Shown here: positions 1-64,000 of the stretch, piece after piece
Numbering within the stretch: the stretch's first letter is position 1
How the letters are laid out: every line of letters starts with the position of its first letter
Source of the DNA: Mytilus trossulus
Lineage: Eukaryota
Direction: 5' to 3'
DNA: 64,000 nucleotides
NCBI RefSeq assembly: GCF_036588685.1
Contig: NC_086376.1
Coordinates: forward strand, 9,982,001-10,046,000
Program-made: the position numbers and the translations under genes
Notes under the pieces: model-generated
What the model was told of the DNA's origin: nothing
Database searches by the model: none
What the model saw: the letters and a program-made list of their open reading frames with translations, nothing else

Positions 1-1618
1 TTTTACACTTGATATGCCATCATTTGGTGGGTTTTTCAACTGAAATTCATTTGGTGTTTCTCCCATCTCTATAGCTATCTCTGGCATCTATAAATAGAAC
101 TGAACACAATCATTTCAATTAGAGTTCATTTGAGACATTTCTCCTGCACAGCATCAATATAATGTAACACATCATATAATCACCATTTAATTCTCTAATA
201 TGAATATAGATACTCAGATATTCTGTATTACATTGTTCACAGGCGCACTTGTATATGGTTTATGAATATGCCCTCCTTGAGCACTAATTGTATGAATAAA
301 AATATTCTTTTCTTGATAAAGCATTCTTAGCCATGTTAGCTAATCTGTATAATTTTCACTGACACATATGCTTTACTTATCTTAGAGACTTAGAAATGTT
401 AAATCATGATTTTTAGTATAACATGTACTTTTACTTGTTAGTGGCTTAGAACGAGCAGTAAGGTTGGTGCTGTTATACATGTAGGTACATTGTAAAGAAC
501 CACTTATTCAGGCCCAGTCCAGATGCCGAAGAACATAAAAAAAGTAGTATATTTCCAACAAAATAGTTTCTATACATAGCTGTATTTTTGTCAATAGCGG
601 GATATTTGGGTAGTTTTGGTATCAAATGAAAGTGTGGGAACTTGGAATCACTGTAGAACCCTTGTTGAAAGATCTATTTTTGTACTATAAAACATCCCGG
701 AACCAGAACTCTCTAATATTATGCAATTTAAGTTATGCTGATTTTTTTTAGCACAAGTCAGATTAAGGCGCTGTTTTGACATGAAATAACTGCCACTTTA
801 TTTGAACTTAAGATTAAGTAACCATTAGTGCTTGAAATTGCAGAATTTAATATAGAAAGCAATGAGGCTATGAATTAGCGCAAAATGGAAAGGGATTAAT
901 ATAAGTTGCAAAACTTGTTTCCCAATCCACTATAAACAAATATGTTTAAAATTAACTATGAATTAGTGGTTTAATACCGTTAGGGGGATGGTTGGGATCC
1001 CCCTTACATGTTTAACCCCTTTACATATATATACAGATTCATGGAACTACAATCTGTCAATACCTATATCTTGGCATTGCACAAGGTCATGTTTTTCTCT
1101 GATTTTTTATGACTTCTTTACACTAAATCCATTGGATGTTGGATGTGTACTGATTGATAATCTAGTCTTAGATGCACGATTTCTTTATTAGTCGTAAGTG
1201 GCTTTGAACTAGCTGTCAGTTAACTGTGAGTACTCTCAGATCTGTTCCTAGTGTCTTTTTGTTGTTGGGATGTACAATAATGCGGTATGGGCATTGCTCA
1301 TTGTTGAATGCAGTATAGCGACCTACATGTATAGTTGTTAATTTTTGTGTCATTGTGGTCTCTCATGGAGAGTTGTCTTATCGGCAATCATACCACACCT
1401 TTTTTTATATTAAAATTTAAATGAAATCGACTCAAATATGATATTTATGGCTTGTTTTTTCTCCAAGGCAATAGAATACCTATATAAGTATATTATAGTT
1501 GTCTTGGACATTTCTAAAAAAAATAGAATTTGATAAACTAAACAATAACAAATTTGTGATTATAAAGAAACATTTTTACATAGTGGTAGTGCATATTTTT
1601 ACTACTACAATGCACTAA

Positions 1619-2537
1619 CAGGGTTCTCGCTAAGGCGAGTCCATGAGTCCTGGGTCCTGGACTCATCAAAATCTGTCTGGACTCACCATTTTTAAAACTG
1701 GTGAGTCCACAGATACATGTACATCAATATTGAAATATTTTGTATAAACTGAACACAGTTAAGGGGGCTCCTGGGTATAAATGATTTTTTTTTTCTAATA
1801 TAGGATTTCGCTATATTTTTTCATAAATGAACTTTATCATATACTTAAAAGAAAAATGAAATAAAAAAATGGGATCACCGTTCATTTAGGCTAAAATCTG
1901 CCTCTGGAAGATGCATACATTTTTGTTAATGTCCTTTTTTTCTGTTGAACTAATATAGGAGAAAAAGAGGAAATATCGAAATAAAAAAATAACCTAATAT
2001 AAGAAATCGCTTAAAATTTACAATTATTTAGTTTATGTACAGCTTATTTGAAAACAATAATAACAAATATAGGTCACCGATGAGTTAAAAAAGATATTTC
2101 AAATTTAAGGCCCAAAAAATGGCATTTTTGCACCAAAGGGAGATAATTTGGAGCTTTTTCAATTTTTAAAGTCATCTGGGGTCAAACCAAATCAATTATT
2201 GGGGTTGTTTTTTGTACCATATCATAAAGTAACACCTAATAGTGTAATAAATAAAATTTGTAATGAAAAAATAAAGGTTTAATTTTTTGCTAAAATTTTT
2301 GTACCCAGGAGCCACCTTAAACACAAATATCATCATTTTATCATGTGTTTATAGCAAAAGTTTAAAAAGTAATCTAAATTTAATGTCATTTCATTGCTCA
2401 TGTTAGGCCATGGAAACTAAAATATTACATTACACTGTATATTGCAACAAAATATATTCTTCTTGCTGTTGGACTCACCATGGCCAAAAATGACGAGTCC
2501 CTGGACTCGCCTTCAAAAATCCTTAGCGAGAACCCTG
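1619..2537. mobile_element. TIR MITE
   Basis: 17-bp TIR CAGGGTTCTCGCTAAGG; flanks cactaa/tactaa (6-bp TSD, 1 mismatch). Confidence 0.8.
1763..2316. mobile_element. Kolobok-type MITE nested in the previous element
   Basis: TTAA|GGGGGCTCCTGGGTATAAA...TTTGTACCCAGGAGCCACC|TTAA. Confidence 0.8.
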
Positions 2538-2586
2538 TACTAATGAACTCAAAATCGTTAACTTTTTTGTTTATAAACTTTTTTAA

Positions 2587-3019
2587 GGATGTACTTAGGT
2601 GAGGCTTTGGCATTTGTGTCAAATATTCGGACTCCTTGGTGTTTTTACATACAACAGGCATGACAGGAGGTAAAATATTTTGCCAATAACACCCATTTAT
2701 TTGTTCATACAAGATTTAATAGCTCATAAAAGGTCATTTACCAAAATTATAGCAGATTGTTGATTTTCTTTCGTTTGATTTGAGACCAAATTTAAGTTAT
2801 ACCAATGCAAATATAAGGTTTAAGTCCAAGTCAGCCTTTTCTCCGCCATATCTTAAATACCAAATATCTCGAAAAGGAGGTTCATGACCTACATTTACAT
2901 GTATCAATATTTTTTGCTTATTTTAATTCTTAACCAATGCTCTTTTGACTTATAGTAAAATGTATCAATTTTAAATTCTTGATTTTTTTAATTACACAAA
3001 TCCTCACTTAAGTAAATCC
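2587..3019. mobile_element. Kolobok-type MITE
   Basis: TTAA|GGATGTACTTAGGTGAGG...CCTCACTTAAGTAAATCC|TTAA. Confidence 0.75.
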
Positions 3020-3061
3020 TTAAATTCCTGCATTTGCACAGAAATCTACATGTACATTGTA

Positions 3062-5584
3062 CAGAGATGGGTCCGATTACTTTCAATGTAATTGCCGATT
3101 AAGTCTGGAAGGTGGCAGGGTTTACCAAGAGAAGACAGAATCTGCCGTCTCTGTGACTCAAACGACATTGGTGACGAATACCATTATATTATGAATTGTG
3201 GATCTTTTATGTTTGAAAGAAAGAAATTTTTACCTACATACTGCTGGTCTAACCCTAATATCTATAAGTTTGATCAACTGTTTAATTCATGTAATATTGT
3301 AATATTAGAAAAACTATGTAAATTTATCAAAGTTATAAATGTGAACGTCAGTCCTCCAAGTTAATTTCATTGTATTGTCAAATGATTGTTAACACATGCT
3401 TGTAAAAATTGTACCTTATAGTTATATTTATGTATGTTCTCTATAACTATGTAATTGTAGTTTTATGAGAAATAAAGTATTCGTATTCGATTAAATTACA
3501 ATTACTTTGTCATTTGTACGATTAAATTAAATTAACGATTACATCATTTCTGAAAGTGTCTGATTAAATTAATGATTACTATTAAAGTATTGTGTTTGCT
3601 ATATTATAAAATGATAACTTCAAACTTTATCTATTTAATAAACCTCAAAAGTTTACTTCATACAAACATGAACATTGTGTCACTGGTAATGACCCATTTC
3701 ACTTGATCATCATTAATCTCTGAATTATTTTGACTTCAATTGAATATAGCTTTATAAAAAGCGTTTGCTATTTGTCTTCTGACCTATTCTAGACTTTAAT
3801 TTATATTTGTTTCAAGGTGCAGTTTATGGGATTAATAAAATATGGATGAAATAAAGTTACCAGTTTAATCAAATTGTAAACAAAATAAGTGCTAAAAATT
3901 ATTGCATTTTACATGTCCAGTCTAAATAAATACAAAAATTTGCTTATTTTAAACAAGATATTTGTCCAACTTAAATTACTTTTAATTAATTTTGTGCTAA
4001 TTAGATAAATGATCTGTTTTATCTTTTACCATATCTTGTCAGGCAGAATCAATTTGCGCCAATTGCAGTTTTGAAAAGGTATTAATTGCGCCACTCTCTT
4101 TTATTTTGATGGTATTAATTGCGCCAATAAATGAAATGAAATTGCGCCACATTTACCTGTTAATATTTTGTATATCATACCTGTACATGTTTTACCTATA
4201 TCAAGACAAGACAAGACATATACTTTATGAAAGTCTCACCACTTGTTACATATAAAATATACAGGTTTTAAAATACAAGATAACAACAAGAGCCAATCTA
4301 TAAAGAGTTTTGAGGGACTATAAAACATTTTTTCTTAAAATTATAATACAAATACAAGTCAACTATCACGAGTATAAAATGCATTTTCGCTAAGTATGAA
4401 AATTTCACAGCAGATTTTGGCGTATACAATACCACATTTTCATTTGTAAAAAGAAATATAATTATTTCATTATCAGTCTCAAGAAATTAGAACGTCAAAT
4501 TTTGAGATCTTCGAGCATAAGAAAAGCAACCAATATGTTTTCAGAGCGACCTTCAAAAATGATAAATTCAGAGATCTTCAAAATTGAAGAAGAAAATTTA
4601 GAAAAGAAAGATTTAAAATATGTGCGTCAGTCTATGTAGAGAGAGAGAAGAAAACTGCATCCGGCTCAACCTAAAAATCAAGCAGAATTTCAGAATATTG
4701 GATGATATTGATGTTGTTACAAACAAAGATGATGACTTAGTATTGTGTAACGATCCACTAAGCGGGATAATTTTATTAGGATGGGAGGCTATTTTCTGTG
4801 TACAATGTCAGAGGATTTTTTTTGCTGATGGTACCTAGTTAATCTTTTAGTTGTTATATAAAAATAAATAAAATTGGCGCAAATGATATCTATACTTTTG
4901 AAAATTAGGTGGCGCAAAAGAAGTATCGGCGCAATTAAGTTGTGGCGCAAATGAGTTACTTTTTGGCGCAAAAAGATATCGCCCATATTGTCCTACAGCT
5001 ATACTCAGTTGGTAATTGCAATAAAAACAAACCTTAATTGGTTTCCTACCTGTCAATTCAAAGTTGACAAAAATCACAACATTAACAAAAGATTATAATT
5101 AAGGGTTAAAGAAAAGTATTAATATAAAAGTTATTATCAAATATATATATGTACATCTTTAAATTGTGAATATATGTACGATATCTTTTACCAAGGCCAG
5201 AAACATATAATCGTTTTATATGTTCTTTAGGCTATTGATGAATTTTTAATACTGTAACAGTTTATTTTTACTGAAGTATACAAACCAATTTTCATGCTTT
5301 ATAAAAAAAAAAGTAAACCAAACTATCTTAACATGTTCAATATAAATTGAATAAGAATAACAAAAAGTTTCCGTTATTGACCATAAACAGTTTAAGATTT
5401 TTTTCATTGTAATCAGAATGTAATCATAAAGTAATCAGGATTACAGGGTATTTTGAAAAGGAATTGATTAAATTAAATTACATGTAATCAGATTTTAGGC
5501 TGATTAATGATAACAATGATTACTTGAAAAATTGTAATCAATTACAGCTGATTAACGATTACAATTACAATTACCCCAACTCTG
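3062..5584. mobile_element. hAT-like non-autonomous element with nested insertions
   Basis: CAGAGATGGG...CCCAACTCTG termini, perfect 8-bp TSD ACATTGTA, GATTAC/GTAATC subterminal motifs. Confidence 0.8.
3092..3492 (+). mobile_element. 5'-truncated LINE 3' end (C-terminal CCHC knuckle plus 3' UTR)
   Basis: GRWQGLPREDRICRLC..IGDEYHYIMNC, followed by AATAAA and a short (GTATTC)n tail. Confidence 0.75.
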
Positions 5585-6880
5585 ACATTGTACTTCCTTT
5601 AAGGCTTTTACCAGTCATTTGCCAGTCTCTTTGTCAGGAGACTTTCAGTAAAATATATATATATCAGGTTAGTAAAATAAAAGAAGAAACACAATGCCAA
5701 TTTCTTCTTGGCTATGAATTTTTTTTATCTGATGCAAAGTGTCTTTGTTAACATTGAATATGACTTCATAACATAAAGTACGTCACAACTAAAATCCCTA
5801 ACAAAAGAACTTAAATTTGAAATGTTACAGCATGCTGTGTCTTTTTTAACCATTTTGATGTAAAAGTATGTTAGAATTGAACAAAAATATTTATGCAGAC
5901 TTTGTCCCTTTTCACAGGTATACACCTTATTGCTAATCCTAGCTGACACGGTTGCTTGAACTTTTGACGCAAACAACAATCACTTTTCCATTGTGCCGTC
6001 AGACATTTTGTTTTATGACAATAAAATTTTACAAAAACCTGTGTAATATCCAGTACTTATGGCCAGAGCTGGGGTAATTGTTATCAGTAATAGTAATCAG
6101 CTGTAATCGATCATGCCATTTCTGATTACAAGTAATCATAATGTAAATGATTTCATTGCCAAAAACAGGTGTAATCATGATTACTTTTAGATTACTTTAA
6201 GATTACATTTATATCATTACTTGCTGATTAGAAATTTATATACATATACATGAAAATAGTTTTTGATAGACAAGATGAAAATAAGAAAATGTAAAGCTTG
6301 AATGAAAAATCATGAAACTAGTATTCACAATGATGGGCCCTTGTTTAATGTGATGAATTGTACATAACAAATTTGTATAACCAAGTGTTTTAATTTTAAC
6401 AGTTTACTTAAGGAAATTGCCTCTCCAATATTTCATTGTGAGATCAGTGGCAGATCCAGAACTAATGGCAAACAAATAGTGATAAGGTGTATTGACTGCC
6501 TCATATTATAAATGTAATATTAACATGATTATATTAAGATAAAACTATTTTTACATGATGAATTTGAACAACTCTATAGAAGTAACTTATCAAAATACTG
6601 AGGGAAAATCTGTTCCAGATTTTAATAATGCATGGAAAAATTATTGTTGCCTTATTTGTGTTCTCCAGAAATGGCAGGATGGAATAATTTTGGTATGAGA
6701 GTGTGAGCAAGACTTTTCAATTTTTTGGAACTGATCAAGGAAAACAGGTAGACACAATACAAAATCATTGCATCATACATACTTATCCTTTTGTCTTTAA
6801 AGAGATTATAGATTAATGATATGGTTTCTTCACAAGTAATTCATTAGTAAGCCCACAAAAAATATTTTAAAAATCAAAAC

Positions 6881-7514
6881 ACCGCCCGGAAATGAATAAA
6901 ATATTCTAATTTTGAAACAACACTTGGAGGGCAACTTGTTTCCGGGAAATTTTTTATAAGGTGGAACTTTTTAAAATTTAGGACTCATTTATTTTATATC
7001 CATGGACTATAACGTCCACCAACTAAATAAAGATGATTTAAGGGTGAACAATAAGTTGACTTTCACTTTGATACCTTTGGTTTACTGAAAATTACCCGCT
7101 TTCCAAGAACGAAAGTAAAAAGTTTAGTACGCATGCGTCAATAATAGAAGTTTGCGCAGTTTTAGTAGGAAGGTTTTTTCTAACATTTATAAAGGTAACT
7201 TCTGAAATCAACACTGAATTTCTAAAATCACATCTTACAGCAAATAAGTTTAAAAGTCATACTTCAGTTTCTAACGCTCAATTTTTTTGATAAATTTTGG
7301 AAAATAAATGTTTACTTTTTTTTGCACTGAAAAATCCAGCTACTTTCGTTTTCTCCTCTTTTTATACAGTAACAAGAAAATACCTTTCTTCTTAGTTTGA
7401 TGAAAAAATTTAAATCAAAACATGCTTTCAGAAGTTTGAAAATTAACACAAATGCTATTCAACATCAAATTGATAACTAAATAAAAGTTAATTTATAATC
7501 TACTTTCACTTTCA
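6881..7514 (+). promoter_or_regulatory. Putative promoter and non-coding first exon with STAT (GAS) and IRF (ISRE) motif cluster
   Basis: TTCCGGGAA 6940-6948; TTCCAAGAA 7101-7109; ACTTTCACTTT 7059-7069; ACTTTCGTTTTC 7342-7353; ACTTTCACTTTC 7502-7513; CCGCCCGGAA near 6881; donor-like AAAG|GTAACT at 7194/7195; several CpGs in otherwise CpG-poor DNA. Confidence 0.6.
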
Positions 7515-8200
7515 TTTTTTTACTCTGAAAATGAGTCATATTCTCAGAACAATAGACCATACCCATCTGGATTAAAAAAAAAAATTTAAGATTTTTCGCT
7601 TTTATGTTTAATAAATTTCAGTATCATGATTATGTGAGAGCAGGCGTGTTATTTGTTCACTTAATTTTTCCTGCCACTCAGTCTAGCATAATGCAAAAGA
7701 CAAATAAACTTACTAATCGAAGAATTCAAATAGAGAAAAATATTCAATGAGTGACAGAATAACACATTAATTGATGATAGACATAGCACATGCATGAGTT
7801 AATTATCAGTGTTGTTAGTTCACATTTTTCGATATTTGAATTCTTTGATAAGTGAATCGCTTTATTAAATTAGCAATTATGGCTGTTTTTTAAATGAAAT
7901 TAAAACATGTAAAAGTAGAAAATGATTTGAAAATAACCTTTATCTTTTTCTACCAATTTACAATTTATTTTGATACAACATTATTGACACCTTGACAACA
8001 CCTATTGTAACGTATGACATCAGAGGATTAAAATAACCATGTTTATCATTTTATTTTACATGTGTACTTTTCCTAGTTATTGGAATCTATTCATAAATAA
8101 GGGGATTTTCCTGTTTTTGCAAAATTGTTTAAAGGTGCTGAACAGTTCACAGGCAACTTTTGTTGCTGGTTTATATCTACTAAAATAACATGCATTTAGT

Positions 8201-8614
8201 NNNNNNNNNNNNNNNNNNNNNNNNNNNNNNNNNNNNNNNNNNNNNNNNNNNNNNNNNNNNNNNNNNNNNNNNNNNNNNNNNNNNNNNNNNNNNNNNNNNN
8301 NNNNNNNNNNNNNNNNNNNNNNNNNNNNNNNNNNNNNNNNNNNNNNNNNNNNNNNNNNNNNNNNNNNNNNNNNNNNNNNNNNNNNNNNNNNNNNNNNNNN
8401 NNNNNNNNNNNNNNNNNNNNNNNNNNNNNNNNNNNNNNNNNNNNNNNNNNNNNNNNNNNNNNNNNNNNNNNNNNNNNNNNNNNNNNNNNNNNNNNNNNNN
8501 NNNNNNNNNNNNNNNNNNNNNNNNNNNNNNNNNNNNNNNNNNNNNNNNNNNNNNNNNNNNNNNNNNNNNNNNNNNNNNNNNNNNNNNNNNNNNNNNNNNN
8601 NNNNNNNNNNNNNN
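8201..8614. other. Assembly gap (414 N)
   Basis: Run of N. Confidence 1.
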
Positions 8615-9019
8615 CAAATAAATTTTCCAAACTTTTTTTCTTTATGCTTGATGGTAGTGATTTGATATTTGGTAAATTGTTTCATCATGACATGTTACAG
8701 ATTAAGTTCCAATTTTGTACTGGTCTGATGATTAAGTCCAGAGTTATGGTCCATATGTAAATGTTAGGGTACTTTGTTAAACCATATTTCTGTACAAAGG
8801 GAGATAAATCGTTTTTAAAAGATTTTTAAAAGACATTCTTTGGTAAATTGTTTAAAGAATTTTGTGCCAGGTTTGTTTGTTATTTTGTACAAACTATAAT
8901 TTTCTGAAAACTGAATAGTTTTATCATGACCAAGTTACAGATCACAATCAAATTTGTGTTTTGGTCTGATAATTTTGAGCTAAGTTCAAGAAGTTAAATT
9001 GACAAATTGAAAGAGTTGG

Positions 9020-9940
9020 TATTTCTTTGTTTCATAAAAAAAGAATGGCTAAAGTAGATACAAGTATCTTGTCTTAGGGAGGGATAAATCAGAGGACATG
9101 TTTTTCAACAGACTGTTGGCACACCAATGGGAACCAATTGTGCCCCTTCTTGCCGACTTGTTTCTTTATTATTATGAGCCTGACTTCATACAGGAACTTC
9201 TTAGGAAGAAAGATAAGAAGTTAGCAATATCCTTTAACTCAACTTTCTGCTATATAGATGACATTCTTTCACTAAATAATTCAAAATTTGGTGACTATGT
9301 TGGTGACGCATATATTCCATCGAACTAGAGACAAAGGAAACAACATCTACAGTTAAGTCGGCCTCATATCTTGACTTACATCTAGAATTGACAATGAGGG
9401 TCGGTTGAAAACAAAACTTTACAACAAAAGAGGTGATTTCAACTTTCCAATTGTGAACATTCAACTTCTAAGTAGCAACATTCCAGCAGCACCTGCTTAC
9501 AGGATATATATCTCCCAATTGATACAATATTCCTCTGCTTGCATTTCCTATCATGATTTTCTTGATAGAGGGTTGTTGCTCACAATAAAGCTAAATGTAT
9601 TAATCCAAGAGTTCCAAATGGTGAAGTTTTAATCATCCCTTTGTAAATTTTATAGACGCCATCACGAGTTTCATGACTGTGACCTACGGAATTTAACTAT
9701 TTACCTGATTTGTTATAATATAAGCAACAGGACGGGTGCCACATGTGAAGATCCAGAGGACCTGAGATGGTCCCTAGTTTTTGATGGGGTTCGTGTTGCT
9801 TATTCTTTAGTTTTCTATGTTGTGTCATGTGTTCTATTGTTTGTCTGTTTGTCTTCTTTCCTTTTTAGCCAGGTGTTGTCAGTTTATTTTTGATTTATGA
9901 GTTTGACTATCCCTTTGGTATCTTTCGTCCCTCTTTTCTG
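9020..9940 (+). mobile_element. Degenerate Penelope-like retroelement RT fragment
   Basis: PLLADLFLYYYE..FCYIDDILSLNN; KTKLYNKRGDFNFPIVN..SNIPAAPAY..YISQLI; frameshifted. Confidence 0.75.
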
Positions 9941-10202
9941 GTCCTAGGACATAAAAAAGTCACTCATAAAATCAGATTTCCACACTGTTTTTAATCATGC
10001 TTGAAGATAGTGACTTGATATTTTCTTTTGGTTTCCACCATGACATGTTATATAACAAGTTAGCATTTTGTTCCAGTATAATGAATTTTTATCGAGAAGA
10101 GGATTAAGATTGCAATGTAATACCCTCAGAATGCTTATTGTAGTCTGACTTTGTTTTTACTACATTTCAGATCAGTGAGCAGGCAAAGAGATTTACCAGT
10201 TC

Positions 10203-11083
10203 ATGCTCACTGAAATAATGAGTAGTGAATCTGATGAAGGGGAGATTAAGACAGATCGAAGTGACAGCTCTGGAAGTGATGAAAATGATGGCACTCCTGA
10301 TCAATGGAGTGTACCTTCTATGTCTCAATCAATGCTGAACAGGTTTTCTAAGTTTCCAGATCATTCTACTAACTCTAAGCAGTTAAATAATTCAAAAGTA
10401 AACAAAGAATTCGTAAGCTCGTTAAGTAGAGTAAACTCTATTCCACCCCCTGTGCCCCCCAAAACTTTCAAACAGAAAAGAGATTCTTTTGAAAAACCAA
10501 TGGAAATGGAAGAGAAAGGTAACCTGGATGAAGTGGATCAGAACCAGCCATTTGAAGAGGGAAACAGTAATGATAAAAAGATGTCTGTAAAAGACAGGGC
10601 CAGAATGTTAGACCAGCAACAGGAATCAGACAGATCCCAATCAATGGAACATTCACCAGGTCCTAATCCATTTGAAGCACTCAAAAGACCAGCAGAATGT
10701 TCTCCTGACATAGAAGATCCATCTACAAAGCGGCTAGGTATCGTTACAGAAACAAATGTTGACACTGGTCAGGTTGAAACCAAATCTGACATAGAAGAAC
10801 CAATGCAAGAAGCTGAGATTCAAAGTCAAAGCCATAGTGATTGCACAGATCTAAGCACTAATGAACCATCAAACTTGCCAACAGATTCAGAACCAGTTAG
10901 TACTGGTATGTCTAACCTTGAACAGGATGGATCATCACCAAGGCAACATCAGGGACATACTGGACCAGATAGGTCATCACCACGGCAACACCAAGGTCAT
11001 CCTGAACCAAAAAGGTCATCTCCATGGCCACATCAACACCATCCTGATGCACAGTACCCTGGACCTAGATCAGCTCATGGATG
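10203..11083 (+). CDS. PARP14-like coding exon 1 (acidic/Ser-rich disordered N-terminus)
   Basis: Acceptor tttcag ends at 10170, ATG at 10203, 294-aa ORF, donor TG|gtaatt. Confidence 0.8.
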
Positions 11084-14000
11084 GTAATTATTTTTCTAAA
11101 GAAGACATTTTTTGCAGTATTTTCTGGATATCTTTCCACTAAAATAAGTTCTTGTTATTCAATTAAATGTATTTCAACATGTTACAGTGCTTATCCAGTG
11201 ACCTTTGGGGTATCACATTAGCAAAGACCAAAACCGTCTACCAAATTGCAGTTAGATTTCTACTCCAACTAACTAATCAACTGGTGAAATATTTTAGCTG
11301 ACATGAATATCAATAATGTGGTCATTTTTTTAATTTTCCGTTTACAAAACTTTGAATTTTCGAAAAAACTAAGGATTTTCTTATCCCAGGTATAGATTAC
11401 CTTAGCAGTATTTGGCACAACTTTTTGGAATTTTGGATCCTCAATGCTCTTCAACTTTATACTTGTTTGGCTTTATAAATATTTTGATTTGAGCGTCACT
11501 GATGAGTCTTATGTAGACGAGAAGCGCGTCTGGCGTACTAAATTATAATCCTGGTACCTTTGATAACTATTTACACCACTGGGTCAATGCCACTGCTGGT
11601 GGACGTTTCGTCCCCGAGGGTATCACCAGCCCAGTAGTCAACACTTCTGTGTTGACATGAATATCAATAATGTGGTCATTTTTTAAATTTTCCGTTTACA
11701 AAACTTTGAATTTTCGAAAAACTAAGGATTTTCTTATCCCAGGTATAGATTACCTTAGCAGTATTTGGCACAACTTTTTGGAATATTGGATCCTCAATGC
11801 TCTTCAACTTTATACTTGTTTGGCTTTATAAATATTTTGATTTGAGCGTCACTGATGAGTCTTTATGTAGACGAAATGCACGTCTGGCGTACTAAATTAT
11901 AATCCTGGTACCTTTGATAACTATTAGCAGATTGCTGAAGTGAAATGTTATTAGAAGTGAGTGCTGTAAAATAAAAAGTAATACTTGTTTTGTAGGTGTA
12001 TATTTTATAGCTTTGTCTTCTAAGATGAAGTTATTGTGCAATTGTGATCGAATAACATTTTCTATACAAATTACTGATCTGCTGGCATTAAAGGGAAATA
12101 ATTTATATAGAGTTCAAATGTACACTAAAAATTTAATCAATGATACATACCAGGCTTATGATCTTGCCTATAAAAGATTCATCAATACGACTAGAATAAA
12201 AAAAAATGAAATACAAAATTAGTATGAAGTTGAAATTGCAGTAATAATGTTACAAACAAATTAAATTTGGGAAATTTGATATTTGTCAGACAGAAGAAAA
12301 TTTTGCTGATTATCAGTAATGTAAATTATTTCCCTTTATTGCCAGCAGATCAGTAATTTGTATAGAAAATATTATTCGAATCACAATTGCACAATAGCTT
12401 TCTCTTAGAAGACAAAGCTATAAAATATACACCTACAAAACAATGTTTTGAACTATTCATTTATAGTATTTATTTATGAAAGAAGTTTCCATGTCAAAAT
12501 TAGACCTTTTTATTCAGTAACTCATACTATAGTAAGATATTATTTTTTGTTGGAAATGATTGACAAAGGTATCAACTAACTGGTTGTGGATGGTAAGTAT
12601 TACTTTTTATTTTACAGCACTCACTTGTAATAACATTTCACTTGAGCAATCTGCTAAAATGTTTTACCAGTTAATCAGTTAGTTGAAGTAAAAATCTATC
12701 TGCAATTTGGTAAACTGTTTTGGTCTTTGCTAATGTGATACCCCAAAGGTCACTGGATAAGCACAGTAAAAGGAAAATTATTTTAGACATAAAAAATATA
12801 ATGGAACTTAAATACCTGTAAAAATGAATAAGATATCCTGGATTAGTAAATATACTGATAACAATATTGCACAGGAGAAACATCAGGTTACTTTAATATC
12901 TTAGATGTGACTGAGTAAAACATGCAAACTATTGGTTTCAACAACTGGTAATCTTTGAAACAGTTGTTTGTAGAATTGTAGAATGAAAAAAAGGTCTCTA
13001 AAGACAAGTAATGGCAGGAAAATAATAAAAAAAGTTGCATGAATTTGGTAGTAAAACTAAAATTAAGAGATTATTCTTTCCTACATTTTCAAGAATTTTA
13101 GAGCAATTGTAACCTACATATTACAGGTATTTTTATGTCTACTAGTTATAGGTGTGTTATATGGGTTAGAATTTAGACATACCTTAAAATATAAGATATG
13201 CTGTGAAAGTAACAAAAAATTATATAGACTGATGAGTTTATAGTAATGCTTATGTCAATTATTCAATTGTCTACTGTTTTATATGTCAAATCTGGTTTTT
13301 CATACCAACCACTTTCCATGGTATATGAAACATTTTATAAAGTGTTCTCATATTTTTCATTGATAACTAAATATACATTAGTGTTGTTTAGTTTTTAACT
13401 TCTGACTTTTATATATGCTATAAAGTTTGAACATACAAAAGAACTTAAGATTAAATTTGCATCTTTATTTTGTCTTGTTATTTACAGGCCTGGAACACCA
13501 CCACCACATGAACAGTTGAGATATGGCCACCCTCATCAAATTCCAGGTACACCACAAACATCAGCACCGCTGAAATACCCACATCATCCTCAAAATCAAG
13601 AAACACCACCTCCATCAGGACAGATAAGGTATGGCTATCCTCATCAAGGAACACCACCTTCATCAGGACAAGTGAGGTATGGCCAACCTAATCAATATCC
13701 AGATACACCACGAATGGGATATGGACATCCTCCTCAACAAGCTCCTCCATATGGAACATCACCTCACCAGACAGGATTCCAACAGCAAGGTTACCCTCCA
13801 AATCAAATGCAATTCCTTCCACAAGAGGGTCATGGTGGACCAGGAGGTACCCCTTATTTTGATCCAAATTATCCACATGGACCCCCTCCTGGTCATTTTA
13901 AAGGACATGGTCAACACAGAAGTACCCCTAATCAGCCTTCAGGACCTAACAAGAAACAACAACCCTCTCATACATCACCTAGGGGAAATGAGCGTACACC

Positions 14001-17000
14001 ATCAAAAAGTAAAATACCTTCAAGACAAACTCCAACAGGAAAGGATGAAACTCCCAAACCAGGAACAAGACCTTCAACTGATACTTCACCTAGTGAATCA
14101 AATACTAAATCAGGAGGAGGTAAACAAAAACCAGACAAAGGAAAGGATTCAAAGGGAAATGAAGGTACAAGTAGTTTGTACATCAAATTATTACCGTACA
14201 TCTTTTAGAAATATTATGTTTTCATAAATATTTCAGTGTAAAAAATCTTATATCTAGTTTGCAAGAAATCAGTATTTGTATTTATTTCTTGAATTATAAA
14301 AAGAATATGTGGTTATGATTTTTTGTAAGGGTGACACGTTAAAGTCAAATTAGTGTGCCATGAAAACGGAAAATGAAGTCTTGCTGGACATGGGAAATTA
14401 CAAACATGAGAATTGCTTACATACATAGTGTAAGCGGGATACAGGAATCTGACAAAACAGTAAGTGGGATCCGGGATCTGAGACCTCTCAAATGATGTAG
14501 ATGCAAGTAACTATAGTTGCTTTTTAGAGCTTCAAGTTTCCCCCAAATAGCCTCAATGTATCATCTTGTCATTAATGTATGATACCAGTAAATATGAACC
14601 AAAGCTTTATCAAAGAAGATTTTGTCCTGCAAAATTTCTTATTCAAAAATATTAATGAGAGTAAATTATTTTAACATGTTTAATGGTTAGGGTTTTGGTT
14701 CAAATACAATCTGCCAAAAACCATCTTTAAAAGAAATTTCACCTTACTTTTAAATAGGTTATTACATAAACATGTTTAAAGAGAAATATATACATAAAGT
14801 ATTTTAAAAAAATATATTGTTTTCATATCTGATAAAAGAGTTATCTCCTTTCTAGTATCAAGCTAGATTGATTGATAGCCCTTAAAAATATACTCTCAAG
14901 TTTGCTTAGAAAAAAATCAAAAAATCAATACTTTTACTTTACCTTATGAGATTACCAATTTAACCAATTATTATTATTATTTTTATTTATTAAGGACCTA
15001 AAGTTGAACCAAAAAGGCCAGGTTCATCTAAAAAGGTAAGAAAAGTTTCTTTGATAAAAAAAATTAACATAGAAATTATTTAAAACAGTATCAAGAACAA
15101 TTTTGTCCCTAGTTGGAACTGTACATCAGCTTTTTATGCCCCTGCCATATTTTCTTAATTAAGTTATCTTAAACCAAATGTTATGAAATTGATAAGAAAT
15201 GCTTATTACCACAAAATACAGAATCAAGTTTCAATTTGGGTAGTGTAACTTTTACCATTCTACAGTAATGCCTCTTTACAAATAGAAAATTGTTGATTTT
15301 TTGTTTGCATTTTCTAATTTCAGTTATTTTAGACCAAATGTTATGAAACTTATAGGAAATGCTTATTACCACAAAACACAGATCAAGTTTGAATTTGGGT
15401 AGTGTCACTTTTATTGTTGTTTCTCTTTTACCTTTCTAGAGTTATTCCCCATTACAAATGAAAAACAGCTATTTTTTATTTGTTTTTGTTCTTTAACTTT
15501 TGTTTGCCTCAACCAAATGTTATGAAATTAATACACAATACTTATTAACACAAAACACAGATCAAGTTTGAATTTGGGTAGTGTCACTTATATTGTTGTT
15601 TCTCTTTTATCTTTCTAGAGTTATTCCCCATTACAAATGAAAAAAAAGCTAAATGTTTTGTTTTTGTTCTTCAACCAATTGTTATGAAATTAATACACAA
15701 TACGTAAACAAACAAAACACAGATTAAGTTCCAATTTTGGGTAGTGTCACTTTTATTGTTGTTTCAATATGTTATACTGTTTACATTTTGAATCTTAAAC
15801 ATAGGTAAAATCAAATATTTTTAATTCATTTCTTTTTTATGCCCCATTTATGGGCATTATGTTTTCTGTTCTGTGCGTCCGTCGTTTGTTAGTTCATCTT
15901 TATGTCCATTTTTTCGTCTGTTTGTTAGTTTGTCCATTCTTTCATTTGTCCCTTCATCCTTCTGTCCCTTTCAGGTTAAAGTTTTTGGTTGAGGTAGTTT
16001 TTGATGAAGTTGAAGTCTGATCAACTTGAAACTTGTAAACATGATCCCTATGAGCAATGATGAGCTAATTTTAATGCCAAATTAGAGATTTTATTCCATT
16101 TTCACGGTCCACTGAACATAGAAAATGATAGTGTGGATGGGGCATCCGTGTACTTGGGTCACATTCTTGTATTGTTACTGGTATCATTCAGGTTTATAAA
16201 AAAATCAATGCAAATGAATTATGTTGTTGATTTTTAAAGATCATCTTACATGATAGAAAATAAAAGACTTCAACATACATAATAAGAAATACCTTAGTAA
16301 ATATTTCAAAAAAAAATTTTGATGACTCTGACATTGTTTTGTCTATAAATTCCTCTTTTTGATTGGTTATGTAAGTTGTGTTTCAAATTTATTTTGTTTT
16401 ATAAATGTAATCAGCTTAACATTTTGAGAAGACTGTTTGATATATAAGGATTTATTTTTTTATTTGTATATTCATAACAGACACCAGTGAAAATGTACCT
16501 TTGTGTTTCTGGTATTGACAAACAACAAACTAATGAAACCTTCTTCAACTACATGGAGGCAAAGTCTAAAGGGGATGTTATTCGTAATGAATCATTGAGG
16601 ACAGTAGATGAACCAGAGCATGCAGTTGTAGTGTTTGAGGACAAAATAGGTAAAAAACTTTTTCAGCTCAATGAATATAAGATTGAACATATCTATATTA
16701 AAAATATACACTGATCATAGATACCAGGCTTTAAACATTGTATACCCCTATTTCTTTTACAAAAGTCTCATCAGTGTTGCTTTAATTACAAAAGTTGAAA
16801 AGGTAAAATAAATTATAAATTTGAAGAGCATTGAGTAACCAAAGTTCAGAAAGGTTTTGCCAAATACAGTAGAGGTAATCTATTCCTGGGGTAGAAATCC
16901 TTAGTATTTTGAAAAATATAAAGTTTTGAAAACAGTTACTGGTAATATATGATTATGACCATATCAGGGATAATTCATGAAAGCCCTGGAAACCTTCACC

Positions 17001-20000
17001 TGAGTAGTGGCATTAGCCTGGCAGTTGTAATATACTCATCAGCAGTGGCATCAACCTGGTAGTTGTAAATAAACTAATCATAAATAACACAGTCAGTATT
17101 CAGGATACGATTAAGAGATAAATGTATATGCTCCAAAGCCATCAATTGGTAATTTGATGGTCGCAAATTAAGTTTACTGGCAAAGCATTAGCTGAGCCAT
17201 TTAATGGGTATTTGTGACCATCAAATCACCAATTGATGCCATTGGAGTTTAAAATACAATATTGTTATCTCCATTCTAATGTCATAAAAACAGAAAGAAA
17301 CCAACGTCATATCATACATTTAAGATTTGTCATACAAAACTGTGCTTGCCTTACATTTTCATAGCATCAATTGTAAATTAATGCCATGAACATTAGTGAC
17401 CCTATCCAATCAAAATGAATGTTTCAAACAAATGCATTAGAATTAAGAATGTCATGAATGGACCTTCATACAACTATGACTGACCAATATTTCATTAGCT
17501 TTTTACAAAATTAATTCTTGGGTTTGATATTTCATGTTCAAGTCTTAGCATGGTTAATTTATGAAAAACTATAAAGGTAATCTATTCCTGGGGTAGAAAT
17601 CTTTAGTATTTTGAAAAGTACAAAGGGTTTGAAAACAGAGAGATCATACAAACTCATAGAGTTTGTTTCAAGTTAAAAAATTCACTTTAAAATTTTTCTA
17701 TAAAACACTAATCTGTTTATTAACACTGGTCACAAGCTCCTTATTTGATCCCACAATCAACCTTTTTTTATCTATACATATACAGGTTTACAGATAAACA
17801 GAACCTATATATATATAGGACATATATATAATTCATCTAAATATCAGCCCAACAATGTTAGATCTGTATATTTGTGGAAGAAAATTTATTGTTCTTCCCT
17901 GTTTGTGTTTCAAACTCATACTACTGAGATATTGTAGCATCAAATTGCATAACACTATGCATGATGCTCTAAAACACTCTACCACCTATGTTCTACAAAT
18001 ATAAAGCTTTCAGTGGCCAGGTGCTACCTTTCCTTGTTATCTAGTATAGAGGATCTTACAAATTAATGTAGGATAGGATACAGTCACAGAAATAATTATA
18101 TTATAAATAAGTCTGAACCTGTGACAACTTTACAACAGATTTATCCATTGGATCACCAGTGAAAGTGATACAAGGCTGAAAACACATATAAATATAATTA
18201 GTCTAAATATCAGACCAACAATGTTAGATCTGTATATTTTTGTAAGAAAATTTGTTGTTCGTCCCTGGCACTCTACTCTGCTCCTGTTACCAGATTAACC
18301 TATTTATTTGTAGTCACTATGAAACAAAAAAAAAGCTTGATGAGCTTTTCTTTGTGTTTCTGGAGCTCACTGATAAAAGTTTTATCTTTTCATGTAATGT
18401 ACGAATATTGTGTATGAAACTGGTATTATAAGTATTATGAGTATTAATGTAAGTTTGATTGTGAATAAACTCATGCTAACAAAACCAAATAAGAAATTAA
18501 GAGGGCTTTTATTTACTTTAAGGGACCCAAACAATACACCAATGGTTGACATTGTTGGTAATTTGTTATATGACATAAACACTTACAGACTTTTGAAATG
18601 CGACATTAATTTTTGACCTGAAACAGCACAAATGGGATGATCATATATGGAGGGGTTCATTAAATTAACACTAACCATTAAACTGACCCCTTTCCATATC
18701 TTAGCCGTACACTAGTGCTATTGCTAAATTCTTACCCTTACCTTAAACAAATGTTAACCTGATTAAAACCTAAATTAAGTCCTGACCATAACAAACTTTT
18801 TCTCCTAAAAAGAAATGAAGGCCTCAAGTTATATCAGTTATTATAAATGTATTTATATTCGCAAATATGTATATGTATTAAACAATTTTTTTTTATATTT
18901 AGATATTGAAAAACTTAAAGTCGATTGTGGCAGAAGGTGCCTTGGTAATTCCTCTTTAGAATTTGATGAAATAGATCCTCCAAGGAAAATTATTGCTAGT
19001 TCAGTGGATAAACTGACAGTTAGTGACTTTAAAGATTATCTCACAAAGAAAAAGAAACAAGAAGTTGTTAGAGTACACACTACAGAGGATGGATCAATTA
19101 CAGCAAAGGTCAAAAATACATCAGGTATAACATGGGCTAAGGATGTTACCCAAAACTTTAATTGAGATTATGACCATATCTTGACAGAAAGAATTAGTTT
19201 TGGAAAAGGGGGTGGGGAGGGGGCAGGTTAAACAATTATTTTTTTGGGGGGGGGGGGGGAGATGGGGGGTCAGTTCACAATAGTGTATTGCACAAAAGAA
19301 AAAAAATATAAAAAATTCAAATCATATATCCAATTCAAGTTCTTCGACTACTGTTATTCTGTGTCAGAAACCTATAATGTGTCAAATTCAGAACTGTAGC
19401 AAGTGTAACTATTGTGTCAATTTTTTACCCCAACCTATAATGACGGTCAGTCTTGGAACCAGTCATGAAAATCTGTATCATATATGGTTTGTGTTGATAT
19501 GTTATTATTTGCTTAAAGTTTCATACAAAGACCTTTTGATTATATTTTTTCTAGGAGTGACAGAAATTCTAAAAGACACCAACATAAAGATTAATGGTTC
19601 TAAAGTAGTTATATCTGTTATGCACTTCTGTGATCATGGAACATACTGGGAACAAAGTCTACATAGAGTTGCCATTCCTGGTCCATTCAAACCTTCAGTC
19701 TCAGACAGTCATATAAGATCGTTTATCATTGACATCACATCTGTATGTAACGAGCAGTTGGAGCAACACCATGCCTGTCTGACCTTCAAAGATGAGCTAC
19801 ATATTGAATGTACAATAGACCCTAAAGATAAAATGGCAAGACAGAAAGTAAAAGATTGGAAAAACAATGTACAAAAAGCCTGGGAGGAATTTGTCAACAA
19901 CAGCGTTAGAAAGAGAGAACTTCAGATCACCAGTGACACGAAAGATTCACTTCTGGAGCACATCAACAAGACCAAAGATCAACACAAATCTGAAGAGTTA

Positions 20001-23000
20001 AAAGTTATCTCCCCTGATGAGACAGGCAGTATGAAGTTTGTATTTGTTGGCAGGTCTAAAATTGTGGAGAATTATGTTGAACAGATTTCTGCTAAGAAAT
20101 TAGAAATAGAGGTAGAGTTGAATAGAAAGAAGAAGATTAGAACAGGTTTAATGAAACTTAAACCAATAGAAATAGCCTTAATGACCAAAGAAGACAAGTT
20201 TGAAGAAGTAAATAATATCGCTCAAGATTTCAGTTGTGAACCTAATACAGAGACTGGAGCCATAACATTTACTGGTGTGGAAGAAGATATTTCAAAAGCA
20301 AAAGTAATGATATTTGAAATAAAAAACAATTACCATTCCTGGAGAATAGATAGTCTTTCAAATCACATTTGTCAGCTCCTGAAAAGGAAACCTGTTTCTG
20401 ACATGGTCTATGAAAATTTTAGCGAGGACAACATTTCTATAGTTTGGGATATTTCTGATGACCATGTGACTGTTTGTACGTCTCAGGATAACCGTCCACA
20501 CATTGAAAAGGTCTTTACAGATACTATCTTAGAAGATGAGATTAAATTAGACAAGGCAAGTCAAGATGTGCTGATGTTAGATGAATGGGCAGAGAAAAAA
20601 ACAAGTATCAATAATATTCATAGAGATACTGCTAACGTAGATGATTCCTACAATGATCGAGTTATTGTCACAGCTACCAGTGATGTGTTTGATGGAATTA
20701 TGAAGGAGTTAGATATCTTTATCACAGATAACTCAATGAAAGAGGATGAAATCACCATCAGAGAAGATGAGAAATTTAAATTCTTTAAAAACCATTGTAA
20801 AGATTGGGTAAAAGAATTGGAGGTTAAATACAGTGATCAAAAACTTGAAATTCATTTTGGTACACAATCTGTCAAAATAAGTGGAACTCCTAAAGTAATA
20901 GATATCGTTGATGGTGAGATACAGAACCATTTGGGGCAAATTAAGAAAGACATTTGTGTGATATCAGAACCTGGGGTAGACTCCCTTGTCAGTGATCAAA
21001 CAAAGAGTGATGCCTTAGTAAGTCCAGTTGAAGAAGACACAAAAACTGTTATAACCGTAGATCCAAATTCTGTGAATAAACAGGGCTTCCGAAGAAATAC
21101 TGGAAATAAAAAAACAGATGAGGAGTATGCATGGGATCAGGCTTCTAAACATTACAACAAAAGAGGTAATCTTTATATATAAATGAGTAATTAAGAATTT
21201 TAATTTACAATAGAATAACAAAAAACAGCAAATTTAAATATATGTCATGTTAATAGCTGAATTTAATAATAAAAATGACTAATTGTTCATTTTAAAAAGA
21301 TGTGGTATGATTGCCAATGAGACAACTCTCCACCAGAGACTAAATGATGTTGAAGTAAACAATATATTGATCCTTATACAGCCTTTAACAAGGAGCAATT
21401 CCAACTCAAAATAGTAAGCTATAAAAGCCCCTGAAATGACAAATGTTAAACAATTCAAATGAGAGATGGTTTAAAATAAACAGGACATTTTGCTACTTAG
21501 CATGCTTTGGTCACCATCAGAAAAAAAAAAAAAAATTTGTAAAATATTCTGTCTCTCACAATGTCTTGAAATTTGTCAATTCATAATCTTTATTTTTTTA
21601 AGGGAAAGGTTATAAACCACCAAATGCCGGTCCTGTTGTATGTAAGAATGGAACAAAAGTTATTCTTGTGAAAAAAGAGGACCTTGGAAAACAAAAGGTA
21701 TGTATTCTATATACATACAGATTTTGTGCTCAAGGTGGGTATCTGTATAAAGAACCATCAATAACACATAGAATCACTATTATCAGAATACGAAGATGTG
21801 GTATGATAGCCAAGAGACAAATCTCCACAAGAAACCATATGACATAGATATCAACAGCTATATCAAAATGCATTTGATTTGGAAAAAAAACATGATTTGA
21901 AAACCATGAAAACAGTGCAATGAAAATATTCAGCATAAAAGTTATTTCAAATTCTGAATGAAACCGGAAATCCAAAGTTCTGTTTTAGTGTCATACTTTT
22001 GCTGTACATTGCTTACATTTCTCATTTATACTTACCATGTAGGCTGATGTTATCATTTGCTCAACAAATGGTCAGTTAGATTTATCTGGTCCCGCTGGAA
22101 AGAGTATGGTGAATGCAGCTGGGCCAGAAATTCTGGCTGAAATTAAACTGAAATACAGTGATGGGATCGAACATGGTGAAATAGCTGCAGTGAGTGGATA
22201 CAAAATGAACTGTAAAGAAGTATATCTAGCTGCCCTTCCTGGATGGTCATATGGTGGAGAGAAGGTATATTAATCATGTGTTTAATGTAATTAGTTTATT
22301 TAAGGAATGACTGTGATATTTCTTCGGTCTATTTAATATAACATATAAATGAGGTGCACACTGAATAATGTGTGTAGCGGGTTATTTAACAGTTATGTTA
22401 TTTCAATAGACAGAAAAATACATTACAATTATTCCTAATAATTTAATTCTATATTCCATTTTCAAGGAGAAGTGAAAATTCTTTTCATTTCCTGAACCAT
22501 AAAAAGATAAGTGTATAAACACTTTCTTTGTCAAATTGAAATGCTATGTACCGGGGTATTCTGCATACTTTTAAATTATGTTTTTTCTTTCAGATTATTG
22601 AGAAATGTGTAAAGACATGCTTAATCCAAGCATCTAAATACAAATCAATTGTGTTCCCAGCATTGGGAACAGGTAACCTTAGGTATCCAAGAGATCTTAT
22701 AGCAGAGACCATGTATAAATGTGTCAGTCAATTTGATCAGAGCAATACATCACTAAAGGAAGTAAAATTCCTGTGTTATGATGATGATACTATCAGGGTA
22801 AATTATTTGCTAAAATTTATATTCAAAACTATTAAACTGATTTTACTCCCTACTCATTTACTGTGAACTTGAAGTTGTAATGATTACCATTACATTCTAA
22901 GTATATTCTATGATTACCATTACATTCTAAGTATATTCTATGATTACCATTACATTCTAAGTATATTCTATGATTACCATTACATTCTAAGTATATTCTA

Positions 23001-26000
23001 TGATTACCATTACATTCTTAGTATATTCTATGATTACCATTACATTCTTAGTATATTCTATGATTACCATTACATTCTAAGTATATTCTATGATTACCAT
23101 TACATTCTAAGTATATTCTATGATTACCATTACATTCTAAGTATATTCTATGATTACCATTACATTCTAAGTATATTCTATGATTACCATTACATTCTAA
23201 GTATATATTCTATGATTACCATAACATTCTTAGTATATTCTATGATTACCATTACATTCTAAGTATATTCTATGATTACCATTACATTCTAAGTATATTC
23301 TATGATTACCATTACATTCTAAGTATATTCTATGATTACCATTACATTCTAAGTATATTCTATGATTACCATAACATTCTAAGTATATTCTATGATTACC
23401 ATAACATTCTTAGTATATTCTATGATTACCATTACATTCTAAGTATATTCTATGATTACCATTACATTCTAAGTATATTCTATGATTACCATTACATTCT
23501 AAGTATATTCTATGATTACCATTACATTCTTAGTATATTCTATGATTACCATTACATTCTAAGTATATTCTATGATTACCATTACATTCTAAGTATATTC
23601 TATGATTACCATTACATTCTAAGTATATTCTATGATTACCATTACATTCTTAGTATATTCTATGATTACCATTACATTCTAAGTATATTCTATGATTACC
23701 ATTACATTCTAAGTATATTCTATGATTACCATTACATTCTAAGTATATTCTATGATTACCATTACATTCTAAACTCATATTGATGCCATACACGATTAAT
23801 ATATAAATTTGAATTCCTTCATTCAACTCATACTGGCTAATAAATTGGACCTCTTTGTTTTAGTATTATAGATACTTTAAATAAGTGATAATAATTCAAA
23901 CAAAATGAAAAAAATTACAGTCAGCAAGAAAGCCTTTCATTTTTTGTTTCTGTATGATTGTGACTTTGTGAGGCAACAGAATGCCTTATAACTTTTGTAC
24001 AGTGCTTAAAAGATGTAATGCTATCTCAGTCATTTCCTCATTTATTTGTCATGTTTTTTAGGCTTTTGAACAAGAGGAACTAAGACAGGTGAATCCAGGC
24101 TTTCAACCACAACGTGGTAAGTTACAGCCAGTTAATTCTTATAAAGGTTGTAAGTGTTAACTCAGATAGTGCCCCCCAGATTCTCCTCAATATATGATCT
24201 AATCATACCACCTGTAAAAGAGAACAGAATGTTATAAAGGAATCACTGAGCTTAGATTTTACTATCATTTTCCAGGTCATCAAATAATCCTGGAGCTTGA
24301 TATATGACCTGTTTTCACCAGTACTCTGGTCTGGTCTGACTTTGATGTTTGAAATTCAAAATTTTCCATGGAATAATACAGATTCTGATATTCTACAGTG
24401 ACAGGATTACATTTATTCTCTTATGTGTTTTTATATAAACTGTAAAAATGTCATAATTTATTAAAGGAACAAGCAAAGTTAGATCTGAAATGAAAAATCA
24501 TCAGGTCCGAGAACACAATTAATTCGTAGTGCATCTCTTTTAGAACATAAATGAAAATAAAAAAAATCCCACCTGCGCTTTCTCGAAGAAACTTTTACAG
24601 TGTGTTGTACTACTTTTGGGACAAATTATATCAAATTTATAGAAAACTTCATCGCCTCTAACTCAAAATATAGACAATTTTATGTTTAGGGTGTCTTGAA
24701 ATTTTTTGACAGCTTCCGAAGTGCTCATTTTTAACCTTTTTCAGCTGGACCAAATCACTACTTTCCTTTAAAATTATGGACCCAAATTTTTTTAGTGTAA
24801 TTTCATCCCCCTACTTGCAATTTGAGGCATTGAACATGGAGAAATAAATTTGGAAGGGGTATAAAAACTAATGGCAAGTAACCCACTGTCAACACTAGGG
24901 ACTATATTTGTGAACAACGAAAATCAAGGGACGACAATGGTGGTCTGGGACCATCATACACAACTGATAACTAGAGAGAAATACCAAGCCCATTTATTGC
25001 TGCAGAGAACTTCCATATGTAAATTATGGGAGACAACTCTTTTCAAATTATAAAATAGGGGACACAACTCTTGAAATTTAAACTGGGAGACAACTGGAAC
25101 AATTTGTTCCCAAGTTGAGATTTTTAATAATAGAGTTATTCCTTAACAGTGAAAATTGATATTATTAAATTAGAATATAATTTGTGTTAACTAGTTCTCA
25201 TCGCAAACATCTAGGTGATCTAGAAATGAAAACATCCCTAGGATGTCCGATCACCTTACCTGTGTAATACACCCCACTACAGGTAAATATACAGGTATTC
25301 TCATCAGTTTTGATTTTTGTCATGTTCCTTCAATCTACACTTACATGTATCTCGAAATTCATCTGGGGGATGGTGGTGGCCCCTTCACTGGTAGGTATAA
25401 CTCTATTATTAAAAATCTCAACTTGGGAACAAATTGTTCCATTTTTAATAATATTCATTATACCTACCAGTGAAAATTGACATTTATTAAATTAGAATAC
25501 TCACTGATTCCAAAGCAGTGTTGAATTCATTCAACGGTGGTGGATGATATTCCTTCTCTTCAAGAAAAATCCACAAACAAATATCTTTCCAACAGGATAA
25601 AATACTACCACCATAACAAAAAACCCACTATTTACATCTATATACAGCTACATGTTATACTGCAAATACAAATAAAATATCATACAAAAAAATGAATTTG
25701 TATGCTTATATCCTATTCTAAAACAGTGGCATCAAAATCTCGCAAATAAAACTTTGTGAATGTTGATTCAACTGCCCAGTCGGCAGAATCTAGAATTGAT
25801 TTCAAAGAAGCTCCCTTGTACAAATCCCAACTTGGAGCTATAGCACGTGTGGAATGTGCATTAACTTTCATATTGTCACCATTATAAGCTATTCTAATAG
25901 CCTGTACTATCCAACTTGAAATAGTTGCTGTTGATACCGGTTTGTGCGGTTTCTTTTATTCCCAGAAAAAGCTTAATTCTTTCTGATTCACTCAACTTTC

Positions 26001-29000
26001 CCCGAAAATTCTTAGTTTTATCCCAGACCTGCCAACTTTTGAAAATCTCCATGGGGGATTTAGCGCGCGACAAGATTTTTAAGCCGGGTTACAATTTTAG
26101 GAACTTTTCTTTGAGCATTGTTTTTTACTCCTAAAATAGTCTAAGTTCTCTTCTTTTTTCTTTTGGTATACTAATGATGAGCTTGTAGGCCTTGCATGAA
26201 TGAGGAATAGAGAAAATGGAATTAAAAGTAAAGGATTCAAAGTAGTGACACCCCCCCCCCCCCCCCCCCCCCATTCCCCCCTCCAAATACCTTCTCATCT
26301 ATGAACCTTGACTCAAAACACCTAAAACTACATGTCCTAAAGTAAGAAGGATGAAGACAGATTTTGATTTTTGATTTAGTCTTACTCATGATATTTATAT
26401 CAGTATCAATGAGAAAATGGATAAAATTTGAGTTATCTTTCTTTGTATTCAGATGTGCTCTTACCTGCGGAGGCTTATACAGTTACACAGTAGAAGTGTT
26501 TACAAAATGGCGTCGATTTTAGATCAACAGACACACGATGTCTGGTTTTAAAAATTAAACAAATTTCAAGATAAACGATGTTTTCTTGAGAGTTCTGTAC
26601 AGTTCTCATCTTTCAATTAATTTTGATTTTGCTGTGGAACTACGGCAAATGTTGCAAATTGTTCTTGTATGATAAATTGATTAAAATTGAAAGGCTGTTT
26701 GACCAATTTTATACAAATTAATTTTGAGGACTGTTACGACCCATTTAAAAGGTAATCTGATTACATACAACCACTAATTATGACACCTGTTGTGACTGTT
26801 GATTAGCGTAGGGTCATTAACTTGTCATAATATGTCCCCAGGTAAAATAATTGATATTTTAAAATTGATCAGAAAAACTTCAAAATCGGTAAACAATAAT
26901 TTTTTTCGGGTATATTTGTTGAAAATCGGGATTTTGACTAATTTTACAATCCCGATATCGGGATTCGGGTTGAGGGGTAAAAATCGGGATGATACCGCGA
27001 AAATCGGGATAGTTGGCAGGTCTGTTATCCAAATAAACTGAAAGAGCTCTTTTTGGATCTATTAAAGTTTTCTCTGGAAAACTGGGAACAAATAATTTTT
27101 CTCCAAAATGTTTTTGTCTATCTTGCTTGGCTAAGCCATGTCTTACAAAAGTAATACCCTTACTTTGAACTCTCATTGACTTGTCATCAATACGGAGACT
27201 TTGCAAATCACTACATCTTCTGAATGTAGTTATGGCAACTAAAAACACTGTTTTTAAAGTTACATGCTTTAAATCATCTTCTTGCATAGGCTCAAAAGGT
27301 TTCTTCTCAAGAGCCAGTAACAATAATTCTAAGTTCCATTCAGGCAGAATTTTAACCTTTGGAGGTCTAGAATAAAAAACACCTTTGATAATTCTAACTA
27401 TGTTAGGGTGTTGGCCGACAGGAAAATTTTGCACTGGAGGTAACACTGCAGATAACATAGATCGATAACCTGCTATTGTCCTATATTGCAAACCAGAATG
27501 AAATAAATAAGCCAAAAAATCGGCAATCTGATTTAAATTTGCTGAATATGGATCAATTTGTCTCTCACCACACCAGCTATTAAACTTTTCGAATTTTGAG
27601 GAATAGTCCTTTTTTGTACCATCGCGCCATGAAGCTGAGCGCAATGTTCTTGCTGATTCAGAAAATCCCTCTGTTTTAAAACGTCTGTCGAGAGAAGCCA
27701 TGCTGTCAGATTTAATATTTCTGGATTTGGATGAAACATTTTCATTTTGGACTGAGACAACAAATTGTCCATTACTGGTAGTCTTATTGGGCATGCTATC
27801 AGTAACTGTAAAATCTCTGTGTACCAGTGTCTCCTTGGCCACTGCGGCGCAATCAAGATAATCTGACAGTGGAACTGCCTCATATATTGCAATATCCTTG
27901 GAATCAGACAAATTTGGGGAAACACATACGCGTACATGTTCTCCCAAGGAATTGTCAGAGCATCCAAGGCCAAAGCATTGGGATGAGGAATCCAAGTGCA
28001 AAAGATTTCTGTCTGGCGATTTTCCCATGACGGAAACAAATCTATCAAAGGAGTTCCCCATATCTGAAAAATCTGCTGCACTATTGACTTGTTCAGAGAC
28101 CATTCTGTCGGACAAACCTTTTCCCGACTCAAATGATCTGCTAAAACATTCTTCTTGCCCATAATATGGGCTGCTTTCAATACTATGTTGTTTTGAATTG
28201 CTATCTGCCATAGCTCCCAAGTCAAGTAACATAAATTTGGTGATTTTGTCCCCCCTTGACGATTTATGTATTGCACTACGCTTGTGTTGTCGCTCCTTAT
28301 CAGAACACATTTTCCCTTCAAAATTTTCAGAAAATGCTGAACTGTCAAAGTTACAGCTTTCATTTCCAAACAATTTATGTGCCAAAGTTTCTGTTCTGAG
28401 TTCCAAACTCCCTGAAAAATCTGTTTTCCCATATGACCCCCATAACCTTTCATTGAAGCATCTGTCGTTATGGTCACATTGATTTTCGGCAATTGCAAAT
28501 ATCGGCCTTTCAGCGTGTTGGCTGAATTTTTCCGCCATAAAAGATAGGATTTCAGATGTTGTGTCAATGGAACATGTGCCAACATATTTTTGCTGACTGG
28601 TCTCCAAAAACTTAACAAATGAAGTTGGATGGGTCTCATAAACAGACGAGCATTGGGAATCAATTCGATGCATGATGCCATCATCCCCAAAATTTTCAAA
28701 AAATCTAGAGCCAAATTCTGACCTGGAAGCATTTTTTCTAGTAATATCTGTAATTTTTCTATCCTTTCCATTGTTGGATAAACTAGGCCCTTGTCTAAAT
28801 GAAAAACTCCCCCTAAGTAAGTTATCACTTGACTTGGAACTAGGCTCGATTTGTCTATGTTTATCATAAAGCCTAGTGAAACCAACAGATTGAGACATTT
28901 CAGACGATCCTAAACTAATTGATGTTGGTTTTGATTGACTATCAACCAATCGTCTAAATATACTGACATTCTGATATTTTGAGTTCTCAGATATGCAGCT

Positions 29001-32000
29001 ACTACTGACACCAGTTTTGTAAAAATTCGAGGAGCACATGTTGGGCCAAAGCACATTGCTTTCCATTGATAATATTGATTTGCTATGCAAAACCTCATGT
29101 ACGGACGATGTTTCTGAAAAATTGGTACATGGAAATATGCATTGCTCAGATCTATTGAAATTGCCCAATCTTTTGGTTTCACTAGATTTATGACTGCTCA
29201 TTGTGTCCATCTTGAAATGGACTTTCTTTAGATGTGCATTTAATGGTTTTAAATTTGTCACAGGTCTCATTTTCCCGTTTTTCTTTGGCACCAGAAATAG
29301 TGTACTGTAAAAACCTGTGAGAGATTCCGAAAAAATACTTTTTCTATAGCATCTTTTTCTAATAAAGAATTTATTTCTGCCAAACACAGGGGCGTAGCTA
29401 GGTATTCAGCCAACTGTAGGCACCAATCGGCAGGGGGTATGGGGGCCACTTAAGTCCCCAGTAGGTCCAGGGCAGAGCCCTGGTAGGGGGTTCAGGGGGG
29501 CAAAGCCCCCCTGACGGAAAACGGTTTTAAGCATTTTAGCTGTTTAATTTTATGTATAAAAATATTAAATTTACTGGTTATTTATTCTGACAAGTGAATT
29601 AGGTAACGCAGTACAATCGGAAATATGGAGAAAAAAATCACAATATGCACTGCCCAGCGTAGATCAGCGTATCCATTTAATGAAGCAGTACACCCTGTTT
29701 GGTATTTTCATATCTATTCCGTTCTGATTGATATATACCGGTACGTATAACTTAATTAATAGTAAATATTGTGAAGATCCTTCATTAAAAAAAAAAAGGA
29801 ATCCACGTAAAAACTAATATTTCTATATAATAAAACGATCTGTTTGGCTAGACAAAAATTATTAATCTTTTTTTATTCTTATTAACCTTCACCCTAGCCA
29901 CACAAACACATACACACAGTTCTGTTCTGTTCATACCATCGTAACAAAATTCAAGAAATGCATATTTCTTTACTAGTATCCTCTACTACAAATCCTTACA
30001 TGTTTAGGAATTTGGACAATTTATTGTTTACAATAAATACATACAACAGGGAGCTAGGTCCTGTAATAGGTGTCGTCCAGAACGAAGGTCTGGAAATTTG
30101 AAAATGCATGTGCATTTGAAAATGAGGGATAATGGATAGGAGCAGAAATTCTGCCTTTTAGTAGACCAACTACGAACTCCCCAAAGAGCGGCATTCTCTC
30201 TACAACTAGGCATCGGATTTAATGTCCCCATTTTGACCTAACGTGACTGCGTATTTATACATCCTGCACGGACAAACAACATTGGCAAATAGGGTGAAGG
30301 CAAAATGGAAAGCTAGTTGAAAACTAACAACTAGTTAAAGTAAAACACTCATGTGTCTAAGTTGAGGTCCATTCAAGTTTTTGTTGATTGAAGTGAAATG
30401 ATCTGAACCAACTAATTAAGTTCTAGTTTATAGATTCTATATACTAGTAAGGTAAAATCATAATAACATTCATTTCTATCCAACATTCCATTCACTAAGA
30501 ACGAGAGACTAGTGTGCACATGACATTCGATAATCAAAGAGTTTTGACAACTTTTGGCGTTCATCTACAGATAACGTTGTTTATCATTTTTTATTTTGTG
30601 GATAAAAAAAAAATATTTGTGAAAAATTATGTGTAGGCACGTGCCTAAAGTGCCTAACGGCAGCTATGCCCCTGAAAAATATATCTGCGTTTTTGTGAGA
30701 TAGTATTGTTTTCTTGATGCCTGTCCATGCAGGTCTTTGAAGAAATTCCAGTTTGTAACCTTCCTCTATTATAGAAAGTACCCACTGATCTGTTGTTATC
30801 ATTTTCCAATTTTGAAGAAAATATTTTAGACGCCCCCTTACCGGAATCTCTGTTCACATCATTAAACATGAGCCTACCTTTGAGTCAACTGTTGTTCTTT
30901 TTGGGGATCCGAAAAGACCCCCAGCTACTCTGACCAGTCTTGTTGGTCTTGTCCTTATTTGACTCTTTTGCAGGACCCTTATAGCCTTGATTGTCTCTTT
31001 GTGGCTGTCTCCCACTATTTGATGCCTTAGGCACATTGAACCTATTGTTATTTGAGCCTTTAGTCTTATTGGCATTAACAGTATTATGCTCAACATTGAA
31101 CTTGGGAGTTTTATTTTGCCAATCTCGGTAAAAATCTGCCCTTCTCTTCCTACCCTGACCTAGTTCAGGTAATAAATCTTTCAATTGATCTTTTTGTTCC
31201 TTGCGCTTTTCAAGGCATGTCTTAAGACCATTCCCAAAAACACCTTCTCCTGATAGAGGCAAATATTGAGTTTTGTCTTTTATATCAGACAAATTCACAA
31301 GACCTGATTCATGTGATGCAGCCTTACGTCTGACTAAATGAAAGAATGCACCAGTCCTACCCGACTGGTCCAAAGACTTAGTTGACATTGAGAACAAATC
31401 TTTTACAATTTGACAACATGATTCTTTCTCCTCATGCTCTAAAGACGGAGAATTTTCAAGCTTCCTAAGCAGAGTACCCATTGTCTGTTGCATATACATG
31501 CCTGAAATCACATTCATTCGAGACGCCATTTGTCCTTGATATGAAAGTTTTTCAATTTGTTTTAAAGGCTGTGTATATAATTGCCTATGGGCAGTATCCC
31601 ATGACTTAACTGCCTTTGGCCCATGGTTCTTTCTCATCATTGGCTCTAGCAAGTCGTCCAAACTAGGAACTTGCAAGAACTCTACAGCACTATCATGCAC
31701 AGGAAAACAACTCGTGTATTCCTCTCTATAAGCGGAAAGTTTCTCTGGGTGCTGACACCGCCAGGAGTTTTCCAAAATAGTGACTTGAGCCTGATCCATA
31801 ATCAACCCAACACTACCTTTATCATTGCTTGAGGCAATATCCTCACTAAAACAATTCTGACAAAACATTGTGTCTAGTAATATTGTCTGAGCTTAACTCA
31901 ACATCTTTGTTTACATCATTTGAAACAGATTTTAATTGTACATGTTTCATAAACCTTTCACCTTTTCTAGCAACACTACCTGTTGACTGCTCAAATCTAA

Positions 32001-35000
32001 TTTCGCTCTCATTATCTGACTCATTGTCAGAGCGAATGTCACCAAGTATATCCCTTTCTATCGGATAAACACGGATAGAAATTTCCGACCTTGCGTCGAA
32101 ATCTATATTCCTAGAAATTCTAGGAGAACCCAAATCCTCGTCTAGATTCGAAACTAGTGGAATAATGGGTCTAAGAGTGTCAGATCTGAGCAAACCTTGT
32201 GTTTCTCTATTCTGACCCCTTGAATCTGGATTAGTTTCAGATCTGGGCATACCTTGCGTATCCCTATTCTGAACTATACTCTTGTTATTTGCCCCTCTAT
32301 TATTGGCTAACGACTGCATCATGCTAATTAATGTATCAAATTTACTATCAAAATTGTCTTGCAAACCTTTTATTTTCTTGTCATATTCCTGCTGCAATGC
32401 AGTTGACTTTGACGGCTTTTTCTTCGTCTTACCAGTGGTTTTGGTTCTGGACATATCTTCACTTGCCGGTAAAAAAAGATGGCGTATCTTTGTTTACCTC
32501 CTCCGAATTCTCGTGCACCTCGAGATTGGAATCCATACTCATATATATATTTAAATTTTCAATTTAAACGATAAATTATTAAAACTTTGTTAATTAAAGA
32601 AGTCTTCAATAGAAACAAACTAAATTTCTAATTTTTGTTGAAAACTTTGCAGCGACGAGAACATCTGTTCGCTAGCTCGCAAAAATTAAAACTGATGAGA
32701 ATACCTGTATATTTACCTGTAGTGGGGTGTATTACACAGGTAAGGTGATCGGACATCTTAGGGATGTTTTTATTTCTAGATCACCTAGATGTTTGCGATG
32801 AGAACTAGTTAACACGAATTATATTCTAATTTAATAAATGTGAATTTTCACTGGTAGGTATAATGAATATTATTAAAAATATATGCATATAAGTAGTTGG
32901 CAATAAAAACATGCCTTTCTGAAATACAAAATTTTATATAATATTACAAAATTCCTACATTATGGGGACAATTAACTAAATTTTACTTATTTGCCTATTT
33001 TAGCTGCAGCCAGTGGTCCAACGAGTGGTCCCAAGTATTACAAAAAACACAATACATCTGTTAAAGTGGTGAAAGGAGATCTTGGCACTCAAAAGGTATA
33101 TAGCTAAACATAGATCTTAACAAAAAAAGTGGAAACTTAGAATTAATCACCGTTAATAATATTAGGCCACAACTAACAAATAATTCTTTGGATTTAGGGC
33201 ACATGTTTTTGACAGATGAAGCTTTAACATTATAATAATAATAGGAAAATGATTTTAAACATGCCACAGTGTAGATTCCAAAATCAAAATGTATGTTTTT
33301 AAATAAAATCTCATTTTCAATTCCTGCAATTATAATGTTAAAACTACAATCCCTGTTCCCTATTCACCTATATTTGTTATAAGCAGTTGAAAATTACAGA
33401 ATTGTGAACGTTTGTATGTAAATCAATTCTGAAATGAAGCCAAATGATTTGATTTAACTTTGTTTTGCTATAGTTAATGCTTATTATGTTATTTCTATTA
33501 ATAGGTTGATGTTTTGATTTGTGCCGTTCCCAAAGATTTAAATTTAGAAAGTGCTGGTGGGGCTGGTAAATCATTGATGCTAGGTCTCGGTAACGCTGTA
33601 CAAAATGATATACTTGGTCAGCATCCAGGCGGGGTCACCAATGGGGGATTTGCTGCAGTGAAATTATCATCACCTCCAGGGCAATGTAAAAGTATTTACT
33701 TAACATCCCTAGATTCCTGGAATGACCAGAAGACAGTTCCAAAGGATGAAGATAAAGTGAGTATTCATAGTGGACAAAATTGTAACATTCAGTTAATCAT
33801 AACTTTTACAACTCTTATGAATGACATGCTCTAAAACTGACTTAGAATAATCAATATTAACTGGTCTCTGTTATGTTAAGTTCTATTTATTCCCTACAGT
33901 AAATAATAAAGTATTTCTTATAGTAAAGTACTAATAATTGACTTTTCTGAATGGTAACACTTGATTTTGAAATAAATTAATAAAAAAATGTCCAAAATAT
34001 TTGTAAACTTATAGGATATGACAGTGTGAGTAGGGCATCTGTGTACAATTTTGTACTATGGACACATTCTTGTTTAATTTTGTGTCAAAGTACTATAAAT
34101 GTGTATAAAAGTAGTACAATAAATGAAAAATAAAGCACACAACTTTGTTCTTTGAAATGCCATTCTAATAGCTTTAAGGTGACTCTGGCCTATTGGAAGT
34201 TTCTATTAGAAGTGCTGTATTTTTGGTTATTTTATTCTTTAAAGAAAATGAATCAAATTGGTCGGGAAAAAATAGGGGGTCACAGACATTTAAGCTCAAA
34301 ATTTTACTTTTAAACATGTATGTAAAAGGGACCATTTTTCAATGAAATGATAGGAAAATACAGGTGTTGACATATTTTTATCGGTATATCAAAAAAGCAT
34401 TCTATGACAATTGGTCTATAACTGTAATATGAAAAGCTGGAATATAGTTTCAAAGAATGAGCCAATAAAAAACATAGGTCACCGAATAGGAAAAAAAAAA
34501 TTTGCCTGAACACCCAAATTTTAGCGGTATAATGGGGAAAATGGGCGAAATGTCATAACAAATATGGATAATAACGAAAATATTCTATTAGTCACAAAAA
34601 TACAATGATTAAACATTTCTAACCAATCAAAATGTTTAAAAAAATTATATCGAATTTACGACAAATACTTTTGTATTTCATTCGTGAAATTATGGGCAGT
34701 CAAATAGTCCCAAACCATATAATACAGTTACAGGGGAGGTAATGACGTTGCTAACGTAAAATGTTATTTTCACGATGTCAAACTATGACATTTTGGGAAA
34801 AGATGCATTTTTGACTGATTTTTATCGTTCAAACTGATTTATTTTAAAAACAAGTGCATGGACCCCTATTTTTTAAAACAACATTTTGTTTCATTTTGCA
34901 GGGAGATTATATTGACCAAATTTTATAAAACTGTTAATAGTGCATTTTTTTTAATTTTGATAAATATACAGCAAAAAATTGCATATTTTTTCTCAATTCA

Positions 35001-38000
35001 TGACAATTTGATAAATGTGACTTATTTTTGAAAAAAATTCTTTAATTTTTATATTATACTTATAAAATAAAGAAATTGCAAATTATTTAACAAAAAACAA
35101 TTTGTTTTTATCTTTTAAAACAAAAAGTTATGGATTTCTTTCGAAAAGGGAAATATGCCCAGAAATCCGATTTTTTAGCAAATATACAAAATTTCGACCT
35201 CATTTAACTCAAAAAGTAGCACATGGAGGTATATTTTTTATTACATATTTGATAAAATCAGGCATTAATTAGCCTATATAGAAATTTTCATCAAACTGTA
35301 AATACGGGATCAAAACTGTATCGTATGCCCTTAATAGTAAAACATTTCAGATAAAAACACTGAATATCACACAAATAAAATCACAAGTTGACAACAGTTT
35401 GACACTGTAAAGTTAATTCTTTCGAAATATTTTTTTTCAGCAAATCTGTAAGTTTGTGTACCAATGCCTGGAGACTGCTGAGAAAAGTGGTTACAAATCT
35501 ATCGGTATACCAGCCATGGGAACTGGGACGATCGGATATCCACATCAGCTAGTGGCTAAGTACATGTATGACATGGTGGAAAAGTTTGTAACTAAACACA
35601 AAAGTAGCAAGCTGACAGATGTAAAGTTAATTGTTCATAGCAAAGATGTCAAGTCTATTACGGTAATTTTAATCTTACTGTCATTGATGTAACATAAGCT
35701 TATAAGGAACTTGATGTACTGTAAATTCAGAAAATACCTCACAATAATTTCTGAATTTCAGGTATGATAATGGGAGGACGTTTTTTTTAAGGAGAACAGG
35801 TGTCAAGAAAATATATATCATTTACTAATGAAAAAAACATTAAATAAAAGAAGAACTTGATAGAATCATCAAATAGATATCTTGGTTTTGAAAAATTAAA
35901 TGAACAGATTAGAGGATCTTAGGGAAATAAAAAATGTTCATTTGCTTTCCAGTATATTGCTTTATAACAAAAACATGAGCAAAAAAAAGAGGCAGCATAT
36001 TGATTTAAAAAAACAACTGAATTAGATATATGAAAAATTATAATACAAATTTTAATAATGGGGAAACACTTTATCATGTTTATGAATAATAAAATTGAGA
36101 ATGGAAATGGGGAACATGTCAAATAGACAATAACCCAACAAAAGAGAAGATAGCAACATATACCGGTATATGAATGATTTTTCGTGTGTATAACTGTATG
36201 ATGATTTATTTACCAGGCATTTTATGATGAAGAAAAGAAAAGGTTACCTGCTCCAGCTTTTGTACCACTAGCCCAGGCTCATGGTCACCAAAAGTTTGCC
36301 TCTGGTGATAGTTCTGGTAGCACCCAAGTAGTTCCCAAAGTACTCAGTGATACTGGTAAGTTTGGGTTTAGCATATACCAGTATATAAAAATATTTTGAT
36401 TGTGAGGTAAAAACTTTTGATTGCATCATTTAATGTGATTTTTATCACATGAGTATAAAACAAATATTCTTCATTTGAATCTTTTGAAAACAGCTGTCTA
36501 CTTGGCCTTCTAAATCATCAGTGTTACTGTGTATCTTGAAGATGACTTCTGTATTTTCATTTGATATCTTAGTTTTTTCATTTAGTCTATAATTCGCCAT
36601 ATATCTTGATTATTAAAGTTATAAGCACTGTGCGTAAAACTTTTTTTTTTTAGAGTTCCAGGTTGGGAGTGTAAAGTTAACAGTAGAGAAAGGTGATATT
36701 TTATCAAAGAAATGTGGTGCCATAGTAAATGGAACTAATCATGAGTTTGACCTGACTAAAGGTTAGCAGTTACAATTTCAGTATGAAAATATGATTTGAG
36801 AATACTACCTTTTAAACTATCAATAAAATTGAGAATAGAAATGGGGAATGTATCAAAGAGACAACAACCCAACCATAGAAAAAACAACAGCAGAAGGTCA
36901 CCAACAGGTCTTCAATGTAACAAGAAATTCCCACACCCGGAGGCGTCCCTCAGCTGGCCCCTAAACAAATATATACAAGTTCAGTGATAATGAACCCCAT
37001 ACTAATTTCCAAATTGTACACAAGAAACTAAAATCAAAATCAAAATATCAACAATACTTATCAAGTACATTTAGATCTAACATGTAGCTTTAATAAGATT
37101 CACGTTATAGAAAATAATCAGTATTTATGTGCTTATTAATCTTATGATGCACAAATGGTTTGTGTATAGAAATCTTAAAAGTAAGACACTGAGTTAGGTT
37201 ACAATAGGTTGCATTTTTTGTTCATTTCAATAAGTTTTCACTAAATTTGACCTTTTTTTAATAAGTTACAAATTGAGGTTTGCTTATATAGAATGACAAC
37301 ATATGCAACTTGTTTTAATGAACACATTTATTTATTAAAGGTGCTGTTTCTCAAGCTTTAAGAAAGAAATGTGATGCTAAAAAGCTGGATCTTGAGGTCT
37401 CTAAGAAAAGTAAGTGTATAGACTCTATAAATACAAATCAGAAAGCAAATTAAAAAAAAATGCAAAAAGAAGAAGTATACTTAAAGGGAACAATCTGACA
37501 TCATATTATGTAACTTTGTTAAAAATTTGATTGTTATTGCTGAATTTTTTAGTTTATTCAACATTTGACTTTCTGCAATGTAAAATCTAGAAATCATTCT
37601 AGTCAAAAAGTACATAGTGGCAAGGTGACATCAATTTTTGAGGAATATCTAAAATTGTTTATTAGTCTTGTATATCCAGTAGTAATGAGTCTAATATAAA
37701 TGTTATATTATTCTTCAGTGCACTGATAAAAAGCAGGATCTGCAAAATTATGAAGGAAATGTCAAAAAGTGTTTTTTTTTATTTTCAGAGGATGAAATGA
37801 AGCAGTTTGGCTATGCAAGAACAAGTGGTTGTGGTTTACCTTGTGATCATATAATACATATCTCCTCTCAACATAAGCCACATGAATGGAAAAATATCAT
37901 TAAAAAAGCTCTGGCAAAAGCTGATAAGAAACAGATTAAAACAATGGCATTCCCTGCTTTAGGAACAGGTATAATTTCTACTAATAATTATACCCCATGC

Positions 38001-41000
38001 AACGAGTTGCGGAGGGTATAATCTTTTTCACCCGTCCATCCGTCTGTCAGTCCGTCTGTCCGTCAGTCCTGTTTCTTGTCATCGCAACTCCTCTCAAACC
38101 ACACAACAGAATTTCAAGAAACCTTTTCAGATAGTAAGGACATACTGTGTAGTTGTGCATATCGACGGGAAATTGCGATTCAATTTTTTTTCTAGGAGTT
38201 ACGCCCCTTTGAACTTATTTACTTTAATGTACTACTGCAACAGTTTGTCATCGCAACTCCTCTCAAACCACACAACAGAATTTCACGAAACCTTTTCAGA
38301 TAGTAAGGAAATACTATGTAGTTGTGCATATCGACGGGAAATTGTGATTCAATTTTTTTTCTAGGAGTTACGCCCCTTTGAACTTATTTACTATAATGTA
38401 CTACTGCAACAGTTTGTCATCGCAACTCCTCTCAAACCACACAACAGAATTTCACGAAACCTTTTCCGATAGTTAGGAAATACTATGTAGTTGTGCATAT
38501 CGACAGGAAATTGCGATTCAATTTTTTTTCTAGGAGTCACGCCCCTTTGAACTTATTTACTATAATGTACTACTGCAACAGTTTGTCATCGCAACTCCTC
38601 TCAAACCCCACAACAGAATTTCACGAAACCTTTTCAGATAATAAGGACATACTATGTAGTTGTGCATATCGACGGGAAATTGCGATTCAATTTTTTTTCT
38701 AGGAGTTACGCCCCTTTGAACTTATTTACTATAATGTACTACTGCAACAGTTTGTCATCGCAACTCCTCTCAAACCACACAACAGAATTTCACGAAACCT
38801 TTTCCAATAGTAAGGAAATACTATGTAGTTGTGCATATCGACAGGAAATTGCGATTCAATTTTTTTTCTAGGAGTCACGCCCCTTTGAACTTATTTACTA
38901 TAATGTACTACTGCAACAGTTTGTCATTGCAACTCCTCTGAAACCACACAACAGAATTTCACGAAACCTTTTCAGATAATAAGGACATACTATGTAGTTG
39001 TGCATATTGACGGGAAATTGCGATTCAATTTTTGTTCTAGGAGTTACGCCCCTTTGAACTTATTTACTATAATGTACTACTGCAACAGTTTGTCATCGCA
39101 ACTCCTCTCAAACCACACAACAGAACTTCACGAAACCTTTTCAGATAGTAAGGAAATACTATGTAGTTGTGCATATCGACGGGAAATTGTGATTCAATTT
39201 TTTTTCTAGGAGTTACGCCCCTTTGAACTTATTTACTATAATGTACTACTGCAACAGTTTGTCATCGCAACTCCTCTCAAACCACACAACAGAATTTCAC
39301 GAAACCTTTTCAGATAGTAAGGAAATACTATGTAGTTGTGCATATCGACGGGAAATTGCATTCAATTTTTTTTCTAGGAGTTACGCCCCTTTGAACTTAT
39401 TTACTATAATGTACTACTGCAACAGTTTGTCATCGCAACTCCTCTCAAACCACACAACAGAATTTCACGAAACCTTTTCAGATAGTAAGGAAATACTATA
39501 TAGTTGTGCATATCAACGGGAAATTGCGATTCAATTTTTTTTCTAGGAGTTACGCCCCTTTGAACTTATTTACTATAATGTACTACTGCAACAGTTTGTC
39601 ATCTCAACTCCTCTGAAACCACACAGCAGAGTTTACCACACAACAGAGTTTCATGAAATTTTGTAGATAATAAGGACATACTATTTAGATGTGCATATTG
39701 GCAGGAAATTATTTTTTCTTATACAATTTTTTTTTCTTTCACTTATCTAATTTCTCCAATGACAATGTGGGGACGTGGGGTATGTGAGTGTGCTCACTAA
39801 GGTTCTTTAATTTACTAAAGAATCGTGATCATATCATCAAGTATATGGGCAGAATATATCTATAAGACATACAATTACCACTCAAATCATACAATAACAA
39901 ACTAGGTATGCAACCATGTGCTTGTCAACAGGTGTTGAACATATACAAACACATGTGCTTCAGGTATGATATTATTATGCTGACAGTGGACCTTTTAAAG
40001 TAATTAATTCTTTCATTTTGAAAGAAATACACAAGACTAATGCAAAAGCATGATATATAAATATAAGAAAAAATGTAGGTTTGAATATTTATCTATTCTT
40101 TTTTTCACATATTTTGTAGATACTATAATGAACAAAAAAAGTGAGGGCACTATTACCAGATGAAATAAGTTCATGAAAAAACTGTAAAAGTTTTAAATAA
40201 CATCAATAAGACAAACACATTTTATTTTTCATTAAGGTTTCATTTTCTATCTATGTATAAGATATCAAGGTAAAATTGTGATGTGTATTACAATTGTTTG
40301 ATATTGTTCTTGAGCACGATTATCTGTATTGTTTTAAAATTATGAAAAGCCTAAGGCACCGAAACATGTCAATCTGACTTAAGCTGCTGCAGTAGCAATC
40401 ACAAAAGTTACATGTAATGTGTATTATCATCAAAGCCCTGTATACCTAATCTATTGAAGATTTACTAGTCTTTAGTTCACTCGTCTATGAAATTTTTATT
40501 TGTGAAATGATTTTCTTTGCAGGAGAAAGTGATACACAAGGTATTCCCTTCTAAAACATTTGTCTAATAAAAAAAGTCTATTGAATGTAGCTTCTGCTCA
40601 GCTTATTTCACTATTTAAATTGTTGAACCAATTTAATTTTAATATTAATATGTTCGTCAATATCGAGAAAAGTAAACAATTCTAATTATTTCTTTTTAAT
40701 TTACTTGCATATCTTTGATTGCTATTGTATGAAACTTTAAACAGATTAACAGAAGGAATTTGTAAATTGTTTGCAAGTTGTATGTTGCTGCCTCAAGCTG
40801 TGCAAATATAAAATCCTCCTTCCTAGCCAAAATTTCTCATAAAATAGATTTTAAAACTCATATACAACAGGGCAGTCAAAAATCATATAAAATTCAATAA
40901 AACCATAAGTACCACAAAAAAGCAACAAAAAGTCAATCAACAATAACAAAACACTGTACATAATAAACTTTTGATACAGAGAGATTTCTGGCCTGTTCAT

Positions 41001-44000
41001 CATTACTGATCAATGGAAAGTTGCAGGACAGTGAGTGACCTAGGGGACAATGCTGGATTTAGATTTGTATAATGATGTATGCTGATAAAATTGCTACTTT
41101 ATAGAAAATATTAATGATCATGACAAGTAATTCCTATTAAATCGACTTGGAAAAGAAAACTATGTGTTGCTTTCCAAGACTTTTGTTGCAGGCTAGACAA
41201 AAGCTAGATATTTACATTGTACAATTTTCTAACAAAATTGGGAGTGCAAATCTCAGGTTCAATAGTGACCCAGTAGTTCCTGCTCTAGCTAGGTTATGAT
41301 ATCCCCTGTCCTGTTAGTTATTGCAGGTAAAACTTAGGTTATAAGTCACACTCGTTTATATTACAATTGAGTTAAAACTTTGTGGTTATATGAGGGCATT
41401 CCGGTGCATACCCGTAGCCAGGGGGGGTTCGGGGGGTTTGGACGAACCCCCCCTTGAAAACAAATAAGCACTGTTAAAGTCAATGTTCTGTTCGAATTGT
41501 GACTGTTAAAGTCGAGTTTGTGAGTCAAACGAACCCCCCTTTGGAAATTCCTGGCTACAGGCCTGCGGTGTATTGCCATCACCTAGATTTCCATTACGTG
41601 ATATTCGTTTTGGGTTTTTAACCAATCTATAAACATGATGAATACTGAGACTTCATCAAGTGCAAACAAACGTTTCCTTTCGCTTGTTATAAATTCATTT
41701 CTTCAATGAAGACTCGTCAAATACTTTTTAAAGATGATATATTAATAATATTAAAATGTTTTGTTATATGTACATACATATAAGTGCAAAATCACTAATA
41801 TCTATGCTCACGCATGCGGAAGAATATCTCAAGAGCGTTTGTAATCTCAAGGAACAATAGCTCTGCATGGATGACTAAACATTTTTTGCTGAAAAATACG
41901 ACTGCCAACTTAAATCCATCCTATTAGTAAAAATTGAATTATCACAGAAGAGTGACGTGTCCACCATGTACTTGCACTGCACTATTATTGATATAGTAGA
42001 ATAGAATGATATACAAGTGCATGAAAATTAATTTAAAATTCAAAAAATTGTCCCTGGCACACAGCCTGGTATTAGTGATCATAACTATAATCATGATAAT
42101 AGTCATTTTTTACATCGATGTTCCATAAATGACATCACTTTATAAATATTTCAATAACAATTTATTCAATAACCTTAAAAGAACAATAGCTAATAATTAT
42201 ATCATTTATCAAATTCACTTTCTTATTTTATTCGAGTATACTACAAACATATAAATGAGACAATATCTGAAAAAGTCGATTTTCCATGTCCCCAACTTCA
42301 CCAGCAATTATTTTTTTATTCAACCATCTTTTTTGAAAATTTCAAGCTTCAGTATAAACTAAATTATATAATGCACCAACCCCTGACAATTAAACACTCA
42401 TTCTTATATTTCTTCCAATAAAATATTGTAATTTAAATGTTCAACCCCCCCTAAAATCATGTTGTCCCCTGTGTTTTTTGGAAAACTAAATCATTCAAAT
42501 AATATCCAAATTAATTCAACAGGCGTCCGATTCTCACATATATGATAAATTATATAATAAACTTGCCCTTAATTTGTCTTTTTATATTATAACTGTAGCA
42601 TGTAATAAAATTTTGCAAATTTTAAGAAAAAAACAAATTGTCCCCAGAGGTGATTTCCCTCCTGTTACCACTGAGTTTTTTTACCTGTGGAAACGTTTAC
42701 AAGACCAATAGTTATTTTCCCATTATGTATTGTGAAGAGCATCATTTCCTGAATGCATTAGTACAAAAAAATAGTTGAAAAGGCGGCCAGGTTTGAACAT
42801 TCAAGCCCATCCAAAGTAAGAATTTATAGAAAAATACTTATTGGTGTTCCATCCTGTTATACCGGTAGCCTTTTCTTCCACTTTCTGAGAATATTTTTAA
42901 GTGTGCACCACAATATTAAGTGTGTTTTTATATCATCTTTTTAAAAGTTATAGGACACAGGAAATACACTTACATTTAATGTGATAAAAAGGACAAAAAC
43001 TATCGCGTAATTCCTTTCTGTTACGTTCTGTCATGTTACCTGATTAAAAGTAACAGCATAACCATCATTAGTAACAGGAAGGATATTCAAGACATTTTCA
43101 CTGAAGAATCGAAGAGTTAATCTACTATATGTCAACCATTTCATTTAATATAAGTTATCACCACCATATCAAATAAATTTCAAAATAATATACAGTATAT
43201 TGAATAACAAAATAGTTTTTTTGCTTTTGATAACAGCAGAGAACATTGTGCAATTTAAGTAAAGTAGATGGTAACAGAAAGGAATTTATTTTAGAATTTT
43301 TCATTACCTAGGCAGATTTTTCATCTTGCAAATACAGTTTCAAAGACTAAATGACATTGTTTGCTGTTATCTTCCAATTGTGACCAATCTAAAATGATGT
43401 ATTTTTCTTAAACTTTAAAATAAAGCAGAAAAATCCTTTCTGTTACCAACTCTGTCCTGTTACCGTTGTCCTGTTACTCAAGATTCTTTCATGTTACCGA
43501 CATACCAAACTATATTTAAGTATATTTCTAAACCTTTTCTATTGCAAATGTTAAAATCAATAATTGGCATTTGATAAACTATTGCAGGATATACTAGCAA
43601 ACCACAAATAATGTCTTAAACTTATTCCTTATTCCCATTAGAAACTTTTTAAAATTGATTCCCTTTGGTAACAGGAAAGAACTGGATTTTTTTGTACCAT
43701 TTTTAAAATTGCCATTGTTTCCTTATTAAACAATTGTTTGAATTACAGACAACAGTTCCTAGATCCCAAATGTGTGTTCTTCGATTTGTGCTATTGAAAT
43801 ACAGGGTTTAAAGAATTTTTTGGGGGTTTTTTCTTATTGCCAAAAAATCGACTTTTTCAGATATTGTCTCAAATACAGATGTTAATAACAATGTTATTAA
43901 AGGTGTATTATTTATAGCAAAAATGCTGTGTCATTTTTATTATAATGTGCAGAAAACTAACAATTATATTTCGAAATACAAATACTTGAATCTGATTGAT

Positions 44001-47000
44001 CATTTCAAATAACATATTCTCATCATTTAAGCTTAAAATTAACTAGAGGAATGTAAAATATGCATGTTATAAAAAATATAATACAAAATGTACTAATAAA
44101 TTAATAATTGTAAAATTTAAAAATTAATTTGGTCAGTCATAATATTTTTACAAAAATTAATTAAAAATATACATAGCAAAATCATTTCTTAAAATACTGC
44201 AACAAATCTCATTCTTATTAAATCATTGGTGAATAAAATTGAGAATGGAAATGGGGAATGTGTTAAAGAGACAACAACCTACCATAGAGCAGACATTAGT
44301 CGAAGGCCACCAATGGGTCTTCAATGCAGCAAGAAACTCCCACACCCGGAGGTGTCCTTCAGCTGGCCCCTAAACAAATATGTATACTGGTTCAGTGATG
44401 ATGGACCTCATATACTAAACACTGAATTATACACAAGAAACTAAAATTAAAAATCATACAAAAATCATCATAAAGTATGTTTAAGGGAACAGTGGCAAAC
44501 CTAACTTCCAATTCCTCACAACATCTATGATCTATGAATAAAAATTTAATGTTGTCAAATTGTAGTAGACATGCCAATATAGAAAATCAGCTGTTTAGTG
44601 TTTCATAAAAATACAGTTGATTTTTATATGGTTTTACAAATACTATTAGTTACATGTGACCTTCTTTAATAACTATTTGGTTTAATAAATAGTATAAAGG
44701 GCGAGAGTGTAATATAATTCATATTAAACCCAATGTATGTTGATTTGAGAACAACACATATTTTTTAAAGAAACATAATTCTACTATTTACCATGTATTT
44801 AAATTAAAACAAGCCTACTGACATAAATAAACATGATTTCCAAGTGTTTTCTTTTAACCAATGATATTCTTAGAAGCGTTAAAGTGGTAAGATAACTTTT
44901 TTATAGTGTTTATCTGTATGTCATACACCTCCGTTTACCTGGTTCTTGTATGTGCTTAATGTTTCTAAACACTATATTTCTTCTTTGAAGCACTTATAAT
45001 ATAGGACTGAGTCCTGATGTTGACACATGTCATCCTTTACTCCTATAAGATATGCATTTTATAGTTAACGAAACTAGGTATTATAATACAACTCTGAAGT
45101 CTAATGACATTTTGCCCTGTGTAAGATAGCATCCTGTAAACAGATCTTCTATTGGTTATTCCACAAGAAAATTTAGCATTAACAAATGACTTTTTTAAAA
45201 TATTTTTTCTAAACTGCAATACAAAACATTTGACAACCAGCAAAGATTTGGGTATTATGAGATTTATTTCAATTCATGCAGTTTGCATAAAAAATGATTT
45301 TAGTTGTTTTTGTTAAATATAGGTGCAGCTAGTACAAGTGAAGAATCTATGGGACAAACCATAATGGAGGCACTTGTAGAATTTGTATCAGAGGGCCAGA
45401 AAAGTCTTCAGCATGTCTATCTAGTGATATTCCAGGATAAGATGGTTAAACCAATGTTGAAAGGAGTTCGTTCTGGTGGTCAGTCTGCATCTACAGGTAA
45501 ATATTAAATTAATTTGATCAGTTACATTATTTCTGTTGACAGAAGCAGGATATAGGTTAACTTTAAGACATAAAACAAAATAAAAATTCCAAAATATTCT
45601 ATCCAATCTATCATTCAAACTATCAAACTCCTTATTTCATGTATTTAGCACAAGCACTTCAAGTCTTGAGGTAAACTACAGAGTTTTAATAGTATCAATT
45701 GCACACTTAACCATACCCTTGAAAGACTGTCCATTCAATGTTTATTAATGAGTCTTGAGCAAAAACCAGATATACCAAACAGTGTGGTAAAGTAAAATGA
45801 CAAGATTTGCCATGATTCTAACATTTCCTATCGGTTTACTCAGCTAAGTCAGGACATTTTCCAAAGTCAGAAGACAAGAGAAGCAAGTCTGCAACATTTA
45901 TTTTCATTTTCTCTAGCTGATACAGGACATGTTAATACAATCAGTGACAATATAAGCATGTCTTATATTTACAATCTTTTTCTTGGAATAGACCCAGAGA
46001 GGTTATAAAGTCAAATGAGGAGAGGAGCTAGATGATAACATACATTATCTTTTTCTTCCAGCAAAACCAGGACAGGTTATTAAGGCAGACAACAAGAAAA
46101 GCACTGTAACATTTGCAATCTATGGTATCTCTCAGCGAGATATAAATAATGCGAAGGAGGGATTAAAAAGTGCAGTTAAAGAAAAATTTAAAACAGAAAA
46201 AATACCTGATAGATTGATTTCAGAAATTAATAAACATGAAGTAAGTAGACTTGAAAGTGTTTTTTAATATGCTATGCTGTAACTACTTGTCTGACTAGAT
46301 ACCTTAGATACCTAAAATAGAAATGTTCATTATCCTGTATATTGCCTCTTAAAATAGGAGAATTATTTTAAATATTTACTCAGTCTTTCACCAACATTGT
46401 GATTGCCCTTCATGTTATTATATTAACCCACGCAACAAAGTTGCGAAGAGTGTATTGTTTATTGTCTGTCCATCTGAGTTTTTATTCTAGAAGTTATGCC
46501 CTTTTAAACTTCTTTTCTTCAATATACTATACAGCAACAGTTTGTGATCGCAACTCTTCTGAAACCACATAACAGAACTTCATGAAACTTTATTTGTCCA
46601 GTGACAATTTGGGGGCTTGGAGTATGTTAGCATACTCACTAAGGTTCTTTAGTTTCTGAAATGTTCATGAAAAGTTTATCAATTGAAACACATGGTTCAG
46701 TGACTACTTGAAAAAAAAGTTAAAGATTTATAGTCTTCCAAATTTCTCTCTTATTACGAGCATTATGATAATAACTACATGTGTATTTGGTATGTGCATA
46801 GCATACCTTTCAAGGTGCGCATGCCTTTCAGACAGTCTTCACTTGGCCTCAATCTCATCTAATGGATTATTTTGCTGCACCTCTTCAGCCATTGTCTTAT
46901 GACTATATTGAGCATTCTTATTTCCTTTTTTTTTAACTTGACTTATCAGAAAAAGTGAATATACATACAACAACAATCCAATGAAATTTAAAGAACAGTG

Positions 47001-50000
47001 CTTTATTTTGAATATCTCAAATTTTTAAAGAATGAAAAAGGGTCAGACAGGTTTAATTGAGGCTTGTTTATTTTTTAGATAGACTATCTGAAAGACATAG
47101 AAAGTAATCTTCCTGTTCAGATGACAATCGACCAGGTGAATGGTAACGTCACACTTTATGGAATTCTAGATGATGTGATGAATGCCAAACAGGAGGTTTT
47201 TGATGCTCTAAGAAAGTTTGCTCACACCAGACATTGTAAAGCTGAGGCAGCAATTATTAAGGAACAAGTTCAATGGTACTTTAAGGTAAATTAGAAAGCA
47301 AAAAGAGAATCTCAATATGTTGTAAATTATTGGAAAAAAATGGCATTCAAGTAAAATGTGTGCAGGTCTATAATGTTATGGCGTCGTCCATAGACATTGT
47401 GTCTTGTTCTATACCACAACGTTCCGTAACACAAAAGTCCTTATTTTTAAATGAATTCAAATTAAGGTTTCAAAACAATCCTCTGTGATTTTATCAGAAA
47501 TTGAATAGCTGGGATTCTTTGATATGCAAATCTAACCCTGTATTTTATGCAGTTTCGTCACAACATTCCATACCACAAAAAGGCCTAATTTTTTAATGGA
47601 TTCAAATTGATGTTTCTAAACAATCCTTTATTTTGATTTCAACAAAAATTGAATTCCTGGAGCTCTTTGATATGCTAAATATAAACAGAAATTGATATTT
47701 TGTACAACTGCGAACAAATTTTGCGTCATATAATGCTTATGTCCAAAGACACATTTTGTTTCCGGTTAATAAGTTTAAGTGAATGGATCTCTGAGAAATT
47801 TTACCAGAAAATTAAATACAGACATGTGACAGAGATTTCAAGCAACAACTGGAGATTTGGAAATTTTTAGCTGGAGTTAGAGCCTCATAACTGGAGATTT
47901 TTTATTGACATTTTTATTGACGTACGCAATGATTTTTTTTGTTAATGATTCCATAACTCCATAGCCATTTTTAGTTGATAGAAATTTAAAATGAGGGGTT
48001 TTCAAATATTTATTTATTATATATATAGTTCAAGATAAAATGATCAGCCATCATATATAGTTGGTAAAAAGTATCTCTGATTTAGCTACATTGTCAATTT
48101 TGGTACCACTAATGAACGGTGGTGTTGAGTTGTGAGCATTCCGGTGGGTAGCCATATGTTAGGTCAAGTCATGAGGGTCACCATAGTCCGCTTTTCAACA
48201 AGTGTAGTAGGACTATGCATACTTATCATAATTGAGTTCATGGAGACATTTGGCTTTGAGGTTCAGTATTATAACTGTTCAATGTTTTCAACAGCATCAA
48301 ATCAAAGTTGTTGTTTATACAACTTAATCTTTTGTCAATATTTCACTTTTATTCATCCAGGGCTGAGGCATGTGTCTTAAACTTGCTAGTTGATCACCAG
48401 GTAATTGCCAATACTCTTTTATTGCTGTGTATACAGTCTAATCCTTAACACCTTCATAGACAACTCAAGGCTATTTACTTTTTGACACAAAAACAATTAC
48501 AGGACACTTCCATTTTTTTGGACTTTTCAAATATCAATTTCTAGTTTCTCTGACTTTTTCTCTGTCAGAATCAATTTTGTAAACATTTTTTTTTTCTAGG
48601 TTGACATTTTCAAAAAGCAGAAAATTTCAAATTTAAATGACAGGGACGGACAAGGGTCTCAAAAGCGGGAGATTTTGACTCCCACCGGAAGAATCACATG
48701 TATGTAAATACGTCAAAATGAAGGTTTGGGATTGATTAGTGGGGTTATGGTACCAATAGTTAAGGAATTAAGGGCAAAAAGGGGCAAAAACAAGCATTTT
48801 TGTAGTTTCTGGACAATTAACTTATTAGGTGTAGGTGTATGGATCTCTCTGAAATTTGTACCACAAGGTTTCATAACACAAAGGTTAGGCTTGGATTGAG
48901 TTTTAAGGTAATAGCCCCAAATGCTCAGGAATTAGGGGAAAAAAGGGTCCAAAACAAGCTTTTCTAGTTTCCAAACAATTACTCATGTATGGATCTCCCA
49001 AAAATTGTTTACCGGTACTTAGTTTCTTACCTCAAAGGGAAGGATAGGTTTGAGTTATGGGGTAATTACATACCTGTCAACCTGTGATGATGAAAATGCA
49101 GGTCATGACCTGCATTGAAGAATCAAATCTCAGGTCATAACGCGTACGAACTTTTTCAAGTAATTTCAGTATTTATGGTACATTTTTGTCCAGCCTTTGA
49201 ATTTAGTCGAATAAGCGAGACTAAGCGATCCCACATTCCGCCAGCGTCGGTGGCAGCGTCAACAAATATTCACTCTGTGGTTAAAGTTTTTGAAATTTTA
49301 ATAACTTTCTTAAACTATACTGGATTTCTACCAAACTTTGACAGAAGCTTGTTTATGATCATAAGATAGTATCCAGAAGTAAATTTTGTAAAAATAAAAT
49401 TCCATTTTTTCCGTATTTTACTATAAATGGACTTAGTTTTTTCTGCGGGGAAACAAAACATTCACTCTGTGATTAAAGTTTTTAGAATTTTAATAACTTT
49501 CTCAAACCATCCTGGGTTTGCACCAATCTTGCACAGAAGCTTGTTTATAATCATAAGAAAGTATCCATAAGTAAATTTTGTAAAAATAAAATTCCATTTT
49601 TTCCGTATTTTACTTATAAATGGACTTAGTTTTTTCTGCGGGGAAACATTACATTCACTCTGTGGTTAAAGTGCTAGAATTTTAATAACTTTCTTAAACT
49701 ATCCTGGGTTTGTACCAAACTTGGACAAAAGCTTGTTTATGATCATAAGATAGTATCCAGAAGTAAATTTTTCAAAAAAATAAATCCATTTTTTCCATAT
49801 TTTACTTTTAAATGGACTTAGTTTTTTCTGCGGGGAACCATTACATTCACTCTGTGGTTAAAGTTTTTAAAATTTTAATAACTTTCTTAAACTATCCTGG
49901 GTTTGTACAAAACTTCGACAGAAGCTTATTTATGATCATAAGATTGTATCCAGAAGTAAAGTTTGGAAAAAGATTACTCAGTTTTCTCTGTAATTTACTT

Positions 50001-53000
50001 TTAATGGACTTGGATTTTCTTACAATCATAAAATAGTAACAAGAGGAATATTTTTATTGATTTTTTTCCTCATTGTTGTTGAGCCTGCAATTTACAGCAA
50101 AAATAGGCGAGACACTGGGTTCTGCGGAACCCTTACAAATTTTCTTATAATGTATATCAAAGATACCAAAACATCAATACATGTTCACTTGGTTAAGTCA
50201 TTTTAAATCTTATTAATTATTATTTCATTGCACTTTTAAATTTTTTTATAAATTTGTGTAACACAGTCTTATGTTTTTCTGCCTTTTTGTCATCATCTTT
50301 TTGAAATACTAGAATTTATTTTTCATATGTAATTTTAAAATGTTTGAGACTACTGGCTATGTAGCTTTTAAAAATACCCTCATTTGATTGAGAAGGAAAT
50401 TAGACTATGATAAAATGAAGTAATCTATACTATTAAACGAGAAGACCTCATTTTGGGGGTCGCCTCTCTTCTTTCAACAATTAATTGATCAACAAGCCTC
50501 TGTGTCCTATAGGTACAGTGCATAGTGCCATTTGTCATCCATTCTTATGATTATTCAGATTAAGTTATTTTTGGAGAAAAACGAGAAAAAAGGCATCTGG
50601 ATATTGTCCCGTCATTGGACTAAATCTTAAGTCAGATTAGACTTCCGGTTTGCGTTTTTCTGTATACTTTGAACATGTATATACAAATAATAAAGTGTAT
50701 TTTCAGAATTCTATCTGCTATCATTTTCAAGTTTACTGTTCACGGCAGTCATAGAGTTTATTAAATAGAGAGAGTCAGTATACTATATCAATGACCACTA
50801 TGGATCGATTAGTAAACTTAGAATTAAAAGTAAATACACTGTATTTATATAGTAATGAATGTTCATAATATACAGATAAGCACTAAAAGTATTCATGTGA
50901 ACTTTTGATACCTTTTCTGAAATTCTCCAGTCATTAAATCTTTTACAAAATTCATTGATTACAAAAAAAAGAAGATGTGGTATGATTGCCATGTTGAGAC
51001 AACTCTCCACAAGAGACCAATATGACATAAATATTAACAATTATAGGTTACTGTACGACCTTTAACAACGAGCAAAGCCCATACCGCATTCTCAGCTTTA
51101 AAAGGCCCCGAACTGACAATGTGAAACAATTCAAACCAGAAAACTAGCGGCCTTATTTATGTACATAAAATGAACGAAAAACAAATATGTTACACATAAA
51201 CAAACAACAACCACTGAATTACAGGCTCCTTACTTGAATGTTCATAACATACTAAATGTATATTCATATTGAAATTGATAGAAAACCAAAAAAATGGGAA
51301 TATTGGATATAAAGGAGAAGGGATAAAAAAAAAAGCATTTTCCTGTCCCCAATAACATATGACTAATGATACTTTTGCTGAAATTCTCCAGTCATTCAAT
51401 ATTTTACAAAAAAATTCCGACAACACTTTACATACTTTAAACTACTCTCTGAATGCCCCCGATTTCGCCAGTGTGTTCTAGTACAGTTAAAGGAAGTATA
51501 AATGTAAAAAAATAATTTTCAACTTTTTTTTTTTAAATCGAATAAAGGTATAAAATAATAAAAATTTATTTTTCAATATGTATTTGAATTTTATATTTTT
51601 ATGATTTTATGTTTTTCACCCATAAAACGTAAATATAAGGAATAATTTTGAATGGTGACAAATAAGGGGAAGTAACTCTACTAAGTTAAAATATGTTTGT
51701 AAACCAATAGAGCAATTTATTTTAAACGACCTAAAGCTAAGGTAATTGGTGTTTATTAACAGTGTGTTTGACACCAAAGCTGTCAAATGAAGCCATGCAC
51801 TTAATGGGTCACTTAATTTGACAGTTTACATAGCTAGATGAACTTCCTGTTCATGGAAGAATTACGAATTTGCCGGTATTTCAAAGAAATATTACTTATG
51901 AAATCAATCTCAAGGCTAAGAAATACAGGAGAAATATGGTCATTTTTAGAATTCCCGCGGTTATTTCAATGACCCGGTTGGTGTCCTGGGTGATCCCTCA
52001 CAATTGTGAAAATCTCGGGTCACACCCGCAGAATACGGGTCAGTTGACAATGGTTGACAGGTATGAGTAATTACTCTAAAAAGAGTTTAAAAGGTTTAGA
52101 GGGATTTTTTTCAAATTTCAAATGATTGCACAGTATTCACCATTGGGCAATAGCAAGAAAACTTCAATTGCTAAGTATTGTGCAATAGAGCAGTGCAAGA
52201 TCAACATGTTTGAAAAGTTCAAGTAGATGAGATCACAATTTCATTTTTAACAATTTCATCTACTGAAAGCTTCCTGTAACAATCCTTTTTAAATGCTCAG
52301 TATATTTTTTTTGTTTTAGGATCTTAGTGACAAAGGACTGCCAGTACTTACTGAATACCCTGATGAGATAAACATGTATCTGGAGACTGGTTACAAAGGG
52401 GAGTCTGGACGGAAAGAGGTTGAATTCAAGGATGATCAGGGAGAGGAATATGTTATTGTGCTGAAAGATATGATGGAATATGTTAAAAATGATAGGAAAA
52501 ATAAAGTGGAAGTTTTGAGAAGAGAAAAAATACAAGGTAGACTTATCCTAGAAGTATAAGATAAAACATAAACAAATAAGTGTTGGTACAATTTAAAAAA
52601 GAAACAATCACAAATAGAACACAGAACACTAAAAAACATGCACAATCTCCTAAAAAGAAGTAATGCTATTTTCATGCCCAACCTACAGTAGTAGAAGGTC
52701 ATTATGTTTTCTTGTCTGCCGTCTTACCATTTGTCTGTCTGTCTGTGGGTCCATTTTGTCAGTTTGTCCCACTTCAGGTTAAAGTTTTTGGTCAAGGTAG
52801 TTTTTGATGAAGCTGAAGTCCAACCAACTTGAAACTTAGTACACATCTTCCTTATGATATGATCTTTCTAATTATAGAGCCAAATTAAACTTTTGACCCC
52901 AATTTCACGGTCCACTAAACATAGAAAATGAAAGTGGGAGTTTCAGTTTAAAGTTTTTGGTCAAGGAAGTTTTTGATGAAGTTGAAGTCCAATCAACTTG

Positions 53001-55153
53001 AAACTTAGTACACATGTTCCCTATTGTATAATCTTTCTAATTTTAATGCCAAATTAGATTTGTTACCTAATTTTATGGTCCATTGAACATGGAAAATGAT
53101 AGTGCGAGTGAGGCATCCGTGTACTTTGGACACATTCTTGTTTTCTATCAAGTGTCCTGATGATAAACAATCCTGAATTCCTGGACTTCAAAACATATAA
53201 ATCCTGTGTCTTGATTAAAATAAATCCTGATGATAATATAGCTCTTTCCATAAATCCTGAACTTAAAAATGATCAATCCCAGAATTCCTATAAAGGTCCA
53301 ACCCCCTCCCCTTTTTTAGATGGACATCCATCAGAATTTTATTGTGTGATATTTATATTTTCAGGGGATGGAGGAACTTTTGAGCCACCAGTTCATTGGG
53401 ATGATCAGGGATCAGAAAATGTGAAGCTAGTTACATTACTGCCAACATCCCCAGAATATACTAAATTAGAACAACAGTTTATTCAGTCTGTATTTAGTGG
53501 GAGATCAGAATGGGCAAACCAGTTCAATAAACAGTCACTTAAAGTTACAAAGGTATATATACTATATGTGAATTATCAGTTATCTACTAAGTCTTTTACT
53601 TACAATTTGCCTTGAAATCTCACTTGACGTCACTCCTAGATTAAACAAGAAACTTAAATTTCTTTATTTGATTATGCTTCGATCTCCTATACAAGGATTT
53701 GTATGCCACAGAATGCAATAAAATCACATTAAAAGAAAATTTGTAGGTAAAAGATGTTACTTTGATTCTGGATTTTTTATTGAAGAAATAACATGTCATT
53801 TCACTCAAAATATTGGATTCTGATATGATATCCACAGGCAGGTACACAGAGGATTTTAGAATTGTTGTCCTCCAATTACAACCGTTGAAACAAAATGATT
53901 CAGATTGCATTTTAATATGTTTATATTTAGCAAAATGTTTCTAGTAGAATCTCTCAAATAGATGATAAAATAATCACATATAAAAGTAAATAAATCAAAA
54001 ATTGTATTGACAGTCGTGACAGGTAAAATTACATTTAAAGAAATTCATTTGCATGGAGGCCTTTTTTTTTTTTTACTTTAACATTATATCATTTGAAACC
54101 TACAGATTGAGAGAATTCAGAATTTAAGTTTGTACCACATGTATGCAGCTAAGAAGGCTTTGATAGAAAAACAAAATCCACAAGGACATAAAAATGAGCA
54201 AGAATTATGGCATGGTACACCAGATAAAGCTATACTTAGTATTAATATGTATGGATTTAACAGGAGTTATTGCTCAGACAATAGCAGTAAGTAGAACAAA
54301 TTGTCAGTTATTTGTGACACAGAATATCCATAATTATGTCTTTTTTGTCCATTTGTTCATTCATCTGTCCTTCCTTTCATGCATTCCTCCTTCCATCTAT
54401 TCATCTGTCTGTCCCACTTCTGGTTAAAGTTTTTGGTCAAGGTATTTTTGATACAGTTGAAGTCCAACCAACTTGAAACATAGTACACAATTTCCTTATG
54501 ATGTGATCTTTCTAATTTTAATGCCTAATTAGAGTTTAGACCTCAATTTCATGGTCCACTGAACATAGAAAATTTGAATGTGAGTGGAGCATCCTTGTAC
54601 TATCGACACATTCTTGTTATTACATTAGTTGCAAATATATACAGTGCATGCAGATGCAAAACTTTGACATATTCAGTGTGAGAACATCATTTATATAGTG
54701 GAAAACAAAATATTCCTTATACAGCATAGATAAAATATTAGTTTCTGATAGTCAGTTGCAGTTTAACAAGTTTTAGATGCAAACAATATTTCATAAAATA
54801 AAAACTACCACCAAATTTCTTATACATTTCCCTTAACAAAATCATTTTTTTTTTTTACAGAGGATGCATATTGGGGTGATGGAGTATATTTCTCAGCAGA
54901 TGCCTCATATTCAGCTAGAAACTGGCTGGCTACAGGTACTGGCACTGGTGACCATAATATTTACCTGTGCAACGTGTTGACAGGTGTGCCTATTAAGGGA
55001 CAAAAAGGAATGCGTGTACTACCTACAAGACAAGATGGAACAATGTTAAACTATGACTCTGCAACAGATGCGAAATATAACCCAGTTGTAGAATATGTCA
55101 TATTTAATGACACACAAGCCTATCCACAGTACTGCATTAAATTTAAATATTAG
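10203..55153 (+). CDS. PARP14: PARP14-like macro-domain ADP-ribosyltransferase (IDR - RRM-like - KH-like - 3x macro - KH - WWE - PARP), 24 coding exons, about 2225 aa
   Basis: Hand-spliced join(10203-11083,13488-14164,14995-15035,16481-16649,18903-19124,19555-21165,21603-21697,22043-22264,22594-22797,24062-24116,33004-33095,33505-33756,35441-35662,36217-36355,36654-36761,37341-37409,37789-37968,45323-45496,46062-46240,47079-47285,52320-52536,53365-53552,54106-54286,54861-55153) = 6678 nt. All introns are GT-AG, phases match and there is no internal stop. Motifs: FPALGTG/IPAMGTG x3 (macro), VQWYF..EYP (WWE), IERIQN, LWHGT, GFNRSY, GVYFS, YDS, FNDTQAYP (PARP). The symbol means family-level likeness, not proven orthology. 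Confidence 0.9.
11493..11536 (+). ncRNA. Type I hammerhead ribozyme, GAAA box mutated
   Basis: CTGATGA-GTCT-tatgt-AGAC-GAGAA-gcgc-GTC-TGGCGT. Confidence 0.6.
11846..11890 (+). ncRNA. Type I hammerhead ribozyme, core intact
   Basis: GCGTCA-CTGATGA-GTCT ttatgt AGAC-GAAA-tgcac-GTC^TGGCGT; stems I and II pair, stem III is minimal. Confidence 0.8.
13488..14164 (+). CDS. coding exon 2 (P/G/Q/H/Y-rich low-complexity region)
   Basis: tttacag acceptor in phase with the previous exon (TG|G = W); donor GAAG|gtacaa. Confidence 0.82.
14995..15035 (+). CDS. coding exon 3 (GPKVEPKRPGSSKK)
   Basis: taag acceptor, AAG|gtaag donor; supplies the phase 1 to 0 change needed by the flanking exons. Confidence 0.75.
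16481..16649 (+). CDS. coding exon 4 (RRM-like)
   Basis: LCVSGIDKQQTNETFFNYME...HAVVVFED resembles PARP14/10-type RRMs; canonical splice sites. Confidence 0.8.
16712..17090 (-). repeat. Degenerate retrozyme-family copy
   Basis: TTGAAGAGCATTGAG, GGTAATCTATTCCTGGG and a CTCATCAG remnant match the same family. Confidence 0.55.
18903..19124 (+). CDS. coding exon 5 (RRM-like)
   Basis: tttag acceptor, TCAG|gtata donor, phase 1-1. Confidence 0.8.
19555..21165 (+). CDS. coding exon 6 (large exon, KH-like repeats)
   Basis: Lies inside the 601-aa ORF; GAITFTGVEEDISKAKVMI and SVKISGTPKVI are KH-like; PARP14 genes have a comparable large exon. Confidence 0.88.
21603..22797 (+). CDS. coding exons 7-9 (21603-21697, 22043-22264, 22594-22797): macro domain A
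   Basis: KEDLGKQK|ADVIICSTNGQLDLSGPAGKSMVNAAG...|...KSIVFPALGTGNLRYP. Confidence 0.88.
22881..23772. repeat. 30-bp minisatellite, about 30 copies
   Basis: (TGATTACCATTACATTCTAAGTATATTCTA)n, nearly perfect. Confidence 0.97.
24062..24116 (+). CDS. coding exon 10 (AFEQEELRQVNPGFQPQR)
   Basis: tttttag acceptor, G|gtaag donor, phase 0-1. Confidence 0.8.
25713..27700 (-). pseudogene. DIRS tyrosine recombinase, interrupted
   Basis: LTLK-like VTLKTVFLVAITTFRRCSDLQSL; resumes after the 26024-27024 insertion with KVNAHSTRAIAPSW...ADWAVESTFTKFYLRD*; frameshift near 25955. Confidence 0.88.
26024..27024. mobile_element. Non-autonomous TIR transposon nested in the DIRS YR gene
   Basis: Perfect 13-bp TIR CAGACCTGCCAAC and 6-bp TSD TTATCC. 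Confidence 0.88.
27533..30870 (-). pseudogene. DIRS RT / RNase H / N6-adenine methyltransferase-like ORF, disrupted
   Basis: DQWVLSIIEEGYKLEF; GFYSTLFLVPKK..RPVTNLK; IDLSNAYFH; CFGPTCAPRIF; VYLDDWL; TTDAS; EWSL..IDLFPS..DAL..W..YAYVFP. Contains frameshifts, a stop near 28910 and an insertion at 29387-30674. Confidence 0.9.
29387..30674. mobile_element. Non-autonomous TIR transposon nested in the DIRS RT gene
   Basis: CAGGGGCGTAGCT...AGCTATGCCCCTG termini; RT reading resumes on both sides (KNADIF / LAEINSLL); TSD not clearly resolved. Confidence 0.85.
30885..32454 (-). pseudogene. DIRS ORF1 (gag-like), split by a frameshift near 31860
   Basis: Overlapping ORFs 32454-31846 and 31868-30885 lie directly behind the 5' ITR and ahead of RT. 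Confidence 0.7.
33004..35662 (+). CDS. coding exons 11-13 (33004-33095, 33505-33756, 35441-35662): macro domain B
   Basis: VKVVKGDLGTQK|VDVLICAVPKDLNLESAGGAGKSL...|...KSIGIPAMGTGTIGYP. Confidence 0.88.
36217..36355 (+). CDS. coding exon 14 (linker AFYDEEKKR...)
   Basis: taccag acceptor, G|gtaag donor, phase 0-1. Confidence 0.8.
36654..45496 (+). CDS. coding exons 15-18 (36654-36761, 37341-37409, 37789-37968, 45323-45496): macro domain C
   Basis: LTVEKGDILSKKCGAIVNGTNHEFDLTK|GAVSQAL...|GCGLPCDHIIH...MAFPALGT|G...LQHVYLVIFQDKM resembles PARP14 macro3. Confidence 0.88.
37988..39810. repeat. HINE/Helentron-like element carrying about 9.5 copies of a 169-bp tandem repeat
   Basis: (CCGT/CTGT)n microsatellite at 38031-38065, 169-bp units at about 38079-39700, 3' hairpin GTGAGTGTGCTCAC; a shorter copy lies at about 46425-46650. 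Confidence 0.85.
41406..41567. mobile_element. Short TIR MITE
   Basis: CCCGTAGCCAGG...CCTGGCTACAGG termini with CGAACCCCCC subterminal repeats. Confidence 0.7.
42257..43870. mobile_element. Sola-like non-autonomous DNA transposon
   Basis: Perfect TIR GAGACAATATCTGAAAAAGTCGATTTT and 4-bp TSD AAAT; superfamily inferred from GAG termini and TSD length. Confidence 0.85.
44230..44460 (+). repeat. Dispersed SINE-like repeat (other copies at about 36084 and 36822)
   Basis: Shared AATAAAATTGAGAATGGAAATGGGGAATGTG..AAAGAGACAACAACC..CAGCTGGCCCCTAAACAAATAT. Confidence 0.65.
46062..47285 (+). CDS. coding exons 19-20 (46062-46240, 47079-47285): KH-like region and start of WWE
   Basis: TFAIYGISQRDINNAK...; NVTLYGILDDVMNAKQEV...EQVQWYFK. 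Confidence 0.85.
47819..48704. mobile_element. TIR element with 6-bp TSD
   Basis: CAGACATGTGA...TCACATGTATG; TSD TAAATA on both sides. Confidence 0.75.
49202..50143. repeat. HINE-like element with about 4 copies of a 192-bp tandem repeat
   Basis: ATTCACTCTGTGGTTAAAG recurs at about 49268, 49460, 49653 and 49844; 3' hairpin GGGTTC-tgcg-GAACCC. Confidence 0.75.
50424..51481 (+). mobile_element. Non-autonomous Helitron
   Basis: A|TCTATACTATTAAACGAG...GC-rich degenerate hairpin...GTGTTCTAG|T (TC...CTAG inserted between A and T). Confidence 0.65.
52320..52536 (+). CDS. coding exon 21 (WWE domain)
   Basis: EYPDEINMYLETGY...EYVIVLKDMMEY...VEVLRR. Confidence 0.85.
52671..53140. repeat. HINE-like dispersed repeat (other copies at about 15835-16170 and 54330-54618)
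   Basis: Shared TCAGGTTAAAGTTTTTGGTCAAGGTAG...CATCCGTGTACTT..GACACATTCTTG. Confidence 0.7.
53365..55153 (+). CDS. coding exons 22-24 (53365-53552, 54106-54286, 54861-55153): PARP catalytic domain
   Basis: PVHWDD...SPEY; IERIQN...ELWHGT...GFNRSYC; YWGDGVYFSADASYS...VLTG...YDSATD...VEYVIFNDTQAYPQYCIKFKY*. Confidence 0.93.
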
Positions 55154-58129
55154 TTAATATTATATTGTTGACATAATTACAGACATAATGCTAATAACAA
55201 TCAATGTACATGTATGTGTAATTTTTTTTCCGTATTTGCCTACATTATTTATCAATTGTTGATTTAAGAATGATTATAATTTGTAAGTACAATATTAATA
55301 ATTTTACATTGATATATCTTTCAAAGTATTCCTTTTTAATACCCCTGCTTTCTGGTGGTTGTGAAGAGGAGTTCTTTCAGCTGTTAGTTCATCTCAGTTC
55401 ATTATTCCTCAATACCAATTTGGTATCTGCACTTGTCTTGACAGAATTTTGTAATATGTTCTCCAATTCTGTTTTCCTTTCTTCATCCCAATGATTGTTG
55501 GGTTTCCTTTATCATAAGACAACATGACTTATGCTTTGATATATCTGCACACTTCAGTACACATTTGTTTTCACTTGTTTCCTCCTTTATACTAGATTAG
55601 AGTTTGATGAATCATGATCAGAATCTTCATTAAATAGTGTTATTGTGCACATAATTTGTTTTGATACAATTTTTTTGTGGCTGCCTTAATAGTAAGTGAT
55701 TTTTTTTTTATCTGGAAGACACCTATTTTATATACAAATGTATATCCACAGTTTCCCCATAACAACTTTAAAGAATTTAACGAAATTTTCTCAGAATCTT
55801 ACCAATATATTATGTCTTTCTGCTCCTTTTATTTTATTTTTTGGAACATGGTCCTTGTCTTTATAGTTTTTGAGGAGATCACACACATAATTGAAATTTA
55901 CTTTTTAGAAAATTAATTCAATACATTCAGGATGTCAATCTTCAAAAATCATCGAAGTTTTTAAATTAGTAATATAAAAGTGATCAAAACAAACAGTTCA
56001 AAAACCTAAAAAACATAAAATAATGTTTGACCCTAACCAAAGATACTTTGTCTTTCTATTATTTTTATTTGTATTCTTAAAGTCAACCTTACAGTGTATA
56101 TACATATAATTCATAGTCCGCCCCTATCTTACAATCTATAGATTAACAGCCTTGATGACACAAATGATGAAGGTGAACTCTATGATTTTATTAAAGATTT
56201 ATAATCATATAAATCTTTGTGTTGTTTGAGTATTTGCTTAGTAGAAAAAGTATTTCTGATTTTCATAAAAAAAAAAAATCCTTTAAAATATAGTTATAAA
56301 ATTGATAATTTAAATGATTTTATATATCTGTGATAACTTCTGTAAATATATGTATGTAATTGTTTGATAGAGAGAGGGAGCATATTATTTCATTTTATAT
56401 TAACTTGCAAAAACTGGTTAAAAGGTATTTTTGTACCACACAAACTTCTGCCTTCAAGTGTTGTATAAGCCATTGTTATTAATTTCTGACGGAACTATTT
56501 CTGTGCTGAAACCAATGTTTTATGTAACCATTCCTAAAAAAAATCCTTAAAAAATTAACTCATATATGTACTTATTTTGGAGATTGATAAAAAGTTAATA
56601 AAAAGGTCCAATAAAGCCAAAAATGAATTGGATTGGCACCCCTACAATATATAGTAGGAGGGATGATATTTTGGGGTTTGTGTCTTTGTCCCTTTCTGAT
56701 TAAATTTTGTAAAAACAAGGGTTATTTAAGGTGTTTAATTTATGTTCACCACTTTGACTCATCTTCTTATATTTTTAGTTTGATAAAACTAAGCACTCTT
56801 ACTTCACAAATCCTTAATTCAAATAATCAATCATACATGTGCAACTGTTGCATGAATACAGATTCACATGAGTTAAATGATTGTTTTGCAAGCCATTAAT
56901 ACATCAGCAATGTTGTTTAGCTTATTTTTACCAAATTGAACCAAACTGACTTTTAATAGCAAAATATTATTTTAATAGTACAGTTTTATAAATGTTTGAA
57001 ATTGAAAAGTAGTGGGTTTTTTTCCATTTTTGTCTAATTTGTAGTTTAAGTTGTTGAAACTATAATTCTCATCTACTGGAAACTTTTTAAACATGTTCAT
57101 CTTGTTGATTATATGTTGTCTCACCAAATTTTAACCAAAGTTGCAAAGTTGCAAAGGTGAGGTAGCAGAGGTCTTATTCCCCTAATTACATGTTCCCCAG
57201 AGAATGTTTGCCTTGGTTTTTTTCACCCTATTTATGCAGGAATGGATATATCTATATTAAGATATTTAGGTTTAATAAATCTATCCTAAAATTAATTTAA
57301 AATCTCATAGTTCCTGAAAAAAAAAAGATGGAAAAAGTTCTGAACAAGGACCATTTTAATCTGGAATGATTTTGATTTCTGGAAAATTGATTAGAAATGT
57401 ATGATAAAAACCTAACCTAATTGGGGAGGGTGAGCCATACATGCATGGATATGGGGGTTTGTAAGTTCATTTTGAAATACTAATAAAGTCACATTAAAGT
57501 TAATAGCCAGTCATGCATGGCTAACCTGTTTGGTTGGGTTTCAGAATTCAAAATTATTCAAGATTGAAATAATTCTTTCTTTAAAATGAATGGCTTGTTA
57601 TGGAAAATTAGATGCCATCATTGTTACATTTGTTTTAATTATAATTCCTGTTGATTGAAATAAAGAATTCTGATTAGTTATATGTATGATGTCTTTTATC
57701 TCACTGATTGTTGCATTAATAGTTTTTTATTGTTTGATAATGAAAATGATTTTTGTATTAAAAAACTACCGCCAGTAATCAGCTTGTAATCAGTAAAAAA
57801 ATGAATGTACTTATATCATGAATGTTTTAGTGCTGTTTTGTTTTTATTCAAGCTGGATCTTGTTTATCTTTATCATTATTTTGAAATTGTTAAAATGTAT
57901 CAATTAAGAAGGATAAATACACATAACTTCAATGGTCTTCAGTTGTTTTATATTTAATAGAATGTGTTCCTGTATACTTCAGTGTGAATAAAGGACATTC
58001 AAAAATATCTGGTAGCAGCAAAACATAATACATATTCGACAATACAACATAAATATTCAGTTAAATTTTCAACTTACTTTAACATACTTTATTCAGATGG
58101 TGTCCATTATACAGAAAGACCACAAAAAT

Positions 58130-60090
58130 TATAACATAAAAAATTAAGAGCAAGAATATGCAATGATTAAAATGACCAAGAAGGGTAAGCAGATCCTACT
58201 CCATTTGTGGTATTTGTCATATTACTTACGTTCATACAAACCTGGTAATAAGTCTGAACATGGTAGGTAACATTTTAGCAGATGGATAGGATTGTTGTTA
58301 CAACAAATGGAACATATCTGTCTTCATATGTGAAACTGGTATTTCATAGCTTTTAATCCAATAGTAATTTCTCAAAGGAATTTTTTCAACTCAAGTTCTC
58401 AACTTGGAACTCTAACCCCAATAATTCAGATCCTCCCTCTGACCAACGCTTACACTCACATTAATGAAGCCATTGTAGAACAGCTAAATAGAACAATTGA
58501 ATTGTTAAGGTTAACGAGAAGTTAGATATCTTAGTTTTCTGTCTTTCTTGTAGGCTGCAACCCTCTATCAAGGAAATCATGATAAGAAATAAAAGCTCTG
58601 ACATATCCTATCAATTAGATATATATTTCAAAATTGAAGTTCAAATGCAGGCATTGCTATAATGTTGCTACACAAAAATGACAAGTTCACATTTGGGAAG
58701 CTGAAATCATTTTATTGTCAAAGTTTTGATCTCAACCGATCCCATGTCAATTTCTAAATGTAAAGCGAAATTATGAGACGGACTAAAGTGTCTGGTGTAT
58801 CCTTTATTTAAATTTGAGTGGATTATAGTCACTAAGTTTTGAATTATTAAGGAAGAGGACATTGTCTATAAAGCTGAATGTGATGTTTAAGGATAAAACT
58901 AGTTTCTTCATTCTTTCTAAAAACCTTTGTATGAAGTCTGTCTAATAAGAATTATGGAACAAGTCGTCAAAAGATTAGTGCAGTTGGTTCCAATATCACT
59001 GGAATGCCAAAAGTTTAAAAACAAAACACATCCTCCAAATGTAAACAAATATTGTCAAACAAAAAATTATCGTCCTGATAAAGCCAGTTTCAAAGAGTAT
59101 CTATTTGTATTCAATCACAGTAATTACTATTCAATCATCCCTAAAACAATAATATTTTAATCATATAAAGCAGGAAAAATTCCGTCAGTTGGTCTTTTAT
59201 TTTGTAGTAGTGAATACTTGTGTAAAGTCGAATGTTTGAATACTGTTATAAGGGTAAGATTGTTTGCACTATAACAGATTTTTGGAATGTCCAGTTTTGA
59301 TTGCTGATAAAATATACGTAGTATGTAAATACTTTATTTAAAAGAGGTTTCGTCGAGCAACTAAGAAAACCATACAATTGCAAAAGCTGTTTGTACAATT
59401 TATTTATAGATACATTGAAGGAAGATCCAGTTTTTCATCTTTGGTTGAAATACGTCAAAGGAATATAGAACAGACCAGTTTATGTTATGGGATTTACACG
59501 TACACATAGTTGATTTTTGTCATCGAGGTAGGAAAGCTGCATGTTTGGGAATGTTTGGGTCTTTAAAGATCGACGTAGAATAAGTGTGCATGGGCTTCAA
59601 GGTCTTAAAACATTCAAGTATATGCGTTTTCTTTTCAAGTACTAACATAAAAAAAATAAGAATCTACCGTCATCATACTTTATAAAAAAACACCTCTTTT
59701 TAAAAAACGACACATAGCTGGGTCATAAAGATTTTTAACAACACACCTTTCTAAAGTGCTGGCCATCAGTCTTTCTTCGGTCAAAGTTGACCTTCGAGCG
59801 TGATGATATATTCAACCAGTGAATCAGATGTGGATTGTCTTCTTTTTACGTTTAAAAAAAAAATGGAATCGTAGATTGGGTTATTTTAATTCCTATTTTC
59901 TGAAGAAACACACTGATTCTATCAGAAAATATACAGAAGATGATACCAAAGTGCAGTACTTTTGGATCGACAATATTAAAATTGAGTTTTAAGGATGGGT
60001 ATTTCAACAGACAGTCGGTATTCCAATGAGTACTTATTGTACACCCCACTGGCCGATTTGTTTTTTTAATCTTAAATGCAGAACTCATTC
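58130..60090 (-). mobile_element. Highly degenerate Penelope-like RT remnant
   Basis: Reverse-complement similarity to the 9.0-9.9 kb fragment (for example CCCTCTATCAAGGAAATCATGATAAGAAAT); boundaries approximate. Confidence 0.55.
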
Positions 60091-60927
60091 AGAACTTTCT
60101 AAATGACAAAAAGAAAAACCACCTTGTGAAATTCTTTAATTTTTCTTTTAGATATATAGCTAATGTCCTATCACTGAATAACCATAGCTACACGAGTGTA
60201 TTATGCAATAGCTAGTCAAAACGACAGCGTCCTCAATCTCTAGTCAAACATAATTATCAGGACAATAAATGGATCGGTTAAGTGGGTATCCCCGGCCTAT
60301 GCGTATTTCATAATTACTTTACCCTCGCGTTGTAGTTCTATTCAATAGCTATGTATTAGAGCAGACTCTATAATCCCTTACAATAAAGAACGGCCGCGAC
60401 AATGGGTCGGAAATGCTTATTTTATCAAATTTTACTTTTTTACGCGTTATGGACACACTTTCTGGTCTTAAAGAAAACATACCCCAGAAAATTCTGTACC
60501 TTCACGTTGTAGTTCTACCAAATCCTGAGCTATTCATTTGAGCAGATTCAATAATACCTATCCATACAGAAATACCGAGACAATGGGTTGATCAACTGGT
60601 GACCCCAAAGTGTATTTTATCGAATTTGGCTTTATTTCCATGTAAAGGACGAAATTTTCGGCCTTTAAAAATGCTTACCCCATAAAATTCTTTATCCTCA
60701 CCTTATTGAACTATCCAATATAAATCTATTCATTATGACAGTGTTTATAATCCCTGGTCATAAAAAACTACCGAGACAATGACTTGGTAAGTTGGTGTTC
60801 CCTATGCGTATTTTTCAAACTTGACTCTTTTTTCCGTGTTACGGACGAAATTTTCGGCCTTTCGGAATGCTTAACCCAGAAATGTATTAACCTTCCGTAG
60901 CACTACTATTCAATAGCTATTTGTAAT

Positions 60928-63278
60928 GAGGGGGACAAGGGGGTCCCAATAACAGCAAAACAGCAAATTGTTTTGGCTCATAACAGATAACAAGGAATTA
61001 ATTAGTTATCAAAAGTACCAGAATTATAATTTATTACGCCAGACGCGCGTTTCATCGACATAAGACTCAACATTGACGCTCATATCAAAATAGTTATTAA
61101 CCAAACAAATACAAAGTTGAAGAGCATTGAGGATCCAAAATTCCCAAAAGTGGTGGCAAATACGGCTAGGGTAATCTATTCCTGGGATAAGAAAATTCTT
61201 AGTTTTTCGAAAAATTCAAAGTTTTGTAAACAGGAAATTTATAAAACTGACCACATAACTGAAATTCGTGTCAACACCGAAGTGCTGACTACTGGGTTGG
61301 TTATACCCTCGGGGACGAAACGTCCACCAGCAGAGGCATCCGCGACCCAGTGATGTAAATAGTTATCAAAGGTACAAGGATTATAATTTAGTACGCCAGA
61401 CGTATGGACACAATGGACAAAAACAGATAACAGTAAATGTAATATTAAAATAATTCGGTCTTTGTCAAATCAGTATTTCTTATTACGGATATAATCCTTT
61501 GTAATGCATTCCATTTTCTATGACTATGTTTTTAGTATTAATTTATGTATCTAGAATGTGTTTAAGTTACTACTTAATATATTATAATATTCTTCATACG
61601 CTCGTTTACGGAACGTATTATGGTATAAAAAAGCAGATATGGTTTGATTGCCAATAAGACAACTATCCACAAAAGATCAAAATGACACAAACATTATAAA
61701 TATAGGTCACCGTACGGCCTTCAACAATGAGCAAAACCCATACCGCATAGTCAGCTATAAAAGGCCCCGATAAGACAATGTAAAATATTCCGTCTGTCGT
61801 CAACATGTCGGACATTTACTCAAAAACTCTTTTAACAATTTGCATTAAACTTTGGGAAATTGTTTGTATCTATTGACGTGAGCTCCCTTTTTTTTCTTTT
61901 TTTTTTTATAAATTTTGGATTTTTAGTTACTGGGTAATGGGTTTTTATTCAATAAAATTGGTGTTGGTTTTTTTTCAGTTTTCTGATAATATCTCAAAAA
62001 TGCTTTCACAAAGCAAGGAATTTTGGTGAATTGTTTATATCTATTAACATGAGGTCACTTTCAATTTTTATAAATTTTAGATTTTACGTTTCCGAGTTGA
62101 CAGGTTTTATTAATTAAAAAGGGGGGATTTTCCAGTTTTCAGACATTAACACACAAATGTGTTCAGCAGTTCTCATGAAACTTTGCTGAAATGTTTTTAT
62201 CTGTTGTTGTAAACTCCCTTTCGATTTTTATTCATTTTAGATTTTGCGTTATTGAGTTATGGGATTTTATTCATTAGAAAAAGGTTGTATTTTTTAGTTT
62301 TCAAAAATAACTCAAAAATGCTTTCAGCAGTTCTCATGAAACGTTAATGTATTGTTTATATATATATTGACTGAAGCTCCCTTTGTTGCTAATAAAAAAA
62401 TTGACCTAAAAGAGTTTAAATATTCTGACTTTTTTAAATGACCATTTAATGAGGTGTGTGAATTTTTCTTATTAAGACTTTGAGGCAAAGTGTTATAGGG
62501 TAGAAAAATCAAAAGCACCAATTATAAGCAAGCAATTTATCAAGTACTTCGAACAAATTTTGACACTCCAAAAGCAATTTGTTCCACTGTTTTCAAAGGC
62601 CTTATATTTGAACATTTGTTTATCTGCTGAGGTTTTTGATTGTACCAAGTGTACTAGTAAGTAGAATACATAGTTTAGTAGGGACACAATAGCTTTAAAT
62701 GAAATAAATCTTTGTTTGTAATAAGTTATGTGCAGCTTAGGACCCAAGTACATGGTTGAAACTTTCATTGAACAATGCATTTGATTATGCTTTGAAAAGA
62801 ATCACAGAGCTGAGTCCATGTACCATATTATATATTGTTAGAATTGTTTTAATTTGATATGTTCGTACGGGAAACAAGGAACATTATTCTCATACAAATC
62901 AATAAGATAATTCTATATACACATTCATAAAAAAAATGGAATTTATTACAAAGGATAATCATAAGATATACTTGAATTGTCCTGGACCTCATTTCAGTGA
63001 TGGGTATATGTTAATGGAATCCTTCTCTGAATACGGGACAAACATATTACTGTAGTGGTAGACCCCAATGTCCAATGATCTTCAATTTATACCGAATATT
63101 GACTGTAAAAAAAATGCTAACATTCCAATTTTCAATAACAGTTGACAGCAAATACATTATCACAATAAAAGATAACAAAAACTAAAAGCTCAATAACAGC
63201 TAATATTTTCAAAATGATAGATAACAAAGAATTAAATTTCCCCATAACATCATAACAGTTAAACCCCTTGCCCCCCTC
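60928..63278. mobile_element. TIR element with nested repeats, inserted in a diverged tandem array of about 160-170 bp units (about 60170-63600)
   Basis: GAGGGGGACAAGGGG...CCCCTTGCCCCCCTC; TSD TGTAAT; the array motif AATAGCTAT..TAGAGCAGA..CAATGGGTCGG continues on both sides. Confidence 0.7.
61003..61402 (-). mobile_element. Retrozyme copy in reverse orientation, hammerhead core mutated
   Basis: Reverse complement of the 11299-11923 family (spurious ORFs MKSIEDPKF at both loci); core reads ATGTTGA instead of CTGATGA. Confidence 0.8.
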
Positions 63279-64000
63279 TGTAATGGTACCTGCTTTAATC
63301 TCTAGCCATACAGATCTACAGAGAAAATGGGTCGGTTAAGTGGGTGTCCCCGGCTATGCGTTTTTTTTTAATTTTTTTTTTTATCGAATTTGGCTTTATT
63401 TCAATGTTTCAGACGATTTTTTATTGCCTTTTAAAAAGCCAACCCCAGAATTGCTTAGTGACCCTCCCGTTAAAGTACTAGTCAATAGCTATTGATTAGA
63501 GCAGAATCTATTATATCGCCATACAGAACTGGCGAGGCAATGTGTCGGTTAATTGGAGCCCCATGCCCCCCCCCCCCCCCAACCCCCGTGAATGCGTATC
63601 ATTATATTTTTATATTGTAAATGCTAAATACAAAACCGTAAATATGACTATAGTCTATAGGAATATTTATTTTAGATAAGTTTCTGTGGAAATATATATC
63701 AGTGAGTTAAAAACAGACACACATATCCCTTTCATTCTCTTTTACCTTTTAAGTCCCGTTATTTATCTACTATCGATTTATGAGGGTCGTTATAGGGGTT
63801 CCTTCATGACCCTTCATGACTAGTAACGGTAAAAATTCGCACCAAATGACGTTTAACGGTAACTTTTGGTGTAAGACGATAAAAAATGTACACGTTCTTT
63901 TAGACAATATAAACACCGACTGATTTTGACGTTTTTTCTCTCCAAAAATGATAGTAACGATAATTATTTGAGACCTCTGCACGATAGGTATATATTGAGT

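What the first reader, a model, noticed from the sequence alone, without database searches (positions are those of the whole stretch)
54106..55153. Macro-PARP with an H-Y-E catalytic triad: candidate poly(ADP-ribose)-forming PARP14-type enzyme
Seen: the spliced catalytic domain has His (LWHGT, codon 54211), Tyr (GVYFS, codon 54887) and Glu (NPVVEYVIFNDTQAYP, codon 55091). Established: this third position is Leu in vertebrate PARP14/15 and Ile in PARP10/12, which are mono-ADP-ribosyltransferases, whereas it is the chain-elongation Glu (E988, NEYIVY) in PARP1 and is also Glu in tankyrases. The D-loop (GFNRSYCSDNSKDAYWG) appears about 2 residues longer than in PARP14. Inference: this invertebrate macro/WWE PARP may have kept or regained polymerase chemistry. 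Caveat: PARP3 and PARP4 have H-Y-E yet are mono-transferases.
Basis: partly seen in the sequence, partly recalled or inferred. Interest (0 to 1): 0.8.

Follow-up and report, generated by a model that had tools for sequence, protein, structure and literature searches.

The report
Mussel PARP14-like enzyme with catalytic glutamate
The last exons of a mussel PARP14-like gene encode an ADP-ribosyltransferase that carries the catalytic glutamate that relatives in other animals lack; every member seen of a bivalve-only subfamily keeps it, so it is probably functional, but nothing here shows that the enzyme makes poly(ADP-ribose).

Summary
Window 54106-54286 and 54861-55153 (+) are the last two coding exons of a roughly 45 kb PARP14-like gene. 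RNA contigs from two studies show the GT..AG junction. His (54211), Tyr (54887) and Glu (55091, GAA) are present, and DNA and RNA contigs show no variant at the Glu codon.

The Glu aligns without gaps with the tankyrase catalytic Glu. By the C-terminal offset of structural alignments it falls on PARP1 E988 and PARP10 I987.

It is not a one-off. All 26 long members of a bivalve-only, monophyletic subfamily carry Glu (Mytilus, oysters, scallops, unionids, clams). The 125 other long PARP14-like proteins have Met, Ile, Val, Leu, Thr or Ala. The subfamily also shares a Trp-Leu/Val in place of the Thr-Tyr that holds the nicotinamide-stacking tyrosine, a Trp just before the Gly-x-Gly-Val-Tyr-Phe motif at the end of the D-loop, and an insertion of about 10 residues.

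The fold is still closest to the mono-transferases PARP15 and PARP10. Published Ile-to-Glu mutants of PARP10 and TiPARP do not make polymer.

The best reading is a transferase that uses its own Glu for catalysis, with a product that is probably mono-ADP-ribose. Polymerase activity remains an open minority possibility (about 0.2). An identical catalytic domain is already annotated in Mytilus trossulus as "PARP14-like". I found no paper that mentions this Glu. I did not find the same feature noted on other DNA in the scan's earlier findings.

The parts
10203..55153 (+). Whole PARP14-like gene, about 45 kb and at least 19 coding exons. It is the orthologue of Mytilus trossulus 'protein mono-ADP-ribosyltransferase PARP14-like isoform X2' (P0162, 2225 aa).
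   Evidence: tblastn of P0162 gives collinear exon hits from 10203 to 55150 with 2090 of 2141 aligned residues identical. It is also collinear with M. edulis P0005.
22043..36763 (+). Exons that align to the part of P0162 (about residues 1233-1664) holding the three Pfam Macro stretches: 22043-22282, 22591-22797, 33505-33756, 35438-35668, 36217-36354 and 36653-36763. A long intron separates them.
   Evidence: tblastn. Pfam PF01661 finds 3 stretches on P0162, E = 4.6e-33.
47082..47285 (+). Exon with a weak PARP14-type KH-like match.
   Evidence: PF23249 at 20.3 bits and PF23254 at 16.2 bits, both below the curated cut-offs.
52320..52536 (+). WWE-like exon directly upstream of the catalytic domain.
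   Evidence: PF02825 WWE at 18.8 bits against a 21.1-bit cut-off. It aligns to the WWE of paralogue P0005, which scores 27.7 bits. Splice sites were read.
53365..53552 (+). First exon of the ART (catalytic) domain. It contains the insertion of about 10 residues (SGRSEWANQFNKQS) that is specific to the Glu subfamily.
   Evidence: The translation is an exact substring of P0162 at 2007. The insertion is present in the Glu subfamily and absent in about 120 of 125 other sequences. Splice sites were read.
54106..54286 (+). Second ART exon. It holds the triad His (54211-54213, in LWHGT) and the start of the D-loop (GFNRSYCSDNS).
54287..54860 (+). Intron (GTAAGT...AG) holding a very high-copy repeat at about 54370-54650.
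   Evidence: The joint 54286>54861 is seen in RNA contigs of 2 studies. Summed contig depth over 54370-54650 is 1e5-1e6 in the DNA runs and about 200-13,000 in the RNA runs.
54861..55153 (+). Last ART exon. It holds the D-loop Trp (54872-54874), the triad Tyr (54887-54889, in GVYF), the subfamily-specific Trp-Leu (54923-54928), the triad Glu (55091-55093, GAA, in VVEYVIF) and the stop codon (55151-55153).

Best explanation
The finding covers the last two coding exons of an expressed mussel gene (Mytilus, catalytic domain identical to M. trossulus). The gene encodes a protein of about 2,225 residues of the PARP14 type: a long N-terminal region, three macro domains, KH-like and WWE-like modules, and a C-terminal ADP-ribosyltransferase (ART) domain.

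Unlike every previously characterised animal PARP14, PARP15 or PARP10-type enzyme, this ART domain has a complete His-Tyr-Glu triad. The Glu belongs to a bivalve-specific subfamily in which it never varies. It is accompanied by other conserved changes around the NAD+ pocket.

My reading is that the Glu acts as the enzyme's own catalytic carboxylate, as in diphtheria toxin and PARP1-4, stabilising the oxocarbenium transition state. That would free the enzyme from the substrate-assisted catalysis proposed for H-Y-Ile/Leu enzymes, and so probably change which acceptors it can modify.

Because the scaffold is otherwise a compact PARP15/PARP10-like fold, the product is most likely mono-ADP-ribose, or at most short oligomers. 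By analogy with PARP14 and with the large number of paralogues in mussels, the biological role is probably stress or antiviral signalling.

Shown: gene structure, expression, triad, structural position of the Glu, conservation, and the co-varying residues. Inferred: the catalytic role of the Glu, the product, and the biological role.
For: Gene and splicing.

Domains: PF00644 on both exons. Macro, KH and PARP domains on the identical public protein P0162.

Glu position: ungapped alignment to the tankyrase-2 catalytic Glu. First residue of strand 197-200 in the AlphaFold2 model, pLDDT 91.8. C-terminal offsets put it on PARP1 988, PARP10 987 and TNKS1 1291.

Conservation: Glu in 26 of 26 long subfamily members against 0 of 125 other PARP14-like proteins. 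The subfamily is one side of a branch with SH-aLRT 99 and 94. It spans Pteriomorphia, Palaeoheterodonta and Heterodonta.

Co-varying residues:
- Trp/Tyr then Leu/Val at +12/+13 after the triad Tyr, in place of Thr then Tyr. Tyr at +13 is present in 114 of 125 other sequences.
- Trp before GxGVYF in 20 of 26.
- An N-terminal insertion.
- Leu in place of Pro in MRVLP.
The Tyr at +13 corresponds to the stacking Tyr1646 of PARP14 (Tyr1633 +13; PMC9189837).

Constraint on this copy: dN/dS is about 0.3 between the window's last exon and its inverted duplicate.

Glu as a transition-state stabiliser, and substrate-assisted catalysis in H-Y-Phi enzymes: PMC9189837.

Mono rather than poly: the closest folds are PARP15 and PARP10. 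TiPARP I631E stays a mono-transferase, and that paper cites PARP10 I987E as losing activity without making polymer (PMC3562000).
Against: There is no biochemical evidence of any kind. The role of the Glu is inferred only from position and conservation.

The second nicotinamide-stacking Tyr is replaced in this subfamily. That could instead mean altered or weakened NAD+ binding.

Artificial Glu mutants of PARP10 lost activity, so a Glu in this scaffold is not automatically productive. However, the natural subfamily has additional compensating changes that the point mutants lack.

The immune role is pure analogy.

Polymer formation is not excluded. Tankyrases also lack the helical regulatory domain, and they share the local motif EYVI[FY]..QAYP[EQ]Y.
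Confidence: 0.55

Rival explanations
1. The enzyme is a true oligo- or poly(ADP-ribose) polymerase. The Glu restores chain elongation, as E988 does in PARP1. The macro and WWE-like modules in the same chain read the product.
For: The H-Y-E triad is complete and the Glu is at the E988 position. The Glu is strictly conserved together with remodelled residues at the end of the D-loop and at the nicotinamide site. These are features that the failed single-site mutants of PARP10 and TiPARP lacked. The D-loop is 2 residues longer than in most relatives. The local motif is nearly identical to that of tankyrase, a polymerase without a helical regulatory domain.
Against: The overall fold is nearest to mono-transferases: PARP15 Z 25.8 and PARP10 Z 24.6, against TNKS2 Z 20.7 and PARP1 Z 17.3. 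The Tyr-to-Glu spacing of 68 residues is the same as in H-Y-Met relatives, so no enlarged acceptor-side loop is seen. H-Y-E is not sufficient, as PARP3 and PARP4 show. No SAM, WGR or HD domain is found.
Confidence: 0.2
2. The Glu has no catalytic consequence, or the domain is a poorly active or inactive pseudo-enzyme. The protein would then work like ordinary PARP14, mainly through its macro and KH modules, or as a plain mono-transferase.
For: The stacking Tyr at +13 is lost. Pseudo-PARP domains are common; TASOR, RCD1 and PARP13 appear among the structural neighbours. A paralogue in the same gene cluster has Gln and a degraded SYS motif, which shows that the family tolerates decay.
Against: His, Gly, Tyr, the Ser of the SYS motif and Glu are all intact in 26 of 26 members across the major bivalve groups sampled. 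Such invariance is not expected for a neutral site: the residue just before the Glu varies freely (Met 8 and Leu 7 of 26). dN/dS is about 0.3. The gene is transcribed and correctly spliced.
Confidence: 0.15
3. The Glu turns the domain mainly into an NAD+-consuming hydrolase, or into a transferase for non-protein acceptors such as RNA or DNA ends or small molecules.
For: An enzyme-borne carboxylate makes NAD+ activation independent of an acidic protein acceptor (mechanism reviewed in PMC9189837). KH-like and RRM-type nucleic-acid-binding modules occur in the subfamily.
Against: There is no direct evidence. This reading overlaps with the best explanation and differs only in the acceptor.
Confidence: 0.1

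Closest known systems
Human PARP14 / PARP15 (ARTD8 / ARTD7), macro-domain mono-ADP-ribosyltransferases, triad H-Y-L
   Same: The domain order is macro domains, KH-like and WWE-like modules, then a C-terminal ART domain. They are the best sequence matches and the best structural matches: PARP15 Z 25.8, rmsd 2.1 A over 188 residues. The GFNRSY, GxGVYF, SYS and QAYPEY motifs are shared.
   Different: The third triad residue is Glu, not Leu or Met. Trp-Leu replaces the Thr-Tyr that holds the stacking Tyr (Tyr1646 in PARP14). There is a Trp just before the GxGVYF motif, a D-loop 2 residues longer, and an insertion of about 10 residues before the IERIQN strand. The N-terminal half is only weakly similar.
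Human PARP10 (H-Y-I) and TiPARP/PARP7 (H-Y-I)
   Same: The compact clade-3 ART fold is the same: PARP10 Z 24.6. The window's Glu is at the position of PARP10 I987.
   Different: Those enzymes lack the Glu and are thought to use substrate-assisted catalysis. Engineered I987E and I631E did not make polymer. Here the Glu is natural, ancient and accompanied by further pocket changes.
Tankyrase 1/2 (H-Y-E poly-ARTs)
   Same: They have the H-Y-E triad and a nearly identical C-terminal motif around the Glu (VVEYVIFNDTQAYPQY against [16 protein letters not shown]). They also lack a helical regulatory domain.
   Different: Structural similarity is lower: Z 20.7 with rmsd 3.7 A. No ankyrin or SAM domains are present. 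The loop between the Tyr and the Glu is shorter here.
PARP3 / PARP4 (H-Y-E mono-ARTs)
   Same: They are a precedent for H-Y-E enzymes that stop at mono-ADP-ribose.
   Different: They belong to the PARP1 clade, with HD and WGR or BRCT domains, and their structural similarity is lower: Z 16-17.

Membership tests
PARP14-like macro-PARP (clade 3 of the PARP family) | C-terminal PARP catalytic domain (PF00644) most similar to PARP14, PARP15 and PARP10 | tested here: met
   The Pfam hit is found on both exons. The PDB sequence search ranks PARP15, PARP14 and PARP10 first. Foldseek and VIA-align rank PARP15, PARP14 and PARP10 first.
PARP14-like macro-PARP (clade 3 of the PARP family) | One or more macro domains N-terminal to the catalytic domain in the same protein | tested here: met
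   The window exons between 22043 and 36763 align to the part of P0162 that holds the three Pfam Macro stretches. PF01661 finds 3 stretches on the public protein P0162, whose catalytic domain is identical to the window's.
PARP14-like macro-PARP (clade 3 of the PARP family) | WWE domain and PARP14-type KH domains before the catalytic domain | tested here: inconclusive
   WWE scores 18.8 bits against a 21.1-bit cut-off. KH_PARP14_3 scores 20.3-28 bits against a 28-bit cut-off. Paralogue P0005 passes the WWE cut-off.
PARP14-like macro-PARP (clade 3 of the PARP family) | Third triad residue hydrophobic (H-Y-Phi), the hallmark of clade-3 mono-ARTs | tested here: not met
   The residue is Glu (GAA at 55091), confirmed by reads and by alignments. 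Citarelli et al. 2010 found Glu in only one clade-3 protein, from Tetrahymena (PMC2964712).
Poly(ADP-ribose)-forming PARPs (PARP1/2, tankyrases) | Complete H-Y-E triad with the Glu at the E988 position | tested here: met
Poly(ADP-ribose)-forming PARPs (PARP1/2, tankyrases) | Catalytic fold and accessory domains of a poly-ART (HD/WGR as in PARP1/2, or SAM/ankyrin as in tankyrase) | tested here: not met
   The nearest folds are mono-ARTs, with TNKS2 at Z 20.7 and PARP1 at Z 17.3. Pfam finds no HD, WGR, SAM or ankyrin domain.
Poly(ADP-ribose)-forming PARPs (PARP1/2, tankyrases) | Makes ribose-ribose linked chains | not testable with these tools
   This needs an enzyme assay.

The most novel reading that the evidence does not exclude
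Bivalves carry a third, independently arisen lineage of poly- or oligo-(ADP-ribose) writers. It would be built on the PARP14 mono-transferase scaffold by re-acquiring the catalytic Glu together with compensating changes in the pocket, and it would be fused in one chain to macro and WWE-like readers of its own product. That would be a natural example of what the I987E and I631E point mutants failed to achieve.
Probability: 0.18. Interest if true: 0.85.

Novelty: new variant of a known kind. Interest (0 to 1): 0.55.

Why it matters
Work on ADP-ribosylation treats the loss of the triad Glu as the defining step that turned clade-3 PARPs (PARP7, PARP10-12, PARP14 and PARP15) into mono-transferases that use substrate-assisted catalysis. 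The one broad survey that tabulated this residue found no animal clade-3 protein with Glu (PMC2964712).

This finding is an old, strictly conserved animal subfamily that has the Glu on a PARP14 scaffold, together with co-evolved pocket changes. It is therefore a ready-made natural experiment on three questions:
- What the Glu does.
- What else is needed for chain elongation.
- How acceptor choice is set.

It also suggests that automated names such as "mono-ADP-ribosyltransferase PARP14-like" may misdescribe these bivalve genes. If the enzyme is only a mono-transferase, the finding is a modest addition to PARP family evolution. If it elongates chains, it would be a new class of PAR writer.

Tried and rejected
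1. HMMER's pairwise alignment to PARP15 put the Glu opposite a gap, which raised the possibility that the Glu is an inserted residue. I rejected this. An ungapped 22-residue alignment to 150 relatives, the alignment to tankyrase and the C-terminal structural offsets all place it at the triad position. The extra residue lies in the loop before it: NPVVE in this paralogue against NPxE in the others.

2. Assembly error at GAA was rejected on the DNA and RNA contigs.

3. A lone lineage-specific substitution was rejected by the survey.

4. I tried to decide whether the Glu was retained from the ancestor or regained. In a tree rooted with WWE-PARP-type outgroups, the Glu clade is nested among lophotrochozoan and lancelet Met/Ile/Val sequences (support 91). 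However, the AU test does not reject a basal position (p = 0.45). The 'careful' tree search did not finish in time, so quick trees were used. The question is unresolved. The taxon distribution, with Glu in bivalves and salmonid PARP15-like proteins among the animal clade-3 sequences seen here and in no animal clade-3 protein of Citarelli 2010, favours a regain.

5. The Pomacea Gln protein might have been a gastropod member of the Glu clade. It groups instead with Pomacea and Littorina Met proteins.

6. Literature searches for bivalve PARP14, H-Y-E in invertebrates and PARP14-like triads found no description of this subfamily.

7. Residue-level 3D superposition could not be done because model coordinates are not exposed. 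Only aligned ranges were available.

All searches with window sequence were made exon by exon. Whole-domain work used public proteins returned by the tools. The AlphaFold2 input was an unchanged C-terminal stretch of P0162, which one search shows to contain the window's exon translations exactly.

Full report
**What is in the sequence.**
- The window is AT-rich eukaryotic DNA.
- Positions 54106-54286 and 54861-55153 on the + strand are two exons separated by a GTAAGT...AG intron.
- The first exon translates to IERIQNLSLYHMYAAKKALIEKQNPQGHKNEQELWHGTPDKAILSINMYGFNRSYCSDNS.
- The second exon translates to (K)DAYWGDGVYFSADASYSARNW...KYNPVVEYVIFNDTQAYPQYCIKFKY followed by a stop.
- Both exons match Pfam PF00644, the PARP catalytic domain.
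- Their best solved relatives are PARP15, PARP14 and PARP10.

**Reads.**
- The stretch is held by DNA and RNA runs of several studies.
- When four runs were laid on the stretch, the RNA contigs of two different studies skip exactly 54287-54860 (GT..AG), so the gene is transcribed and spliced as modelled.
- An RNA contig covers 54937-55207 without a single difference. None of the listed differences in any run touches 55091-55093. The GAA codon is therefore not an assembly error.
- The intron carries a very high-copy repeat at about 54370-54650.

**The gene.**
- tblastn of related full-length proteins shows one collinear gene from 10203 to 55153.
- The public Mytilus trossulus protein "protein mono-ADP-ribosyltransferase PARP14-like isoform X2" (P0162, 2225 aa) matches with 2090 of 2141 aligned residues identical.
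- The translations of the last four exons (52320-52535, 53367-53552, 54106-54285, 54863-55150) are exact substrings of P0162.
- Pfam on P0162 finds three macro stretches, weak PARP14-type KH matches and the C-terminal PARP domain.
- The exon just upstream of the catalytic domain is WWE-like but scores just under the cut-off.
- The catalytic domain spans three exons: 53365-53552, 54106-54286 and 54861-55153. Splice sites were read.
Window sequence was searched exon by exon, and whole-domain analyses used public proteins returned by the tools.

**Is the Glu at the catalytic position?**
- HMMER's alignment to PARP15 put a gap next to the Glu, so I checked this in three ways.
- First, the 25 C-terminal residues align without gaps to tankyrase-2: VVEYVIFNDTQAYPQYCIKF against [20 protein letters not shown], Glu on Glu.
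- Second, an AlphaFold2 model of the C-terminal 216 residues of P0162 has mean pLDDT 91.8 and pTM 0.89. In it His95 and Tyr129 lie in strands 90-97 and 128-131, and Glu197 is the first residue of strand 197-200.
- Third, structural alignments of the model end at residue 216 opposite PARP1 1007, PARP10 1006, TNKS1 1310 and TNKS2 1157. Counting back 19 residues gives PARP1 988, PARP10 987, TNKS1 1291 and TNKS2 1138. E988 and I987 are the triad residues named in PMC3562000. This assumes no gap in the last 19 residues, which fits the ungapped sequence alignment.
- Coordinates are not exposed, so I could not make an atom-level superposition.

**How common is the Glu?**
- A search of 1.84 billion cluster representatives with the last exon gave 1340 hits. 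Among the best 150, the third triad residue is Met 69, Ile 37, Glu 20, Val 9, Leu 8, Gln 3 and others 4.
- A word search with the catalytic region of the M. edulis paralogue P0005 returned named full-length proteins.
- Every sequence with Glu in that list is from a bivalve. The taxa are Mytilus (two paralogue groups), Ostrea, Saccostrea, Pinctada, Argopecten, Mizuhopecten, Tegillarca, Potamilus, Sinanodonta, Mactra, Mya, Ruditapes and Mercenaria.
- Gastropods, a chiton, a brachiopod, lancelets, the lamprey and jawed vertebrates have Met, Ile, Val, Leu or Thr. Pomacea also has a Gln copy.
- In trees of the catalytic domain the Glu sequences form one group, with SH-aLRT 99 for 20 sequences and 94 in a smaller rooted set. 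Inside that group the branching roughly follows bivalve systematics, with Pteriomorphia on one side and Palaeoheterodonta plus Heterodonta on the other.
- The Glu-bearing gene was therefore probably present in an early bivalve and has kept its Glu in all 26 long members seen.
- In the window's own genome, 27 clade-3-type last exons were found. Three have Glu: the window's gene, an inverted duplicate 78 kb away, and paralogue A 46 kb away. One has Gln, 268 kb away. The other 23 have Met or Ile. The four Glu and Gln copies form one cluster on contig C4.
- dN/dS between the window's last exon and its duplicate is about 0.3. This is a rough figure from 96 codons.

**More than a single substitution.** I compared 26 Glu sequences with 125 other long PARP14-like proteins column by column. 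The subfamily shows further conserved differences:
- The residues 12 and 13 positions after the triad Tyr are Trp (21, or Tyr 5) then Leu/Val. In the others they are Thr then Tyr, with Tyr in 114 of 125.
- In PARP14 numbering the triad Tyr is 1633, the conserved Ser is 1641 (+8) and the second stacking Tyr is 1646 (+13) (PMC9189837). The subfamily has therefore replaced the second nicotinamide-stacking tyrosine and placed an aromatic residue one position earlier.
- Trp precedes the GxGVYF motif in 20 of 26, against Ala, Val or Leu in the others. In the window's paralogue the Trp is shifted by one position: AYWGDG.
- An insertion of about 10 residues lies before the KIERIQN strand and is absent in about 120 of 125 others.
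- MRVLP replaces MRVPP.
It is found in only part of the subfamily.
- In the model, the insertion, the D-loop and the Trp-Leu loop are the least confident parts, with pLDDT 75-78.

**What it most likely does.**
- Reviews state that the triad Glu stabilises the oxocarbenium transition state and is needed for elongation. They also state that H-Y-Phi enzymes such as PARP10 borrow a substrate carboxylate instead (PMC9189837).
- An invariant Glu at this position, with co-evolved neighbours, is best explained as a working catalytic carboxylate.
- Polymer formation does not follow from that:
  - PARP3 and PARP4 are H-Y-E yet mono-transferases.
  - TiPARP I631E stays a mono-transferase, and that paper cites PARP10 I987E as losing activity without making polymer (PMC3562000).
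  - The model is closest to PARP15 (Z 25.8, rmsd 2.1 A) and PARP10 (Z 24.6). Tankyrase-2 scores 20.7 and PARP1 scores 17.3 (Foldseek agrees).
  - The Tyr-to-Glu spacing of 68 residues equals that of the H-Y-Met relatives.
  - No helical regulatory, WGR or SAM domain is present.
- I therefore favour a Glu-dependent transferase whose product is mono-ADP-ribose or short oligomers (0.55).
- A true polymerase is a minority reading (about 0.2).
- The remainder is split between a neutral or inactive domain and an NADase or nucleic-acid transferase.

**Retained or regained?**
- Citarelli et al. 2010 found Glu in only one clade-3 protein, from Tetrahymena, and in no animal one (PMC2964712).
- With WWE-PARP-type outgroups, the Glu clade nests among lophotrochozoan and lancelet Met/Ile/Val sequences (support 91). 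The AU test does not reject a basal placement (p = 0.45).
- The taxon distribution makes a regain after a duplication in early bivalves the more economical reading, roughly 2:1 by my judgement. This is not settled.
- Met (ATG) or Ile (ATA) to Glu (GAR) needs two steps through Val, and Val is seen in lancelets and the lamprey.

**Novelty.**
- The gene is already predicted in public annotation under a homology-derived name.
- No paper in the searchable library mentions a Glu-bearing PARP14-like subfamily in bivalves.
- It is a new variant of a known kind, not a new kind of system.
- A second, independent case turned up in passing: short salmonid "PARP15-like" proteins also have Glu at this site. 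The reversal may therefore be recurrent.

Noticed in passing
window 54370-54650 (inside the intron 54287-54860): This is a very high-copy repeat. Summed contig depth is 1e5-1e6 in two DNA runs, and it is also present in RNA runs, with many internal joints and loose ends. It is probably a SINE- or MITE-like element.
   Followed up: no
G000 contig C4 10.03-10.31 Mb (loci L001-L004): Four related last exons form one cluster. They are the window's gene (Glu, GAA), an inverted duplicate 78 kb downstream (89% identical, Glu, GAA; dN/dS about 0.3), paralogue A 46 kb downstream (Glu, GAG), and a copy 268 kb downstream with Gln (CAG) and a degraded SYS motif.
   Followed up: partly
Proteins P0036, P0056, P0058 (Oncorhynchus, Salvelinus, Salmo 'PARP15-like', 245-335 aa): These short salmonid clade-3 PARPs also carry Glu at the third triad position (DPTEFVVF). 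They have an extra N-terminal region, no macro-domain-sized segment in the 245-335 aa proteins (not Pfam-scanned), and Phe in place of the second stacking Tyr. This looks like an independent second occurrence of H-Y-E in clade 3.
   Followed up: partly
window 26880-29384 (- strand), inside the long intron 22798-33504: An 834-aa open reading frame on the opposite strand has no Pfam hit. Further ORFs lie at 30885-32454 on the same strand. GC content is locally higher (0.36-0.38). This is possibly a mobile element.
   Followed up: partly
Proteins (vertebrate PARP14): The third triad residue of PARP14 is Met in fish, frogs and birds, and Val in the lamprey, one frog and a lizard. The only rodent sequence in the set had Leu. 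'H-Y-L' therefore does not hold for PARP14 across the vertebrates sampled.
   Followed up: no
window 10203-14166: The first two coding exons encode a Pro/Gln/Gly/His-rich low-complexity N-terminus of about 520 residues with no Pfam domain. PARP14 of vertebrates has no counterpart annotated here.
   Followed up: no
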